DNA of 64,000 nucleotides from Bacteroidota bacterium. GTDB taxonomy: Bacteria > Bacteroidota > Bacteroidia > Palsa-948. The DNA lies in assembly GCA_016213435.1 (NCBI GenBank), contig JACRAL010000037.1:19503-83502 (forward strand), written 5' to 3'. Within the stretch, counting starts at the first letter, position 1; every line of letters begins with the position of its first letter. The position numbers and the translations under genes were made by a program. The notes under the pieces were generated by a model. That model was not told where the DNA came from. It did no database searches and worked only from the letters and a program-made list of their open reading frames with translations. Below are positions 1-64,000 of this stretch, piece by piece.

Positions 1-829
1 CGAATTTTTCCACGCAAAAACTTGCCATTGCCGATCCGAAGATAATGGCGCGTTTCATATTCTCAAATGAAATGTCTTTTGTTTTAGCGAGATAACCGAT
101 AAATCCGCCCGCGAAGGAATCTCCTGCACCGGTAGGATCAAACACTTCTTCGAGCGGAAGTGCGGGCGCAAAGAACACTTGTTCCTTGTTGAAGAGTAAT
201 GCTCCGTGTTCTCCTTTTTTAATGATGAGAATTTTTGGTCCCATCGCTAGAATTTTCTGAGCCGCTTTTACGAGAGAATATTCTTTGGATAGAATTCTGG
301 CTTCTTCATCATTTACAGTGAGCACGTCCACCATTGTAAGTGTTTTTACTAACTCATCCCATGCCACGTTCATCCAGAAATTCATGGTGTCGAGTACAAT
401 AAGCTTCGGGCGCTTGGGTAGCTGGGTGATTACCTGTTGCTGAACGGATGGCGTTAGGTTTCCGAGCATCAGGAAGTCACAGTTCTTATAGGAATCAGGA
501 ACGATCGGGTTGAAATCTGCAAGCACGTTTAATTCCGTGACGAGCGTATCGCGCGTATTCATATCCACGTGATATTTTCCGGACCAGAAAAAACTTTTTT
601 CTCCTTTCTTGATCTGCAATCCTTCAGTATTTACATGATGCTTTTGCATCATCTCAATGGATTCTTTTGGAAAATCGTCTCCCACTACCGATACGAGATT
701 AATTTTATTTGTAAAATAAGACGCGGCAAGCGAAATGTAGGTGGCGGCTCCACCGATAATTTTATCAGTTTTTCCGAAAGGGGTTTCGATGGCGTCAAAT
801 GCGACTGTACCTACAACGAGTAAACTCAT
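1..829 (-). CDS. PfkB-family sugar/carbohydrate kinase (3' end runs off the window)
   Basis: Absent from the ORF track because no stop lies in the window. Manual minus-strand translation from the ATG at 829-827 gives MSLLVVGTVAFDAIETPFGKTDKIIGGAATY..., with the PfkB signature DPTGAGDSFAGGF near nt 100-140. Confidence 0.85.
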   Translation of the reverse strand, partial: MSLLVVGTVAFDAIETPFGKTDKIIGGAATYISLAASYFTNKINLVSVVGDDFPKESIEMMQKHHVNTEGLQIKKGEKSFFWSGKYHVDMNTRDTLVTELNVLADFNPIVPDSYKNCDFLMLGNLTPSVQQQVITQLPKRPKLIVLDTMNFWMNVAWDELVKTLTMVDVLTVNDEEARILSKEYSLVKAAQKILAMGPKILIIKKGEHGALLFNKEQVFFAPALPLEEVFDPTGAGDSFAGGFIGYLAKTKDISFENMKRAIIFGSAMASFCVEKF

Positions 830-852
830 GAGAAAGAGGGTTGAAATTTAAA

Positions 853-897
853 GTCTAAAGGTTAAAGTTGGTATTTTTTTGACTTTAAGCTTTAGAC
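853..897 (-). terminator. Hairpin with a 16-bp stem and 1 mismatch, downstream of the tRNA-Asn fragment
   Basis: gtctaaaggttaaagt (853-868) pairs with actttaagctttagac (882-897). A T-rich tract follows on the minus strand. Confidence 0.4.
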
Positions 898-912
898 GTT
901 AAACTATTTTCG

Positions 913-954
913 CTCCTCGAGCAGGACTTGAACCTGCGACCCTCTGATTAACAG
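913..954 (-). pseudogene. tRNA-Asn(GTT) 3' half only (anticodon loop to acceptor end); the 5' half is missing
   Basis: The reverse complement reads CTGTTAA-TCAGA-GGGTC-GCAGGTTCAAGTCCTGC-TCGAGGA-G. This gives an anticodon loop with GTT, a T-arm and the 3' acceptor strand. The sequence beyond nt 954 cannot form the 5' anticodon stem or the D-arm. Confidence 0.6.
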
Positions 955-995
955 TGAACCTATAAAACCTTATCGAGCAGGGGTGTAAAAGTAAC

Positions 996-1019
996 AAAAA
1001 CTTTGAATTCAAAGTTTTT
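996..1019. repeat. Perfect 24-bp palindrome AAAAACTTTGAATTCAAAGTTTTT
   Basis: Read directly. It lies in the 245-bp filler between the tRNA-Asn fragment and the truncated phoU, and could be a hairpin or an operator. Confidence 0.6.
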
Positions 1020-1222
1020 TTGAAGGTTTTTACTTGTTTTTAGAAATTTTTCTTGAAAAAAGACATCACACCAAGAAATGCATAATCAACGAATTTTCGC
1101 ACATTTAAAAACAAAAACCACACTTTAAACCACACTCAAGTTTCAGCTACTTTTTCAACCCCATCCAGTATCATCCATCACCACCACCTCCACATAAAAA
1201 TTACAATCTCGTTACCCAGCAA

Positions 1223-1822
1223 TTGAAAAAAACGCAAGAAGCACTGGTTACATTAGACAAAGACCTGGCGCGTGAAGTCATTGCCAATGAAAAACGGGTC
1301 AATGGATTTGAATTAAAAATTGACCGTGACTGTGAAAACATTTTTGCGCTCTTCAATCCTGTTGCTGTTGACCTGCGTTTTGTCCTTTCAGTTCTCAAAA
1401 CCAATAACAACCTTGAGCGCACTGGCGACATTGCTGAAGGCATTGCTAAGTTTATCGTCAATGCTGGTCGTTCATTCGATGAAAAGCTATTATCGCAAAC
1501 CGAAACGCTTACAATGTTTGAAGAAGCAACCGACATGCTTCAGGATGTACTTACCGCATTTACAAACGAGGATACAAAACTTGCCCGAAGAATTTTCCAT
1601 CGCGATGAGATGCTTGATGAGATAAATATCAAAGCCAACGCTGTAGTTGCCGATTACATCCGAAAGAATCCTGATAACTTAGAACAGGGACTCTATATTC
1701 TATCTACCATCCGCAAACTCGAACGCATTGGCGATCAATGCAAAAACATAGCGGAAGAGATTATTTTTTATGTGGAAGCCAAAGTATTAAAGCATCATCC
1801 CGGAAAGCAAAAGGAAGATTAA
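1223..1822 (+). CDS. phoU: Phosphate-uptake regulator PhoU, missing about 30 N-terminal residues (TTG start in ORF track)
   Basis: Two PhoU repeats are present (..PVAVDLRFVLSVLKTNNNLERTGDIAEG.. and ..TIRKLERIGDQCKNIAEEIIFYV..). Homology starts at about nt 1205 (NLVTQQL), which corresponds to about residue 30 of E. coli PhoU. No pst genes lie upstream. Confidence 0.85.
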   Translation: MKKTQEALVTLDKDLAREVIANEKRVNGFELKIDRDCENIFALFNPVAVDLRFVLSVLKTNNNLERTGDIAEGIAKFIVNAGRSFDEKLLSQTETLTMFEEATDMLQDVLTAFTNEDTKLARRIFHRDEMLDEINIKANAVVADYIRKNPDNLEQGLYILSTIRKLERIGDQCKNIAEEIIFYVEAKVLKHHPGKQKED

Positions 1823-1837
1823 TATTTGAAGTGCATA

Positions 1838-1951
1838 GAAAATAAAAAATGGAGTTACGATTTTTCAGTTCGTATCCCCCCTTCAGTACCCGGAGGTGGT
1901 TCAGATAGCTATCGGAATGAACCCCCACATCTTGCGGCATACGCCCCTCAA
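1838..1951 (-). pseudogene. Diverged partial copy of tRNA-Leu (3' two-thirds) plus its downstream terminator region
   Basis: tgaacccccacatcttgcggcatacgcccctcaa and gtacccggagg match tRNA-Leu at 9144-9195. An insertion of about 15 nt disrupts the T-stem. aataaaaaatggagttacgattttt matches 9099-9123. Confidence 0.7.
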
Positions 1952-2112
1952 TGAAGATCAATAGCGTCCTAAACGTTTTTCTTATAAATGGTTTAGGACA
2001 GCTAAAGTGTTCATGAAAAAACATTGATAGGGTTCGTTTTAAGTTTTTAAATTATTTGTGATATTTAGATTGAAATTGGGCTTTTGGGGATGCAAAAAAA
2101 ATAATTAGGACA

Positions 2113-2352
2113 TCATTGGTTGAAGATGTATTGTTTGGATTTCATTTTCTTAATGTGCTTTTCAATATGCCTTGCTTGCCGATATTCGATATTCTCAATG
2201 GAGAAAAACAATTCCCAATCATCAGTTTTTGCAGTAAAACTGTTTTTGTAAAGTTTTTCTAGATGTTGGTCTATTCGGAGTTTTATTTCATGGCAGCTGC
2301 CTGTGTAGAAACGATTAAGCCGTTTTGAATACAGAATATAAACAGAAGCCAT
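2113..2352 (-). CDS. GIY-YIG nuclease family protein (small, stand-alone)
   Basis: 79 aa, VYILYS...RFYTGSC...R..QH; the size and motifs fit the small GIY-YIG family. Confidence 0.7.
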   Translation of the reverse strand: MASVYILYSKRLNRFYTGSCHEIKLRIDQHLEKLYKNSFTAKTDDWELFFSIENIEYRQARHIEKHIKKMKSKQYIFNQ

Positions 2353-2388
2353 GAAAAAAAAGTAAGCAGGAGAATTCTGCTTTTATGT

Positions 2389-2476
2389 TGTACACCGAAG
2401 GTACGAAATCTCTAACCAGTTCATAGAAGATTTTCATCGAATTAACGAACTCATGTCCTTTCTCATACCTAAATAA
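2389..2476 (+). repeat. 88-bp direct repeat, copy 1 (the first 34 nt are identical to copy 2)
   Basis: tgtacaccgaaggtacgaaatctctaaccagttc... It reads as a C-terminal coding remnant, VHRRYEISNQFIEDFHRINELMSFLIPK*. Confidence 0.8.
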
Positions 2477-2533
2477 ATGCTATTTTGACATTTTGGATTG
2501 TTGCTTTATTCAATCGATAAAGGCACATTTCTG

Positions 2534-3670
2534 TCATTCATCAGAAGTATTTTTCATTTTCATTAACAAATTATATGCTCCTTTGGAAACAATATTTTTT
2601 TCTGAAAGCCCGTTTGTGTCATTTAAAATAATTTCGGTAAATCCGTTTTCGGTGTTGCCTGTATTTACTTCCTCCATTTCAAATTCATTATTCCCTTTTA
2701 CTGCAAAAGCATATTGCTTGTTCTCAAAATTCACAATAGCGTCAGAAGGTAAAACCCAGGCGTTATTGCTTTGCACTTCTATTTCGGCATTCATAAACAT
2801 TCCGGGGATAAGTGTTACATCCTGTTTCTCAAAATGACAATGGACTTCAACGCTTCTGTCTTGTCCAAAATCTTTCCCGATGAAAATAATTTCGCAAGGA
2901 TGTTTTTTTTCAGGACTGTTATTTGCGTAAGAAATGAGTTTCTGACCAATGAAAAGTTTATTAATTTCCTTTTCAAAAATATTCAACGCAAGGTTTATGT
3001 CGGCAGGGTTCACAATTTCAAACAATACATCTTCTGGTTTAACGTATTTGCCGATGTTCACATTTACTTTTGAAACGAATCCGTCAATAGGTGAAGCGAT
3101 GGTTATGCTTCTTGATAGATTGTTTTCATTCAGCGTTTCAGAATTGATGCCAATGAGTTGTAGCTTCTCCGAAAGTGATTTCACTAATACTTTCTGCGAA
3201 GTGTAATCGGCTTGTGACTGCTGAAATATTTTATCACTGCTGGCTTTGCTTTGGTTGAGGTCTTTCTGCCGATTAAATTCGGCTTCGGTGAAAATGAGTT
3301 TTGCTTTTGCGGTTAAATAGTCCTGTTGCAGTTGGATATACTGCTGGTCTTCCATCACAGCAATAGTTTCTCCTTTGCCGATTCGCATACCTACCAAAAG
3401 TTTCGTGGATTTCAAATATCCTCCCAATGGAACACTGATGGATACCATATTTTGCGGTGGAACATCAATCATTCCGTTCACTTTTAGAATAGAGGAAATA
3501 TTTCTCTTCTCTATTTTTCCTATTACAACGCCCGCATTCTTAAGTTGGGCATCGGTGAGTTGAACGATGTTGTCATGCGCGGTTGTTGCAGATTTGTTTC
3601 CGGCTTCGGGTTTGCTGTTGCAAGAGGTGAGTATTGCAAACAGTATTGACAGGATGGCTATATTTTTCAT
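2534..3670 (-). CDS. Efflux RND periplasmic adaptor subunit (CzcB/CusB, HlyD family), lipoprotein
   Basis: 378 aa with an LTSC lipobox signal. It has the typical MFP barrel-sandwich and coiled-coil layout and lies directly downstream of the RND pump. Confidence 0.85.
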   Translation of the reverse strand: MKNIAILSILFAILTSCNSKPEAGNKSATTAHDNIVQLTDAQLKNAGVVIGKIEKRNISSILKVNGMIDVPPQNMVSISVPLGGYLKSTKLLVGMRIGKGETIAVMEDQQYIQLQQDYLTAKAKLIFTEAEFNRQKDLNQSKASSDKIFQQSQADYTSQKVLVKSLSEKLQLIGINSETLNENNLSRSITIASPIDGFVSKVNVNIGKYVKPEDVLFEIVNPADINLALNIFEKEINKLFIGQKLISYANNSPEKKHPCEIIFIGKDFGQDRSVEVHCHFEKQDVTLIPGMFMNAEIEVQSNNAWVLPSDAIVNFENKQYAFAVKGNNEFEMEEVNTGNTENGFTEIILNDTNGLSEKNIVSKGAYNLLMKMKNTSDE

Positions 3671-3682
3671 TGTCTTATAATT

Positions 3683-6600
3683 TTATTTATTTGTAAAAGA
3701 ATTTATTTTGATGATACTTTGGTTCATGCTTTTTACTGCATCCAGATATTCGCTTTGAATGGTGATGGCGTTATTGGTAAGCAGTACCCATTCCAAATAA
3801 TTGATGTCGCCATTTTTAAATTGAAGGTTGGCAGTTTTAATAATTGTGTCTGCATTTTTCAATGCTGCGCCCTCGTAATAATTTACTGTTTGTAGATTTT
3901 TATTGTACTGCAAAACGGCTTGTTGATATTCAGTTTTCATTGTTTTCATTCCGAGCAAATAATTGTTCTGCAAAATCTGCCAATTTATTTTCATTGCACC
4001 GATGCCTGATCTTTGTGAGCCGAAAAACAAAGGAATGCCGATGCCAACCTGAAATGATTGAAAGCGGTTAGATGCAGAGTAAAACTTTTCATCTGAGCCA
4101 AAGCCCTGTATGCTCATGTTATTATAGGAAGCGAAAAGATTCGGGAGAAGTTTTGATTTTTCTAATTTGAATTCAGCCAAGCCGATTTGCTGCTGCTGCT
4201 GCAATTGTTTGATGAAAGGATGCTGTTGAATTACGGAAGTGTCAGCCAATACAGGCAAAAGGATTTTGAAATTACTTTCGGATGGAATAAAATCCGTATT
4301 CGTATTAAGCAGTAATTTGAATTGGAGTTGCAGAATGGAAAAATCGTTTTGCAGTTCTTTGAGTTGAATACTGATCTGCCCCCGCTGTGTTTCGGCAGTG
4401 GTTTTTTCCAGAACATTGCTTTCCCCCTTGCTGAAACGTTGTTCTGCATTTTGCAGAAAGGCTGCATAAATGCTGTCGGTATGCCCTAAGAGTTTTTGTT
4501 TCTGCCCCAAGTAAAGCAAATCATAATAAACCTGCGTAACTTGCTTCTTCAATTCGTTCTCCTTTACAGAGATATTCAGCATTCCGCTTTTCCATTCTTC
4601 GTTGAAAACAGTTTTTTGTCTTGCATACACCGAAGGGAATTGTATGCTTTGCGTTATTCCGAATTTGTTATCGGTGTATGCGCTGTTTATTTGTCCGTAA
4701 TCATACGAAACAGTTGTTTGTGGAATATCCCACGCAGTACCTTTGATCTTTTGTAAATAATCTGCGTTTAGTTTTTCGTTTCGCAATGAAAGATTATTTT
4801 TAAATGCTGTATCAATGGCGTTTTGCAGTGTAATTGGATTTTGTGCTATTGCATTGTTTGCAAACAAAAGGGTTGCAATGAAAATTACTGTTACTGCGGA
4901 AGGGTTTATTTTCTTCTTCCTGAAAGAAATTCCTTTTTCAAACATAATATATAAGATTGGTAAAACAAACAGGGTAAGAAATGTTGCGATCAATAAACCA
5001 CCGATAACAACTGTTGCCAAAGGTCTTTGCACAGAAGCGCCTGCACCGTTGCTTAATGCCATCGGTAAAAATCCCAATGCAGGAACCGCTCCTGTCATCA
5101 GCACCGAACGCAAACGGATTTTTGTTCCCTGAATGACAATTCTTTTTAAATCGTCAACCCCTTCGATTTTTATACGATTAAATTCTGCAATCAAAATAAT
5201 ACCGTTCAGCACCGCTACACCGAATAAAGCAATGAAACCCACACCTGCTGAAATGCTGAAGGGTATTCCAAAAATTGCCAATGCAAATATTCCGCCAATG
5301 GCAGATAACGGTATTGCAGAGTAAACGAGCAAGCCTTGTTTTACAGAATTAAACGTGAAATACAGCATCAGGAAAATAAGGAGAAGCGCAACAGGAACAG
5401 CTATGCTTAATCTTTTTTGAGCGGCTTGCAGATTCTCAAATGCGCCTCCATAAGTTATGTAATAGCCGGGAGGTAATTTTATTTGTTTATCTGTTTTTTC
5501 CTGTAACTCATTCACCATGCTTTGAACATCCCTGCCCCGAACATTAAAACCAATTATGATCCTTCTCTGCGCATCTTCGCGTTGAATTTGATTGGGTCCC
5601 TCAATGATCTCAACTTTGGCAACTGCACTTAAAGGAATTTGAATTCCCTGCGGGGCAGGAATTAAAAGGTTCTGCACATCCTGTACATCTTTTCGTTGCT
5701 CTCCGCTCAAACGAACCACGAGGTCAAAACGCCTTTCTCCTTCATAAACAAGCCCGCTGCTTTGTCCTGCAAATGCGGTGTTCACTACTTTATTGATGTC
5801 GGAAATATTTAAACCATACTGTGCAATCGCTGAACGATTATATTGGATTACGATTTGAGGCATCCCGGTAACAGCTTCCACATATAAGCCGCTGCTGCCC
5901 TGAACGGTATTGCATATCTCGCCTAATTTTTTCGCATAGTAAGCAAGCGTATCTAAGTTCTCCCCAAAAATTTTGCAAACCACATCCTGCCTTGCACCTG
6001 AAATTAATTCGTTGAAACGCATTTGAACAGGGTACTGAAAGCCAAAAGTTACACCCGGAATTTCCTCCAGTTCCTTGCTCATTTTTGCTTCTATTTCTGG
6101 AAATGTTTTTGCCGATGTCCATTTGCTTTTATCTTTCAGAATTATCATCATATCGGTTGCGTCAATCGGCATGGGATCGGTGGGAATTTCGCTGCTGCCT
6201 GTTTTGCCGACTATTTTTTCTACTTCAGGAAATTTTGCCAACAAAATTTTGGATGCCTTGGAAATTGCATCCATAGAAGTATTAAGATTACTCCCTGTAA
6301 GCACACGGGTTTCCACCGCAAAATCACCTTCTTCCAGTGAAGGAATAAATTCACCACCTAATTGTGTCATAACAAAAATTGAAACGGCAAAAAGCAAACC
6401 TGCTGAACCAATGATCGTTTTCGGGAATTTTAAAATTTTGTCAAGGGAATGCTGATAGAGGACCTCCAGCCATTCCATCATTCTGTCAGAAAATGTTTTT
6501 TTGTGCGAAATGTTTTTGCTTAAAAACAGTGCGCTCATCATAGGAATATAAGTGAGCGAAAGAATGAATGCCCCAAGCAAAGCGAAAATCACTGTTTGAG

Positions 6601-8041
6601 CCATAGGCAAAAACATTTTTCCTTCAATTCCTTCTAATGCAAAAATCGGCAAATACACTATGAGGATTATGATCTGCCCGAACACAGCGCTATTCATAAT
6701 GCGGCTCACGGATGTTCCTGCCTCCGTGTCCATTTCCGCCTGACTTAATTTATTGATGCCTGTAAAATGTTTGCTGTGCGTGAGACGGTGCATTACCGCT
6801 TCCACCAGAATTACTGCGCCATCCACAATCAAACCGAAATCCAATGCACCCAAGCTCATCAGGTTTCCACTTACGCCAAATAAGTTCATCAGGATTACTG
6901 CAAATAACATAGCAAGTGGAATGACGGATGCGATTAAAAGTCCTCCTCTGAAATTTCCAAGAAATAAGATCAGAACGAAAATTACAATCAATACGGCTTC
7001 CAATAAATTCTGCTCAACTGTTCCGATGGCATTGTTCACCATTTTTGTGCGGTCAATGAAAGCATCAATCATTACTCCTTCGGGCAAAGATTTTTGAATT
7101 TGTGCTATACGATCTTTTATTCTTTCGATCACTTCATTGCTGTTTTCCCCTTTCAGCATCATTACCACTGCGCCTGCAACTTCCCCTTTGCCGTTGTAGG
7201 TCATTGCACCGTAGCGGGTAGCGCTTCCGAAGCGGACATCTGCCACATCCCGGATGAGAAGAGGTGTGCCGTTGGAAAGGTTTTTTACTACGATATTTTT
7301 TATGTCGTCAAAAGTTCCAACCAATCCTTCACTGCGGATGAATAAAACTGTCGGACCCTTTTCAATATAGGCTCCGCCTGTGTTTTGATTATTGTTTTCC
7401 AAAGCGGTAAACACATCGCTGATCGTAATATTATTCGCTTTCAATTTTGCAGGGTCAACGGCAATCTCATATTGCTTTAAGTATCCGCCAACACTTGCAA
7501 CATCCGCAACGCCTTTCACGCCAAGCAACTGTCTTCGCACGATCCAATCCTGAATGGTGCGAAGTTCCATTGCAGAATATTTATTCTCATATCCTTTTTT
7601 TGCACGAACAGCATATTGATAAATTTCTCCAAGCCCTGTGGTAACAGGTGCAAGCGTGGGTGTTCCAAAACCTTTCGGGATTTGGTTTTGTACCTGTTGC
7701 AAGCGTTCTGTTACCTGCTGTCTTGCCCAATATACATCCACTTTATCATCAAACACAATCGTAACAACTGATAAGCCGAAACGGGAAAAACTTCTGATTT
7801 TTTTCAGCCCCGGAATGTTGCTGTTAACCTGCTCAATAGGAAAAGTTATAAGGCGTTCTACATCGGGCGCACCAAGAGCAGGTGCAATGGTTATTACCTG
7901 CACCTGATTGTCAGTAATGTCAGGCACTGCATCTATTGGCAGTTTGGTAAACTGATAACTACCGTAACCGATAAGAAACAGAACAAAAATTCCGATAACG
8001 AGCTTGTTCTTTATGGAGAACGCAATTATTTTATTGAGCAT
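3683..8041 (-). CDS. CusA/CzcA-type heavy-metal RND pump fused to a TolC/CzcC-like outer-membrane factor (1452 aa)
   Basis: The first ~1040 aa are CzcA-like (12-TM RND). A signal-peptide-like hydrophobic linker follows (RKKKINPSAVTVIFIATLLFANNAIAQ), then ~400 aa of OMF-like repeats. Confidence 0.85.
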   Translation of the reverse strand: MLNKIIAFSIKNKLVIGIFVLFLIGYGSYQFTKLPIDAVPDITDNQVQVITIAPALGAPDVERLITFPIEQVNSNIPGLKKIRSFSRFGLSVVTIVFDDKVDVYWARQQVTERLQQVQNQIPKGFGTPTLAPVTTGLGEIYQYAVRAKKGYENKYSAMELRTIQDWIVRRQLLGVKGVADVASVGGYLKQYEIAVDPAKLKANNITISDVFTALENNNQNTGGAYIEKGPTVLFIRSEGLVGTFDDIKNIVVKNLSNGTPLLIRDVADVRFGSATRYGAMTYNGKGEVAGAVVMMLKGENSNEVIERIKDRIAQIQKSLPEGVMIDAFIDRTKMVNNAIGTVEQNLLEAVLIVIFVLILFLGNFRGGLLIASVIPLAMLFAVILMNLFGVSGNLMSLGALDFGLIVDGAVILVEAVMHRLTHSKHFTGINKLSQAEMDTEAGTSVSRIMNSAVFGQIIILIVYLPIFALEGIEGKMFLPMAQTVIFALLGAFILSLTYIPMMSALFLSKNISHKKTFSDRMMEWLEVLYQHSLDKILKFPKTIIGSAGLLFAVSIFVMTQLGGEFIPSLEEGDFAVETRVLTGSNLNTSMDAISKASKILLAKFPEVEKIVGKTGSSEIPTDPMPIDATDMMIILKDKSKWTSAKTFPEIEAKMSKELEEIPGVTFGFQYPVQMRFNELISGARQDVVCKIFGENLDTLAYYAKKLGEICNTVQGSSGLYVEAVTGMPQIVIQYNRSAIAQYGLNISDINKVVNTAFAGQSSGLVYEGERRFDLVVRLSGEQRKDVQDVQNLLIPAPQGIQIPLSAVAKVEIIEGPNQIQREDAQRRIIIGFNVRGRDVQSMVNELQEKTDKQIKLPPGYYITYGGAFENLQAAQKRLSIAVPVALLLIFLMLYFTFNSVKQGLLVYSAIPLSAIGGIFALAIFGIPFSISAGVGFIALFGVAVLNGIILIAEFNRIKIEGVDDLKRIVIQGTKIRLRSVLMTGAVPALGFLPMALSNGAGASVQRPLATVVIGGLLIATFLTLFVLPILYIMFEKGISFRKKKINPSAVTVIFIATLLFANNAIAQNPITLQNAIDTAFKNNLSLRNEKLNADYLQKIKGTAWDIPQTTVSYDYGQINSAYTDNKFGITQSIQFPSVYARQKTVFNEEWKSGMLNISVKENELKKQVTQVYYDLLYLGQKQKLLGHTDSIYAAFLQNAEQRFSKGESNVLEKTTAETQRGQISIQLKELQNDFSILQLQFKLLLNTNTDFIPSESNFKILLPVLADTSVIQQHPFIKQLQQQQQIGLAEFKLEKSKLLPNLFASYNNMSIQGFGSDEKFYSASNRFQSFQVGIGIPLFFGSQRSGIGAMKINWQILQNNYLLGMKTMKTEYQQAVLQYNKNLQTVNYYEGAALKNADTIIKTANLQFKNGDINYLEWVLLTNNAITIQSEYLDAVKSMNQSIIKINSFTNK
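4844..4921 (-). other. Internal signal-peptide/TM-like linker between the RND and OMF halves
   Basis: A basic RKKK is followed by a hydrophobic stretch and an AIA-Q signal-peptidase-like site. Confidence 0.5.
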
Positions 8042-8126
8042 GACTTTTTCTTTATTGATAAATGAATGGCATACACATAGTTACTGCCTTGCAGTAAGAA
8101 GTGCTGCTTACCTTTCGGAAAGCGGG

Positions 8127-8483
8127 TTAACCAATAAAAACAGGAGGTGCGCGGAGAGAAGCGGAACAATTATAATTTTCAGGCGGTGGAAATTCCTCAT
8201 ACATTCCGCATTCCGTATGCTTTTCTGTAAAAGAAATATCGGTCAGTAAAGTGATATTGGGAAGCAAAAATAATTGCGATACAAAATCAGGGGTGACACT
8301 AATTTGCCCGTTTGTAGTAATGAAATTATCGTCTAATTGTCCGAAAGAAAAAATGCTATGGTCGTCATCGTGATGGTGCTGTGTAATTTCAATCGGGTCA
8401 TTATGATGATGGGCAATGAGGTTATGCGCCAGCAGAAAAACACAGGCAATCGTTACAAATAATTTAGGGAATAACAATTTCAT
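8127..8483 (-). CDS. Small secreted His-rich protein, first gene of the efflux cassette
   Basis: A signal-like N-terminus is followed by AHHHNDPIEITQHHHDDDH. It lies 85 nt upstream of the pump on the same strand. Confidence 0.55.
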   Translation of the reverse strand: MKLLFPKLFVTIACVFLLAHNLIAHHHNDPIEITQHHHDDDHSIFSFGQLDDNFITTNGQISVTPDFVSQLFLLPNITLLTDISFTEKHTECGMYEEFPPPENYNCSASLRAPPVFIG

Positions 8484-8634
8484 TAGACAAAAATAGCCAA
8501 AAAAATTCAGAATGGGAATTGAACTTCAAAAATACCTACATAACAAATACTTATCTAATTTCTACGCAAATTGTAATGGAATGGACTTGAACCAAAAAGC
8601 CCTTAAACACAACAGTTTAAAGGATTTTCTTAAA

Positions 8635-8722
8635 TGTACACCGAAGGTACGAAATCTCTAACCAGTTCTTACAAGATTTTGAACGAATTAACGATCTTAT
8701 GCCCTTCCTTAAACCAAAGTAA
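8635..8722 (+). repeat. 88-bp direct repeat, copy 2
   Basis: It has the same 34-nt core as 2389-2422. The tail differs mostly by conservative codon changes (VHRRYEISNQFLQDFERINDLMPFLKPK*). Confidence 0.8.
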
Positions 8723-8725
8723 TTG

Positions 8726-8974
8726 TCATTTTAACTGCATAATGGAGTTTTCCTCTTTTGTCCAATTACGGACGTTATATAAGCGTACGCCCTTTCGATT
8801 AAAATGTTGAGTAATAATTTCAAATCCCCTGTTTCTTATTGTATCTGTCGGATAAGAAATTGATGCTGTTATATCACGAATATTCCGAACTGTATCTGGG
8901 ATTATTTTATTTAACATATTCTGCAATTCAGAAATCGAAATTTCATGAATGCTATCAAGTACACCGATAAACAA
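8726..8974 (-). CDS. Hypothetical protein (82 aa), possibly a gene fragment
   Basis: An ORF only; I recognise no motif. Confidence 0.25.
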   Translation of the reverse strand: MFIGVLDSIHEISISELQNMLNKIIPDTVRNIRDITASISYPTDTIRNRGFEIITQHFNRKGVRLYNVRNWTKEENSIMQLK

Positions 8975-9110
8975 AATTTACAGAAAATAGTTTTTCCTGA
9001 AGGTGTTCAGTATCATCGGCAAAAGGATGAATATCTAACCCCAAGAGTAAATCGAGTATTCGAGTTTGTACTCTATGTATCAAAGCATTACGATGGAAAT
9101 AAAAATGGGA
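8945..9110 (+). pseudogene. Possible C-terminal remnant of a recombinase gene abutting tRNA-Leu
   Basis: KQNLQKIVFPEGVQYHRQKDEYLTPRVNRVFEFV resembles the C-terminal tail I associate with Bacteroidota serine recombinases. The frame opens only at nt 8915 and then reads through the tRNA. Confidence 0.3.
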
Positions 9111-9138
9111 GCTTCGATTTTTATGTCGAAAACTCCCA
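9096..9138 (-). terminator. Hairpin plus T-run after tRNA-Leu
   Basis: tgggagcttcga (9106-9117) pairs with tcgaaaactccca (9126-9138) with a bulge. TTTTTATTT follows on the minus strand. Confidence 0.55.
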
Positions 9139-9143
9139 TTCCG

Positions 9144-9225
9144 TACCCGGAGGGGGACTTGAACCCCCACACCTTGCGGCATACGCCCCTCAAACGTACT
9201 TGTCTACCAATTCCAACATCCGGGC
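9144..9225 (-). tRNA. tRNA-Leu (anticodon GAG), class II with a long variable arm
   Basis: The reverse complement is GCCCGGATGTTGGAATTGGTAGACAAGTACGTTTGAGGGGCGTATGCCGCAAGGTGTGGGGGTTCAAGTCCCCCTCCGGGTA. Acceptor, anticodon (TT-GAG-GG) and T-arm all pair. Confidence 0.9.
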
Positions 9226-9286
9226 AAAAAAGAATATCAAATAAAGGGATGCAAAAATAAGGATTTCTCCGTAGTGAAAAATAAAA

Positions 9287-10825
9287 TTATTTGCTGAAGA
9301 TATCTGCCACTGAGAGAGGTCTTTCGTTTTCTCTCCATACAAATTCTTTCAGCAAAAACTCTTTCGGAACAAAATCTTTCATCGGGAAAAGTGTGGCATC
9401 CGGTTTTTTTAAGAAGGTGATCTTTTCAATGGCGTTTTCTTTCAGATAGATTATTAGGTTGCTGCAATCGGCTTTATTAATTCCAATTTTTTTTTCTTTG
9501 TCTTTGGCAAAATAAATGGTTTGTCCGTTTCCTTCCACATAAATTCTTGAAAGCTTGTTGTTTTTAAAATAACCCGTCATCTCTTTTCCTTTTATCTGGT
9601 TGTATTTTACCGAATCTTCTTTCGAAACAATCAGCGCTGCCTCTTTTAGGAACATAGTTGTTATTTCTCCTCCGCTTGTTTTTAATTCTATTTTTCTGGC
9701 AATAAGCTGATTTTTTTCTGACCAAATGATAGGCTGTTTATAAAGCCGCATGATAGAATCCTTGCCGGAATAAACCAGCGAGTCGCAGCTTCCCTGTATG
9801 TCTGTTCTGTAAAATTTTACTTTGTGGTAGGCGTACAATATCCTCCATGTAACAGACGTGTCAGCTTCATTTTTTTTATTGAAAGGATGTTCATCCACAG
9901 TGCGAAGTGTATCTGCATGAAGAAACAGTGTATCTGAGCCATAAAATTGTTTTAACAAGGCATGGCCTGAGATAATGGATGTTTCCTTTTTTTCAAGAAG
10001 CAGGGCGCGGTCTCCTGTAACAATAATACTTTGTGCGCTGTCAGTAATGGAAACATTTCCGAAAGCGGTTCCGATCTTGTTAATACGGTCGTAATGAATG
10101 CTGTCGCCTGCCATTTTCCGCTCAGGGGTAATGATGCTGGCATTCTTACTGAACTGGGCGTTATCATTATCCGTATTGTACCATCCGCTTTCGCAGTAAA
10201 TAAGATTGTCTTTGTTTTTTATTCGTGTAGGACCAAGAAAATAAGCCGTATTATTTTCCGAGCTGTAATTCAGCGTGTCGCAGTAAATTACGTATTGCGG
10301 ATTGGTGAGCACCACATTTTTTTTGAAGGAGAATATTTTTGTTTTAGGATTATAATACCCGTGATCGCTTGTAAGTACATTTTGCTTGCTGGTGATGGTT
10401 CCACCGTTCGGATAATTAACCATGCGGGAAGACATGTCGTAATAGAGAAGTTCGGTTTGCAAGGTAGTTCCCTTCTGAATCAGGCGTATGTTTTTATGAA
10501 TTTCCGCCATGCTTGTGTTGCTGTTGTACTTCAGAAATTGCCCGTAAATGGTGAGAGAATCTCCCTGTTGAATGCGGACATTTCCGAATGCATCAATGTT
10601 GTTGTCTGGATATTTATATGCGCTGTCGCAGTAGAGCAGGGTGTTTCCATCCTTTAACCTAACATCACCGATTAATCGCTGAACATCTTTTCCAAGTCCC
10701 TCGTCATGCTCCAGTGTATTGGCGTGAAGTATCTCTACTTGTTTTGTTTGGGTTTGGGCAATGGAAGAAAAGGTAAATAGCAGACAATAAATAAATGGGA
10801 AAAAATAAATTTTCATATCGTACAA
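9287..10825 (-). CDS. OstA-like (LptD N-terminal domain repeat) protein
   Basis: 512 aa with a signal peptide and repeated OstA-like beta-jellyroll motifs (GDVRL..G...L.CD.A). Confidence 0.65.
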   Translation of the reverse strand: MYDMKIYFFPFIYCLLFTFSSIAQTQTKQVEILHANTLEHDEGLGKDVQRLIGDVRLKDGNTLLYCDSAYKYPDNNIDAFGNVRIQQGDSLTIYGQFLKYNSNTSMAEIHKNIRLIQKGTTLQTELLYYDMSSRMVNYPNGGTITSKQNVLTSDHGYYNPKTKIFSFKKNVVLTNPQYVIYCDTLNYSSENNTAYFLGPTRIKNKDNLIYCESGWYNTDNDNAQFSKNASIITPERKMAGDSIHYDRINKIGTAFGNVSITDSAQSIIVTGDRALLLEKKETSIISGHALLKQFYGSDTLFLHADTLRTVDEHPFNKKNEADTSVTWRILYAYHKVKFYRTDIQGSCDSLVYSGKDSIMRLYKQPIIWSEKNQLIARKIELKTSGGEITTMFLKEAALIVSKEDSVKYNQIKGKEMTGYFKNNKLSRIYVEGNGQTIYFAKDKEKKIGINKADCSNLIIYLKENAIEKITFLKKPDATLFPMKDFVPKEFLLKEFVWRENERPLSVADIFSK

Positions 10826-10975
10826 AGATATATAACAATGTACACAGGCAATCTATCGGTTTTATGAATATGTTACATCGAGTAGCGTAGCGTATCGAGA
10901 GGTGAGTACGTGCAGTTATTCTGTTCTCGGTGCGCCACGCGAAAAGCGTGACTACTCGAACTGACATAAAAAAAA

Positions 10976-10996
10976 GGCAGGTAAACCACGCCTGCC
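10976..10996 (-). terminator. Rho-independent terminator after 11027-11641
   Basis: The hairpin ggcagg-taaaccacg-cctgcc is flanked by an A-run on the plus strand, which is a T-run on the minus strand. Confidence 0.65.
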
Positions 10997-11026
10997 TTTA
11001 TCATGAAAAACAAACAACAATGAAAA

Positions 11027-11641
11027 CTAAAGTGCGATACTGTTCAGCACATTGCTCCACGGACTCATTCCGTTTTTGTCAATTATTCCCGCTCGGAAAA
11101 AGTAACGGGTGCCGCTGATCAAACCACTCTTTACAAATTTTGCTCTTGTAGATTGAGCAATGGTTTGCCAGTTACTCTCGTTGCTTGTGTCGGTGCACAT
11201 TTGGAAAATGCAAGTGGAACGCAACACATGCTTGGTGGACATTTTGATCTCGCCAGGATTGTTGGTTGCAGAAACATTGAACTCTCTTGCTGTGTGTACT
11301 GCCGGAGTTTTTACATCCATTCCTGCACTCAGAATAATTGCCTCCGCATTTAAAGGGTTAGCATTTGCAATGCCTTCCACATAAGCCGCAAGCGACTTCA
11401 GTGAAAGATCAAGCGTTAACTCCCTTGCGTGCATGGCGGCAGTATCGTCTGTACCACCGCCTTCTGAAATAATAGAAGCCGCTTCAAGTGTATTTACATT
11501 GGTTGTAATTACCGGCATCGCTGGACTTGGTGTTGTGAAGTTTACATTACCTGTCATGGAGGTTACAATGAATCTGCCTTTTGCGATCTTTTCAGATATT
11601 GAAAGTCTTGACAACTTCAATACCACAACTGTCTTTTTCAT
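11027..11641 (-). CDS. Hypothetical protein with a fibronectin-III-like C-terminus
   Basis: 204 aa; the C-terminal ..SGTRYFFRAGIIDKNGMSPWS.. is an Fn3-type motif. Confidence 0.5.
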   Translation of the reverse strand: MKKTVVVLKLSRLSISEKIAKGRFIVTSMTGNVNFTTPSPAMPVITTNVNTLEAASIISEGGGTDDTAAMHARELTLDLSLKSLAAYVEGIANANPLNAEAIILSAGMDVKTPAVHTAREFNVSATNNPGEIKMSTKHVLRSTCIFQMCTDTSNESNWQTIAQSTRAKFVKSGLISGTRYFFRAGIIDKNGMSPWSNVLNSIAL

Positions 11642-11763
11642 ACTTTAAAAGGTTGTGTTCCGCAGGGTTTTAATCCCGATAGCTTTTCAAAAGAAAAACC
11701 CCTTGGAACGGTTAATTTACTTTTTAGAGTCCGGACGAGTAGTGGTATTGCATGTGATTTGGT

Positions 11764-12243
11764 TTAAATAGGATGTTGCCCCAACCCTGAAGGGAGTAAA
11801 ACAGCACCCTTTAGGGCGGGGGAAAGACTATAACTCCTATAATATTTTCTTTCTGCGGCATTTCCTATAGAACTTGCGCCAAAAACTATTGATTCTAACT
11901 CATTTACCATAGGGAATGGAACATAAACTATTCTTTCTGTTTCTTTTCCTGAAGGAAATGCGGCAAACACTATTGATTCCATCGCATTTCCTGTCGCTTT
12001 TGCCGAGGAAACTATTGATCTTGTTTCTTTTTGAATTGATTCCCTCTCATTTCCTGAAGTACTTGCGCCAACAACTATTGAATCAATCGCATTTCCTATA
12101 GCTTTTGCGCCAGAAACTATTGACACTGCCTCATTGTGTTTAGACTTCCTCTCATTTCCTGTAGTTTTTGTGTTGGAAACTATTGATTCCACCTCATTGT
12201 TTGAACAACTTGCCGCATTTTGTATTGTTCCCTGCTTTTTCAT
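11764..12243 (-). CDS. Repeat-built ORF (ESIVxxAxxxGN modules); coding status uncertain
   Basis: The 159-aa ORF is made of degenerate tandem DNA modules (aactattgat...catttcct...ttgcgcc) between about 11850 and 12215. Confidence 0.35.
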   Translation of the reverse strand: MKKQGTIQNAASCSNNEVESIVSNTKTTGNERKSKHNEAVSIVSGAKAIGNAIDSIVVGASTSGNERESIQKETRSIVSSAKATGNAMESIVFAAFPSGKETERIVYVPFPMVNELESIVFGASSIGNAAERKYYRSYSLSPALKGAVLLPSGLGQHPI

Positions 12244-12415
12244 TTTTGATCGCCTCTTTTTCTGACTTTAACGGCAGCGGGTTGTAATTTGTTTTAAAAC
12301 TTTTGTTAAAGAATGTTAAAAGAAGAGTTGCAATAAGAAATCTTAACGATAGTGGTCAAATAAACAAATACTGAAACTGGATTAATTTTGTACTTTAACT
12401 GCATCTTTTCATGTA

Positions 12416-12754
12416 GTGAAATCAATAATGCCCAACCAAAATCCTGAACAAATAGCGCGCGATCACATCGACAAACAATTGATCGAATGCGGATGGATTA
12501 TTCAGGATAAGAAAAAATTAAACTTAACTGCCGGATTGGGTGTTGCTATTCGCGAATATCAAACCGATATTGGTCCCGCTGATTATGTATTGTTTGTAAG
12601 TGGAAAGCCGGTTGGTGTAATTGAAGCCAAGCGCAAAGAAGAAGGCGTGCATTTAAGCACGGTGGAAGATCAGGCGCGGGAATATGCTACTGCAAAATTG
12701 CGTTGGCAAAGTATTTTAAAGAAGGCGTTTGAGGGGAAATTAATAAAACCATAA
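12416..12754 (+). pseudogene. Chimeric remnant: type I restriction HsdR N-terminal domain fused to the last ~17 codons of an hsdS gene
   Basis: ARDHIDKQLIECGWIIQD...GVAIREYQTDIGPADYVLFVSGKPVGVIEAKR is an HsdR_N-type domain. The ORF then ends RWQSILKKAFEGKLIKP*, the conserved C-terminal motif of HsdS. Confidence 0.65.
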
Positions 12755-12757
12755 ACA

Positions 12758-13420
12758 ATGCAACCAAAACTAAAATCAGAAGGCAAATGCATTTATTGCA
12801 GCCAACACATTGCCAAAAGCCAAATGAACAAGCATTTAGGCAAGCACTTAATTGAAAAATCAGGCAGCACAGGTAAAGACCCGGCTTACCATGTTAAAAT
12901 TGAATGTGGCGAAATGTTTTTACATGTATTAATAAAAGGAGCAGCCACTTTTAAAACACTCGATACATTTTTACGTTCAATATGGCTCGATTGCTGCGGG
13001 CACATGAGCGAGTTTGAGGGTGCAGGTATGTCAAATAAATTTCAGGATGTTGCTTCGCCCGGAGATACCTATTTGTACGTGTATGATATGGGCAGTTCTA
13101 CCCAATTAAAAGTTTCTGTAAGCGGGGTGTATGATATTCCAATGAAAGAAAAAATAGAATTGCTATCCCGCAACGAGCCGCTTAAAATTATGTGCCACGT
13201 CTGTCATAAAAAACCGGCAATAGCAATGTGTACAATTCACATGTGTGAATCGGATGAATTTATGTTTTGCGATACTTGTACTAAAAAACACGAACAGGAG
13301 TGTGAAGATTTTTCCGATTATGCAAACATGCCTGTTGTAAACTCTCCCCGTATGGGCGTATGTGGCTACATGGGCGGACATATTGATAAAGAAAGAGACG
13401 GAGTTTATGCAGGTAAGTAA
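12758..13420 (+). CDS. PRiA4b-ORF3-like domain protein with a Cys-rich (zinc-finger-like) C-terminus
   Basis: YHVKIECGEMFLHVLIKGAATFKTLDTFLRSIWLDCCGHMSEF...GDTYLYVYDMGSSTQLKV follows the PRiA4_ORF3 pattern. It is followed by CHVCH..C..H.C....C..C....EC. Confidence 0.55.
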   Translation: MQPKLKSEGKCIYCSQHIAKSQMNKHLGKHLIEKSGSTGKDPAYHVKIECGEMFLHVLIKGAATFKTLDTFLRSIWLDCCGHMSEFEGAGMSNKFQDVASPGDTYLYVYDMGSSTQLKVSVSGVYDIPMKEKIELLSRNEPLKIMCHVCHKKPAIAMCTIHMCESDEFMFCDTCTKKHEQECEDFSDYANMPVVNSPRMGVCGYMGGHIDKERDGVYAGK

Positions 13421-13430
13421 AATAAATTGA

Positions 13431-13496
13431 ATGAGAACAAAGACATTGAGGCAAAGTATATTGAAGAAGGCGTTTGAGGGGAGGTTGGTAAAATAA
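13431..13496 (+). pseudogene. Second hsdS 3'-terminal remnant (21 codons)
   Basis: MRTKTLRQSILKKAFEGRLVK*. About 35 nt are near-identical to 12703-12737. Confidence 0.65.
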
Positions 13497-13585
13497 AAAT
13501 CACAAGGATGAAAAAATATTCAGCAATTCAGTTAACGAGAAAACCTCGGCAACTGAACTGAGTTAAAACATACAAATAAAGTGGC

Positions 13586-14599
13586 ATGGAAAACAATCAA
13601 CTTATATTTTACTCGACACCGGAAGGCAATGTAAAAGTGGAAGTGGTTTTTGAAAGCGAAACATTTTGGCTAAGCCAGAAACGAATTGCAGATTTGTTTA
13701 GTGTAGATGTAAGAACCATCAATGAGCATTTGCGAAATATTTATGCCTCAGGCGAATTGCAAAAAGATTCAACTATCCGGAATTTCCGGATAGTTCAAAA
13801 AGAAGGCAAGAGAAAGGTAACAAGGGATGTTGATTTTTACAGGTTAGAGATAATTATTGCCGTTGGCTACCGTGTAAACTCTGCACAGGCAACACAGTTT
13901 CGCATTTGGGCAACCAATACACTAAAAGAGTTTATCACCAAAGGTTTTGTGCTGGATGATGAACGATTAAAACAAGGAAAAAATTTTGGTAAAGATTATT
14001 TTGATGAACTGCTTGAGCGCATTCGTGAAATCCGTGCAAGCGAACGCAGGTTCTATCAAAAGATTACCGATCTGTATGCACTTTGTGCCGACTACCATAA
14101 AGATTCTGAAATCACTCAGGATTTTTTTGCATCGGTGCAAAACAAACTGCATTGGGCAATTACAGGAAAAACGGCAGCCGAAATAATTTACACCGAAGCC
14201 GATGCTGCTAAAATTTTCATGGGGTTAAAAACATGGAAACGAGCACCATTAGGAAAAATTTTGAAGAGTGATGTTGCCGTAGCAAAAAATTATTTGAATG
14301 AAGCGCACATTCAGGAACTCAACCGCATCGTATCTGCTTACTTGGATTTGGCGGAGAATAATGCCCTGCGAAACCAACTAATGTATATGAAAGACTGGAG
14401 CAAGTTTTTGGGCAACTTTTTACAACTTTCAAATTATCCCATCCTGAAAGAAAAGGGCAAAGTATCAATGCTGGAAGCCAAACTGAAAGCCGAAAGTGAA
14501 TTTGAAAAATACCGTGTACTACAAGACAGAGAATATGAATCTGATTTTGACAGAGCAGTAAAAAAAATATCAAAGCCGAACGCAAAAAAGAAAAAATAA
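13586..14599 (+). CDS. rhuM: RhuM-family virulence protein
   Basis: 337 aa. NQLIFYSTPEGNVKVEVVFESETFWLSQKRIADLFSVDVRTINEHLRNIY is the typical RhuM N-terminus. Genes of this family are commonly embedded in type I R-M loci. Confidence 0.8.
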   Translation: MENNQLIFYSTPEGNVKVEVVFESETFWLSQKRIADLFSVDVRTINEHLRNIYASGELQKDSTIRNFRIVQKEGKRKVTRDVDFYRLEIIIAVGYRVNSAQATQFRIWATNTLKEFITKGFVLDDERLKQGKNFGKDYFDELLERIREIRASERRFYQKITDLYALCADYHKDSEITQDFFASVQNKLHWAITGKTAAEIIYTEADAAKIFMGLKTWKRAPLGKILKSDVAVAKNYLNEAHIQELNRIVSAYLDLAENNALRNQLMYMKDWSKFLGNFLQLSNYPILKEKGKVSMLEAKLKAESEFEKYRVLQDREYESDFDRAVKKISKPNAKKKK

Positions 14600-16095
14600 T
14601 GAGCAAAGAAAATTCAGCAAACACATCCAGCATAGTAGGCAAAGTATGGGCATTTTGTAATACCCTGCGCGATGATGGCGTTGGCTACGGAGATTATTTG
14701 GAGCAGCTAACTTATTTGCTGTTTTTAAAAATGGCTGATGAGTACAGCAAGCCGCCTCATAGCCGTAAAATGCCTATCCCTAAAAAATATGCATGGGAAA
14801 CATTAACCAATAAAAGCGGGAGCGAGTTGGAAACGCATTACAATATTTTGTTGCGTGAGTTGGCAAAAGAAAAAGGCATTCTTGGTCAAATATTTATAAA
14901 GAGCCAAAATAAAATTCAGGATCCTGCCAAGTTGTATAAACTCATTGCTCTCATCAATGCCGAGCAATGGATTTTAATGGGCGTAAAAGACAAAGGAGAT
15001 ATTTACGAGGGACTGCTCGAGAAAAACGCAGAAGATACCAAGAGCGGAGCCGGTCAGTATTTTACACCCCGCGCTTTGATTAAAGCCATGGTAGAATGTA
15101 TTCGCCCGGAGCCCAATAAAACCATTGCCGATCCTGCCTGCGGCACAGGTGGTTTCTTTTTAGCAGCTTATGATTGGATTGTAGAAAATCAGGACTTAGA
15201 TAAAGCAGCAAAGAAGTTTTTGAAATTCGATACCTTTTTCGGCAATGAGATTGTCGCCAGTACCAGGCGTTTGGCATTAATGAATTTGTTCCTGCATAAC
15301 ATTGGCGATATTGATTCAGATAATTTTATTTCTCCAAACGATTCCTTGATTTCAGATTCCGGTACACGTTGCGATTATGTGTTAGCTAATCCTCCTTTCG
15401 GCAAAAAAAGCAGCATGACTTTCACCAACGAAGAAGGGGAACAGGAGAAAGAGGAATTAACCTACAACCGCCAGGATTTTTGGGTTACCACCAGCAACAA
15501 GCAATTGAATTTTTTGCAGCATATCCACACCATGTTAAAGACAACAGGACTGGCAGCGGTGGTGTTGCCGGATAATGTGTTATTTGAAGGTGGAGTGGGT
15601 GAAACCGTGCGCAAGAAATTAATGGAGACGATGGATCTGCATACCATCCTTCGTTTGCCCACCGGAATATTTTATGCCAATGGCGTAAAAGCAAATGTGT
15701 TTTTCTTTGATGGCAAACCATCCAGCAAAAACCCATGGACAAAAGAAGTATGGGTGTATGATTACAGAACCAACATCCATCACACCCAAAAGAAAAACCC
15801 TTTGAAGTTAGAAGACCTGCGGGATTTCATCACACTATATAACCCAAAAAACAGGAACAAGCGTAAAGAAACCTACAACGAAAAAACAAATCCCGATGGG
15901 CGCTGGCGCAAATTTACCTACGATGAGATTATTGCACGTGATAAAACATCGTTGGATATTACCTGGCTAAAAGATAAATCCCTTGCCGACTTGGATAACC
16001 TCCCCGATCCGGAAGTATTGGCTTTGGAAATCGTGGAGAATATAGAAGCGGGGTTGGAGAATTTTAAAACAATAATTGCATCATTAACAAAATAG
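14599..16095 (+). CDS. hsdM: Type I R-M DNA methyltransferase subunit HsdM (N6-adenine), apparently intact
   Basis: 498 aa with an HsdM N-terminal domain, the AdoMet motif DPACGTGGF and the catalytic NPPFG. Confidence 0.9.
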   Translation: MSKENSANTSSIVGKVWAFCNTLRDDGVGYGDYLEQLTYLLFLKMADEYSKPPHSRKMPIPKKYAWETLTNKSGSELETHYNILLRELAKEKGILGQIFIKSQNKIQDPAKLYKLIALINAEQWILMGVKDKGDIYEGLLEKNAEDTKSGAGQYFTPRALIKAMVECIRPEPNKTIADPACGTGGFFLAAYDWIVENQDLDKAAKKFLKFDTFFGNEIVASTRRLALMNLFLHNIGDIDSDNFISPNDSLISDSGTRCDYVLANPPFGKKSSMTFTNEEGEQEKEELTYNRQDFWVTTSNKQLNFLQHIHTMLKTTGLAAVVLPDNVLFEGGVGETVRKKLMETMDLHTILRLPTGIFYANGVKANVFFFDGKPSSKNPWTKEVWVYDYRTNIHHTQKKNPLKLEDLRDFITLYNPKNRNKRKETYNEKTNPDGRWRKFTYDEIIARDKTSLDITWLKDKSLADLDNLPDPEVLALEIVENIEAGLENFKTIIASLTK

Positions 16096-16106
16096 CAACT
16101 CATAAC

Positions 16107-16514
16107 GTGTATAGTATGATAGAACAAACCGAACTTGTTGTTACTAAATGGACATACAACCCACCTACGGATACTTCAGTAGGCGAAAAAAAGATCATTT
16201 CTTCCTTAGAGTTTGACATTATGAAGAAAAGAAACTCTGTGAAAAAAGGAATTCTCTGCAGGTTTACTGCTGAGTTTGAGATTGGAAATGAACAAGTACT
16301 TATTTATGTGGGAGAGGATTCTTATGTGATGGACTTTGAGGATGTAGTGGATAAAAACGAACTGCAAACCATGATCCGTAATTCATATTCAAAGTTCAAT
16401 GAAGCATTTGAATTCCGCAAACTCAGTACTGTGCTTCACAGCAATTATGTAAAACCCTTCGATGAGTCCATCATTGATTATGATGTATTGGTTCATTTTG
16501 TTTCATTCGTCTGA
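16107..16514 (+). CDS. Hypothetical protein in the position normally held by hsdS
   Basis: 135-aa ORF beginning 12 nt after hsdM; it has no HsdS features. Confidence 0.4.
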   Translation: MYSMIEQTELVVTKWTYNPPTDTSVGEKKIISSLEFDIMKKRNSVKKGILCRFTAEFEIGNEQVLIYVGEDSYVMDFEDVVDKNELQTMIRNSYSKFNEAFEFRKLSTVLHSNYVKPFDESIIDYDVLVHFVSFV

Positions 16515-16608
16515 GAAGATAACCTTAGTTTTTTTAGTGAATTTTATAGGGAAGGTGTTAAATTCAGATCTGTATTAGAATCCTTTATTTGTGTGCTCTT
16601 CTGCGGTC

Positions 16609-17133
16609 TCAGCGTGAATAATAAGGGGAGATCATGAGGTAAACAATAACGCCTGTAATGGTAACATATAGCCAAACAGGAAAGCTCCATCTGACAATTT
16701 TTTTATGTTGAGCAATTTTCATATTCAGTCCGAAATAGAAGGAGATAAGAATAAAAGGCAGTACAAGCGATGCAAGAAGAATATGGGAAATCAGTATTAA
16801 TAAATACCATGGCCGTAGCAGATTATCTGTAGGAAATTTCGTTTCTTCAGAAAAATAATGATACAGAATATATGATATAAGAAAAACAGAGGATAAAAAG
16901 AAAGCGGTAATATTTATGTTTTTGTGAACAGGAACGTTTTTTCTTTTAATGAAATAGAAAGAGGCAAGGAGTAAAACAGAACAGGTTCCGTTTATGGTGG
17001 CGTTAAGGAGAGGCAAATGCCTGACAAATTCCGGAACATAATCCGGTTTTGGGATAATGTTTAAAATAATTACAACAGCAAATACAATAATTGAAATAAC
17101 AACACTGAGTGTAAATATTTTTTTGTCTGTCAT
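16609..17133 (-). CDS. DUF420 membrane protein
   Basis: 174 aa with 4-5 TM helices. It overlaps the SCO1 gene by 4 nt, which is the usual pairing. Confidence 0.65.
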   Translation of the reverse strand: MTDKKIFTLSVVISIIVFAVVIILNIIPKPDYVPEFVRHLPLLNATINGTCSVLLLASFYFIKRKNVPVHKNINITAFFLSSVFLISYILYHYFSEETKFPTDNLLRPWYLLILISHILLASLVLPFILISFYFGLNMKIAQHKKIVRWSFPVWLYVTITGVIVYLMISPYYSR

Positions 17134-17855
17134 TGGTGTGTTTGAATTAGATCAGACGGTGTGTTGTTGGGTTCGTATTCAGTGCGAAGCATTTTTATGT
17201 CCTGAATGAGTTTGTCAACCTGAGTAGAGTCCGTTCCGTTATAATAGCCACGGATCCGTTTGTCTTTATCTACAAGAACAAACATTTCGCTGTGCAGGAA
17301 TCCTCCCGGTGAGCGCACATCTTCGTCCACGCCAAGTTTATAGCCGTCAATTGCAATATCGTAAATTTCTTTTTTCTTTCCTGTTACAAGCATCCAGTTT
17401 TTAGAATCGGCATGAATGCTTTTTGCATATTCTGCAAGCACGGGAACACTGTCGTGTGCCGGATTTACGCTGTGAGAAATAATAAACGTTTCGGGAATAT
17501 CCTGAATTAATGTGTTGACGCGTTCCATCTGGGACATCATTTTTGGGCACACTGATGGGCAGGTGCTGAAAAAGAAATTAGCGACATAAGTCTTATCCTG
17601 AAAATATTTTTCTGTTACAGTATCACCCAACTGATTGACGAATCTGAATGGAGGTATCGTATGATAGACGGTATCTGTTTTTTCTTTTCCGTCAACAATA
17701 ATTTTCCGAACTTCTTCTGGAAAGTAAATAGGAAGTTGTAATGATGGATGAGAGTTTGTGCGAAAAAAAAGATAAAAAAGTAAAGGAGTGATAAGAACAA
17801 TGAAGAAGAAAACGATTTTTTTCATAAATGGTGTAACACGAAAGCGAATATACAA
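17130..17855 (-). CDS. SCO1/SenC copper chaperone family protein
   Basis: Thioredoxin fold with the CPSVCP (CxxxC) motif. The true start is possibly MKKIVFFF at 17825. Confidence 0.85.
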   Translation of the reverse strand: MYIRFRVTPFMKKIVFFFIVLITPLLFYLFFRTNSHPSLQLPIYFPEEVRKIIVDGKEKTDTVYHTIPPFRFVNQLGDTVTEKYFQDKTYVANFFFSTCPSVCPKMMSQMERVNTLIQDIPETFIISHSVNPAHDSVPVLAEYAKSIHADSKNWMLVTGKKKEIYDIAIDGYKLGVDEDVRSPGGFLHSEMFVLVDKDKRIRGYYNGTDSTQVDKLIQDIKMLRTEYEPNNTPSDLIQTHQ

Positions 17856-18008
17856 ACTAATGCAAAATGTTATCTGGATTTATTTTCTCTGCAGCGGATA
17901 GGGGGAATTGATAGGGAGGTTCGAGCAAATATTTACGAAGGAATAAAAATGATTCGAAACGAAATACTATTTTCGTCAAGGAGATTAGCGTAGAATAAAA
18001 AAAGAAAA

Positions 18009-18404
18009 TTACTTTTCTGCTGTTGCTAATTCCGGCTCCTTAGCAACTGTAGCTTCAGTTTCTTTCAACTCATCGATCTTGGCTTTCTTGCCGATCGCTC
18101 CGCGCAGATAGAAGAGTTTTGCTCTGCGTACTTCGCCTCGTTTTTCTACAGTAATGGATTCAATGAAAGTGGAGTAGAGTGGGAAAATACGTTCAACGCC
18201 CACGCCATTTGAAATCTTCCTGACAGTAAAGGTTTTTACATTGCCTTGTCCTTTTCGCTGGATGACAACGCCTGAGAACTGCTGAACGCGTTCTTTGTCT
18301 CCTTCCTTGATTTTATAATTGATGGTAACTGTATCTCCTGCTTTGAAGTCAGGAATGCTTGGTTTTACCATTATTTGTTCTTCAGCGTATTTCAGTAAGT
18401 CCAT
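18009..18404 (-). CDS. rplS: 50S ribosomal protein L19
   Basis: [33 protein letters not shown]...[16 protein letters not shown]. Confidence 0.95.
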
Positions 18405-18455
18405 GACGTGTAAGTTTAAAGTATAATGTTTAAAATTTGAAGTTGGATTGTAGTT

Positions 18456-18483
18456 ACTTGCCTACTGCCAACTGCCTATTTGC
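18456..18483. repeat. Heptanucleotide array NACTGCC x4 (intergenic)
   Basis: acttgcc tactgcc aactgcc tatttgc. Confidence 0.6.
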
Positions 18484-18574
18484 TTATTTTTTAACCAAAA
18501 GGGACGCAAAGATAATAGATATTTTTAAATAGAAGCGGAAATAATATGAGTGTCAGGAGGAGATTTATGGCTGC

Positions 18575-19087
18575 CTAAAAAACGTATCGAATGGTGAATG
18601 CGCTATCCCAGAAATGAAAAGGATAATTTCTGTACCCGGAAAATTCAAAAAAGGGTTTAACATCCAAAGCAATCGTAACCGGAAGATCCGGAATTCTGTA
18701 TTCAATGCCAAAAATCCCATCAATGCCTAATGTTGAATAATGCCGCCTTTCGTAGTATCCGTTCCATGAATAAGGCCCGGTCTGATGCCAATAATCATAG
18801 CCGTAACCTCCTCCAAAATGTGCTCCTCCTCCGTAAAACCAAAAGAGTCCTTTTATATCGTCTTTGGTAAATGCGGCTTTGTGTATTTCATACAAGCCGG
18901 TTATCTGAAATCCTCTCCATCCCCATCCCGATGAAAATATGCCTTCCATTGCTCTGCCTTCCTTGATGAAATGCTTTGCCGTTATTCCGGATGTCCATCC
19001 GCCACGGAAACCAATACCTGTTTTATAATCCTGTGCCTTACATTCATATGTTATTAAAAGCAATAAAAGTGGAAGTATTTTTTTCAT
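18575..19087 (-). CDS. Small outer-membrane beta-barrel-like protein
   Basis: 170 aa with a signal peptide, a Gly/aromatic-rich sequence and a C-terminal F. Confidence 0.5.
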   Translation of the reverse strand: MKKILPLLLLLITYECKAQDYKTGIGFRGGWTSGITAKHFIKEGRAMEGIFSSGWGWRGFQITGLYEIHKAAFTKDDIKGLFWFYGGGAHFGGGYGYDYWHQTGPYSWNGYYERRHYSTLGIDGIFGIEYRIPDLPVTIALDVKPFFEFSGYRNYPFHFWDSAFTIRYVF

Positions 19088-19221
19088 AATAGATTTATTT
19101 TCTCAAATATACAATTCAAATCTTATCATAATGTCAATGTGTCTTAACATTTTTTAACACTTTTATAAAAATCTATTTACCATTTCCGATATAAATTCGC
19201 ATTCAAAACAATATCAAACCT

Positions 19222-20208
19222 ATGACAGACATTAAAGAACTCAACGACCGCATTCAACGCGAAAGTTCATTCATTGACCTTATTAACCTGGAAATGGATA
19301 AGGTGATCGTGGGGCAGAAATACATGGTTGACCGATTGCTCATCGGTTTGCTTTCAAACGGACATATTCTTCTGGAGGGTGTTCCCGGTCTTGCTAAAAC
19401 GCTTGCGATCAAATCTCTCGCATCCTGCATTCATGCTGATTTCAGCCGAATACAATTCACACCCGATTTGCTTCCGGCAGATTTAATCGGAACACTCATC
19501 TATAATCAGAAGAAGGAAGAATTTACCGTGCGCAAAGGACCTATCTTTTCCAACTTCGTTCTTGCAGATGAAATTAACCGCGCTCCTGCAAAAGTTCAAA
19601 GCGCTCTGCTTGAAGCAATGCAGGAACGCCAAGTAACAATCGGTGACACTACTTTCCCTCTTCCTCAGCCATTCCTTGTTCTTGCTACTCAAAATCCGAT
19701 TGAACAGGAAGGAACTTATCCCTTGCCGGAAGCACAGGTGGACCGTTTTATGCTGAAAGTGGTGATTGGTTATCCAAGCAAAGAAGAGGAAAAAAGAATT
19801 ATTCGAATGAACATTGCTGAAAACTATCCGGCTCCTGCGCGCATCCTCAAACCGGAAGATGTTGTAAAAGCGCGTTCTGTTGTTCGCGAGGTTTATATGG
19901 ATGAAAAAATTGAGAAGTACATTGTTGACATTGTTTTTGCAACACGTAATCCTGCAGATTATAAACTTTCAAAATTTACTTCGCTGATCAGTTATGGCGC
20001 TTCTCCCCGCGCGAGTATTAATCTTGCTCTTGCTTCAAAAGCATATGCATTTATAAAGCGAAGAGGATATGTTATTCCCGAAGACGTTCGCGCAATTTGT
20101 AACGATGTTCTCCGTCACCGTATAGGATTAACCTACGAAGCGGAAGCGGAAAACATCACCAGCGAAAATATTGTAAGTGAAATTCTAAACATAGTGGAGG
20201 TTCCTTAA
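19222..20208 (+). CDS. MoxR-family AAA+ ATPase
   Basis: Walker A GVPGLAKT and Walker B LADEINR; it is the first gene of the Bat operon. Confidence 0.9.
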   Translation: MTDIKELNDRIQRESSFIDLINLEMDKVIVGQKYMVDRLLIGLLSNGHILLEGVPGLAKTLAIKSLASCIHADFSRIQFTPDLLPADLIGTLIYNQKKEEFTVRKGPIFSNFVLADEINRAPAKVQSALLEAMQERQVTIGDTTFPLPQPFLVLATQNPIEQEGTYPLPEAQVDRFMLKVVIGYPSKEEEKRIIRMNIAENYPAPARILKPEDVVKARSVVREVYMDEKIEKYIVDIVFATRNPADYKLSKFTSLISYGASPRASINLALASKAYAFIKRRGYVIPEDVRAICNDVLRHRIGLTYEAEAENITSENIVSEILNIVEVP

Positions 20209-20229
20209 TAGTTTTATTTAGTTTAATCA

Positions 20230-21126
20230 ATGGAAACAACAGAACTTTTAAAGAAAGTCCGTAAGATTGAGATAAAGACACGCGGTCTTTCCAATCAGAT
20301 TTTTTCCGGGGAGTACCACAGTGCTTTCAAGGGAAGAGGAATGGCTTTCAGTGAAGTTCGAGAGTACCAGCCGGGCGATGACATCCGTACGATTGACTGG
20401 AATGTTACAGCTCGATTTAATCATCCTTATATAAAAGTATTTGAGGAAGAACGTGAGCTTACGGTAATGCTTTTGGTGGACGTGAGCGCATCTGAAAATT
20501 TCGGTACACAAAAGCAACTAAAGAAAGACATGCTTACGGAAATCTGTGCGGTTCTTTCTTTTTCCGCCATTCAGAATAATGACAAAACCGGTGTGATTTT
20601 TTTCTCAGATAGAATTGAAAAATTTATTCCTCCTAAAAAAGGGAAAAGTCATATCCTGAGAATTATTCGTGAGCTTATTAATTTTACTCCTGAAGGAAAA
20701 GGAACCGATATTGAATTGGCTCTAAAATATTTCACTAACGTAATTAAGAAAAAATGTATTGCCTTTCTGATTTCAGATTTTATAGATGAAAAATTTACGC
20801 AGGAAAACAAACGAGGCAGTGATGCTTTGAAGATAGCAGGAAAAAAACACGATCTGGTAGCGCTTCGAATAAATGACAAGCGGGAAAACGAACTTCCAAA
20901 CGTGGGATTAATAAGAGTTCTTGATGCAGAAACAGGAAAACTAAAATGGATAGACACAGCAGATACTAAAATCCGTGAGCAATATTCCAAGACATCCGTA
21001 AAGCGCGATGCACGTTTGAAAGATATGTTTAACCGAAGCGGAGTGGATTCAACCACTATCAGCACCTCGGAATCCTATATTAAACCGTTGATGAATTTGT
21101 TTAAAAAAAGAGAATCAAAAAGATAA
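20230..21126 (+). CDS. DUF58 domain protein
   Basis: GDDIRTIDWNVTAR motif, located downstream of moxR. Confidence 0.85.
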   Translation: METTELLKKVRKIEIKTRGLSNQIFSGEYHSAFKGRGMAFSEVREYQPGDDIRTIDWNVTARFNHPYIKVFEEERELTVMLLVDVSASENFGTQKQLKKDMLTEICAVLSFSAIQNNDKTGVIFFSDRIEKFIPPKKGKSHILRIIRELINFTPEGKGTDIELALKYFTNVIKKKCIAFLISDFIDEKFTQENKRGSDALKIAGKKHDLVALRINDKRENELPNVGLIRVLDAETGKLKWIDTADTKIREQYSKTSVKRDARLKDMFNRSGVDSTTISTSESYIKPLMNLFKKRESKR

Positions 21127-21132
21127 AAAAGA

Positions 21133-21164
21133 AAAGCCCCTCCTAACCTCCCCATTGGGGAGGG
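21133..21164. repeat. GC-rich hairpin element (family GCH), intergenic
   Basis: aaagcccctcctaacctccccattggggaggg. Confidence 0.7.
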
Positions 21165-21175
21165 AATAAAGATAA

Positions 21176-22264
21176 ATGAAAAGAGAAATTAAAATAAGGA
21201 CTCTAAAAAAAATAGCACTTGGATTATTTTTATTGTTAATCTATTCGAATTTGTTTTCTCAATCCCTCCCCAATGGGGAGGGCAGGGGTGGGGCTTCCGT
21301 TACCGCTACTGCCTCACTTGACACCAATGCAATTCTTATCGGTAAACAGGCAAAAGTAAAACTGACAGTAGAATACAAAACCGATCAGGGAAATATAAGA
21401 ATTAATTTTCCGAGAGTTGCGGATACGCTCATTAAACAGATCGAAGTTGTTGGGAAATCAAAAATCGAAAGTTACATTCCTGATTCATCCGATATGAATC
21501 GTCTGGCTCAAACTCAAACAATCATTATTACCTCTTTTGATTCAGGATACTATGCAATTCCACCCTTCCGATTTATTATCAACGGAGATTCAATCAAATC
21601 GATAGAAACAGAGCCTTTGCTGTTTTCAGTGAATACTATTGCTGTTGATACAACCATTGCAATCAAAGACATTAAACCACCGCTCGAGGTTCCCTTCAAC
21701 TGGAAGGAGTTGCTTCCTTATATATATGGCGGACTGGGCGCACTTGCCGTTCTTGCCGGATTAATTTATTTAATTCTTTATTATATCAAAAAACGAAAAG
21801 AGAAACCTGTTCATGAAATTATTATTCCAAAGATTCCGGCACACGTTACTGCATTGGAGCAATTAGAAAAATTAAAGGAGGAAAAACTCTGGCAGCAAGG
21901 AAAACTCAAGGAATATCATTCTGGACTTTCAGATATTATCCGGCAATACATTGAGCATCGGTTCTACATCCACGCAATGGAACAGGTTACAGATGAAATC
22001 ATGTACTCGTTTAGAACTGCTGATGTAAGCGAAGAGCTAAAAATGAAATTAAGAAATATTTTATTTCTTTCCGATCTTGTGAAGTTTGCCAAAGAGCAAC
22101 CGCTTCCTAATGAAAATGAAATGAGTTGGATAAATGCGTATGAATTTGTGGCGGCAACAAAAATAGAAACAAAAGCCCACCCCCAACCCCTCTCATTAGG
22201 AGGGGAGCAGGGAAATAGAGACCTCCCTGATGGGGAGAATTTAGGAGGGGATCAACAGGTATGA
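21176..22264 (+). CDS. Bat-operon membrane protein (BatD-like N-terminus, TM helix, DUF4381-like C-terminus)
   Basis: 362 aa, placed between DUF58 and batA. It carries GCH insertions at 21264-21296 and 22172-22250. Confidence 0.6.
   Translation: MKREIKIRTLKKIALGLFLLLIYSNLFSQSLPNGEGRGGASVTATASLDTNAILIGKQAKVKLTVEYKTDQGNIRINFPRVADTLIKQIEVVGKSKIESYIPDSSDMNRLAQTQTIIITSFDSGYYAIPPFRFIINGDSIKSIETEPLLFSVNTIAVDTTIAIKDIKPPLEVPFNWKELLPYIYGGLGALAVLAGLIYLILYYIKKRKEKPVHEIIIPKIPAHVTALEQLEKLKEEKLWQQGKLKEYHSGLSDIIRQYIEHRFYIHAMEQVTDEIMYSFRTADVSEELKMKLRNILFLSDLVKFAKEQPLPNENEMSWINAYEFVAATKIETKAHPQPLSLGGEQGNRDLPDGENLGGDQQV
21264..21296. repeat. GCH element, inverted orientation, in frame in a CDS (..SLPNGEGRGGAS..)
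   Basis: ccctccccaatggggagggcaggggtggggctt. Confidence 0.7.
22172..22250. repeat. Two GCH-like elements forming the C-terminal tail of 21176-22264
   Basis: aaagcccacccccaacccctctcattaggaggggag ... acctccctgatggggagaatttaggagggg. Confidence 0.6.
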
Positions 22265-23262
22265 ACTTTTTTTCCAACATATCATTTGCGCATCCGATGC
22301 TGTTGTGGCTGTTGGTCGTAATTCCTATACTTATCGCATCGTATGTATTACGAAACAACTGGGGCGAGATTCAAATTTCATCTCTCGCAAATTTTTTATT
22401 GACAGCAAGGTCGTTCAAAGAATATTTAAAACATTTCATGTTTGCCATGAAGCTTATTGCGATTGGGTTGCTCATTGTTGTTGTTGCGCGTCCTCAATCA
22501 AAAACAAGCTGGAAAAATATTATAACCGAGGGAATTGATATTGTTCTCGCGATGGATATTTCTGGCTCTATGTTAGCAAAAGACTTTAAGCCAAATAGAA
22601 TAGAAGCTGCAAAAGAAGTTGCAACAGAATTTATAGATGCGCGTACGAATGACAGGATCGGCTTAGTGGTTTTCAGCGGAGAAAGTTTTACGCAGTGTCC
22701 GCTCACCACCGACCATGCTATTATTAAAAACCTGATGGGCGATATTAAAACAGGCATGATAGCGGACGGAACTGCGATCGGAATGGGCCTTGCAACTGCA
22801 GTCAGCAGAATAAAAGACAGCAAAGCAAAAAGCAAAGTAATTATTCTGCTGACGGATGGTATTAACAACATGGGAGCGGTGGCTCCGCAAACTGCTGCGG
22901 AAATTGCAAAAGCTTTTGGTGTTCGTCTCTATACAATAGGTGTTGGCTCGATGGGAAAAGCGCTTGCACCCGTAGCAATGTATCCGAACGGACAATATGT
23001 ATATGACTATGTTCCTGTAGAGATAGACGAAAAAATGCTTGGTAATATTGCGGACATGACAGGCGGAAAATATTTTCGTGCAACAGGAAATGATAAACTT
23101 ACTTCCATTTATAAAGAAATTGATCGTATGGAAAAAACAATTGTGGAAGAAAGAAAGCACACACGCAGGACAGAAGAGTTTTTTCCTTATGCGCTTGCTG
23201 CCGGAATTTTGCTCTTGTTGGATTTTGCATTAAACAATACAATACTTAGAAGTCTCCCATAA
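22261..23262 (+). CDS. batA: BatA (VWA domain, membrane-anchored)
   Basis: MIDAS motif DISGSM and the FKPNRIEAAK motif. An ATGA overlap links it to the upstream gene. Confidence 0.85.
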   Translation: MNFFSNISFAHPMLLWLLVVIPILIASYVLRNNWGEIQISSLANFLLTARSFKEYLKHFMFAMKLIAIGLLIVVVARPQSKTSWKNIITEGIDIVLAMDISGSMLAKDFKPNRIEAAKEVATEFIDARTNDRIGLVVFSGESFTQCPLTTDHAIIKNLMGDIKTGMIADGTAIGMGLATAVSRIKDSKAKSKVIILLTDGINNMGAVAPQTAAEIAKAFGVRLYTIGVGSMGKALAPVAMYPNGQYVYDYVPVEIDEKMLGNIADMTGGKYFRATGNDKLTSIYKEIDRMEKTIVEERKHTRRTEEFFPYALAAGILLLLDFALNNTILRSLP

Positions 23263-23263
23263 G

Positions 23264-24295
23264 ATGTATAGATTTGATCATATAGAATTTTTATACGGAC
23301 TCCTCCTAATCCCGGTACTGATCCTTCTCTTTGTTTTAACAAGAGTATGGAGAAAAAGAGTCTTGAAAAAATTGGGCGACATGGAAATACTTTCGCAAAT
23401 GATGCCAAGTGTTTCATCCGTAAAACCAACATTACGTTTCATCTTATTTCTCTTGGCAATCACCTTTTTAATTTTCGGACTGGTAAATCCTCAGATTGGT
23501 TCCAAGCTGGAAGAAATTAAGCGCGAAGGTTCTGACATTATAATTTGTCTTGATGTTTCCAACAGCATGAAGGCGGAAGATTTCAAGCCGAACCGTTTGG
23601 TAAAAGCAAAGCAGGCAATTGAAAAATTAATAGACAAACTCAATAACGACAGAATAGGAATCATTGTTTTTGCAGGAGAAGCGTATGTGCAACTGCCTAT
23701 TACAACAGATTATGCTGCTGCAAAATTATTTCTTGAAAACGTGGATTGCGATGCCGTACCTATTCAGGGAACGGTAATAAGTTCTGCTATTGAGATTGCA
23801 GAGAGATCTTTCGGCACAGAAGAAGGAAAAAACAAAGCCATTGTCATTATTTCAGATGGAGAATCTCACGATGATGATGCCATTGCGGCAGCGCGTACGG
23901 CAACTGAGAAAAACATAGTAATTCATACCATCGGCATAGGTTCACCGGATGGGGTTCCGATTCCAGTTTATAAAAATAATGTGCAGTTGGGATTCAGAAA
24001 AGATAAAGAAGGAAATGCTGTTGTAACAAAATTAAACGAAGGAGCATTAGAGGAGATTGCATCTGCAGGAAACGGAGTATATGTACGTGCCACTCAGGGA
24101 GAAATAGGTCTTATTGCCTTGCAGGAGAGAATCAATAAAATGGAAAAGAAAACTTTTGATGCAAAAGTGTATACCGATTACGAAGACCGGTTCCAGATAT
24201 TCATTGGTGTTGCGCTTTTCTTTCTGTTGATTGAATCCTTTCTTACGGAAAGAAAAAGCAAATGGTGGGAGAAAATGTTTAAAGCTAAAACATGA
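23264..24295 (+). CDS. batB: BatB (VWA domain)
   Basis: DVSNSM, FKPNRLVKAK. Confidence 0.85.
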   Translation: MYRFDHIEFLYGLLLIPVLILLFVLTRVWRKRVLKKLGDMEILSQMMPSVSSVKPTLRFILFLLAITFLIFGLVNPQIGSKLEEIKREGSDIIICLDVSNSMKAEDFKPNRLVKAKQAIEKLIDKLNNDRIGIIVFAGEAYVQLPITTDYAAAKLFLENVDCDAVPIQGTVISSAIEIAERSFGTEEGKNKAIVIISDGESHDDDAIAAARTATEKNIVIHTIGIGSPDGVPIPVYKNNVQLGFRKDKEGNAVVTKLNEGALEEIASAGNGVYVRATQGEIGLIALQERINKMEKKTFDAKVYTDYEDRFQIFIGVALFFLLIESFLTERKSKWWEKMFKAKT

Positions 24296-25005
24296 ATCTG
24301 ATTAAATATATATTGATTCTATTCGCTACTGGCTATTGGCTATTGGCTACTGGCTACGCGCAGACGATTGACGAACAAAAACTCGTGCGTGACGGCAATA
24401 AAAAATATAAGGAGAAAAAATTTGCTGAGGCGGAAAAAAATTACCTTAATGCTTTGGGCAAGCAATCGAGTTCATACAGGGGGGCGTTTAATCTTGGCGA
24501 TTCCTATTACAAACAGGGAAAATATAAAGAAGCATCTGAGCAGTTTGAATCACTTGCGGCAAGGAAATCAAGCGATGATACGCTCTCAAAGGTATATCAT
24601 AACTTAGGAAACTCTTATCTGAAGCAAAAAGAATTTGAGAAAGCGATTAATGCCTATAAAAATGCACTGAAGAAAAATGATGCGGATGATGAAACCAGAT
24701 ACAATCTTGCTTATTCCCAGAGAATGCTGAAACAGCAACAAGAACAAAAGAAGCAGCAAAAGAAAGATCAGGACAAGAAAGAACAAGACAAAAAGGATGA
24801 TAAGAATCAAGATAAGAAGGACGATAAGAATAAGGACAAAAAGAAAGACGATAAGAAAGATCAGCAACAGCAGAGTCAGAATATTTCCAAAGAGGATGCT
24901 CAGCGTTTACTCGAAGCGATGAACAACGATGAAAAGAAACTCAGAGATAAGATGAATGAGAAAAAAGTAAGAGTGGCTAAAACACAAATAGAAAAAGACT
25001 GGTAG
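24292..25005 (+). CDS. batC: BatC (TPR protein with a K/D/Q-rich tail)
   Basis: TPR repeats followed by a low-complexity KKQQKKDQDKKEQDKKDDK tail. Confidence 0.75.
   Translation: MNLIKYILILFATGYWLLATGYAQTIDEQKLVRDGNKKYKEKKFAEAEKNYLNALGKQSSSYRGAFNLGDSYYKQGKYKEASEQFESLAARKSSDDTLSKVYHNLGNSYLKQKEFEKAINAYKNALKKNDADDETRYNLAYSQRMLKQQQEQKKQQKKDQDKKEQDKKDDKNQDKKDDKNKDKKKDDKKDQQQQSQNISKEDAQRLLEAMNNDEKKLRDKMNEKKVRVAKTQIEKDW
24325..24359. repeat. Heptanucleotide array GCTAYTG x5 inside the batC signal-peptide codons
   Basis: gctactg gctattg gctattg gctactg gctacgc, encoding ATGYWLLATGYA. Confidence 0.7.
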
Positions 25006-25007
25006 TA

Positions 25008-25038
25008 AAAGCCCCTCCTGACCTCCCCAAAAGGGAGG
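25008..25038. repeat. GCH element, intergenic
   Basis: aaagcccctcctgacctccccaaaagggagg. Confidence 0.7.
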
Positions 25039-25049
25039 AACGGAACACC

Positions 25050-26939
25050 ATGAGATCAAAAAATACATACACAAAAAAGATCATAGCGGTTGTCGCTTTG
25101 CATTCTGCTATTGGATTACTCTCCCTTCCATTCGGGAAGGGTTGGGGATGGGCTTCTGATTTATACGCTCAAAAGTTTACGGCATCCGTTAATAAAAATA
25201 GGGTAGCAGTAGGAGAAGTTTTTCAGTTAGATTTTTCAATCAATGCAAATGGGAGAAATTTTACTCCTCCTTCTTTCGGAGACTTTACAGTGTATTCGGG
25301 TCCTAATCAATCTACCAGTATGCAGATTGTTAACGGGAATATGTCTCAGTCAATTACCCTTTCTTATTACCTCGCTGCAAAAAAAGAGGGAACTTTTACG
25401 ATTGGAGCAGCATCAATTATTGTGGGCAATAATACGCTTCAATCCAATGCCATAAATATTGAAGCTGTGAAAAGTGGCAATACGCAACAACAAGCGCAAC
25501 CACAGCAGCAAAACGGAACGAAGGGAAAGAATAGCAGTCAGGGAAGCAGTGAAAATATTTTTTCGAGAACATCGGTAAGTAAATCAAAAGTGTATGCGGG
25601 TGAACAGATCGTAATCACACACAAAGTGTACACGCGAATGAATTTAAAAGGATTTCAGAGTGTGAAATTTCCTTCTTACAATGGATTCTGGATGCAGGAA
25701 GTTCCGCGAAACGCACAGTATGAAATAAAAGCAGAAAATGTAGATGGAGTTAACTATAACGTAGTAGAAGTCAAAAAAGCATTTTTGTTTGCGCAGCGCA
25801 TCGGAAAAATTGAAATTGAACCAATGGAAATTGAATGTGTAATACGTGAAAAATCAGGAAGACGAAACGATCCGTTCTCTCAAATTTTCGGGAACGATCC
25901 TTTTTTTGGCTTTGATTCTTATAAAGATGTAGTCTACAATGTTAAAAGCAATGCCGTAACTATTGATGTGGCATCTTTGCCGGAAGCAGGAAAGCCGGCA
26001 GATTTTCCGGGAGCTGTGGGGAATTTCAGCATGAATGCCACAATCGATAAAGACAAAGTGAAAGCGAATAACGGGATCAACCTGAAGATTACAATTTCAG
26101 GAAAAGGAAACCTGAAACTGATCGATGCGCCCAAAATGAATTTCCCCGATGAGTTTGAAACCTATGATCCGAAGACCAATGAAAATATTGCGGCAAATGA
26201 AAATGGAGTTTCTGGAAGTAAAATTTTCGAATACCTGCTTATCCCGCGTCACGAGGGTATTTACAAAATAGAGCCATGGAAATTCAACTATTTTGATGCG
26301 GAGAAAAAGACCTATGTTGCTTTGCCATCGAAGGAGTTTACTGTTACAGTTGAAAAAGGAGATGGCGGGATTTCGGGTGCTATGCCTGTATTTTCCAGTG
26401 TGTCAAAAGAAGATGTAAAAATTTTTGGGAACGATATACGCTATATCAAAACGGATAATGTTCCTTTGAGCAAGCAAGGAGAATATTTTTTTAGTTCACC
26501 ATTGTTCATAGCCGGATTTTCGGTTCCTCCTTTACTCTTTCTTGCATTTTTATTTTTGAGGCGGGAACATATCCGCAGAAACAGCGACCTTGCGATGGTC
26601 AGAAAAAGAGGAGCCGGCAGGATAGCAAAGAAGCAACTTGCTCAGGCAGAAAAATCGATGAAAGCCAGCGATAAAGAAAACTTCTTTGTGAATATTTTAT
26701 CGGCACTTTACAGTTATGCAGGTAATAAGATGAATATCCCGGTGGCGGAACTTTCAAAAGAAAAAGTAGTGGAGTTGCTGAGAGAAAAAAATGTGCAGGA
26801 GGATACCATTAATGAACTTGTAAAACTTTTAGACGAATGTGAGTTCGCAAGGTATGCTCCGGGATTGCAATCGGGAAATTTGCAGGAAGTTTATGACAGG
26901 GCAGCAAACATCATTACCAAAATTGAAAATGCGATATAA
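25050..26939 (+). CDS. batD: BatD (oxygen-tolerance protein)
   Basis: 629 aa with a BatD-type N-terminal domain, a late TM helix and a C-terminal helical region. Confidence 0.8.
   Translation: MRSKNTYTKKIIAVVALHSAIGLLSLPFGKGWGWASDLYAQKFTASVNKNRVAVGEVFQLDFSINANGRNFTPPSFGDFTVYSGPNQSTSMQIVNGNMSQSITLSYYLAAKKEGTFTIGAASIIVGNNTLQSNAINIEAVKSGNTQQQAQPQQQNGTKGKNSSQGSSENIFSRTSVSKSKVYAGEQIVITHKVYTRMNLKGFQSVKFPSYNGFWMQEVPRNAQYEIKAENVDGVNYNVVEVKKAFLFAQRIGKIEIEPMEIECVIREKSGRRNDPFSQIFGNDPFFGFDSYKDVVYNVKSNAVTIDVASLPEAGKPADFPGAVGNFSMNATIDKDKVKANNGINLKITISGKGNLKLIDAPKMNFPDEFETYDPKTNENIAANENGVSGSKIFEYLLIPRHEGIYKIEPWKFNYFDAEKKTYVALPSKEFTVTVEKGDGGISGAMPVFSSVSKEDVKIFGNDIRYIKTDNVPLSKQGEYFFSSPLFIAGFSVPPLLFLAFLFLRREHIRRNSDLAMVRKRGAGRIAKKQLAQAEKSMKASDKENFFVNILSALYSYAGNKMNIPVAELSKEKVVELLREKNVQEDTINELVKLLDECEFARYAPGLQSGNLQEVYDRAANIITKIENAI
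25121..25155. repeat. GCH element in frame in the batD N-terminus (..LPFGKGWGWAS..)
   Basis: ctcccttccattcgggaagggttggggatgggctt. Confidence 0.7.
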
Positions 26940-27765
26940 TAATTCAAAATCAAAAATTCCAAGCTCCAAGCTCCAAGCTCCAAGAAAAACCATTTGGGGC
27001 TTTGAACTTGGGATTTGGTGCTTGGGACTTATGCTGCTTGTCTCCCTTCAGGGTTGGGGCATCGCCTTCACTCCTTCTGCTGCACTCGACAGCGCAAATC
27101 ACGCTTATTCAAAAGGGAATTTTGAAAAAGCATCACAGTTGTACAAGGGAATTATAGCGCAAGGATATGAATCACCTGAAGTTTATTTTAATCTTGGTAA
27201 TTCCTACTACAAACTTGCCAAGATCGGAATGTCGGTGTTGAATTATGAACGTGCTAAAAAACTTTCCCCTCAGGATGCAGACATTAACTTTAATCTGAAA
27301 CTTGTTAGTCAGAAAACACTTGACAAGATAGAACCTGCTCCAAAACTTTTTCTCGAAGAATGGTGGGATAATATTAAAAGTATGCACTCTGAAAAAACAT
27401 GGGGAATAAGAAGCATTGTTTGTTTCGTGTTCTTTCTTTTCTTTCTGGGAGTTTTTATTACAACCAAAAAAATTTTAAGCAAGCAGCTTGGTTTCTGGCT
27501 CTCTCTTGTGTTTGTTGTTTTCTCAGCTATTTCCTTCTTCATTTCAAAAAGCAGGTACAACGATATCTCCGGCCAGAATGCGGCTGTTATCCTTTCCTCT
27601 TCAGTCGAAATAAAAAATTCTCCTACTGATGCAGGAATAAAACTTTTCATACTGCATGAAGGAACTAAAGTTGCCGCATCCGAAACAAATGGCGACTGGG
27701 TGAAAATCGAACTTACTTCCGAGAAAGTGGGATGGGTGAAGCGAAGTTCTGTAGAATTCATTTAA
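26929..27765 (+). CDS. batE: BatE (TPR plus C-terminal SH3b domain)
   Basis: I prefer the ATG at 26929 over the ORF-track start at 26839, which overlaps batD by 100 nt. It has TPR repeats, TM helices and GDWVKIELTSEKVGWVKRSSV (SH3b). Confidence 0.75.
   Translation: MRYNNSKSKIPSSKLQAPRKTIWGFELGIWCLGLMLLVSLQGWGIAFTPSAALDSANHAYSKGNFEKASQLYKGIIAQGYESPEVYFNLGNSYYKLAKIGMSVLNYERAKKLSPQDADINFNLKLVSQKTLDKIEPAPKLFLEEWWDNIKSMHSEKTWGIRSIVCFVFFLFFLGVFITTKKILSKQLGFWLSLVFVVFSAISFFISKSRYNDISGQNAAVILSSSVEIKNSPTDAGIKLFILHEGTKVAASETNGDWVKIELTSEKVGWVKRSSVEFI
26958..27030. repeat. Heptamer array TCCAAGC x4 facing an inverted degenerate array (RCTTGGR), forming a potential long hairpin
   Basis: tccaagctccaagctccaagctccaag ... 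atttggggctttgaacttgggatttggtgcttggg. Confidence 0.6.
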
Positions 27766-27768
27766 CGC

Positions 27769-28263
27769 ATGACCCGCATTTTACTTCTCTCGGATACTCA
27801 CAATCACTTTGATGAGAAAATAGCGAAGTATGCCGAGTCCTGCGATCAGATCTGGCATGCAGGTGATATTGGCACAGCGGCAGTTACAGATAAATTAAAA
27901 AAATTAAAACTGCTCATCGCAGTTTACGGAAACGTTGACGGGATGGATGTGCGCAGGGAATTTCCTGAGCATCAGCGATTCAAATGCGAAGAGGTAAGTG
28001 TATGGATGACACACATTGGAGGAAGTCCGGGAAAATATTCTCCGAACATCAGGAATGCACTTATGATAAAACCGCCTAAGCTCTTCATTTGTGGGCATTC
28101 TCACATTTTAAAAGTAATGTACGACAAGAAACACCACATGCTTTACATGAATCCCGGCTCGGCAGGAAATTACGGTGCGCATAAAGTGAAAACTTTGCTT
28201 CGATTTACAATAGATAAAACAGAGATAAAAGATCTTGAAGTCATTGAATTCGGTAAATTGTAA
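27769..28263 (+). CDS. YfcE/MJ0936-type metallophosphoesterase
   Basis: LLLSDTHNH, GDIG, GNVD, GHSH. Confidence 0.85.
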   Translation: MTRILLLSDTHNHFDEKIAKYAESCDQIWHAGDIGTAAVTDKLKKLKLLIAVYGNVDGMDVRREFPEHQRFKCEEVSVWMTHIGGSPGKYSPNIRNALMIKPPKLFICGHSHILKVMYDKKHHMLYMNPGSAGNYGAHKVKTLLRFTIDKTEIKDLEVIEFGKL

Positions 28264-28388
28264 ATTATGCTTTCTTATATGCTTTATAGATGGCGAAATA
28301 AGGAATTCATTAACTTCGGCTTCAAGAATAGATGAAGCAATAAAATCCAAGATTCGTAAATACCATAAAGTTTTTAAACAATAACATT

Positions 28389-28661
28389 ATGAGTAAAACT
28401 CAATTTCAAGTCGAAAAAAATAATAAAGAACAATTGGTAGATCAATGCGATCTCATCGTTTATAATGATGATGTAAACACGTTTGATTTTGTAATTGCAA
28501 CGCTTGTGGATGTTTGCGAACAGGAATACATTCAGGCGGTTCAATGTGCGCACATTATTCATAACAATGGAAAATGCGGAGTGAAGCGCGGAACGTTCTA
28601 TGATCTGAAGCCAAAATGCGAGGCGCTTCTGGAAAAAGGGTTATCCGCCACAATTGAATAA
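28389..28661 (+). CDS. clpS: ATP-dependent Clp protease adaptor ClpS
   Basis: LIVYNDDVNTFDFVIATLVDVC...A...AHIIHNNGKCGVK. Confidence 0.9.
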   Translation: MSKTQFQVEKNNKEQLVDQCDLIVYNDDVNTFDFVIATLVDVCEQEYIQAVQCAHIIHNNGKCGVKRGTFYDLKPKCEALLEKGLSATIE

Positions 28662-29130
28662 TTCGTTCATGACATTAACTTCCATAATCCTGCTCATCCT
28701 GCTCGGAATTTTTCTTCTGATGCTGGAGATCTTATTTGTGCCTGGCATGGTGCTCGGATTTGTTTCTGTCATTTTGATGATTGTAGGGGTCTATTTTTCT
28801 TTCAGGGATTATGGAACTACTATAGGGATCATTGTTTTTACAGGAACAACTGTTGTTTCAATTCTTGCCGTTTACCGGACATTCCATTCCCCGTTTTGGA
28901 AAAAACTGCAGGTGCAATCTTTAGTAGATGGAAAAGCAAATGCACTGGCGGATGGTAAAATCAATGTGGGCGACACAGGAAAAACCATCTCGCGCCTGAA
29001 TCCGATGGGAAAGGCGCTCATCAATAATATGCAGGTGGAAGTGCAGGTGATAGAAGGCTTTATTGACCAAGACAAAGATATTACGGTAATAAAAACAGGG
29101 CAAAACAAAATATTTGTAAAACTGAAATAA
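28654..29130 (+). CDS. NfeD-family membrane protein
   Basis: 3 TM helices plus a C-terminal OB-fold. It lies upstream of floA; the start is possibly the ATG at 28669. Confidence 0.75.
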   Translation: MNNSFMTLTSIILLILLGIFLLMLEILFVPGMVLGFVSVILMIVGVYFSFRDYGTTIGIIVFTGTTVVSILAVYRTFHSPFWKKLQVQSLVDGKANALADGKINVGDTGKTISRLNPMGKALINNMQVEVQVIEGFIDQDKDITVIKTGQNKIFVKLK

Positions 29131-29194
29131 GATTGCTTCCATTTGTATATTCGCATCGTTTTAATTTTAAACATTAAACCTTAAACTCTTCGAT

Positions 29195-30190
29195 ATGCCA
29201 CCCGAACAAAACCTTCTCATTTACGCTCTCCTTGGATTAGGAGCATTAATTTTTCTTTGGATATTTTTCCGCATACTTCCTATCGGTTTGTGGGTAACCG
29301 CACAGCTTTCAGGAGTTCAAATGTCGTTGATACAACTGGCGCTGATGCGTTTCAGAAATGTTCCTCCCGGAGTTATCACCAATGCACTCATCAACGGACA
29401 CAAAGCAGGTCTTATGCTTTCCCGCGATGAATTAGAAGCGCACTATATGGCGGGGGGGCACGTGCAATCGGTGGTGAATGCACTTATCTCGGCCGAGAAA
29501 GCAAACATTCCGCTTACTTTTAAATTAGCCACGGCCATTGACTTGGCAGGTCGCGATGTGTTTGATGCCGTTCAGCTTTCGGTGAACCCGCGCGTAATTG
29601 ACACGCCTCCGGTTTCAGCTGTTGCAAAAAATGGAATTCAACTCCTTGTAAAAGCAAGGGTGACAATAAGAACCAATATTAATCAATTGGTAGGTGGAGC
29701 AGGTGAAGAAACTATTCTTGCCAGAGTGGGTGAAGGAATTGTTACCACGATTGGTTCTGCTCACGATCATCGTTCCGTTTTGGAAAATCCGGATACCATT
29801 TCAAAGACAGTATTGAAAAAAGGTTTGGATGCCGGAACTGCGTTTGAAATTCTTTCCATTGATATTGCCGATATTGATGTGGGAGAAAACATAGGTGCGA
29901 AACTTCAAACCGAGCAGGCAAGTGCTGACTTAAAAGTAGCGCAGGCAAAAGCAGAGGAAAGAAGAGCTCTGGCTGTCGCCCTTGAGCAGGAGATGAAGGC
30001 GAAAGCACAGGAAGCAAGAGCGAAAGTCATTGAAGCGGAAGCGCAGATACCTATGGCTATGGCAGAATCATTTCGCAGCGGAAATCTAGGCATTATGGAT
30101 TATTATAAGATGCAGAATATTCAGGCGGATACCAGCATGCGGGAATCTATTTCAAAACCCGGCCAGCAAAAAGATAAACCGAAAGAATAA
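29195..30190 (+). CDS. floA: Flotillin-like protein FloA (UPF0365)
   Basis: [26 protein letters not shown].. followed by an Ala/Glu-rich coiled coil. Confidence 0.85.
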
Positions 30191-30195
30191 GATTT

Positions 30196-30203
30196 TATCT
30201 TTG
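30196..30203 (+). promoter_or_regulatory. Bacteroidota -7 promoter box TATCTTTG (TAnnTTTG)
   Basis: It lies 18 nt upstream of tRNA-Arg. Confidence 0.5.
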
Positions 30204-30220
30204 CCTCAATTTAGGGAAAA

Positions 30221-30294
30221 GGTCTCGTAGCTCAATTGGATAGAGCATCTGACTACGAATCAGAAGGTTAAAGGTTCGACTCCTTTCGAGATCA
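30221..30294 (+). tRNA. tRNA-Arg (anticodon ACG)
   Basis: GGTCTCGTAGCTCAATTGGATAGAGCATCTGACTACGAATCAGAAGGTTAAAGGTTCGACTCCTTTCGAGATCA. All four arms pair and the anticodon loop is CT-ACG-AA. Confidence 0.9.
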
Positions 30295-30388
30295 CAATAG
30301 AATGTTTTGTAACAGTAGAGGAACATCCTATATATACGCAGGTCTTTTTATTGAAAGTAAGATTCGTCACTTTCCTTTTTTTTGAGGA

Positions 30389-32152
30389 TTATTTTATCCG
30401 TATCAAAATTTCTGACTTATCTGCCTCGACATCTGTTAACCTCGTTTTGAACTGATGTTGAATGAAATAATCTAATTCTGCAATATCATTCACCGGGTAA
30501 TCAAATACAGGGAATAGCACTCGTTTGTATTGCGCTTTTTGAACCAGTTGATTAAAATATTGCGGATTATGCCCCCATTTTTTTCTGAATATGACAATAT
30601 CAGGCTGGTATTTCAAATCCTCTTGAATATTTTTGTTAATGTACCCAATGGTAACTCTGCAACCTAAATAATAGATGTAGGAGAGTTCTTCATAATTTGT
30701 AGCAATGACGAGGCTATCAGGATGCTTATAATTCGCTTTTATGTAAGGGATTAAATAATCAAGAGGTCCTTTGTATTGGTGCGTGATTTGATAAAAGTAA
30801 CTCTTGCAATAATTAATCTTCGCTTCAGAATTGATGGAAAATGAAATTATCAATGCAATAGTAAATGCAAGTCTCATGAATTTTGCATTCGTCTTTTGTA
30901 CATGGGAAGAAATATAATTGAATATGATAATCGTATCGGTGAGTAATATCAAGATCATAATTGGCTGCAAAACAATAAAATACCTCTCCCACAGCAAGGG
31001 CATTTTAGCTACCATTAAACTAAAACAAATAAAAAATAAAGTCATGAAAAATGACAGTTTTTCCAAATTGATCTCCTGCAAAGATTCTTTTTGATTTCTC
31101 TTTTGTTCCTTTCGTTTGGCGTACCAGATAATCAACTGCAAAGTCTTTACAAAAACAGCGGCATAAAAAAACTCCTGTACTTTAAAAATAAGAACGATCC
31201 TTTTTAGGTTTTCCAGATATCTGTGGAAATCAAGCCCGTAATAGGCCGTTGCTTTTGCAGCGTTCTCAAATGTTTCAAAAAATAGCACAAATGGTGATAT
31301 AAGGACTACTGCAATCAGCATAGGGGACAAATTTTTGAATGTTATTTTTAATTGTCTCCACGTCTCAAAAAATAAATTCTTTTTGTCCTTTCTATCTCCG
31401 AAGATATTGAATGCTCGCTGAAATGCTTCATAGATTCCTATCGTGAGACAAAAAGAAGGAAAAGCTACAAAATTTATCTGGTAGGCAAAAAACAAAACCA
31501 GAATCATTAGGATTAAATATTTTTTAAAGGAATATCTGTTGTTTAAAAAGTATTGAATGAAAACATAAAAAAAACATGCAGTAATAAAAATGAGCAAGGC
31601 ATAATAACGCACTGTTCGGATGTGCAAAAAAAGTGCAACAGAACACAACTCAATTAAAATAAATGCAGCTACAAATTTTTCGTAAGAACTCTTGTTGTTA
31701 AATATCCTGCGGAAGCCAACAACAAAAATTATCAATCCTGCCAGTCCCGCGGTTGCAAAGGGTATCCGTACCAATGCAGATTTCAGGTAGATATCGTCAA
31801 CGTGTTCCGCCAGCGCAACTCCAATGGTTGCAAAATAAAAATCTCCCCATGTACGGGCAATGTTCATATCATAACTTTTCTTATACCCTATCCATGAAGG
31901 ATCATCCGGCAAGAAAATAATATTTTTCTCGTCATGAACTTTTGGATAACCGTATTTTAGCACCTGCGTTGCCGTCATGGCGGTATCTGATTCATCATTC
32001 CAGAGTAAAGGGTAGGAGATATTTTTATAAAGCAGGAAACAAAAAACAAAAAACAATATTGCAATTAAATACTTCAAATCAATCAGTGATTTTTTTTGAG
32101 AAAACTCAGGCAGCGCACTAGCTTTTCTATCAATTTTTTTCTTCCTCATCAC
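30389..32152 (-). CDS. Multi-TM GT-C-fold glycosyltransferase-like protein (ArnT/PMT-like)
   Basis: 587 aa with more than 10 hydrophobic helices, an acidic motif WNDESD in the first extracytoplasmic loop and a soluble C-terminal domain. Confidence 0.55.
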   Translation of the reverse strand: MMRKKKIDRKASALPEFSQKKSLIDLKYLIAILFFVFCFLLYKNISYPLLWNDESDTAMTATQVLKYGYPKVHDEKNIIFLPDDPSWIGYKKSYDMNIARTWGDFYFATIGVALAEHVDDIYLKSALVRIPFATAGLAGLIIFVVGFRRIFNNKSSYEKFVAAFILIELCSVALFLHIRTVRYYALLIFITACFFYVFIQYFLNNRYSFKKYLILMILVLFFAYQINFVAFPSFCLTIGIYEAFQRAFNIFGDRKDKKNLFFETWRQLKITFKNLSPMLIAVVLISPFVLFFETFENAAKATAYYGLDFHRYLENLKRIVLIFKVQEFFYAAVFVKTLQLIIWYAKRKEQKRNQKESLQEINLEKLSFFMTLFFICFSLMVAKMPLLWERYFIVLQPIMILILLTDTIIIFNYISSHVQKTNAKFMRLAFTIALIISFSINSEAKINYCKSYFYQITHQYKGPLDYLIPYIKANYKHPDSLVIATNYEELSYIYYLGCRVTIGYINKNIQEDLKYQPDIVIFRKKWGHNPQYFNQLVQKAQYKRVLFPVFDYPVNDIAELDYFIQHQFKTRLTDVEADKSEILIRIK

Positions 32153-33243
32153 TTTCTTAATTGTAACAACTCGTTACATACAAAGGAAATTTCAGCATTC
32201 TTCAAACTCGGAAAAGTAGGCAAACTTAGAACGTGCCGGCTAATGTTCTCGCAAATGGGGAGAGAATGTTTTTTGTATATCTTCAGCAAACTAGAAGCAA
32301 AAAAACCGGGACGGGTTTCAATACCTTTTTCTCTCAATTGTTCTATTACTTTATCTCTTCCCTGAGGAAAATTCTTTGAGTGCAATTTTAAAGCAAGTGC
32401 CCAAATTACAGGATCGACATCCTTTTCTATTTTTTGCAAAACAATTCCATCAACACCTGTCAAATGTTTTTTGTACTCTTCATAAACTCTTTTTCTTTCG
32501 GAAAGAATTACGTTAATTTTTTCGAATTGCGCTACGCCCATTGCCGCCTGAAAATTGGTGAGACGGAAATTATGTCCCGGAACTTCGTGCCAGTAAAAAC
32601 TTTTACTTCTATCCATTCCATGGCTTCTGTACAGCATCATTTTTTTATTCAGATCCTCGGAGTCGGTAGCCACTAAACCTCCTTCGCCAGTTGTAATTGT
32701 TTTTGTAGCTTGAAAACTGAATGTGCTTATATTCCCGAATGAGCCACAATAATTCCCTTTATATTTAGAAAAGAGGGATTCGGCACAATCTTCAATCACA
32801 GCGATTTTTTTTTCTTTAGCAATACGCATGATCTTATTCATATTGCAAACATTGCCATACGTATGGATAGGAATGATCGCTTTTGTTTTTGATGAAATAT
32901 ATTTCGGCAGATGTTTTGGGGAAAGACACCAGGTATCAGGATCTACCTCAGCAAAAACAGGTTTCAGCCCCATGTGCAATGCAATATTTGAGGCAGCTAG
33001 AAATGAGAATCCAGGAACAACCACTTCATCATTTGGTTTTAATCCCAATCCTAAATACGCAAGATGAATTGCAGTAGTTCCGTTGGAAACAGCAAGAACA
33101 TGTTTTTTATCAAGGACCTTTTTAAAATCATTTTCCAACTTGTCAAGATAGGTTCCGCCAGAAATCCAACTTGATTCGAGCGCATCGGTAACATATTTTA
33201 TTTCATTTCCCCAAAAATCGGGTTTTGTCCATGGGATTTGCAT
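32149..33243 (-). CDS. DegT/DnrJ/EryC1/StrS (ArnB-type) sugar aminotransferase
   Basis: 364 aa; typical N-terminus and the SFQATKTITTGEGG PLP-lysine region. Confidence 0.9.
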   Translation of the reverse strand: MQIPWTKPDFWGNEIKYVTDALESSWISGGTYLDKLENDFKKVLDKKHVLAVSNGTTAIHLAYLGLGLKPNDEVVVPGFSFLAASNIALHMGLKPVFAEVDPDTWCLSPKHLPKYISSKTKAIIPIHTYGNVCNMNKIMRIAKEKKIAVIEDCAESLFSKYKGNYCGSFGNISTFSFQATKTITTGEGGLVATDSEDLNKKMMLYRSHGMDRSKSFYWHEVPGHNFRLTNFQAAMGVAQFEKINVILSERKRVYEEYKKHLTGVDGIVLQKIEKDVDPVIWALALKLHSKNFPQGRDKVIEQLREKGIETRPGFFASSLLKIYKKHSLPICENISRHVLSLPTFPSLKNAEISFVCNELLQLRK

Positions 33244-33244
33244 A

Positions 33245-33934
33245 TTATTTTTTCTTAAGTTCTAAAATGAATCCCGTTCCGAGTGTTCTGTTCTCGACAA
33301 TAGTAAATCCGTGCTTAGCTATTAAAGAAGAAATTTGTTTTTGGCTATGGAAGCTGTAATGTCTTACATCTAGAAAACTCAATACCCTCCTCGTAATATT
33401 AAAAATATTATTCTTGTCATTATAATTGAAAAGAGCTTTGTCTGTGTAAGGTAAAATGTTGTCAAAAAAAATACCGACTTCAGAAATATAGGGAACCACA
33501 CCAATTGAAATTGCAACATCTACCACAGGTATATTGTGTTTCGTAATATCCAATTGAGAAACTTGAAGATTTTTGATATTGGTGTCTGATGATAAATTCT
33601 TTTTAGTTAATTCTACAGCGCTATGAACGTAATCCATGGCATATACATGTGCTCCTTTATCCAACATTTTTTTTGAAAAAATTCCTGAGCCACATCCAAT
33701 GTCTGCCACTTTCATTCCTGGCTTTACATGTTTATCTATGAAAGCACAAACAATATTGTACCTTTCTAAGGTTACTTTTCTTTCTAAAGGAAAAATAAAC
33801 TTCTTGTACAAACCAGATAATCCAAATGGGATGTTAATCTGTTCCTCAGAAGTTATATAGTAAAAACCTGAGTATTTCTCAATGTTTTTTTCCCAATAGT
33901 CTTTATTAATTGTATTGTCCGTATGTTTTTCCAT
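33245..33934 (-). CDS. Class I SAM-dependent methyltransferase
   Basis: VADIGCGSGIFS motif I. Confidence 0.8.
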   Translation of the reverse strand: MEKHTDNTINKDYWEKNIEKYSGFYYITSEEQINIPFGLSGLYKKFIFPLERKVTLERYNIVCAFIDKHVKPGMKVADIGCGSGIFSKKMLDKGAHVYAMDYVHSAVELTKKNLSSDTNIKNLQVSQLDITKHNIPVVDVAISIGVVPYISEVGIFFDNILPYTDKALFNYNDKNNIFNITRRVLSFLDVRHYSFHSQKQISSLIAKHGFTIVENRTLGTGFILELKKK

Positions 33935-34865
33935 ATGTAATTTTATTTTTAATTATGTCTGTTATAAATTCGCTTAAAGATTCCCGAAGCCAGGCATCCG
34001 AAGATCGCCAGCTAAAATCGGAACTTTGTTCGTCTAAAGTTACGTTTTCCGAATTAACGGTTACACTATATAAAGAGGAAATATTATGGATGACCCTGTC
34101 ATTTTTTAGATTATAAACAAATTCAAAATTTCCAATTTCAGTGTAGTGCGTCCCTTCAAGATTACATTCTTCTTTTAGCTTTCTTATTGCAGTATCAGTT
34201 CTTTTCTCTCCGAAATGCACTCTGCCTCCAGGAACCCACCATTTATCTTTTTCTGGTTCATTTTTTCTTTTCACTAATAATATTTCTCCTTTTTTATTTC
34301 GAACCAACAAATCAACGCAGGGAATAGACAAGGATTGCAGAATGACATTGTACAGATCATCTCTTATGAATTGAATTTTGTCTTTATCGTTAGCCTGTTC
34401 ATCCCAAAAAGAAGGATCAGTTTTTTTTTGTGATAAATTAAGTAGCAAATGTTTAAGAAAACCATGCTCCACCTTTTTTAACCATTCGGAGACCTGTGCC
34501 CATTTAAATTCATTGCTTTGAGAATCTATTTTTACTTCGCCATGAGAAATTTTCATCACATAAATAGTGGATATAATATGATGGTGATGATTTGCTTCTT
34601 TATTTTTTACCTGATAGTCATACATTCCAAAGTCTGTAATGGCAGAAGCTGTCATTCCGCATTCATTTTTCAATAATCTTTTTGCAGCATTCATTCTGCT
34701 TTCTGCAAATAGAATTCTTCCTCCGGGAATCCACCACTGAGATTTTGCTGGTTCGTTTTCCCTTTTGAGCATCAGAATCTCATTTTGCTGATTAAGCACA
34801 AGTAATTCTACAGCATTGATAGGGAAAGTGCGTATTATTTCAGTATAAAGTTTTTGTTCAATCAT
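33906..34865 (-). CDS. Tandem Nudix hydrolase (two Nudix domains in one polypeptide)
   Basis: Two Nudix boxes: WWIPGGRILFAESRMNAAKRLLKNECG and WWVPGGRVHFGEKRTDTAIRKLKEECN. Confidence 0.8.
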   Translation of the reverse strand: MIEQKLYTEIIRTFPINAVELLVLNQQNEILMLKRENEPAKSQWWIPGGRILFAESRMNAAKRLLKNECGMTASAITDFGMYDYQVKNKEANHHHHIISTIYVMKISHGEVKIDSQSNEFKWAQVSEWLKKVEHGFLKHLLLNLSQKKTDPSFWDEQANDKDKIQFIRDDLYNVILQSLSIPCVDLLVRNKKGEILLVKRKNEPEKDKWWVPGGRVHFGEKRTDTAIRKLKEECNLEGTHYTEIGNFEFVYNLKNDRVIHNISSLYSVTVNSENVTLDEQSSDFSWRSSDAWLRESLSEFITDIIKNKITYGKTYGQYN

Positions 34866-34880
34866 AACGGCCCATTAATA

Positions 34881-35462
34881 TTACAAGGGAAAATTTACAG
34901 GGGAATGCACATGTCTTACTATTGGTAAAATTAATTCTAGATCATCCTCAAAAATCCTTTCACTGACATTTTTAGGAAGCCCTATGAAATCCTTAAAGCC
35001 ATCTCGTAGAACTTTTTGTCTGCGGATCTTTAATGGAAAATCTTCTTCCCATACTTGCTGGTTCCACTTTATAATCATTTTTGGAAGAAATGGGGCAAGA
35101 ATGAGTTTCCATCCTGTTAGCACAAATTTGTAGTTCATGGTAATCTTTGACTTGTCCATTCCTATTTCTTCCACAGTAATGGTTGTTGCGGAAGGTAATC
35201 CAAACAATCCGACATTGTACACTTTAATTGTATTGGAATTTTTTTGAATCATTACATTTAATGATTTTGATTGTAAAAAAGAAAAAACAGGAAGTTTAAA
35301 TGTTAACAAGTAAACTGCAATTTTTTCATCCTCATAAATTATTTTTGCACTAGTGTAGTTCTTGTGTACAACTATCAAATGTTCGTGATCCCAATAGTTC
35401 CACAACACTACTGCCCTAGATGCATCAATTTCTCGAACGACTTCTTTTTCTATGATTTTCAT
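34881..35462 (-). CDS. Stand-alone Rieske-oxygenase catalytic (non-heme iron) domain-like protein
   Basis: 193 aa. WNYWDHEHLIVVH fits the D-x2-H-x4-H mononuclear iron motif, and the gene is adjacent to a Rieske protein gene. Confidence 0.5.
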   Translation of the reverse strand: MKIIEKEVVREIDASRAVVLWNYWDHEHLIVVHKNYTSAKIIYEDEKIAVYLLTFKLPVFSFLQSKSLNVMIQKNSNTIKVYNVGLFGLPSATTITVEEIGMDKSKITMNYKFVLTGWKLILAPFLPKMIIKWNQQVWEEDFPLKIRRQKVLRDGFKDFIGLPKNVSERIFEDDLELILPIVRHVHSPVNFPL

Positions 35463-35473
35463 TGTAAATACTA

Positions 35474-35875
35474 TTACGTAGTTAAAGGAATAATAATCTC
35501 TATACGGTCATTATTTATATGCAAATCATAGGATTGTAATTTTCCCTTAAAGGGAAAGCAACCCAACGGCTCATGTGCATTCTTCAAGATTTTTCCTACC
35601 AAAGAAGTTTCTTCATAGCTTTCCCACTGAGCAAGACTTTGGCAGGTGTTGAGATCGAATTTCCATCCGTGCCATCTGCATCTTAAAATGTCTTTTGAAG
35701 AATCATAATCAAACTCTCCGCCAAAATGAGGGCATACTGTTGAAACTGCTTTGGGTTTTCCTTGCATCCAAAAAACTGAAATCTCATCTTTTAATTCGTC
35801 AATAAACTTTGTGACCTTTTTTTTATCTTTCAATTCTGAAAGGGAGCAAAAATGGTATATCTTCCGATCTTCCAT
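35474..35875 (-). CDS. Rieske [2Fe-2S] domain protein
   Basis: CPHFGGEFDYDSSKDILRCRWHGW fits C-x-H-x15-C-x2-H. Confidence 0.85.
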   Translation of the reverse strand: MEDRKIYHFCSLSELKDKKKVTKFIDELKDEISVFWMQGKPKAVSTVCPHFGGEFDYDSSKDILRCRWHGWKFDLNTCQSLAQWESYEETSLVGKILKNAHEPLGCFPFKGKLQSYDLHINNDRIEIIIPLTT

Positions 35876-35890
35876 GGTCTTATTATAGTT

Positions 35891-37141
35891 TTAAGGTATT
35901 ATTTTCACCTCGGGCAAGGGGATGATGAACTTTGTTCCGCTTTTTACTAGATCTTTTTCTCGTTCCATAAATCCGGTAACGAAGCTGTAAGGGAGCGCAA
36001 GCAGATAATCCGGCTTGGCCTTATGCATTTCGTCCTCATCTTTTATAGGAATATCTGCTCCTATGATGTATTTACTGAACTTGAAGGAATTTGAATCAGC
36101 TGCTGCTGTTATCAGATCGCTCTTAATATCGCAATACTGAAGTATTGTATTTCCTTTTGTAGAGGCACCGTAGATCCATAATTTTTTTCCTTGTGCTTTT
36201 ATCTTTTTGCAGAGTTTGATGAGATCAATGCGCGTCTTTTCCACTCGCTTCATAAAGCTGATATAAATGGAAGGATTGTATATCCCCATTTGCAGTTCAT
36301 TTTGCAATTCTTTGCGATAGCGTTCTGTTGGGGGATATTTTTTGCATCCTTTCTTCTTTATAAACACTCTGAAACTTCCACCGTATACATCGTTCAAGGT
36401 AACGTCAAAAATTTCCAGTCCTGCTTTATCCATGATCCATCGCATGTGGTCGGTCGCATAATATCCAACGTGCTCATGCACAATATTATCATACATGTTT
36501 GTTTGTATCATTGCCGGGAGATATGCCATTTGCACCACCCAAATTCCATCTTCAGCCAGGCAAGCTGCAGCATCTTTTGAAAACTGGATAGGATCATACA
36601 AGTGATAGAACATTGCAATACTGAAGATCATTTTAGCTTTTTTATCAGTAACTGAATTGTAAGTTTTTTCGTTAAAAAAACCGTTAACTTTTATAAACTT
36701 CTCCGATTGAAAAACCGTCTTTACATTTTGAGCGGCATCAATGCACACCAAGTCGCATGGTGTATTTTTCAAATACGATAAAAGCGTTCCGTCATTCCCC
36801 CCGATATCTAACACCAGATCGTTGTCAGTTAAAGTAGCATGAGCCAGAGCGCTGTCCAAAACATCCTTCAGGATCTTAGGCATGGAAGAATTTGTGGAAC
36901 TTGTGAACGGATAATTCTCATACATGCTTGACATATCAAAAGAATGCCCTAGCTGCAAAACACCGCAGCTGTTTTCATTCTTTTCACACAATACTAAATC
37001 CAAAGGCTGCTTTTTGATATCCTTGCGGTAAGAAAGGTCTTTTGGGAAAATAGAGGACAAGTATTGATCTCCTAAATCGATAACAGGTATCAGCGATGTG
37101 TTTCCGCAAAAACGGCATTTGGTGATTTTTACAGTGCTCAT
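35891..37141 (-). CDS. NDP-hexose C-methyltransferase (TylCIII-like)
   Basis: 416 aa with an N-terminal zinc-ribbon motif CRFCGN..L..VIDLGDQYLSSIFP, a class I methyltransferase core and a C-methyltransferase C-terminal domain. Confidence 0.75.
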   Translation of the reverse strand: MSTVKITKCRFCGNTSLIPVIDLGDQYLSSIFPKDLSYRKDIKKQPLDLVLCEKNENSCGVLQLGHSFDMSSMYENYPFTSSTNSSMPKILKDVLDSALAHATLTDNDLVLDIGGNDGTLLSYLKNTPCDLVCIDAAQNVKTVFQSEKFIKVNGFFNEKTYNSVTDKKAKMIFSIAMFYHLYDPIQFSKDAAACLAEDGIWVVQMAYLPAMIQTNMYDNIVHEHVGYYATDHMRWIMDKAGLEIFDVTLNDVYGGSFRVFIKKKGCKKYPPTERYRKELQNELQMGIYNPSIYISFMKRVEKTRIDLIKLCKKIKAQGKKLWIYGASTKGNTILQYCDIKSDLITAAADSNSFKFSKYIIGADIPIKDEDEMHKAKPDYLLALPYSFVTGFMEREKDLVKSGTKFIIPLPEVKIIP

Positions 37142-37165
37142 ATTCTATATGTCAAGTTTATAAAA

Positions 37166-37855
37166 TTATTTTTTCATTGTATCGAGAAATCTGAAAACCT
37201 CTTTTGCATCAGGAAAAACAGGGTCAGGGTTTTCAATTTCCTGTACATCCATGGCACCCTCAAATTCAATATCAGTCTTTAAATACTTAGCAATATCGAT
37301 CATGCTTATAGTATTAATAGCGCCCACTTCAACAATGCCTTTTAAATCCAAATGAGAAGCAATGTAGCTTGAAACGAAATCAACGCTTGCAAAAGCATAC
37401 CTACTTTCACCGTTCACAAATACTTTTTGACCGTTGAGCATATCTATCAATACACCTTTTTTCAATCCGTTTCCAAACATAGAACTTAATCGTAGAATCA
37501 GGTGGTTGCCAAAATTACAAATGTTTTCAGCAGCTAATTTATGCCTCCCGTAAACAGTATCTAGCTGACATCGTGCCGAGACGGTACTGACCTGCACAAA
37601 TTTTTCATACGTGCATTTGTAAAATATATCTGCTGTTTTCTGAACTGTTTCTTGGAAATCTTTCTCTGGATTATTTTTTGCCCAGAATCTAGCAGCCGGA
37701 TGTGCTGTATTTATTACTATGTCATAGTGTTTACCTATATGCTCTTGGTAATTAGCGCGTGTAACTGAAATGACATGATATTTTTTAGCAGTCAGGGCAG
37801 CACACAAGTTGCGTCCGATAAATCCATTGGCTCCAAACACCGCGACAGTAGTCAT
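37166..37855 (-). CDS. Short NAD(P)-dependent SDR (epimerase/reductase-like)
   Basis: GANGFIGRNL Rossmann motif; 229 aa. Confidence 0.7.
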   Translation of the reverse strand: MTTVAVFGANGFIGRNLCAALTAKKYHVISVTRANYQEHIGKHYDIVINTAHPAARFWAKNNPEKDFQETVQKTADIFYKCTYEKFVQVSTVSARCQLDTVYGRHKLAAENICNFGNHLILRLSSMFGNGLKKGVLIDMLNGQKVFVNGESRYAFASVDFVSSYIASHLDLKGIVEVGAINTISMIDIAKYLKTDIEFEGAMDVQEIENPDPVFPDAKEVFRFLDTMKK

Positions 37856-38259
37856 TTTTTTTTGCTGTCAAATATATCTTCTCTTATTATTGGATCTTTG
37901 CAATCATCCCAGGGTTTTGTGAGCATTGCCACGGCTGTTAAAGGCGTAATGGCATAGATAGTATGCGTAACTCCTATGGGAGTCCTGACGCAGCTTCCCT
38001 TGCTGATATGAATGATTCTCTCTTTCATATCCGGAGCATCCCGTGTAACAGCAATGCCCGAACCTTCCACCACTAAAAAGTATTCAACAAATTCAGGGTG
38101 AAAATGATTCCCTCGTGTGGTGGCAGGAGTAAAATATAGAAGATTAAATTCCATGATCTTGTCCTGAGGAACCCATGTAAAAATTCCTCCGCGGCCGTCT
38201 TTAACAGTATCCACGTTACAACTCGGGGAGAATACTTCCATTCTTTCGTTTGACAACAT
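37852..38259 (-). CDS. Cupin-fold protein (WbuC/CapF C-terminal-like sugar epimerase/isomerase)
   Basis: 135 aa; the ..TTRGNHFHPEFVEYFLVVEGSG.. cupin motif. Confidence 0.55.
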   Translation of the reverse strand: MLSNERMEVFSPSCNVDTVKDGRGGIFTWVPQDKIMEFNLLYFTPATTRGNHFHPEFVEYFLVVEGSGIAVTRDAPDMKERIIHISKGSCVRTPIGVTHTIYAITPLTAVAMLTKPWDDCKDPIIREDIFDSKKK

Positions 38260-38271
38260 AGCAGTATGTTT

Positions 38272-38976
38272 TTATAAGTTTCTTATTCTGAACAATAAAA
38301 GTTCCTTCGTATATCTGAAAACCCTTGGGATAAGATTTTTATTTCCCACGCCAAAATTTCTTTGCCCAAATATAGCAGGTATTTGTAAAATGGAACAGTT
38401 TTTTTTCTGAAGAAAATAGAGCAATCGCATATAATAATCTCCGAATCCAAAAAATATTTTATTAAAATCACATTTATAAATCACCTCTTTTTTTATTGCA
38501 AAATAACCGAACAGGTTCTCAGTAATTCCCGATAAAAGTGTAAAACGAATAAACAAATTAAACATCCAACTCGATATTATTCTGAATAAATTATAATGTT
38601 TTTCAAGGGGAAAGTATAGAAATCTGGAGCCAATGACACAGTCATAATATTTCAAATTATCAATCATGATAGGTAAATATTTAGGTAGATGATTAAAATC
38701 AGAATCCATTACGACAATAATATCACCGGAGGCATTTTCAATTCCGCATCGGATGGATTTTGCAAAGCCCCTGTCTGTTTCTCTTAAAATTGCTTTAACA
38801 TAAGAAAGATTTAAATCAAGCAGTGCCTTATAAGTGCCGTCCGGGCTGTTATCATCAACCACTAATATGTCATGATCATATCCGGCAATTGCTTCGTGTA
38901 TCGCAGGAACTAACATTAATATCGAATCCTTTTCATTATATGCAGGCAAAATGACAGATACTTTTTTGTTTTCCAT
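38272..38976 (-). CDS. GT2 polyprenyl-phosphate glycosyltransferase-like (ArnC/DPM1-like)
   Basis: VSVILPAYNE...VVDDNSPDGT...DSD, a GT-A DxD fold. Confidence 0.8.
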   Translation of the reverse strand: MENKKVSVILPAYNEKDSILMLVPAIHEAIAGYDHDILVVDDNSPDGTYKALLDLNLSYVKAILRETDRGFAKSIRCGIENASGDIIVVMDSDFNHLPKYLPIMIDNLKYYDCVIGSRFLYFPLEKHYNLFRIISSWMFNLFIRFTLLSGITENLFGYFAIKKEVIYKCDFNKIFFGFGDYYMRLLYFLQKKNCSILQIPAIFGQRNFGVGNKNLIPRVFRYTKELLLFRIRNL

Positions 38977-39072
38977 TATATATTGCAGAAAATTTTAATT
39001 ATTGTTTCCACAAATGCAATAGCCGAAAGTACTTTAAATTCCAATAGGATAAATCGCACAATAAAGTACTGA

Positions 39073-41271
39073 TTGTTTTTGCGAGGCGTGCATATTTTAT
39101 ACATTTGCACCAACTACTTTTCATTCATTCCTGTGCGTATAATAATATTTTCAGTCACAATTTTCTGCTTAGGACTTACTGTTGTTTTCTCACAAGGCAC
39201 TTGGACTCAAAAAGCAAATTTTGGTGGAGGTTCAAGAGGCTGGGCAACAGGATTCTCTATTGGAAATAAAGGATACATCGGGCTTGGTGCAAATCCAATG
39301 AGTGTTAAGTGGAATGATTTCTGGGAATGGGATCAGGCAACAAATGTGTGGACTCAAAAAGCAAATTTTCCCGGAACAGCGAGAGATAACGCGTCCGGTT
39401 TTTCTATCGGAACAAAAGGATATATTGGAATTGGAGGCATTTATTCTGGCGGGCCTTTTTATTCCGATTTATGGGAGTGGGATCAGGCGACAAATACATG
39501 GAGTCAAAAAGCAAGTTTTCCTGGAACTGCACGTCAACTTGCTGCTGGTTTTTCTATTGGCACCAAAGGTTATTTTGGAACTGGAGGGGTTGATCCAAGC
39601 GGACCATTCTATTCTGATTTCTGGGAATGGGATCAAGCATCAAATGTTTGGACTCAAAAAGCAAATTTTGGAGGAACTACAAGGAATGGTGCGGTTGGAT
39701 TTTCTATCGGCACAAAAGCGTATATCGGAACCGGACGTACAGCAAGCGGCTTTACAAATGATTTCTGGGAATGGGACCAAGCATCAAACACCTGGACACA
39801 AAAAGCAAATTTTGGTGGAGGAGCCAGGTATGCGGCAACTGCATTTACAATTGGAACAAAAGGATATGTTGGAACAGGATATAACGGGTCATTTCAACAA
39901 ACATTTTGGGAATGGAATCAGACAACAAACGTTTGGACTCAACTGGCAAATTTTGGAGGAGGAATTACTTCAAGTGCGGCCGGTTTTTCTATTGGTAATT
40001 GCGGATATGTTGGAACAGGAGGCCATACAAGTTCCGGTATACTGACCGATAGCTTTTGGGAGTTTTGTCCCAATTCCAGCTGCTGTAATATTTTAACTGT
40101 TACAGCCGTTTCACAAAATATTTTATGCAACTCACAATGCACCGGCACCGGCACCGGCACCGTAAATCCTGCTAACGGAACAGCCCCTTACACTTACAAT
40201 TGGAGCAACGGGCAAACTTTTCAAACAGCCACCGGTCTTTGCGCAGGAACTTATTCTGTATTAGTTACAGATGCATCCAGCGCAACAAGTTCAGCAACTG
40301 TTACTATCACGCAACCTGCTACACTATCTTCATCGGCAGATTCCTCCTCTGCTACTTGCCTTAACAACAATGGCAGTGCATCCATAACTGCAAGCGGAGG
40401 AACGCCCGGATATTCTTACAGTTGGAATCCATCATCTCAAACTTCTCAAACTGCGACCGGGCTTGTTGCAGGAAATTATTCAGTGATTATTACGGATGCA
40501 AACGGCTGTACTAAAACGCAAACTGTAACAGTGACAGCAACCAGCCCCCTGATACTGAACACTTCTTCTACGCAAACAGGATGCACGTTAAATAACGGAA
40601 CCGCTTTGGCTAACCCAAACAACGGAACTGCTCCTTACTCTTATAACTGGAACAACGGACAAACTTCTCAAACTGCAACAGGCCTTGGAGTTGGTAACTA
40701 TACAGTATCGGTGACAGATGCAAATGGATGCGTACAATCGCAAACCATTACAGTGATTTCCTCTCCCGGTCCCGCTGTATCCGTAAGTTCAGTAACAAAT
40801 GCTGTTTCTTCGGGCGACAGCACCTTGCTTAGTGCAACAGGAGGAGGAACTTATCAATGGACACCCTCCACGGGATTAAGCTGCACTACCTGCGCAAACA
40901 CCCAGGCAACTCCTGCGCAAACCACCACGTATTGTGTTTTGGCCACCGACAGCAACGGATGCACCGGCAGCGCCTGCCTCAGTATTGAAATACTCTGCGG
41001 AAATCTTTTTGTTCCCAACGCCTTTTCGCCTAACAACGATGAACAAAATGATTTTGAATGCGTAATGGGCAACTGTATACAAACTTTATATTTTACTATT
41101 TACAACCGCTGGGGAGAAAAAGTATTTGAAACTACCGATCCAAAAATCTGCTGGGATGGGATTTATAAAGGAAAGCTAATGAATACAGCGGTGTTCGTTT
41201 ATTATTTAGAAGCAACGCTGACCAACGGGACAAAAATTAATAAAAAGGGAAATATTTCTCTGGTCAGATAA
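39073..41271 (+). CDS. Secreted repeat protein: 6 Kelch-like blades, 4 SprB/HYR-like repeats and a T9SS type B (CHU_C) sorting domain
   Basis: WTQKANFGG..R..A.GFSIG.KGY.GTG repeats x6, then NG.A...GGTAPYSY.WNNGQTSQTATGL..GNY.V.VTDANGC x4, then a C-terminal FVPNAFSPNNDEQND...IYNRWGEKVFE. The likely start is the GTG at 39133, which gives a signal peptide. Confidence 0.85.
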   Translation: MFLRGVHILYICTNYFSFIPVRIIIFSVTIFCLGLTVVFSQGTWTQKANFGGGSRGWATGFSIGNKGYIGLGANPMSVKWNDFWEWDQATNVWTQKANFPGTARDNASGFSIGTKGYIGIGGIYSGGPFYSDLWEWDQATNTWSQKASFPGTARQLAAGFSIGTKGYFGTGGVDPSGPFYSDFWEWDQASNVWTQKANFGGTTRNGAVGFSIGTKAYIGTGRTASGFTNDFWEWDQASNTWTQKANFGGGARYAATAFTIGTKGYVGTGYNGSFQQTFWEWNQTTNVWTQLANFGGGITSSAAGFSIGNCGYVGTGGHTSSGILTDSFWEFCPNSSCCNILTVTAVSQNILCNSQCTGTGTGTVNPANGTAPYTYNWSNGQTFQTATGLCAGTYSVLVTDASSATSSATVTITQPATLSSSADSSSATCLNNNGSASITASGGTPGYSYSWNPSSQTSQTATGLVAGNYSVIITDANGCTKTQTVTVTATSPLILNTSSTQTGCTLNNGTALANPNNGTAPYSYNWNNGQTSQTATGLGVGNYTVSVTDANGCVQSQTITVISSPGPAVSVSSVTNAVSSGDSTLLSATGGGTYQWTPSTGLSCTTCANTQATPAQTTTYCVLATDSNGCTGSACLSIEILCGNLFVPNAFSPNNDEQNDFECVMGNCIQTLYFTIYNRWGEKVFETTDPKICWDGIYKGKLMNTAVFVYYLEATLTNGTKINKKGNISLVR

Positions 41272-41307
41272 TTGCCCGCTCCAAAATTCTTACCTTCGTT
41301 TCCCCAT

Positions 41308-42672
41308 ATGAAAAAGATCTGCAACAATATCCTTGAAACCATTGGCAACACGCCATTGGTAAAACTCAACAGCATCACGAAAGAGGTGAAAGCCACCGTG
41401 CTTGCAAAAGTGGAAACTTTTAATCCCGGCAATTCTATCAAAGATCGTATGGCGCTGAAGATGATTGAAGACGCGGAGAAGAAAGGATTACTGAAACCCG
41501 GCTATACAATTATTGAAGGAACTTCGGGAAATACAGGAATGGGATTGGCAATTGCCGCCATCGTGAAAGGATATAAATGCATTTTTACCACTACGGATAA
41601 GCAATCCAAAGAAAAAGCAGATGCGCTGCGCGCTTTCGGTGCGGAAGTAATTATTTGTCCTACCGATGTTGATCCCGAAGATTCGCGTTCTTATTATTCT
41701 GTTTCATCGCGGCTGGGAAAAGAAGTTCCGAATTCATGGAAAGCAAATCAGTATGACAATCTTTCAAACTCTCAGGCGCATTACGAATCTACGGGTCCGG
41801 AGATATGGGAACAGACCGGAGGAAAAATCGATCACTTGGTTGTTGGCGTAGGAACAGGCGGAACAATTTCTGGAACAGGAAGATTTCTGAAAGAAAAAAA
41901 TCCGAAGCTGAAAGTGTGGGGAATTGACACTTACGGTTCTGTTTTTAAAAAATATAAAGAGACCGGAATTTTTGACAAGAACGAAATATATCCTTACATC
42001 ACCGAAGGAATCGGGGAAGATTTTTTGCCAAAGAATGTCGACTTCAATATCATTGACCACTTTGAAAAGGTTACGGATAAGGATGCTGCCATGATGACGC
42101 GCGAAATTGTCAGACAGGAAGGAATATTTGTCGGCAATTCAGCCGGTTCGGCTATTGCAGGATTGCTTCAGCTGAAAAATAATTTCAAATCCGGAGAAGT
42201 AGTGGTGGTAATTTTTCATGATCACGGCACGCGCTATCTCGGAAAGATGTTCAACGATGAATGGATGCGCGCGAAAGGGTTCTTTGATAAGAAAGGGCTC
42301 ACCGCAAAAGACCTGGTGGCATCTCAAAAGGGGAAATTAATTTCTCTTGATGTGAAAGACACTATTGATCGTGCTGTGAAAATCATGAGCGATAATGATT
42401 TCTCTCAGGTAGCAGTTACTAACGAAGGACGTGTTGTGGGTTCATTGAACGAGCAGCATCTTTATACTCAGATCGTAAAAAATCCGGATATTAAATCTAA
42501 GCCCGTTGAAACGATTATGCAACCGGCTTTTCCATATGTGGATATTTCTACACCCATAGATTCGCTTTCCGGCATGATAACAACAGAGAATATCGCTGTT
42601 CTTGTCCGCGATTTCAAAACCGATGAAACATTCATCATCACCCGTTCCGATATCATCAAAGCACTTTGCTGA
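41308..42672 (+). CDS. Cystathionine beta-synthase (PLP domain plus CBS pair)
   Basis: MKKICNNILETIGNTPLVKLN, PLP lysine motif NSIKDR, GTSGNTG and a C-terminal CBS pair. The ORF-track start at 41272 is probably too early. Confidence 0.85.
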   Translation: MKKICNNILETIGNTPLVKLNSITKEVKATVLAKVETFNPGNSIKDRMALKMIEDAEKKGLLKPGYTIIEGTSGNTGMGLAIAAIVKGYKCIFTTTDKQSKEKADALRAFGAEVIICPTDVDPEDSRSYYSVSSRLGKEVPNSWKANQYDNLSNSQAHYESTGPEIWEQTGGKIDHLVVGVGTGGTISGTGRFLKEKNPKLKVWGIDTYGSVFKKYKETGIFDKNEIYPYITEGIGEDFLPKNVDFNIIDHFEKVTDKDAAMMTREIVRQEGIFVGNSAGSAIAGLLQLKNNFKSGEVVVVIFHDHGTRYLGKMFNDEWMRAKGFFDKKGLTAKDLVASQKGKLISLDVKDTIDRAVKIMSDNDFSQVAVTNEGRVVGSLNEQHLYTQIVKNPDIKSKPVETIMQPAFPYVDISTPIDSLSGMITTENIAVLVRDFKTDETFIITRSDIIKALC

Positions 42673-42791
42673 TTGTTCTGTTTTTATGATCAATTCTGCA
42701 CAATTTTTTCTTTGTATATTCGCAAAATGAAAAACGGAATAAGTATGTTGTTAATATCTACCACCCCATCTCCTTATTCTAAAATTCTTCA

Positions 42792-43766
42792 ATGAGACCC
42801 TCTAAAGAAATAAAGACCGGCATTCTCGTTATTGTTTCAATTGCTGTGTTTGTCTATGGATTTAATTTTCTTAAAGGGAAGAATCTTTTTTCCGAAAGAC
42901 GAGTATTCTATGCCGTATATCCTGAAGTTGCAGGAATTGTGGAGGCAAATCCTGTTCAGTTAAATGGGTTTAAAGTAGGACGGGTAAAAGATATTCAACT
43001 ATTCGGCACCAGCGGAAAAATTATCGTAACATTCACCATCTCAGATAAAAATCTGAACATCCCCCAGAATTCTGTTGCTAAGATCATCAGTTCGGACCTG
43101 TTGGGAGCAAAAGCAATTCAATTAATTCCTAGTACTGCAAAAGAATTCTCAAAAGATGGAGATACGCTGATTGGCATAGTTGAAGCATCCTTGCAGGAAT
43201 CGGTAAATGCTACGGTTAAACCACTCAAAGATAAAGCGGAAAAACTTATTTCATCTATTGATTCCATCATGCTTGTTGTTCAGGCGGTTCTTGATAAAAG
43301 CACAAGAGAAAATCTGAGTAAAAGTTTTGAAAGCATAAAACATGCGCTTGAAACATTTGACCGCACCTCTATGCGCTTAGATACCCTTATTGCATCCGAG
43401 CGATACAAGATATCCACTATTTTCTCGAAAGTGGAATCCATTTCCTCCAACTTGGCTTCGAATAACGATAAAATATCAAGTGCAATAAAGAATTTCTCTT
43501 CCATCAGTGATACGCTTGCAAAAGCAAATCTTTCCAAAACAATTGAGAATGCAAATTCTGCACTCACAAGTATTTCAAGTGTGATGGAGAAGATTAATAA
43601 AGGAGAAGGATCTGCAGGATTGCTTGTGCGTGACGATAAGTTGTATAAAAATCTGTCTTCGGCTTCCGGAAATTTGGATAGTTTGCTGAAAGACATGGAT
43701 GAAAATCCATGGAGGTATTTTTCTCTCTACGGGAAAAAGAAGAGAACTAAAAAACACAATCGCTGA
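42792..43766 (+). CDS. MlaD/MCE family protein
   Basis: An N-terminal TM helix is followed by an MCE domain (ANPVQLNGFKVGRVKDI). Confidence 0.8.
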   Translation: MRPSKEIKTGILVIVSIAVFVYGFNFLKGKNLFSERRVFYAVYPEVAGIVEANPVQLNGFKVGRVKDIQLFGTSGKIIVTFTISDKNLNIPQNSVAKIISSDLLGAKAIQLIPSTAKEFSKDGDTLIGIVEASLQESVNATVKPLKDKAEKLISSIDSIMLVVQAVLDKSTRENLSKSFESIKHALETFDRTSMRLDTLIASERYKISTIFSKVESISSNLASNNDKISSAIKNFSSISDTLAKANLSKTIENANSALTSISSVMEKINKGEGSAGLLVRDDKLYKNLSSASGNLDSLLKDMDENPWRYFSLYGKKKRTKKHNR

Positions 43767-43775
43767 TCTTTCCTA

Positions 43776-45131
43776 ATGGGAATTTCCAATATCATATTCA
43801 TCCTGCTTCTCATCGCAGGATCTGGTCTGTTTATTTTCAACGCTAAGAAAATCAGGCGAAATATTCTCCTTGGAAAAGAGGTTGAACGCAAGGATAGAAA
43901 ATCTGAACGATGGAAGATTATGATTCTTGTCGCTTTGGGGCAGAAAAAAATGTTCTCGCGCCCGATTCCCGCTATTTTGCATTTGTTTGTGTATGTCGGC
44001 TTCGTTCTCATCAATATTGAAGTGCTTGAAATGTTTATTGACGGAATATTCGGCACTCACCGTTTTCTTTCCATCCTGAATTTCGAATTCTTTTATTTCT
44101 ATAATTTCCTGATCGGATTTTTTGAAATGCTGGCTTTTTTGGTGACATTTGGTTGTGCCGTATTTTTTATCCGCAGAAATATCATTCATGTGAAACGCCT
44201 TGTGATGAAAGAACTCAACGGCTGGCCAAGAATGGATGCTAACCTGATTCTGTGTTCTGAAATTATTTTGATGAGTGCTTTATTCCTGATGAATGCTGCA
44301 GATCAAACTCTTCAGCAAATGCACAGCGAACATTATTTTGCTGCAGGGAGTTTTCCTGTCAGTCAATTTATTGTTCCACTGCTGAGTGGATTGCAGGAAC
44401 ATTCATTGATGATGATCGAGAGATTCTGCTGGTGGTTTCACATCATCGGTATTTTTGGATTTCTGAATTACATTATTATCTCAAAACATTTTCATATCGT
44501 TCTTGCATTTCCGAATGTGTTTTATTCTAACCTGAATTCTAAAGGTCAGTTCTCAAATCTGCAAAGTGTGACCAACGAAGTGCAAGCAATGTTGGGAGCC
44601 CACCCCAACCCTCCCGAAGGGAGGGAGTTCTCTCCCTCTTCGGGGGAGTTGGAGGGGGCTTCGCCTCCTAACCGTTTCGGAGCAAAAGATGTTTTCGATC
44701 TTTCCTGGAAACAATTATTAGAGGCCTACACCTGCACCGAGTGCGGAAGATGCACTTCTTCCTGCCCTGCAAATCAAACAGGAAAACTTTTGTCGCCAAG
44801 AAAAATAATGATGAGCACACGGGATAGGGTAGAAGAAGTAGGTAGAAATATTGATAAGAATAAAAAGTTCAGCGATGATGGAAAATCACTCTTTGGTAAT
44901 TATATTTCTGCCGAAGAACTTTGGGCTTGCACTTCCTGCAATGCCTGCGTACAGGAATGTCCTGTGAATATTGATCCTTTAAGTATCATCATTGACATCC
45001 GTAGATTCCTTGTGATGGAACAAAGCGCAGCGCCACAAGCACTCAACATGACTTTCACAAATATTGAAAACAACGGAGCGCCATGGCAATATTCTCCGGC
45101 AGATAGGTTGAATTGGGCAAGTGAAAACTAA
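43776..45131 (+). CDS. Membrane-anchored 4Fe-4S dicluster protein (HdrC/GlpC-like)
   Basis: A multi-TM N-terminus is followed by CTECGRCTSSCP and CTSCNACVQECP. It carries a GCH pair at 44597-44661. Confidence 0.75.
   Translation: MGISNIIFILLLIAGSGLFIFNAKKIRRNILLGKEVERKDRKSERWKIMILVALGQKKMFSRPIPAILHLFVYVGFVLINIEVLEMFIDGIFGTHRFLSILNFEFFYFYNFLIGFFEMLAFLVTFGCAVFFIRRNIIHVKRLVMKELNGWPRMDANLILCSEIILMSALFLMNAADQTLQQMHSEHYFAAGSFPVSQFIVPLLSGLQEHSLMMIERFCWWFHIIGIFGFLNYIIISKHFHIVLAFPNVFYSNLNSKGQFSNLQSVTNEVQAMLGAHPNPPEGREFSPSSGELEGASPPNRFGAKDVFDLSWKQLLEAYTCTECGRCTSSCPANQTGKLLSPRKIMMSTRDRVEEVGRNIDKNKKFSDDGKSLFGNYISAEELWACTSCNACVQECPVNIDPLSIIIDIRRFLVMEQSAAPQALNMTFTNIENNGAPWQYSPADRLNWASEN
44597..44661. repeat. 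Back-to-back inverted pair of GCH elements, in frame in a CDS (..HPNPPEGREFSPSSGELEGAS..)
   Basis: gagcccaccccaaccctcccgaagggaggg ... tctccctcttcgggggagttggagggggctt. Confidence 0.7.
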
Positions 45132-45140
45132 ATTAAATAT

Positions 45141-45563
45141 ATGAAAGCAACAAAACTCATACATGTGGAGGAGAACGGAAAAAAACTTTCCCCTAAACTT
45201 CCAAAACACGTAAAGAATTTTCTTATTGATATAGACGGAACGGTGGGAGAAGATATTCCAAACGAAGAGCCGGAGAGAATGGAAAACGCAGAAGTTTATC
45301 CAGATGCGCTGACAATAGTAAATCACTGGTACGATGAAGGTCATATCATTACGTTTTTTACTTCACGCACAGAAGCGCACAGGGAAGTTACAGATCGCTG
45401 GTTGCAAAAATGCGGGTTCAAATATCACGGACTTTTGGTGGGAAAACCACGCGGAGGAAATTATCATTGGATAGATAATCATATTGTACGCGCAACAAAA
45501 TACAATGGTAAATTCACAGAGTTGAAAGATCAAAAAGCAACAGTACAAGTTTTTGAAGAATGA
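45141..45563 (+). CDS. Small HAD-like phosphatase
   Basis: DIDGT (DxDxT motif I), FTSRT (motif II) and GKPRGG...D (motif III); 140 aa. Confidence 0.55.
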   Translation: MKATKLIHVEENGKKLSPKLPKHVKNFLIDIDGTVGEDIPNEEPERMENAEVYPDALTIVNHWYDEGHIITFFTSRTEAHREVTDRWLQKCGFKYHGLLVGKPRGGNYHWIDNHIVRATKYNGKFTELKDQKATVQVFEE

Positions 45564-46342
45564 GCGATCTTAAAGTAAAAACAATGGCAGAGTATGCAGC
45601 TTCGGGAGAAACTCCTGAAATACTATTCTGGGTTGGATGTGCAGGAAGTTTTGACGATCGCGCAAAAAAAATTACCCGTGCTATTGTAAAAATTCTGAAT
45701 CATGTGGGAATGAAGTTTGCCGTGCTGGGTACAGAAGAAAGTTGCACGGGTGATCCGGCTAAGCGTGCAGGCAATGAATTCCTTTTTCAAATGCAGGCGA
45801 TGAACAACATCACCGTGCTGAATAATTATTCCGTAAAGAAAATTGTTACGGGCTGTCCGCATTGTTACAATACATTAAAAAATGAATATCCCGGTCTTGG
45901 CGGGAATTACGAAGTAATTCATCACACGCAATTGGTTCAGCAGTTGATCGATGCCGGAAAACTCAAAGTAAAAGGAGGAAGTTTTTCAGGAAAAAAAATT
46001 ACCTATCATGATGCCTGTTATTTGGGACGAGCGAATGATGTTTACGAAGCCCCACGTTCTGTAATTCAAAACTTAGACGCGAACCTGGATGACATGAAAC
46101 GCAGCCGCGAAAATGGATTTTGCTGCGGTGCCGGAGGTGCGCAGATGTTCAAAGAACCGGAAAAAGGAACTAAAGACGTAAACATTGAACGCACGGAAGA
46201 AGCGCTCACGCTCAAACCCGATGTTATTGCAACCGCTTGTCCATTTTGCATGACTATGATGACGGATGGTGTGAAACATTTTAATAAAGAAAAAGACGTG
46301 AAAGTGATGGATATTGCTGAACTTGCAGCAAATAATTTATAA
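45560..46342 (+). CDS. (Fe-S)-binding protein with two CCG cysteine-rich domains (HdrB/GlpC-like)
   Basis: GCPHCYNTLK and ATACPFCMTMM. An ATGA overlap links it to the upstream gene. Confidence 0.8.
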   Translation: MSDLKVKTMAEYAASGETPEILFWVGCAGSFDDRAKKITRAIVKILNHVGMKFAVLGTEESCTGDPAKRAGNEFLFQMQAMNNITVLNNYSVKKIVTGCPHCYNTLKNEYPGLGGNYEVIHHTQLVQQLIDAGKLKVKGGSFSGKKITYHDACYLGRANDVYEAPRSVIQNLDANLDDMKRSRENGFCCGAGGAQMFKEPEKGTKDVNIERTEEALTLKPDVIATACPFCMTMMTDGVKHFNKEKDVKVMDIAELAANNL

Positions 46343-46344
46343 AT

Positions 46345-46422
46345 CGTCATTGCGAGGGAGGAGCGACCGAAGCAATCTCAAAAAGAGTTGCTGGGAGATT
46401 GCTTCGCTACGCTCGCAATGAC
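46345..46422. repeat. Nested palindromic element (two 12-bp stems)
   Basis: The outer stem is cgtcattgcgag/ctcgcaatgacg. The inner stem is cgaagcaatctc/gagattgcttcg. Confidence 0.75.
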
Positions 46423-46434
46423 GAATAGAAAAAT

Positions 46435-46917
46435 ATGACACAATTTAAAAATATGCCCGCTCACTCCCGCGCCTGGATTTATCAATCCAGCAAGGAGTTT
46501 ACAGAAAATGATAAAAAAATCTTCCACGAACTTTCAGAAACTTTTCTTGAAAACTGGATATCTCACAATAAACCAGTGAAAGGCACCATAGAGCTTTTTC
46601 ATAGCCAATTTGTTGTTGTACTTATTGATGATTTAGATGACAAAGTATGTGGAGGCAGCATTGATGCCTCGCAGCGACTGATGAAAGAACTGGAACAGGA
46701 ACTTAATGTTACGCTGCTCGACAGAATGCTTGCTGCTTATCGTAAAGACGGGAAAATTATTTCCTTGCCGTTACATGAATTCAGAATTTTGGTTGAAAGC
46801 GGTGTGTTGAATGAAAACACGATTGTGTTCAATAATCTTGTGAGTACAAAAGAAGAGTTTGAAAATAATTGGGAAGTGCCTCTTAAAAGAAGCTGGCATA
46901 AGCAGCTTATTGCCTGA
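46435..46917 (+). CDS. Conserved hypothetical protein
   Basis: 160-aa ORF with good coding appearance and no motif I can name. Confidence 0.5.
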   Translation: MTQFKNMPAHSRAWIYQSSKEFTENDKKIFHELSETFLENWISHNKPVKGTIELFHSQFVVVLIDDLDDKVCGGSIDASQRLMKELEQELNVTLLDRMLAAYRKDGKIISLPLHEFRILVESGVLNENTIVFNNLVSTKEEFENNWEVPLKRSWHKQLIA

Positions 46918-47197
46918 ATACAATCTCCTTAATCACTTCTTCGCCTGCTTCTTCATTCAACATTTGAATAATTTTTTCTCTGGAATAAAAAAGTTCTTGT
47001 TTTAGTGGTGCAGAATCAAGATGTAGATACAGTTTTTTATCGTAAATGGAAATCTGTTTGGTATGCTTGGCAATCATCTTGCCCATGATCTTTTCCCATC
47101 CATCAATAATTTTTTGATTGGCAAGTTTTCCGGAAAGTCGTGAGGTTTTCAGAAAAGAGCCGATGGCGTCTTTGAGGGATTGTTCATTGCTTTTCAT
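46907..47197 (-). CDS. DUF721 (DciA-like) protein
   Basis: 96 aa, immediately downstream of recF, as is typical. Confidence 0.65.
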   Translation of the reverse strand: MKSNEQSLKDAIGSFLKTSRLSGKLANQKIIDGWEKIMGKMIAKHTKQISIYDKKLYLHLDSAPLKQELFYSREKIIQMLNEEAGEEVIKEIVFRQ

Positions 47198-47224
47198 GTC
47201 GAGTCAAATTTACTATTAAAAGAG

Positions 47225-48334
47225 TTATTCGGTTATCAAACCACCTTTCACTTCTAAATATTTTATCTCAGTTCCTGTTCTTTTAAAAAGTTTCTGAATT
47301 TTTTCTTTGTTTGTATCCGTAATAAATACCTGTCCGAAATCTTTTCCACTCACAAGTTCAATAAGATGTTTCACGCGCTGCTCATCTAATTTATCGTGAA
47401 TATCATCCAGCATTAGAATGGGGATTATTTTCCGGTGTTGTTTTACAAATTCAAACTGGGCGAGCTTTACCGCAAGCAAATAGGATTTCTGTTGACCCTG
47501 TGATGCGAATTTCTTTACAGGAAAATTTCCCATTCTGAATTCCCAATCGTCCTTGTGCACTCCAACAGTGGAATATTCCATCACCTTGTCCTTTTCCTGC
47601 GCTTCATTCAGTAGCGCTTCAAAATCTCCTTTCCCTAATTGCGACTGATATGCGATCTCCACTTTTTCTTTTCCTCCGGAGATCAGTTCATAGTATTTTT
47701 GAAATATTGGTTCAAATTCTGTGGAAAATTCTTTTCGTTTTTTAAATATCTTGTTCCCAAGTTCGATCAGTTGAATATCCCATATTCTCAAGGATTCCGG
47801 ATCAAAGTTCCCTTTTTTAGAAAATTGTTTCAACTGGGCATTTCTCTGCATAAGAACCTTGGTGTAGGTAATGATGTCTTGAAGATATTGGCGGTCGTAT
47901 TGTGAGATGATGCTGTCGGAAAATTTTCTGCGTATTTCGCTTCCTTCTAGGATAAGTTCAATATCGGAAGGGGAAGCCATTACTACGGGAAATAAACCAA
48001 TGTGTTCGGAAAAGCGCGCGTATTCATTTTTATTCAACTTGAATTGTTTTCGCTCACCCTTTTTCTGCGCGCAGAATACTTCGTCTTGCTTATCTCCCAC
48101 ACTGAATGCTCCCTGTATTATAAATAGGAGTGCATCGTGAGAAATATTTTGGGAATCTATCGGGTTGAAATAGCTTTTCGTGAATGACAAATAGTGAATT
48201 GCGTCCAGCAGATTGGTTTTACCTTCGCCATTATCGCCCGTAATGCAGTTGAAACGATGGGAAAAAGTCACATCTGCATGAGTGTAATTTTTAAAATTTA
48301 CCAGCGAAAGCTTATGAAGAACCAGTTGTTCCAT
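47225..48334 (-). CDS. recF: DNA replication/repair protein RecF
   Basis: LSLVNFKNY...GDNGEGKTNLLDAIHYL and LMLDDIHDKLD. Confidence 0.9.
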   Translation of the reverse strand: MEQLVLHKLSLVNFKNYTHADVTFSHRFNCITGDNGEGKTNLLDAIHYLSFTKSYFNPIDSQNISHDALLFIIQGAFSVGDKQDEVFCAQKKGERKQFKLNKNEYARFSEHIGLFPVVMASPSDIELILEGSEIRRKFSDSIISQYDRQYLQDIITYTKVLMQRNAQLKQFSKKGNFDPESLRIWDIQLIELGNKIFKKRKEFSTEFEPIFQKYYELISGGKEKVEIAYQSQLGKGDFEALLNEAQEKDKVMEYSTVGVHKDDWEFRMGNFPVKKFASQGQQKSYLLAVKLAQFEFVKQHRKIIPILMLDDIHDKLDEQRVKHLIELVSGKDFGQVFITDTNKEKIQKLFKRTGTEIKYLEVKGGLITE

Positions 48335-48485
48335 GTGGCGAAATTACAAAAGATAGATGGTGCGAATCACGAAAGAAAACGAATTAATGCCGAAGGCATT
48401 TCTTCGGGACGAAAAACAGCCAAAACAATCTATATACAATTCGAATATTCGTTTTCATTCGCTATTCGTACAAAGAAAATAATTT

Positions 48486-48493
48486 TATCTTTG
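48486..48493 (+). promoter_or_regulatory. -7 promoter box TATCTTTG
   Basis: It lies about 20 nt upstream of the ATG at 48513. Confidence 0.45.
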
Positions 48494-48512
48494 CCATCCT
48501 TATATAAAAAAC

Positions 48513-49196
48513 ATGTCAGAACAAAAAGAAGAGCCGATAGTTGATGTGCAGGAAACCATCAGCAAAGCGGAAAGGTATATTGAAGAAAACAAGAAAAGTT
48601 TATCTATTATTGCGGGGGCAGTAATAATTCTTGTAGGTGGGTATTTCGCCTGGACAAAACTATACCTCGCTCCTCTTGAAGAGGAAGCCCAAGGACAAAT
48701 GTTTGTGGCGGAAAGATATTTTGAAAAAGATTCTCTTGATAAAGCGATCAACGGTGACGGGCAGTTTTTTGGCTTTAAAGATATTATAGAAAATTACGGA
48801 CTCACTTCCTCTGGAAATCTGGCGCATATGTATCTTGGCCTTTGCTACTTGCATAAAGGACAGTTTGAAGATGCTGTGAAAGAGCTGAAAGAATACGATG
48901 GAGAGGACATGATGCTGGGACCTATTTCTATAGGTGCTATTGGCGATGCCTATTCAGAACTTGGAAAAACAGATGATGCCATTGATCAGTACATGAAAGC
49001 ATCTTCAGAAAATAAAAACAATTTCACCACTCCTATTTACCTGATGAAAGCAGCCACTCTCTACGAAACACAGGGGAAATACAAAGATGCTGTGAAAATA
49101 TATGAGCAGTTAAAAACTGATTTCTCCGAATCTCGTGAAGGACGGGAAGTGGAGAAATACATTTCTCTTGCAAAGGAAAAAGGCGGAATCGAGTAA
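48513..49196 (+). CDS. TPR protein with an N-terminal TM helix (YfgM-like)
   Basis: 227 aa with a TM helix followed by TPR-like repeats. Confidence 0.6.
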   Translation: MSEQKEEPIVDVQETISKAERYIEENKKSLSIIAGAVIILVGGYFAWTKLYLAPLEEEAQGQMFVAERYFEKDSLDKAINGDGQFFGFKDIIENYGLTSSGNLAHMYLGLCYLHKGQFEDAVKELKEYDGEDMMLGPISIGAIGDAYSELGKTDDAIDQYMKASSENKNNFTTPIYLMKAATLYETQGKYKDAVKIYEQLKTDFSESREGREVEKYISLAKEKGGIE

Positions 49197-49210
49197 GTTA
49201 ATCTTGCGGC

Positions 49211-49675
49211 ATGTCTTCTTCCGAAAAAAACTCCTCGTTAAATTACAAAGTCAAACTTGTATTTCCTGATTCAATAAAAATTGGCGTTGTTGTCTCCGAG
49301 TGGCATCCTGAAATTACCGAGGCATTGTATCAGGGAGCAGAAAAAATTCTTCTTGAAAACGGAATTAAAAAGGAAAACATTATTCGAAAAAATGTTCCCG
49401 GCAGTTTTGAATTACCCATTGGAGCTCAATCATTAACCGAAAAGACAAAAGCAGTAATTTGTTTGGGTTGTGTGATCAAAGGAGAAACTGATCATTACAA
49501 TTACATTTGCGAAGCAGTTTCAAAAGGAATTATGGATGTTGCTCTTGCAAATAAAAAACCTGTTGCGTTTGGAGTTCTCACCACCGATAATTTAGAACAA
49601 GCGATGAACCGGGCAGGAGGGAAGTTTGGCAACAAAGGTGCTGATGCTGCCTATACAGTGCTGAAGATGTTGTAG
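49211..49675 (+). CDS. ribH: 6,7-dimethyl-8-ribityllumazine synthase
   Basis: 154 aa; ..VVSEWHPEITEALYQGA...VPGSFELP...CLGCVIKGETDHY. Confidence 0.9.
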   Translation: MSSSEKNSSLNYKVKLVFPDSIKIGVVVSEWHPEITEALYQGAEKILLENGIKKENIIRKNVPGSFELPIGAQSLTEKTKAVICLGCVIKGETDHYNYICEAVSKGIMDVALANKKPVAFGVLTTDNLEQAMNRAGGKFGNKGADAAYTVLKML

Positions 49676-49701
49676 CGTATGCAAACACTTATAGGGAGAA
49701 C

Positions 49702-50847
49702 TTATATTTTATCAAGTGCATTATCAATATCGGCAATTAACTCCTCAGGATTTTCAAGCCCGATATATAACCTTACCATATTCCATGGAAGCGTATAGGG
49801 AGCTTTGCCGGCACAAATAGGAAATATCAGCGACTCATGACCTCCCCATGAAACAGCCAGCAAAAAACACTTTAAACTATTGCAAAAGGTTTCGATGTCT
49901 TCAACTGATTTTGCTTTGATTAAAACAGTAAGCAAGCCGCTGCCTTGCTTCATTTGTTTTTTTGCCAAAGAGAGTTGTTCGTTTTTTGAAGCGAAGGGAT
50001 AAAAAACTTTTTCAATTTTCGGATGCTTTTCCAGATGGTTCACCACTTTCTGCGCAGATTCTGCCGATCTGTTCACCCGTAATTCCAGTGTTCGGATTCC
50101 TCTCAACATCAGCCATGCATCGTGTGGAGAGATGATGGCGCCAAGGGTCATGAATTCCTTTGAAAATATTTCATGGATCCTCTCCTTTGAACTGCAGATC
50201 ACTCCCGCAACCAGATCGCTGTGGCCGCCAAAATATTTACTCCCCGAATAAACCACGATATCAATTCCAAGCGCCAGCGGCTTTTGATTCAAGGGGGTAG
50301 AATAGCTATTGTCGATCATCGTGGTGATGCCATGCTTCTTGGCAATTTTAGAAATCGCTTCAAGGTCTTGTAGTTCCAGCGTAAAGGTGTTGGGACTTTC
50401 TAAAACAATAAGTTTTGTATTGGGCAGAATTGCTTTTTCAAAATTTTCCGTATGGGTGCCGTCCACCATTGTAGTCGTAACATTATAATTTACGAGGTAA
50501 TCATTTAAAAGAGCAGTGGTCCATGAATAAGGTTTGTTCACGCAAATAACATGATCGCCTCCTTTTACACACGACATCACCGCGCTTGCTATGGCGGCAG
50601 ATCCGCTGGCAAACACCAAGGCATCATCTGCTCCTTCAAGTGCTGCAAGTTTCTTTCTTAAAATAGTAACTGTGGGATTACAGCCGCGGCTGTAAATAGG
50701 CATTTTGGATTCATTTTCAATTGCCAGACGAAAGGAGTTGACATCTTTAAAACAGAAATTAGAACTTTGAATGATAGGAGGCGCAACGGCATTAAAATAG
50801 TGTTCGCGATCTTCACCCAGATGGTTCAGTATGTAAGATATGTCCAT
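49702..50847 (-). CDS. Cys/Met-metabolism PLP enzyme (cystathionine gamma-synthase/lyase family)
   Basis: 381 aa; SGSKYFGGHSDLVAG PLP-lysine region. Confidence 0.85.
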   Translation of the reverse strand: MDISYILNHLGEDREHYFNAVAPPIIQSSNFCFKDVNSFRLAIENESKMPIYSRGCNPTVTILRKKLAALEGADDALVFASGSAAIASAVMSCVKGGDHVICVNKPYSWTTALLNDYLVNYNVTTTMVDGTHTENFEKAILPNTKLIVLESPNTFTLELQDLEAISKIAKKHGITTMIDNSYSTPLNQKPLALGIDIVVYSGSKYFGGHSDLVAGVICSSKERIHEIFSKEFMTLGAIISPHDAWLMLRGIRTLELRVNRSAESAQKVVNHLEKHPKIEKVFYPFASKNEQLSLAKKQMKQGSGLLTVLIKAKSVEDIETFCNSLKCFLLAVSWGGHESLIFPICAGKAPYTLPWNMVRLYIGLENPEELIADIDNALDKI

Positions 50848-50863
50848 AGAAAAAAATTGAGCT

Positions 50864-50871
50864 CAAAGATA
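50864..50871 (-). promoter_or_regulatory. -7 promoter box TATCTTTG (minus strand)
   Basis: It lies 16 nt upstream of the ATG at 50847. Confidence 0.4.
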
Positions 50872-51106
50872 ATTACTTTCCTTGCTTTGTAAGATGAAGT
50901 TTTCTCTATTGTGAATAGCCTTGACCTAAAGATCGTGAAGAAGATGTGTTGAAAAAAAGTAAGCAGTATTTCTATGAAATAAAAAAAATGTATATATTCG
51001 TCTCGGTGTTTAGTAAGATTATATATAATTAATGGAATGAGTAAGTGTGTCGAGTCGGTCAAGAGTATATATTAAAACTAATAACTATAATCTAATCCTA
51101 ATAAAA

Positions 51107-52648
51107 ATGAAAACCATAAATCAAATGATGAAGCAAACTAAGGGTGTCGCTTATTGCCTTGGCACAGTTGTGCTGTTATTAACGGCTGCTATAAATAACA
51201 ATAGCCGCGGCAATGCTGTAGCCATTTCCGCATTAGCAGTAAATCAAACCGGAGCAACAGGAGGAACCATCACTTTCTCAATTACATGGGACAACAGTTG
51301 GAGAGACCTGGTAAACCCGCCCTACAACTGGGATGCCGTCTGGGTGTTTGTTAAGTTCAGAGCTTGTGCCAGCGGTCCCACCGTTGCGTTTACACACGGA
51401 ACCATAAATACCACCTTAGCCAATCACAACTTTGATGTGAATACAAATGGCGCACAAGTAGAACCTACCACCAGGGATGGTTTAACCATACCCGGCATTG
51501 ATGCAGCAACTAACAATACCGGATTAATGCTGCGCAGAACCAGTGATGGTATAGGAACGGTTACTGAGCAAATTACCATAACCGTAGATAACCTGCCCGA
51601 TAATACTATCCCTATTGATACCCGTGTGTTTGCTGCCGAAATGGTTTATGTTACAGGAGGAGCTGTAGGAGGATTTCACTATGTAGGAGATGGAAGCGGA
51701 GCATCCTCTTCAACGGGGTCAATCACGACTGGTGGTGGCAATAATACAGCAGTAACTATACCCAATGAAAATGCTATTACTGTATATTGTAATAGTGTTT
51801 TTGGAGGTCCTGCCCGCGCTTTAACTGCCAGTTTCCCAAAAGGATATAATCCTTTTTATGTGATGAAATATGAAATTACCCAGGGACAATACACTGATTT
51901 TTTAAATACATTATCTAGTGCTCAAGGTGTTACCCGCTATCCCGGTTCTGCAGGTGTTAACAGGCATACCATTACCAATACAGGTGTTGCCCCACAGGTA
52001 TATACCTGCACCAGAAATGACAGGGCTTGCAATGTATTGAGCTGGGCTGATGAAAGTGCCTATTTGGATTGGGCGGCATTAAGGCCGCTTACCGAAATGG
52101 AATACGAAAAAGCAGGAAGGGGATTTTTAGGAAAGACACTTAATGAATATGCATGGGCAACAATTACTCCAACATACCCTGCTGCTGCCGGAATTTCAGG
52201 TGCAGAAAATGGAACAGAAACCATTACTACAGCCAATGCAAATGTTTGTTGTAATAATGTCAATTTTACATCAGGTGATAACGGGCAAGGTCCATTGCGA
52301 GTAGGAATTTTTGCCAAAGCAACCACTACTACTCGTTTACAAACAGGAGCCAGTTATTTTGGGGTAATGGAGATGACAGGCAATGTGGAGGAATATTATA
52401 TAGGTATCTATGCGGGTATTGCCGGTCAAGTAAGCAATGCTGGAGTATTACTGGGAGATGGAAGTTTAACTGCAGCAGGAGAACATAATGTTGCTTCTTG
52501 GCCCGCGTATAATGTTACAGCAGGTGCTGTTACTGCTACTGTCATTCGAAGAGGAGGAGCATGGAATGTTATAAGATATTTGTCTTATAGAGACTATTTA
52601 TCCAGTGTAAGCAGAGATGCTAATTCAGGCGGCAGAGGAGGCAGGTAA
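51107..52648 (+). CDS. Secreted protein with a C-terminal FGE-sulfatase/SUMF1-type domain
   Basis: I prefer the start MKTINQMMKQ.. with a signal peptide. YVMKYEITQGQYTDFLN, LSWADESAYLDWAALRPLTEMEYEKAGRG and RGGAW are present. Confidence 0.7.
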   Translation: MKTINQMMKQTKGVAYCLGTVVLLLTAAINNNSRGNAVAISALAVNQTGATGGTITFSITWDNSWRDLVNPPYNWDAVWVFVKFRACASGPTVAFTHGTINTTLANHNFDVNTNGAQVEPTTRDGLTIPGIDAATNNTGLMLRRTSDGIGTVTEQITITVDNLPDNTIPIDTRVFAAEMVYVTGGAVGGFHYVGDGSGASSSTGSITTGGGNNTAVTIPNENAITVYCNSVFGGPARALTASFPKGYNPFYVMKYEITQGQYTDFLNTLSSAQGVTRYPGSAGVNRHTITNTGVAPQVYTCTRNDRACNVLSWADESAYLDWAALRPLTEMEYEKAGRGFLGKTLNEYAWATITPTYPAAAGISGAENGTETITTANANVCCNNVNFTSGDNGQGPLRVGIFAKATTTTRLQTGASYFGVMEMTGNVEEYYIGIYAGIAGQVSNAGVLLGDGSLTAAGEHNVASWPAYNVTAGAVTATVIRRGGAWNVIRYLSYRDYLSSVSRDANSGGRGGR

Positions 52649-52686
52649 AATAGCCGAACCATGCTTAAAAGGGATTACTAGATAGT

Positions 52687-53085
52687 GGAACTGAGTTATT
52701 GAATCGTGGAACTCATTTATTGGATAGTGGAATTGAGTTATTGAATCGTGGAACTCACTTATTGGATAGTGGAACTGAGTTATTGAATTGCGGAACTCAC
52801 TTATTAGGTAGTGGAATTGAGTTATTGAATTGTGGAACTGAGTTATTGAATCGTGGAACTCATTTATTGGATAGTGGAACTGAGTTATTGAATTGCGGAA
52901 CTGAGTTATTGAATCGTGGAACTCACTTATTAGATAGTGGAACTGAGTTATTGAATCGTGGAACTCACTTATTAGATAGTGGAACTGAGTTATTGAATCG
53001 TGGAACTCACTTAATGGATAGTGGAACTGAGTTATTGAATCGTGGAATTCATTTATTGGATAGTGGAACTGAGTTATTGGATTCA
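52687..53085. repeat. 19 tandem copies of a 21-bp unit in two subtypes (A GGAACTGAGTTATTGAATCGT, B GGAACTCACTTATTGGATAGT)
   Basis: I counted the units one by one. The order is ABABABAABAABABABABA, and a partial B-like unit precedes at about 52668. Confidence 0.95.
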
Positions 53086-53270
53086 AACCACCCATCTCAA
53101 TAGTGAAAAATAGAGAATAAACGCAATAGATCGCAAAATCATGAGAATACGCATCCCTCAGAACGCAGCAGAACTCATCCTGCTTAGCCAAAACTTAAGT
53201 TTCATGATAAATTCAACGCAATAATTAACTCAATTAACGGAATCAACTCTTCAAAAGGACCAACGAATTA

Positions 53271-54344
53271 ATGAAAGCAACCACAAACAAGCCCCGGCTA
53301 ACCTCCACAAAATGGAGGAAAGTCAATTTATTACGCTTGGTACTTTGTACAATGCTCTCCATAGGATGCTTGGGTGTGGATTTGTTTGCCCAAAACTTGG
53401 CAGGTGGTTCTTACGATGGAGGTAACATGGCTCAGGTTTCTCCCTGTGCCGCCACTGTGTATACCAATATCTACATAGGCGGCTCTTATGATGGAGACAA
53501 TATGGCACAAGTTTCTCCCTGTGCCGCCACCGTGTACACCAATATATTCACAGGCGGCTCTTATGACGGAGAGAACATGGCACAGGTTTCTCCCTGTGCG
53601 CCAACGGTATACACTAACATCTACACAGGCGGTTCCTATGATGGAGAGAATATGGTACAGGTTTCTCCCTGTGCGCCAACGGTATACACCAATTTATTTA
53701 AAGGAGGAACCTGCGGAGGGAGTTTTGTAAGTGTTACAACCTGTACCGGGGAAACATGGACATATCCTACCTGTGCCACTATTCCATTGCCTGTAGAATT
53801 GCTCTCATTTACTGCCAGTCTTACGGATAAGGAAACGGTTTTATTGGAATGGACTACTTCTACAGAAATCAACAATGACTATTTTGCCATAGAAAAAACA
53901 AAAGACGGAATACACTATGAAGAAATTGGAAGAATAAATGGGGCAGGTAATTCAAACAAGAACGAATATTATTCCATGCTGGATGAAAGTCCTTATCCCG
54001 GACAATCCTATTACCGCCTCAGGCAGGTAGATTTTAACGGAGCATTTACTTACTCCCCGATACGAGAAATATATATTGGCACGCTCGAGATTATTTCCAT
54101 CTATCCAAATCCATCTACAGACGGAAGCATACAATACATAGTAACCAGCGAAGCAGGCGGAGAGCTAACTGTAAAAGTATATGATGTGTTGGGAAGAGAA
54201 GCGCTGAGCAAGACAGAAACGTTGCAAGGCGGTGTTACCACAACAAAAAAGTTAAGTACAGCAACACTCAGCAGCGGAAGTTACCTGCTGTGGATAATTA
54301 ACGGAAATCTCGAAAAGACACAGAAGCAATTTGTGATAGAATAG
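53271..54344 (+). CDS. Secreted repeat protein with a T9SS type A (Por_Secre_tail) sorting domain
   Basis: A signal peptide is followed by 4 x 29-aa GGSYDGxNMAQVSPCAxTVYTNIxx repeats (53403-53750). Next comes an LEWTT...YYRLRQVDFNG module, then a C-terminal IYPNPS...VKVYDVLGRE... Confidence 0.85.
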   Translation: MKATTNKPRLTSTKWRKVNLLRLVLCTMLSIGCLGVDLFAQNLAGGSYDGGNMAQVSPCAATVYTNIYIGGSYDGDNMAQVSPCAATVYTNIFTGGSYDGENMAQVSPCAPTVYTNIYTGGSYDGENMVQVSPCAPTVYTNLFKGGTCGGSFVSVTTCTGETWTYPTCATIPLPVELLSFTASLTDKETVLLEWTTSTEINNDYFAIEKTKDGIHYEEIGRINGAGNSNKNEYYSMLDESPYPGQSYYRLRQVDFNGAFTYSPIREIYIGTLEIISIYPNPSTDGSIQYIVTSEAGGELTVKVYDVLGREALSKTETLQGGVTTTKKLSTATLSSGSYLLWIINGNLEKTQKQFVIE

Positions 54345-54406
54345 AGATGAACCACGTCAAGACCCTAACCCCAAAATAAGGCACAGTGTTCTTTCCTGCC
54401 AAAGAG

Positions 54407-54414
54407 TATCTTTG
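54407..54414 (+). promoter_or_regulatory. -7 promoter box TATCTTTG
   Basis: It lies 26 nt upstream of the start at 54440. Confidence 0.45.
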
Positions 54415-54439
54415 TTTTTTTTAACTCAAACAATGTATA

Positions 54440-55588
54440 GTGAAATTTTCAGAATTCAATCTTGACGCGCAATTAATGGAAGGACTTGCTTCCATGGGTT
54501 TTGAAACCCCAACTCCCATTCAGGAACAAACCATTCCCATCATTCAGCAAGGAAAAGACCTGATCGCCTGTGCGCAAACGGGAACAGGAAAAACAGCTGC
54601 CTATCTTCTGCCTATCTTAACTAAGCTTGCTGCACATCCTTCTCCCAGTGTGGACACGCTCATTATTTCTCCCACGCGCGAACTCGCTTTGCAGATTGAC
54701 CGTGCGCTGGAAGGATTTGCCTATTTCACTTCGGTAAGTTCCATTGCTATTTACGGAGGAAATGACGGCAGTTCTTTCGAAAGGGAAAAAACTGCACTGA
54801 CCACCGGAGCGAATATCATCATTGCAACACCCGGCAGACTGATGTCGCACCTCAATATGGGCTATGTGAAATTCGATAAGCTCAAGCATTTAATTCTGGA
54901 TGAAGCAGATCGCATGTTGGATATGGGTTTTTATGATGACATCATGAAGATCATAAAATATCTTCCAACGAAAAGACAAACTTTGCTTTTCTCGGCAACC
55001 ATGCCTCCGAGAATCCGCGAGATGGCGAAAAAGAATCTTGTTAATCCTGTGCAGGTGAATATTGCTCTCTCCAAACCTGCAGAAGGAATTATGCAGGCGG
55101 CATACATGGTTTACGATAATCAGAAAAATAAATTGATCGTTGATCTGCTGAAAGGAAAGAACTTGCAAAGCGTTCTTATTTTTTCTGCCACAAAAGTGAA
55201 TGTAAAAAATCTGGAGCGGGAACTTTACCAGTTGAAATTATCTGTCAAGGCGATTCATTCCGATTTGGAACAGAAGGAGCGCGAAGAAGTGTTGCGTGAT
55301 TTCACCAGCCGTAAAACACAAGTCTTAGTAGCAACCGATATTCTTGCCCGTGGAATTGATATTGAAGGAATTGATCTCGTTATCAATTACGATGTGCCCC
55401 GCGATTCAGAAGATTACGTTCATCGCATAGGAAGAACTGCCCGCGCGCAAAGCACGGGTGTTGCCATCACTTTCATCAATGAAAAAGACCAGCGCAGTTT
55501 TAAAAAGATAGAAGATTTTATCGGAAAAGAAATTTTCAAAACTCCTTTGCCACCACACTTGGGCAAAGGTCCGGAGTACAGACCATGA
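54440..55588 (+). CDS. DEAD-box RNA helicase
   Basis: AQTGTGKT, DEAD, SAT, HRIGRTAR. Confidence 0.9.
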   Translation: MKFSEFNLDAQLMEGLASMGFETPTPIQEQTIPIIQQGKDLIACAQTGTGKTAAYLLPILTKLAAHPSPSVDTLIISPTRELALQIDRALEGFAYFTSVSSIAIYGGNDGSSFEREKTALTTGANIIIATPGRLMSHLNMGYVKFDKLKHLILDEADRMLDMGFYDDIMKIIKYLPTKRQTLLFSATMPPRIREMAKKNLVNPVQVNIALSKPAEGIMQAAYMVYDNQKNKLIVDLLKGKNLQSVLIFSATKVNVKNLERELYQLKLSVKAIHSDLEQKEREEVLRDFTSRKTQVLVATDILARGIDIEGIDLVINYDVPRDSEDYVHRIGRTARAQSTGVAITFINEKDQRSFKKIEDFIGKEIFKTPLPPHLGKGPEYRP

Positions 55589-55598
55589 AAATTATTTC

Positions 55599-55658
55599 GC
55601 CCTAAATCCCTAAAGGGACTTTGAAGTACAGCAAGGTTTTCTCCCTTTAGGGTCGGGG
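55599..55658. repeat. Degenerate GCH-like hairpin pair, intergenic
   Basis: gccctaaatccctaaagggac ... ctccctttagggtcgggg. Confidence 0.5.
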
Positions 55659-55665
55659 TAAATTA

Positions 55666-56640
55666 ATGCAAGACACTTTACAAATAAATACTGATAAAAG
55701 TTTATTTCCCTGGCAGCACAGCCGGAGATACAATGCCTATCCCAATTATTCCAAGCGAGTTCACGGAGACAGAGTTCAAAAAGTAGCGCTCGATGTGGGT
55801 TTCACCTGCCCGAACCGCGATGGAACAAAAGGTTTTGGCGGATGTACATATTGTAATAATGACAGTTTTAATCCTTCTTACTGCAATCCGCTTTTGCCTT
55901 TGCACACCCAGATTGATGAGGGAATTAAATTTTTGCAGCACAGGTATAAAACAAAAAAATATGTGGGCTATCTGCAGGCGTATTCTAATACTTACAAGCC
56001 ATTAGCTGAGTTGAAAAAAATATACGAGGAGATATTATTGCATCCGCAGATAACCGGATTGGTCATTGGCACACGGGCGGATTGCGTGGATGATGAAAAG
56101 TTGGATTACATAGAAAGTCTCTCAAAGAATTACGACATCACCATTGAATATGGAATAGAAAGCTGCTACAACAAAACCTTGGCTTTGCTGAACCGCTGCG
56201 AAACTTATGAAGAAGCAGAAGCTTCCATTCGCAAAACTGCAGAGCGCGGAATTAAAGTATGCGGACATTTAATTTTCGGTTTGCCCGGAGAAACAAGAGC
56301 AGAAATGCTGGAAGAAGCAAAGATCATTTCGGCATTGCCGCTTGATTTTATAAAACTCCACCAACTGCATATTGTAAAAGGAACAGTGATGGCGAGCCAG
56401 TATAAACATAATCCTGAACTGTTCACGTTATTTTCTCTCGAAGAATATCTGGACTTTATTGTTTCCTTCCTTGAGTTATTGAATCCTAAAATTGTGGTGG
56501 AGCGTTTATTTGGCGAAGCACCGCCAAAAATAATGGCAGGTCCCACTTGGGGCGGTTTGCGCAATGATCAGGTGTTGCAACTCATAGAAGATAATCTTGA
56601 GAAACGGAATACTTGGCAGGGGAGGATTTATGGCGCTTAA
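55666..56640 (+). CDS. TIGR01212-family radical SAM protein
   Basis: FTCPNRDGTKGFGGCTYCNN. Confidence 0.85.
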   Translation: MQDTLQINTDKSLFPWQHSRRYNAYPNYSKRVHGDRVQKVALDVGFTCPNRDGTKGFGGCTYCNNDSFNPSYCNPLLPLHTQIDEGIKFLQHRYKTKKYVGYLQAYSNTYKPLAELKKIYEEILLHPQITGLVIGTRADCVDDEKLDYIESLSKNYDITIEYGIESCYNKTLALLNRCETYEEAEASIRKTAERGIKVCGHLIFGLPGETRAEMLEEAKIISALPLDFIKLHQLHIVKGTVMASQYKHNPELFTLFSLEEYLDFIVSFLELLNPKIVVERLFGEAPPKIMAGPTWGGLRNDQVLQLIEDNLEKRNTWQGRIYGA

Positions 56641-56681
56641 TCGTTATTTATAATTCGAGAACAATGGTCATTGAGATTGAG

Positions 56682-57539
56682 TTAGATTTTCGCTAGCTTA
56701 TAAATAATTTTTCTATACTGAGTAATTGCTTCGTTCAAGTCATTTTCATCGTCATAAAAAATAACATTATCAACTCCATCTAAATGGGAAAGATTAAAGT
56801 CTTTTCGAATGATTTCAACTAATGATAAATTTACTTGCTTGTCGTTTCTTGTCTCGTATGTTTTATTAAACACATTAATAAAATATTTTTCAAGGAGTCT
56901 AGGTTTTTTAGATACTCGTATGGATTTTCCATCATATGAAGCAATTAGATTTTTTCTATTTAAAATATTAATTAGTTCGTTTAATGGAATAGTCTGTTTT
57001 TTTATTTTTTGTGTTTTTGGTACAGCTTTATGTCGTAGCCAAAATGCAACATAATCAACACAGATATCAGTTTCCCATTCAATATTCTTTCCAATCCTCT
57101 TGACCTTAATATATTTAGGGTAATATTCTTCTGCATGGTTATTCAGTGTGTTGCCAGCAAGGTCGCGTAATAATTGAAAAATTTCTATGTGGCTTACATC
57201 TGGAGCTATTACTTTTCCATTGCTATATAAGTGTTTAAGCATTACTAGAAATCCCATTCTTTTGTTGCCATTATGAAAGGAATGATTTTTAACTATTCCA
57301 AATACAAGCGAGGCACAGTTTAAATACATGTCGTTGTATTTATAATAATCCCCACTCCCTGTTAACTGTCTAGATATAGCACTCTCTAATAAATTGTCAT
57401 CTTTTATTCCCGATGGACTTACAGGCTCCATTTCTGGTAACAGATGGTAGTTTTCAGATAAGATTTTGTGTAATTTTAAAATCTCACCCTTCTCAAGAAT
57501 TGCTATTCTCTCATTTTTATCGGTATATATTTCTTTCAT
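56682..57539 (-). CDS. Doc (death-on-curing)/Fic-fold protein with a ~135-aa C-terminal extension
   Basis: HSFHNGNKR fits the Doc motif H-x-F-x-N-G-N-K-R. At 285 aa it is about twice the size of canonical Doc. Confidence 0.75.
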   Translation of the reverse strand: MKEIYTDKNERIAILEKGEILKLHKILSENYHLLPEMEPVSPSGIKDDNLLESAISRQLTGSGDYYKYNDMYLNCASLVFGIVKNHSFHNGNKRMGFLVMLKHLYSNGKVIAPDVSHIEIFQLLRDLAGNTLNNHAEEYYPKYIKVKRIGKNIEWETDICVDYVAFWLRHKAVPKTQKIKKQTIPLNELINILNRKNLIASYDGKSIRVSKKPRLLEKYFINVFNKTYETRNDKQVNLSLVEIIRKDFNLSHLDGVDNVIFYDDENDLNEAITQYRKIIYKLAKI

Positions 57540-57741
57540 GATGTAAAATTACTGTTTGATAACTTGAAAATCAATTTCCTTGCATTCATTTTTGCACAAG
57601 TTTTGCACGGTTTTTAAACGATAAAATTGTACGTAGTAAATTACTCTCCGAATAATTCAAGTGTAGACAAGAAATATTTGAAGGAATATGGTTTTGTTAC
57701 AGCGATAACAAAGACGTCATAGTATCAACACCATCGCGTTT

Positions 57742-58500
57742 TTACAACATATCATACGAAAACTTCAAAATCAACCCTGTAACAATAACGAGGAATAGAA
57801 TGCGCACAAACCCGCTTCCTCTTTTTATTGCCATGTGCGCGCCTATGTATGAACCAACCATGTTGCAAATTCCTACGGGGATGGCTAATTTATAATCTAC
57901 GTAGCCGCCATAGATAAAAAATACGAGCGCAGCCACATTAGTGCCGCAGTTAATTATTTTGGCAGAGACCGAAGCATTTAAAAAGTCAAAACCAAAAATT
58001 GCCACGTAGGCAAGAATTAGGAAACTTCCTGTGCCCGGTCCGAAAAAGCCATCATAGAAACCTAACACCGATCCAACAATGATGGCAAGCACAGTTGTTT
58101 TTGTTTCGCTTAGATTTGGTTTGTGAAGCAAACCAAAATCTTTTTTGATAAATGTGTATGTCGCCACAGCGATCAATAATCCAAGAATCACTATCCGCAA
58201 ATAATCTTTGTTAAGGTGTGTTACCATTTTTGCTCCCAGAAAAGAAAAAATCATGCAGCTTATTAAAGCAGGAAGTACGCTTCTCCAGATCACTTTTGTG
58301 GAAAGTAAATACCGTGCAGTTGCAACGGAAGTGCCCATTAATGCGGAAAGTTTGTTGCTGCCAAGTGCTGAGGTGATGCTTAGCTGCGGAGCAAAAATTA
58401 AATAGGCAGGAAGTTGTATCAATCCTCCTCCTCCAACCACCGAATCAATGTATCCGGCAATGAAAGCGAAGAGAAGCAAATAGTAGAAATAAAATTCCAT
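57742..58500 (-). CDS. TauE/SafE family sulfite/anion exporter
   Basis: 252 aa, 7-8 TM helices, GGGGLIQLP motif. Confidence 0.8.
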   Translation of the reverse strand: MEFYFYYLLLFAFIAGYIDSVVGGGGLIQLPAYLIFAPQLSITSALGSNKLSALMGTSVATARYLLSTKVIWRSVLPALISCMIFSFLGAKMVTHLNKDYLRIVILGLLIAVATYTFIKKDFGLLHKPNLSETKTTVLAIIVGSVLGFYDGFFGPGTGSFLILAYVAIFGFDFLNASVSAKIINCGTNVAALVFFIYGGYVDYKLAIPVGICNMVGSYIGAHMAIKRGSGFVRILFLVIVTGLILKFSYDML

Positions 58501-58513
58501 GTGTAAAATTAAT

Positions 58514-59644
58514 TTAAAGATCCAATAAGAACTTCATGGTGTCCACGCCATCGGCATAATCCCATAATTCGGGGTTCTGAGTTTGACCATACCTCACCCT
58601 AACCCTCTCCAAAGGAGAGGGAACTGCATGATTTGATGCGATGCATTGTATCTGATCTTTTACCGAAAGAAGCTTTTCGTTTAGCTCTTTTTGATTTTTG
58701 TATCGCTCGTAATATAAAGTCGCAACCGGAGATGAAAGAGAAATATTTTTCTCCTCCTTCGGTTCTTTCCCCTCTCTTGCGGAGAGGGGCAGGGGAGAGG
58801 TGGCGCTTTCCTTCAGCATCAAAAAATTATTATCCAGAAATTTTTCCTGGTTGAGCAAATAAATAGTGCGGTGGTAAATATGATTGTTGTAATATTTATT
58901 GTGATTGATCACATCGCCAAAATCTACTATGGCGGAAAAGAATGTATCGAGGTTGTAATCCTGCGGAATATAAATCTTAGAAACATTCCGGCATCCCATT
59001 CCGAAGTATTGAAAAATATCTTTGCCGAGGTTTTTCAGGTCTTCTTCTGTTTCTTTTCCATCAAGAACAGCAATGGCATTTCTATTTTTACGAATGATGT
59101 GCGGATATTTTTTAAAGTAATATTCAAAATACCGCGCACTGTTATTTGAACCGGTAGCGATGAAGGCAGAAACATTTGCTGATTTGTTGATTTGTTGATT
59201 TGTGAACTGAATTCTATTCGCAAATGCCGGTTCTATTTCGCAAAGAATTTTTGTAACCGCAGGAAGTAAAAACTCATCATCCGAAGAAAGTTTTCCAACA
59301 AATGTATTTCCGCTTATTAGCACGCATAGAAAATCATGAAACCCGACAAGGGGAATATTTCCTGCCATGATAACTCCAACCTTTCTGGATGTTGGATGTT
59401 GGATATTGGATATTGGATATTTTGAAATCCATTTTCTGATCTTATCTTCCCTCAACATCTCTCCTAAAGAGCCAATGGCAAGCAGTATGTTTTCTTCGGT
59501 GAACCAGCCGTTATGCTTGCTTGCGTTTGTGATTGCTTCGGCAAGAATACTAAAGCTCCCCATCCCCCCGAAGGGGGGGCTTGAGCTTTTCCTCAATATC
59601 TCACCTAACCGTGTGAAGGCAATAATTCTTTTCTCCAGATTCAT
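58514..59644 (-). CDS. LuxC-like acyl-CoA reductase family protein carrying five small repeat insertions
   Basis: HNGWFTEENI...GVIMAGNIPLVGFHDFLCVLISGN. GCH elements lie at 58592-58621, 58769-58803 and 59553-59588, with oligomer arrays at 59173-59204 and 59386-59420. Confidence 0.7.
   Translation of the reverse strand: MNLEKRIIAFTRLGEILRKSSSPPFGGMGSFSILAEAITNASKHNGWFTEENILLAIGSLGEMLREDKIRKWISKYPISNIQHPTSRKVGVIMAGNIPLVGFHDFLCVLISGNTFVGKLSSDDEFLLPAVTKILCEIEPAFANRIQFTNQQINKSANVSAFIATGSNNSARYFEYYFKKYPHIIRKNRNAIAVLDGKETEEDLKNLGKDIFQYFGMGCRNVSKIYIPQDYNLDTFFSAIVDFGDVINHNKYYNNHIYHRTIYLLNQEKFLDNNFLMLKESATSPLPLSAREGKEPKEEKNISLSSPVATLYYERYKNQKELNEKLLSVKDQIQCIASNHAVPSPLERVRVRYGQTQNPELWDYADGVDTMKFLLDL
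58592..58621. repeat. GCH element in frame in a CDS (..VPSPLERVRVRY..)
   Basis: cctcaccctaaccctctccaaaggagaggg. Confidence 0.65.
58769..58803. repeat. GCH element in frame in a CDS (..TSPLPLSAREGK..)
   Basis: cccctctcttgcggagaggggcaggggagaggtgg. Confidence 0.65.
59173..59204. repeat. Octanucleotide array GATTTGTT x4 in a CDS
   Basis: catttgct gatttgtt gatttgtt gatttgtg. Confidence 0.6.
59386..59420. repeat. Heptanucleotide array TGGATRT x5 in a CDS
   Basis: tggatgt tggatgt tggatat tggatat tggatat. Confidence 0.7.
59553..59588. repeat. GCH element in frame in a CDS (..SSSPPFGGMGSF..)
   Basis: aagctccccatccccccgaagggggggcttgagctt. Confidence 0.65.
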
Positions 59645-59739
59645 AAGCGAAAAACTTTTTTAATACATTTGCTTCAGTTTAAAACGCGAAGCTATACGAA
59701 ATTACAAATAAGAAACCTTAAACTTTAAACTTTCCAGTT

Positions 59740-60093
59740 ATGGCAATCAAGATTACAGAAGAGTGTATCAACTGCGGTGCCTGCGAGCCCGAGTGTCCAA
59801 ACAATGCTATTTATGAAAATGGTGCAGAATGGAGATATTCTGACGGAACAACGATTAAAGGAGCGTACACAGGAAAAAGCACCGGCACTGCTGCTGAAGC
59901 GGATGCTGCACAGCCGGCAGTTTCTGCCGATTTCTATTATATAGTAACCGATAAATGCACGGAGTGCGTTGGTTTTCATGAAGAACCACAGTGCGCTGCG
60001 GTTTGTCCTGTTGACTGTTGCGTTCCGGATGAAGCGCATGTGGAAACAAAAGAGCAATTAACTGCCAAGAAAGATTCATTGCACGCAGCATAA
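59740..60093 (+). CDS. 4Fe-4S ferredoxin
   Basis: [12 protein letters not shown] ... [22 protein letters not shown]. Confidence 0.9.
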
Positions 60094-60115
60094 TTTGCGA
60101 ACATACTATTCAAAG

Positions 60116-60150
60116 ACCGTAAGCGTTCGTTTGCTTGCGGTTTTTTATTT
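60116..60150 (+). terminator. Rho-independent terminator after the ferredoxin gene
   Basis: accgtaagc-gttcgttt-gcttgcggt, followed by TTTTTTATTTTT. Confidence 0.7.
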
Positions 60151-60159
60151 TTAGATATA

Positions 60160-61023
60160 ATGAAAATCAGACTACTTATATTCTTTCTTGCCATCTGCCA
60201 TCTGCCATCTGCCATCTGCCATGCTCAATCTATTCAGGATTCTGTTTATCATCTTTATACTGACTTTGTTCATTCAATTAAAAACGAGGTAAAAAAAGCG
60301 GACGACAACAAGAAATTCTCGAATGGATTGAAGTATGTGCTCAGCATGGATAAGTCGAATGAATTTGCTTTTGATTCCTTGAAAAAATATAAAGTGATGC
60401 TTGAATCTGCTGATAAGCAGGTGAGGATTTTTACATGGGATTTAGAAGCAGAAGACGGTACGCACACATTTTATGGATTCATTCAAGCGTATAATAAAAA
60501 GTCGAAAAAATACGAAGTATATCCGCTGAACGACAGATCGGATGCGATCAAAGACCCCGAGAATGCATCTCTTGATAATGCGAAATGGTTTGGCGCATGG
60601 TATTATCAAATTGAACAAGTAAAATATAAAAAGAAAAAATATTATATCCTGCTTGGATGGGATGGCAACAACCGAATTACCAACAAGCGGTTGATTGAAG
60701 TTCTTTTCTTCAATGAAAAAGGATTCCCGAAATTTGGCGATGCAATATTTTCTGATGAGAAAGGAAAAATAAAGAAACGTATCATCTTTGAATATCAGGC
60801 GGGGATTTTTATGTCGCTGCGTTATGATGCAGAAAGGCAATTTATTGTGTTCGACCATCTCTCGCCTTCAAATCCGGAACTTGAAGGACAGCATCAGTTT
60901 TATGGTCCTGATTTCTCATACGACATGCTGGAGTTTAAAGATGGTAAATGGCAATATGTTAAAGACGTAATTCCACGCAACAACAAGGATAAAACAGATA
61001 AGTATTTTAATACACCAAAATAG
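60160..61023 (+). CDS. Secreted hypothetical protein
   Basis: 287 aa with a signal peptide that contains the heptamer array. Confidence 0.55.
   Translation: MKIRLLIFFLAICHLPSAICHAQSIQDSVYHLYTDFVHSIKNEVKKADDNKKFSNGLKYVLSMDKSNEFAFDSLKKYKVMLESADKQVRIFTWDLEAEDGTHTFYGFIQAYNKKSKKYEVYPLNDRSDAIKDPENASLDNAKWFGAWYYQIEQVKYKKKKYYILLGWDGNNRITNKRLIEVLFFNEKGFPKFGDAIFSDEKGKIKKRIIFEYQAGIFMSLRYDAERQFIVFDHLSPSNPELEGQHQFYGPDFSYDMLEFKDGKWQYVKDVIPRNNKDKTDKYFNTPK
60186..60220. repeat. Heptanucleotide array ATCTGCC x4 (plus 1 degenerate unit) in signal-peptide codons
   Basis: tcttgcc atctgcc atctgcc atctgcc atctgcc, encoding LAICHLPSAICHA. Confidence 0.75.
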
Positions 61024-61092
61024 CTCTTACGGAATCGTTTTTCTTGCTAAATTCGGACGCATTTATCAAACACTAATATATTCCTATTTAAG

Positions 61093-62190
61093 ATGGAAAC
61101 AGTAATGACTGATGTAAAGAAAAAAGTGCACAATTTCAGTGCGGGTCCCGGCATTCTTCCTCAGGAAGTTTTGAAACAGGCCTCTGAAGCGTGCATTGAT
61201 TTTGACAACCTCAATCTTTCTCTTCTGGAGATTTCTCACCGCAGTAAAAATTTTGAAGCGGTTATGCAGGAAGCACGAGCATTGGCGAAAGAACTTCTTG
61301 GCCTTGGTGATGGTTATCAGGCAATTTTTCTCGGAGGAGGGGCAAGTATGCAGTTCTGCATGGTGCCGATGAATCTTCTTCGCAGCGAAGGATATGCTGC
61401 GTATGTGAACACAGGCGTGTGGGCTGGCAAAGCGATAAAGGAAGCGCAGATGATAGGAAATGTAAAAGTCATTGCTTCTTCCGAAGATAAAAAATTCAAT
61501 TACGTTCCGAGGAATTATCCGATTCATGGGGATGCAGATTACATGCACATTACTTCGAATAATACCATTTACGGAACGCAGATGAAGAATTTTCCTATCT
61601 CGCGTATTCCGGTGGTGTGCGATATGTCGTCTGATATTTTCAGCCGCAAGATAGATTGCAAAAACTTTGATCTTATCTATGCAGGTGCTCAAAAGAATAT
61701 GGGCCCTGCCGGATGTACGCTGGTGGTTGTGAAAGAAAGTATACTTGGAAAAACAGGAAGAAAAATTTCTTCCATGTTGGATTATAAAGTGCATATCAAG
61801 GGAGAGTCCATGTACAATACGCCTCCTGTGTTTCCGATCTATGTTTCCCTGCTCACCATGCGCTGGCTGAAGAAAAATGGTGGCATAGAATGGATCGATA
61901 AAAAAAATAATCAGAAAGCAAATTTACTTTACGCAGAAATAGACAGAAATAATTTATTCTTCGGCACAGCGGAAAAGGACTGTCGTTCCATGATGAACGT
62001 AACTTTCCTTTTGAATAACCCTGAACTGGAACCTGAGTTTGATAAAATGTGGAAAGAAGCTAGCATCAGCGGCATCCGAGGTCATCGCGATGTGGGAGGT
62101 TATCGTGCTTCTCTTTATAATGCGCTTCCGCTTGAAAGCGTTCAGGTGCTGGTGGATGTGATGAAAGAGTTTGAGAAAAAGTTTGCATAA
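61093..62190 (+). CDS. serC: Phosphoserine aminotransferase
   Basis: HNFSAGPGILPQEVL... and other typical SerC motifs. Confidence 0.9.
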   Translation: METVMTDVKKKVHNFSAGPGILPQEVLKQASEACIDFDNLNLSLLEISHRSKNFEAVMQEARALAKELLGLGDGYQAIFLGGGASMQFCMVPMNLLRSEGYAAYVNTGVWAGKAIKEAQMIGNVKVIASSEDKKFNYVPRNYPIHGDADYMHITSNNTIYGTQMKNFPISRIPVVCDMSSDIFSRKIDCKNFDLIYAGAQKNMGPAGCTLVVVKESILGKTGRKISSMLDYKVHIKGESMYNTPPVFPIYVSLLTMRWLKKNGGIEWIDKKNNQKANLLYAEIDRNNLFFGTAEKDCRSMMNVTFLLNNPELEPEFDKMWKEASISGIRGHRDVGGYRASLYNALPLESVQVLVDVMKEFEKKFA

Positions 62191-62201
62191 TATATTTTTC
62201 T

Positions 62202-62912
62202 ATGGGACGTATATTTGAAACAAGAAAGCATGTGATGTTTGCCCGCTATGCGCGCATGGCAAAAGGTTTTACCAAGATCGGGCGCGAGATAGCCATTGCG
62301 GTGAAACAACATGGACCCAATCCTGATTCTAATTCCCGTTTGCGTTTGGTAATTCAGAATGCCAAGGCGATCAATATGCCTAAGGATAGGATTGATGCTG
62401 CAATTCAGCGTGCATCTTCTAAAGGCGAAGCAAATCTGGAAGAACTTACTTACGAGGGATATGGTCCTCATGGAGTGGCTGTGTTGGCAGAATGTGCAAC
62501 TGATAATCCTACTCGCACGGTTTCAAATATTCGCATGTATTTTTCAAGATCAAATGGAGCTCTCGGAAAAACGGGTTCTCTTGATTTTATTTTTGAACGC
62601 AAAGGAGTTTTCAGGATTTCTGCCGAAGGACAAAACAGAGAAGACCTTGAACTTGAACTGATTGAACACGGTGCTGATGAAATTGAAGAGCACGAAAACG
62701 AACTCATCATCTATACAAAGTTTGCGGGTTTCGGTTCCATGCAAAAAGCGCTGGAGGAAAGAAAAATAAATATTATCAGTGCAGAAAAGCAAAGAATTCC
62801 GGCTACGTATGTAACGCTGAATGAAGAACAGAAAAAGGAGATAAACGAATTGGTTGCAGCATTGGAAGAGGATGATGACGTGCAAATGGTTTTTCATAAT
62901 ATGCAGGAGTAA
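62202..62912 (+). CDS. YebC/PmpR family transcriptional regulator
   Basis: MGRIFETRKHVMFARYARMAKGFTKIGREI... Confidence 0.9.
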   Translation: MGRIFETRKHVMFARYARMAKGFTKIGREIAIAVKQHGPNPDSNSRLRLVIQNAKAINMPKDRIDAAIQRASSKGEANLEELTYEGYGPHGVAVLAECATDNPTRTVSNIRMYFSRSNGALGKTGSLDFIFERKGVFRISAEGQNREDLELELIEHGADEIEEHENELIIYTKFAGFGSMQKALEERKINIISAEKQRIPATYVTLNEEQKKEINELVAALEEDDDVQMVFHNMQE

Positions 62913-62917
62913 AATGA

Positions 62918-63014
62918 AGTCCCTCCTAGATCCTCCCCTTCAGGGAGGACTTGATGAGTGGCGTAAGAGGTAAAACAAAAAAGCCCCTCTGAAGGAGGGG
63001 TTGAGGAGGCACTT
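62918..63014. repeat. Two GCH elements, intergenic
   Basis: aagtccctcctagatcctccccttcagggaggac ... aaagcccctctgaaggaggggttgaggaggcactt. Confidence 0.65.
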
Positions 63015-63971
63015 ATGAAAAAAATATTAGCTAACGATGGAATAGATGCTCAAGGCAAATTGCTCTTGGAGAAAGCCGGGTTCACTATTGTGACTGAAAA
63101 AGTTGCACAGGAGAATCTTGCAAAAGCAATCAATGATAATGGGTATGTGGGACTGACTGTAAGAAGCGCCACAAAGGTCAGAAAGGATGTGATTGACGCT
63201 TGTCCTAATTTGAAACTCATTGGCCGCGGTGGAGTAGGCATGGACAATATAGATGTGGAGTACGCAAGATCGAAAGGAATTGCAGTGGTGAATACACCGG
63301 CAGCTTCTTCTCTTTCTGTTGCAGAATTGGTGTTCGCGCATTTGTTCACGCTCGTTCGTTTTCTTCAGGATTCAAATCGCGAGATGCCGGTGAAAGGGAA
63401 TGCAGAATTTGATGTGCTGAAGAAAAAATACGCGAGCGGAATTGAACTTTCAGGGAAAACTATAGGCATTGTCGGGATAGGAAGAATAGGACAGGCTGTT
63501 GCGAGAATTGCATTGGGAATGGGAATGAAAGTGGTTGCCCACGATCCTTTTGTGAAAGAAACAAAGATCGAGTTTGAGATCGCAGGCAATAAGATATCAG
63601 TTCCTGTTAAAACAGTTGCTCTGGACGAGGTTTTTTCAAAAAGCGATTTCATCACCGTTCACGTCCCTGGAGGAAAACTGATCACAAAGAGCGAGATCGC
63701 AAAAATGAAGAATGGGGTCATTCTTGTTAATGCATCGCGCGGTGGTGTGATAGAAGAGAATGATCTGCTGGAAGCTTTGAATTCCGGAAAGGTGGCAGGC
63801 GCAGGGCTGGATGTCTTTGAGAACGAACCGAAGCCAAAACAGGAATTGCTTCAGCATCCTAAAATTTCTCTTACTCCTCACATTGGAGCAGCTACAAAAG
63901 AAGCGCAGGAAAGAATTGGTATTGAATTGGCAGAGAAGATGATAGAGTGTTTAAAGTATAGATATACGTAA
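63015..63971 (+). CDS. serA: D-3-phosphoglycerate dehydrogenase / D-2-hydroxyacid dehydrogenase
   Basis: GIVGIGRIGQAVA NAD motif and ...TPHIGAAT. It shares a neighbourhood with serC. Confidence 0.8.
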   Translation: MKKILANDGIDAQGKLLLEKAGFTIVTEKVAQENLAKAINDNGYVGLTVRSATKVRKDVIDACPNLKLIGRGGVGMDNIDVEYARSKGIAVVNTPAASSLSVAELVFAHLFTLVRFLQDSNREMPVKGNAEFDVLKKKYASGIELSGKTIGIVGIGRIGQAVARIALGMGMKVVAHDPFVKETKIEFEIAGNKISVPVKTVALDEVFSKSDFITVHVPGGKLITKSEIAKMKNGVILVNASRGGVIEENDLLEALNSGKVAGAGLDVFENEPKPKQELLQHPKISLTPHIGAATKEAQERIGIELAEKMIECLKYRYT

Positions 63972-64000
63972 AAATAAGTTCTTTAAATTTATGTTAAGCA

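What the first reader, a model, noticed from the sequence alone, without database searches (positions are those of the whole stretch)
30389..38976. Ten-gene Arn-like operon for a heavily tailored amino sugar, with no characterised counterpart I can name
Ten co-directional minus-strand genes are packed with 4-nt overlaps or gaps of 25 nt or less. By eye they are more AT-rich than the flanks, and the operon begins right after tRNA-Arg (30221-30294), a classic island border. The content has ArnB/ArnC/ArnT logic: a DegT-type aminotransferase, a GT2 polyprenyl-phosphate glycosyltransferase-like enzyme, and a 587-aa multi-TM protein with an acidic WNDESD first loop (GT-C-like). On top of this triad sit a TylCIII-type C-methyltransferase, a second SAM methyltransferase, a cupin plus a short SDR, a two-gene Rieske oxygenase and a tandem Nudix protein. 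I see no nucleotidyltransferase, no 4,6-dehydratase, and no Wzx/Wzy or ArnE/F-like flippase. The inference is that a branched (C-methyl), methylated and oxygenated amino sugar is loaded on a polyprenyl phosphate. A GT-C enzyme then transfers it in the periplasm to lipid A, LPS core or a protein. I do not recognise this combination as a described pathway.
Basis: partly seen in the sequence, partly recalled or inferred. Interest (0 to 1): 0.7.

Follow-up and report, generated by a model that had tools for sequence, protein, structure and literature searches.

The report
Rare-sugar envelope decoration operon, new GT-C
A Bacteroidota bacterium carries a ten-gene operon that most likely builds an unusual methyl-branched amino sugar, loads it onto a membrane lipid carrier and attaches it to the cell surface with a membrane enzyme from a widespread but unnamed and unstudied family.

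Summary
The 587-aa protein has no Pfam or NCBIfam match. Its high-confidence model is a GT-C fold, with ArnT as the best PDB match. The "two-gene Rieske oxygenase" is real: a Rieske protein plus a separate SRPBCC catalytic subunit with an invariant D-x2-H-x4-H motif.

The chemistry looks GDP-mannose-derived rather than Arn-like:
- The aminotransferase is closest to GDP-perosamine synthase.
- The Nudix protein is a fused pair of GDP-mannose mannosyl hydrolase-like domains.
- The GT2 is closest to dolichol-phosphate-mannose synthase.
- Relatives in candidate-phyla-radiation (CPR) bacteria carry Gmd inside the cluster.

The tRNA-island idea is not supported. A close relative carries a different cassette at the same cbs-adjacent site, so this is a variable surface-glycan locus. 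A seven-gene core in the same order recurs in other Bacteroidota, once inside a Wzx/NeuB polysaccharide locus. The GT-C family also occurs in lineages generally regarded as lacking lipid A, so lipid A is an unlikely general acceptor.

I found no characterised counterpart. This is a new variant of the known "polyprenyl-phosphate sugar synthase + GT-C" decoration scheme. The sugar structure, flippase and acceptor remain unknown.

The parts
38272..38976 (-). GT2, 234 aa, no TM segment. Predicted polyprenyl-phosphate glycosyltransferase of the DPM1/Ppm1/DPMS type. First gene of the operon.
   Evidence: PF00535, E 1e-26. Best PDB hit is Pyrococcus Dol-P-Man synthase 5mlz, E 3e-30 over residues 3-225, followed by ArnC and GtrB. 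NCBIfam hits ArnC, AglJ, PgfS and PpgS are all below cut-off. No hydrophobic segment. 67-68% identical to the first gene of the L088 and L089 blocks.
37852..38259 (-). Cupin, 135 aa, like the C-terminal domain of CapF/WbcJ. Predicted keto-sugar epimerase.
   Evidence: PF14667 E 1.5e-10 and Cupin_2. PDB Cap5F residues 248-345, E 5e-5. 72-86% identical to cupins in L019, L088 and L089.
37166..37855 (-). Short extended-SDR, 229 aa, like the N-terminal domain of CapF. Predicted NAD(P)H-dependent keto-sugar reductase.
   Evidence: PF01370 and RmlD_sub_bind. The only PDB sequence hit is Cap5F residues 3-139, E 0.009. The sequence shows GANGFIG and YGRHK (YxxxK) motifs. 62-69% identical to partners in CPR and Bacteroidota loci.
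35891..37141 (-). NDP-hexose 3-C-methyltransferase of the TylC3/MtmC/TcaB9/KijD1 type, 416 aa.
   Evidence: Methyltransf_13 + Methyltransf_23 + Methyltransf_14. Full-length PDB hits MtmC 4rv9 (9e-50), KijD1 and TcaB9. Four Cys at C9, C12, C52 and C59 are visible in the sequence. 70-78% identical to C-MTs of L019, L033, L088 and L089, but only 43% to L003.
35474..35875 (-). Rieske [2Fe-2S] subunit, 133 aa, of a split Rieske non-haem iron oxygenase.
   Evidence: PF00355, E 4.5e-11. CPH...CRWH motif in the sequence. A Rieske gene lies immediately upstream of the 193-aa family member in 5 of 5 contexts seen.
34881..35462 (-). Catalytic (mononuclear iron) subunit of the split Rieske oxygenase, 193 aa, SRPBCC fold.
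   Evidence: No Pfam, NCBIfam or PDB sequence hit. 46 homologue clusters, all unnamed. Invariant W21-N-Y-W-D25-x2-H28-x4-H33, plus E140, D141 and D158. AF2 pLDDT 93.4. Foldseek places KshA first and SxtT/GxtA catalytic domains in the top ranks, interleaved with non-oxygenase SRPBCC proteins at similar E-values.
33906..34865 (-). Tandem (fused-dimer) Nudix protein, 319 aa. Both halves are GDP-mannose mannosyl hydrolase-like.
   Evidence: Two PF00293 stretches. NF011963 GDP-mannose mannosyl hydrolase, E 1e-30, 106 bits against a cut-off of 146. PDB 1rya/2gt4 Gmm. The halves are 37% identical to each other. Both Nudix boxes are altered from the canonical REUxEE (RLLKNE and RKLKEE); the first resembles the Gmm variant as I recall it. 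19 full-length tandem homologue clusters.
33245..33934 (-). Class I SAM methyltransferase, 229 aa. Predicted to methylate the amino (or a hydroxyl) group of the sugar. It occupies the slot held by a GNAT acetyltransferase in related clusters.
   Evidence: Methyltransf_31/23/11/25. Only weak, generic PDB hits; the best are phosphoethanolamine N-methyltransferases. L003, L088, L089 and a JGI contig have an acetyltransferase between Nudix and DegT instead. The P0121 contig has a 228-aa MT next to DegT.
32149..33243 (-). DegT-family PLP sugar aminotransferase, 364 aa, closest to GDP-perosamine synthase (C-4 transaminase).
   Evidence: PF01041, E 2e-108. PDB Caulobacter perosamine synthase 3bn1/3dr4, E 3e-73, against ArnB 7e-47. 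Below every NCBIfam equivalog cut-off. The sequence keeps a lysine in the SFQATK motif, which I read as the PLP lysine by analogy. 77% identical to L003 and 73% to L088.
30389..32152 (-). GT-C-fold membrane glycosyltransferase, 587 aa (586 from the ATG), of an unnamed family, with a C-terminal soluble domain at about residues 460-587. Last gene of the operon.
   Evidence: No Pfam, NCBIfam or PDB sequence hit. AF2 pLDDT 92.8, pTM 0.92. Foldseek hits: ArnT 5ezm/5f15 (E 7e-6 to 2e-5, TM about 0.5), then ALG12, STT3, ALG9, AftA and Pmt4. K/R-rich N-terminus, TM1, then an invariant P48-L49...E54 loop. 145 relatives in GTDB species genomes. 379 representatives at E<=1e-30 and 1044 at E<=1e-10.

Best explanation
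The operon encodes an extracytoplasmic glycan-decoration system of the 'polyprenyl-phosphate sugar synthase + GT-C transferase' kind. It is fused to a cassette that tailors a rare sugar derived from GDP-mannose.

Proposed route (enzyme classes are shown; order and regiochemistry are inferred):
1. GDP-mannose is converted to GDP-4-keto-6-deoxymannose by a Gmd encoded elsewhere in the genome.
2. The TylC3/TcaB9-type enzyme methylates C-3.
3. The split CapF-like cupin and SDR epimerise and/or reduce the keto-sugar.
4. The perosamine-synthase-like DegT aminates the 4-keto group.
5. The 229-aa methyltransferase methylates the product, probably on the amine, because it replaces the N-acetyltransferase of sister clusters.
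6. The split Rieske oxygenase hydroxylates the sugar or one of its methyl groups, either on the GDP-sugar or on the lipid-linked sugar.
7. The fused Gmm-like Nudix protein hydrolyses GDP-hexoses, as a control or proof-reading step.
8. The DPMS-like GT2 transfers the finished sugar to undecaprenyl phosphate on the cytoplasmic face.
9. An unidentified flippase moves it across the membrane.
10. The 587-aa GT-C enzyme transfers it to an envelope acceptor.

My best guess for the acceptor in this organism is a surface glycan: an LPS or capsular polysaccharide, or the glycan of O-glycoproteins. Lipid A phosphate seems less likely. The locus behaves as a cassette-swapping surface-diversity locus.
For: GT-C enzyme (shown):
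- GT-C fold with ArnT, ALG, STT3, Aft and PMT as the only significant structural matches.
- Acidic first loop conserved.

GT2 (shown):
- Closest to Dol-P-Man synthase, ArnC and GtrB, all polyprenyl-phosphate glycosyltransferases.
- A short GT2 lies within 8 kb of family members in 36 of 80 non-redundant loci, and L001 adds a GtrA flippase.

GDP-mannose origin (four independent hints):
- Per-like DegT.
- Gmm-like Nudix.
- DPMS-like GT2.
- Gmd adjacent to the 62-74% identical cupin-SDR-C-MT cassette in Saccharibacteria and Nomurabacteria loci.

Tailoring enzymes:
- C-MT class shown.
- CapF-like split shown.
- Split Rieske oxygenase shown by motif, fold and adjacency.
- MT and GNAT alternate in the same slot beside DegT.

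Locus behaviour:
- The GT2-cupin-SDR-C-MT-Nudix2-X-DegT order is conserved in L088 and L089, so the reductase and the aminotransferase belong to one selected unit.
- L089 sits in a Wzx/NeuB polysaccharide locus.
- Flanks are 74-95% identical to L003, but cluster proteins are only 42-77% identical, which indicates cassette replacement at a fixed site.
Against: - No Gmd, ManC or flippase was found in the cluster or elsewhere in the 64-kb window, so the GDP-mannose origin rests on homology and on relatives.
- A 4-ketoreductase and a 4-aminotransferase compete for the same keto group. I cannot write a single route that needs both, so the cluster may make two donors, or the SDR may act at another position or in the oxidative direction.
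- The Rieske pair also occurs in a minimal Rieske + catalytic subunit + GT2 + polytopic-protein cluster with no sugar-tailoring genes (L086). Its substrate may therefore be the lipid-linked sugar, or something else tied to the GT2.
- No reductase or ferredoxin partner is present.
- In L088 and L089 the membrane protein after DegT is not a member of this GT-C family, so the sugar cassette and this GT-C are not obligately coupled.
- All relatives come from uncultured genomes, and nothing has been tested biochemically.
Confidence: 0.6

Rival explanations
1. Arn-like lipid A modification. The amino sugar, kept cationic by N-methylation instead of N-acetylation, is transferred by the GT-C enzyme to lipid A or core phosphates and lowers susceptibility to cationic peptides.
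For: - ArnT is the top structural match.
- An aminotransferase, a polyprenyl-P GT2 and a GT-C form the same triad as ArnB/C/T.
- The window variant has a methyltransferase where sister clusters have an N-acetyltransferase, so the amine would stay charged.
Against: - The GT-C family occurs in Saccharibacteria, Nomurabacteria, Bacillota and Bifidobacteriaceae assemblies, lineages generally regarded as lacking lipid A (my knowledge). Its C-terminal domain is strongly conserved across them.
- The TM-score to ArnT is only about 0.5, and ALG, STT3, Aft and PMT score similarly.
- No PMT_2 or ArnT profile hit.
- DegT, GT2 and Nudix point to GDP-perosamine-type chemistry rather than UDP-Ara4N chemistry.
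- Most sister clusters N-acetylate, giving a neutral sugar.
Confidence: 0.1
2. Protein O-glycosylation. The GT-C enzyme transfers the lipid-linked sugar directly to Ser/Thr of secreted or surface proteins, as PMT does. Candidate targets are T9SS cargo such as the adjacent SprB/Kelch/CHU_C protein, or pilins in other phyla.
For: - PMT-family structures are among the significant fold hits.
- PMT_2 GT-C genes and TPR-containing membrane proteins (one of which also carries PMT_2) are neighbours of family members in 20 and 17 of 80 loci.
- In the window, the divergently transcribed neighbour is a T9SS-secreted SprB-repeat protein.
- In L004 the homologue follows pilin and T2SS-type genes.
- A protein acceptor would fit the distribution across lineages with one or two membranes.
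Against: - All of this evidence is circumstantial adjacency.
- The SprB-like gene is absent from the syntenic L003 locus.
- No acceptor motif was tested.
- L089 lies inside a polysaccharide locus.
Confidence: 0.2
3. The 587-aa protein is an oligosaccharyltransferase-, ligase- or polymerase-type enzyme that uses undecaprenyl-diphosphate-linked glycans. The GT2 would then be an ordinary cytoplasmic glycosyltransferase that adds the rare sugar to a lipid-PP-linked oligosaccharide.
For: - STT3/OST structures are among the top fold hits.
- The GT2 has no TM segment and misses every curated equivalog cut-off.
- No mono-phosphate flippase (GtrA or SMR type) is present in the cluster.
Against: - The best sequence matches of the GT2 are all polyprenyl-monophosphate sugar synthases: DPMS 3e-30, ArnC and GtrB. 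DPM1/Ppm1-type enzymes also lack TM helices (established knowledge).
- No initiating phosphoglycosyltransferase or further GTs are present in the cluster.
- L001 pairs the family with GtrA.
- No Wzy, WaaL or RodA-type structure appears among the hits.
Confidence: 0.1

Closest known systems
Three-component periplasmic glycosylation systems (GtrA/GtrB/Gtr* of Shigella/Salmonella; pentofuranose systems with GT136, Kelly et al. 2024, PMC11127046)
   Same: A cytoplasmic enzyme charges polyprenyl phosphate with one sugar, and a GT-C-fold enzyme adds it to an envelope glycan outside the cytoplasm. The systems are modular, variable and tied to surface diversity (for the published scheme; for the parts here).
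   Different: - No flippase gene is present in the cluster.
- The GT2 is a soluble DPMS/DPM1-like type without GtrB's TM helices.
- The GT-C belongs to a family with no Pfam or NCBIfam model.
- The donor is not a common sugar; an eight-gene cassette tailors it in cis.
- The cluster is not on a prophage and, in this window, not in an O-antigen locus.
Arn pathway (ArnB, ArnC, ArnT with ArnA/D/E/F) for L-Ara4N on lipid A
   Same: It has the same triad of DegT aminotransferase, polyprenyl-P GT2 and GT-C. ArnT is the best structural match of the 587-aa protein.
   Different: - All three Arn equivalog models are missed by a wide margin: ArnB 215 bits against a cut-off of 631, ArnC 51 against 529, and no ArnT hit.
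- No ArnA, ArnD or ArnE/F is present.
- The nucleotide is probably GDP rather than UDP.
- The family's taxonomic range includes lineages generally regarded as lacking lipid A.
GDP-perosamine / GDP-N-acetylperosamine genes of O-antigen clusters (Gmd, Per, N-acetyltransferase and the Nudix GDP-mannose mannosyl hydrolase, e.g. E. coli O157 and Caulobacter; from my knowledge of those clusters)
   Same: A Per-like aminotransferase is the best PDB hit. A Gmm-like Nudix is present. Sister clusters carry an N-acetyltransferase beside DegT.
   Different: - Gmd, ManB and ManC are absent from the cluster and the window.
- The Nudix is a fused tandem.
- The cluster adds C-3 methylation, a CapF-like pair and a Rieske oxygenase.
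- The product is predicted to go to a lipid-phosphate carrier and a GT-C, not to a cytoplasmic Leloir GT.
Branched 3-C-methyl-6-deoxyhexose pathways: proposed GDP-virenose route of Coxiella (PMC3539893, PMC3204966); TylC3/MtmC/TcaB9/KijD1 systems; natural 3-C-methyl-4-amino-4,6-dideoxyhexoses such as N-acylkansosamine and sibirosamine (my knowledge)
   Same: The same class of 3-C-methyltransferase acts on a 4-keto-6-deoxy sugar nucleotide, followed by epimerase/reductase or 4-aminotransferase steps. The Coxiella proposal also starts from GDP-mannose.
   Different: - Those sugars are used by Leloir glycosyltransferases in O-antigen, glycolipid or antibiotic assembly.
- None is known to be carried on polyprenyl monophosphate or paired with a GT-C.
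- None involves a Rieske oxygenase.
Rieske non-haem iron oxygenases (KshA, SxtT/GxtA, NDO-type alpha subunits)
   Same: A Rieske CxH...CxxH cluster is present. The catalytic partner has an SRPBCC fold and a D-x2-H-x4-H plus Asp iron motif.
   Different: - The two domains are separate polypeptides, and the catalytic part is only 193 aa.
- The genomic context is always a short GT2 plus a large polytopic membrane protein.
- No reductase gene is nearby.
- I know of no Rieske oxygenase in bacterial glycan tailoring, and two literature searches found none.

Membership tests
GT-C fold glycosyltransferases | Polytopic membrane domain of about 7-13 TM helices. | tested here: met
   The AF2 model (pLDDT 92.8) has about 13 long helices between residues 26 and 457. 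Hydropathy shows about 10 segments.
GT-C fold glycosyltransferases | Conserved acidic residue(s) in the first extracytoplasmic loop just after TM1. | tested here: met
   In W51-N-D53-E54-S, E54 is invariant and D53 is at least 90% conserved in 52 sequences at 30-65% identity. The K/R-rich N-terminus before TM1 places the loop outside the cytoplasm (sequence).
GT-C fold glycosyltransferases | Structural similarity to solved GT-C enzymes. | tested here: met
   The top 19 Foldseek hits are all GT-C enzymes: ArnT, ALG12, STT3, ALG9, AftA, Pmt4, Pmt1/2, AftB, ALG6 and EmbA-EmbB. The 12 hits with E<=1e-3 are all among them. Best E 7e-6, TM 0.46-0.56.
GT-C fold glycosyltransferases | Uses a polyprenyl-(di)phosphate-linked sugar donor. 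| not testable with these tools
   Context only: a DPMS-like GT2 in the same operon, and a short GT2 within 8 kb in 36 of 80 loci.
ArnT / PMT_2 sequence families (GT83, GT39) | Match to the family profile (PF13231, PF02366, NCBIfam ArnT). | tested here: not met
   No Pfam or NCBIfam hit at E<=0.01. A profile of 52 homologues finds no GT-C chain in PDB by sequence.
Arn pathway | ArnB and ArnC equivalogs. | tested here: not met
   NF008658 scores 215 bits against a cut-off of 631. NF007986 scores 51 bits against a cut-off of 529.
Arn pathway | ArnA (UDP-GlcA decarboxylase/formyltransferase), ArnD deformylase and ArnE/F flippase present. | tested here: not met
   None of the ten proteins has these domains, and the gaps of 24 nt or less leave no room for small ORFs.
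Gtr-type three-component system | GtrA-family flippase encoded with the GT2 and the GT-C. | tested here: not met
   No GtrA homologue in the window by single-sequence phmmer. One is present in the relative L001.
Gtr-type three-component system | GtrB/DPMS-like polyprenyl-phosphate glycosyltransferase. | tested here: inconclusive
   The best PDB hits are DPMS (3e-30), ArnC and GtrB, but every curated NCBIfam cut-off is missed and the C-terminal TM helices are absent.
GDP-perosamine synthase (Per) type aminotransferases | Closest similarity to Per, with the PLP-binding lysine retained. | tested here: met
   3bn1/3dr4, E 3e-73 over residues 6-358. A lysine sits in SFQATK, read as the PLP lysine by analogy. 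Substrate nucleotide and regiochemistry were not tested.
GDP-mannose mannosyl hydrolase (Gmm/WcaH/WbdQ) | Match to the NF011963 subfamily model above its cut-off. | tested here: not met
   106 bits against a cut-off of 146, summed over two domains. It is still the best hit in both NCBIfam and PDB. The protein is Gmm-like, not a member.
NDP-hexose 3-C-methyltransferases (TylC3/TcaB9) | Three-domain architecture: Zn-binding Methyltransf_13, a SAM domain and Methyltransf_14. Full-length similarity to solved members. | tested here: met
   All three Pfam domains score above cut-off. MtmC 9e-50, with KijD1 and TcaB9 at 1e-34 to 1e-36, over residues 5-416. Four Cys are present.
Rieske non-haem iron oxygenases | Rieske 2Fe-2S motif, plus an SRPBCC catalytic domain with the 2-His-1-carboxylate motif. 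| tested here: met
   PF00355 and the CPH...CRWH motif. Invariant D25-x2-H28-x4-H33 and D141/D158. The fold matches KshA, SxtT and GxtA. The domains are on two polypeptides, which is atypical.
Rieske non-haem iron oxygenases | Dedicated reductase or ferredoxin partner. | tested here: not met
   None in the cluster, and none next to the pair in L085 or L086.
tRNA-targeted genomic island | Integrase, and a direct repeat of the tRNA 3' end at the far border. | tested here: not met
   The 23-nt tRNA-Arg 3' end occurs once in the window at up to 3 mismatches. No flanking direct repeats. No integrase among the cluster or the Pfam-scanned flank ORFs. A relative has a cassette at the same cbs-adjacent site.

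The most novel reading that the evidence does not exclude
The 587-aa protein founds a new glycosyltransferase family of GT-C fold, present in Bacteroidota, CPR and many other phyla. Its strongly conserved C-terminal domain recognises an acceptor common to bacteria with one or two membranes. In this reading the family installs cassette-encoded rare sugars as a previously unrecognised envelope modification. The associated split Rieske/SRPBCC oxygenase would be the first Rieske oxygenase acting on a bacterial glycan building block, possibly on the polyprenyl-phosphate-linked sugar itself. That possibility follows from its occurrence with only a GT2 and a polytopic membrane protein in the minimal L086 cluster.
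Probability: 0.25. Interest if true: 0.75.

Novelty: new variant of a known kind. Interest (0 to 1): 0.58.

Why it matters
If the model is right, three consequences follow:
- A family with roughly 400 to 1,000 representatives at 50% identity, no name and no studied member would become a new GT-C glycosyltransferase family. Its readable genetic context shows interchangeable rare-sugar cassettes feeding one lipid-carrier/GT-C exit route. This would extend the three-component decoration paradigm beyond common sugars and beyond Proteobacteria and Firmicutes, into Bacteroidota and CPR bacteria, whose envelopes are essentially uncharacterised.
- A methyl-branched, aminated and probably hydroxylated 6-deoxyhexose would be a predicted new envelope constituent.
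- The split Rieske oxygenase would become a new tool for sugar C-H oxidation.

The cassette swap between two close relatives at one chromosomal site suggests strong diversifying selection, for example from phage or grazers, on this surface structure.

Tried and rejected
1. tRNA-borne island. There is no att-like repeat, no flanking direct repeats and no integrase. Synteny with L003 argues for in-place cassette exchange.
2. Sigma-70 promoter and intrinsic terminator scan. Counts equal the shuffled expectation, so the scan is uninformative, as expected for Bacteroidota.
3. Sequence-only search of PDB with the 587-aa family profile and the 193-aa protein. It gave only spurious GPCR hits or nothing. 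Structure prediction was needed.
4. I first read the cupin-SDR-C-MT cassette as a CPR-to-Bacteroidota transfer, because it is 62-74% identical to Saccharibacteria and Nomurabacteria genes but only 43% to L003. I dropped the direction claim after finding equally or more similar copies (64-86%) in other Bacteroidota. The cassette is simply mobile across phyla.
5. I tested whether the large membrane proteins next to the Rieske pair or the sugar block in L085, L086, L088 and L089 belong to the same GT-C family. There was no HMM hit in any of the four, and no hhalign hit for the two tested (L085, L086). They are polytopic, but their fold was not determined.
6. I considered the tandem Nudix as an EvaA-like 2,3-dehydratase, which is also a double Nudix fold (my knowledge). 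There is no Hexose_dehydrat Pfam hit and no EvaA hit in PDB, while Gmm is the best match, so I rejected it as the leading reading.
7. Literature searches for this GT-C family, for Rieske enzymes in glycan tailoring and for a kansosamine-type pathway returned nothing relevant.
8. I could not name the organism. The flanks (Bat operon, FloA, SprB/CHU_C T9SS protein) and the nearest homologues indicate Bacteroidota.

Full report
**What is in the sequence**

Ten minus-strand ORFs occupy 30389-38976. Junctions are gaps of 1-24 nt or 4-nt overlaps, apart from one 29-nt overlap between the Nudix and methyltransferase genes. An independent gene call on an identical public contig gives the same ten genes. 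tRNA-Arg(ACG) lies at 30221-30295 on the + strand, 93 nt beyond the operon's 3' end. GC content is 0.353 in the cluster and 0.397 in the rest of the window.

The left flank holds the Bat aerotolerance operon, a metallophosphoesterase, NfeD and FloA. The right flank holds a divergently transcribed SprB-repeat/Kelch/CHU_C (T9SS) protein, cystathionine beta-synthase, MlaD and Fe-S/CCG proteins. This points to a Bacteroidota genome, and the cluster is not inside an O-antigen or capsule locus.

**The enzymes**

Comparison with solved structures sharpens the assignments:
- GT2 (234 aa, no TM segment): best match is Pyrococcus dolichol-phosphate-mannose synthase (E 3e-30, nearly full length), ahead of ArnC and GtrB.
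- Cupin and 229-aa SDR: these match the C-terminal and N-terminal domains of Cap5F respectively. Together they form a split, order-swapped CapF-like epimerase/reductase.
- C-methyltransferase: a full-length relative of MtmC, KijD1 and TcaB9.
- DegT: closest to GDP-perosamine synthase (3e-73), with ArnB at 7e-47.
- Nudix protein: two GDP-mannose mannosyl hydrolase-like domains that are 37% identical to each other.
- 229-aa methyltransferase: a generic class I enzyme.

**The 587-aa protein**

It has no Pfam, NCBIfam or PDB sequence match. All 185 detected homologues are annotated as hypothetical or carry no source name. An AlphaFold2 model built on 52 homologues is confident (pLDDT 92.8, pTM 0.92). 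Foldseek returns only GT-C enzymes at significant scores: ArnT first (E 7e-6, TM about 0.5), then ALG12, STT3, ALG9, AftA and Pmt4.

A K/R-rich N-terminus precedes TM1. TM1 is followed by P48-L49-x-W-N-D53-E54, which is invariant or nearly so. This is the position where GT-C enzymes carry their catalytic acidic residues (established knowledge, summarised in PMC11127046). The protein has the fold but belongs to no named sequence family.

**The Rieske pair**

The 193-aa protein has no database match by sequence and 46 unnamed homologue clusters. Three lines of evidence identify it:
- Invariant residues are W21-N-Y-W-D25-x2-H28-x4-H33 plus E140, D141 and D158. This is the bridging-Asp/2-His motif and a candidate carboxylate ligand of Rieske oxygenases.
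- Its model (pLDDT 93.4) has an SRPBCC fold. KshA is the top hit and the SxtT/GxtA catalytic domains are in the top ranks, interleaved with non-oxygenase SRPBCC proteins at similar E-values.
- In all five contexts seen, a small Rieske gene lies immediately upstream.

This is a Rieske non-haem iron oxygenase split into two polypeptides. I have not seen that arrangement described.

**Comparative context**

*The GT-C family.* It is rare but widespread: 145 relatives in GTDB species genomes, all uncultured. They span Bacteroidota, many CPR lineages, Omnitrophota, Nitrospirota, Myxococcota, Desulfobacterota-like 'delta' genomes, Bacillota and Bifidobacteriaceae. An exhaustive profile search finds 379 representatives at E<=1e-30 and 1044 at E<=1e-10. 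Within 8 kb of the gene in 80 non-redundant loci, the commonest neighbours are:

| Neighbour | Loci (of 80) |
|---|---|
| Short GT2, about 246 aa | 36 |
| PMT_2 GT-C proteins | 20 |
| TPR-containing membrane proteins of about 575 aa (one member, L033, also hits PMT_2) | 17 |
| Methyltransferases | 13 + 9 |
| DUF7657/DUF7654 proteins | 11 |
| 4,6-dehydratases | 10 |

A 52%-identical homologue (L001) follows a GT2, a methyltransferase and a GtrA flippase. Upstream of these lies a quite different sugar cassette with a nucleotidyltransferase, a 4,6-dehydratase, a TPP enzyme and DHQS. The recurring unit is therefore GT2 + GT-C, fed by interchangeable sugar cassettes.

*The sugar cassette.* In Saccharibacteria (L019) and Nomurabacteria (L033), cupin-SDR-C-MT genes are 62-74% identical to the window's genes. 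They sit beside GDP-mannose 4,6-dehydratase, a short GT2 and a member of this GT-C family. In two other Bacteroidota assemblies (L088, L089) the order is GT2-cupin-SDR-C-MT-tandem Nudix-acetyltransferase-DegT, as in the window, at 47-86% identity. L089 lies inside a polysaccharide locus with NeuB, a CMP-sugar synthetase and a Wzx-type flippase.

A JGI contig shows Rieske-193aa-tandem Nudix-GNAT-DegT. Another contig shows C-MT-GT2-MT-DegT-MT-Rieske-193aa. In L088 a 54-codon ORF between C-MT and Nudix resembles the first 40 residues of the Rieske protein (49% identity, E 1e-7). That suggests the Rieske pair was lost there.

The window's ten-gene set is thus one combination within a family of mix-and-match clusters. 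None of the 80 GTDB loci retrieved carries all ten genes. Its distinguishing features are the Rieske pair and a methyltransferase in the slot where relatives carry an N-acetyltransferase.

*Not a tRNA island.* L003 has flank proteins 74-95% identical to the window's right flank (cbs, MlaD, Fer4, LNS2, CCG). It carries a seven-gene variant at the same site: C-MT, GT2, single Nudix, GNAT, DegT, MT, GT-C. Those proteins are only 42-77% identical to the window's. No att repeat or integrase is present. This is the signature of a hypervariable surface-structure locus.

**Mechanism**

*Shown:* the enzyme classes, the GT-C fold, the split oxygenase and the conserved gene orders.

*Inferred:*
- The sugar derives from GDP-mannose. 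This rests on the Per-like DegT, the Gmm-like Nudix, the DPMS-like GT2 and Gmd inside the CPR clusters.
- It is C-3 methylated and C-4 aminated, then methylated (probably on nitrogen) and hydroxylated.
- The GT2 puts it on undecaprenyl phosphate, and the GT-C transfers it to an envelope acceptor.

*Unresolved:*
- Gmd and the flippase are not found in the window.
- A 4-ketoreductase and a 4-aminotransferase would compete for the same carbonyl, yet they are co-conserved. Either two donors are made or one enzyme acts elsewhere.
- The substrate of the Rieske enzyme is unknown. Its presence in the minimal cluster Rieske + catalytic subunit + GT2 + polytopic protein (L086) hints that it may act on the lipid-linked sugar.
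- The acceptor is unknown. The family's presence in lineages generally regarded as lacking lipid A argues against lipid A as the general target. So does its strongly conserved C-terminal domain. L089 and the cassette-swapping behaviour favour a surface glycan. The PMT_2 neighbours, the adjacent T9SS protein and the pilin context in L004 keep protein glycosylation open.

**Comparison with known systems**

The system works like a Gtr-type or pentofuranose-type three-component system (PMC11127046), and in outline like Arn. It fails the membership tests for Arn: all equivalog cut-offs are missed and ArnA/D/E/F are absent. It lacks the GtrA component. Its sugar enzymology is nearest to GDP-perosamine and 3-C-methyl-6-deoxyhexose pathways. 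Literature searches found no description of this GT-C family, of such a cluster, or of a Rieske oxygenase in bacterial glycan tailoring. The library is incomplete, so this absence is weak evidence.

**Verdict**

The feature is real and correctly read in outline. I classify it as a new variant of a known kind. It has three unstudied elements: an unnamed GT-C family, a split Rieske oxygenase tied to GT2/membrane-protein pairs, and a predicted new branched amino sugar. Interest is moderate to high for glycobiology, limited by the known overall logic and by the lack of any experimental handle on an uncultured organism.

Noticed in passing
window 34881-35875; L085 7681-8600; L086 7685-8615: The split Rieske oxygenase (a small Rieske protein plus a 193-204-aa SRPBCC catalytic subunit) forms its own small family of 46 clusters with no Pfam model. 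In every context seen it lies near a short GT2 and a large polytopic membrane protein. In L086 these four genes stand alone among housekeeping genes, so the oxygenase may act on a lipid-linked sugar.
   Followed up: partly
L088 8840-9004: A 54-codon ORF between the C-methyltransferase and the tandem Nudix gene resembles the first 40 residues of the window's Rieske protein (49% identity, E 1e-7). It looks like a remnant left by deletion of the Rieske pair.
   Followed up: partly
window 35891-38259 vs L019 5339-7683 and L033 15175-17762: The cupin, SDR and C-methyltransferase genes are 62-74% identical at the protein level between this Bacteroidota window and Saccharibacteria/Nomurabacteria (CPR) genomes. 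That is far closer than the phyla are related, so the cassette has moved between phyla. The direction is unknown.
   Followed up: partly
window 39073-41271 (+): A 732-aa SprB-repeat/Kelch/Big_9/CHU_C (T9SS-secreted) protein is transcribed divergently from the operon, 96 nt away. It is absent from the otherwise syntenic L003 locus, where cbs directly abuts the cluster. It could be co-acquired cargo or a candidate acceptor. It contains a perfect 21-nt direct repeat at 39202-39222 and 39349-39369.
   Followed up: no
L039 2819-8461; L014 9914-15116; L041 1279-4438; L087 8286-11728: Several genomes carry two or three tandem paralogues of the unnamed GT-C family. This would fit several acceptor sites or several donors per organism.
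   Followed up: no
L088 11922-14258; L089 11903-13804: In the two closest sugar-cassette relatives, the gene after DegT is not this GT-C family. L088 has a 778-aa MFS_1 + spermine-synthase-like fusion and L089 has a 633-aa polytopic protein with no Pfam hit. Both are uncharacterised and may be alternative transferases.
   Followed up: partly
window 33906-33934: The tandem Nudix gene and the following methyltransferase gene overlap by 29 nt. This is the only junction in the operon that is not a short gap or a 4-nt overlap, and the same overlap appears in the independent gene call on L002. It may mark the seam where the methyltransferase replaced the acetyltransferase of sister clusters.
   Followed up: no
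window 19222-27765 (+): A complete Bat-type aerotolerance operon lies to the left of the cluster: MoxR AAA ATPase, DUF58, an unnamed ORF, BatA, BatB, a TPR protein (BatC-like), BatD and a second TPR protein. It is ordinary for Bacteroidota and is noted only as taxonomic context.
   Followed up: no
11 of 80 loci, e.g. L084 11725-13764; P0121 contig: A 675-680-aa DUF7657/DUF7654 protein recurs next to members of the GT-C family and upstream of one sister cluster. Its function is unknown.
   Followed up: no
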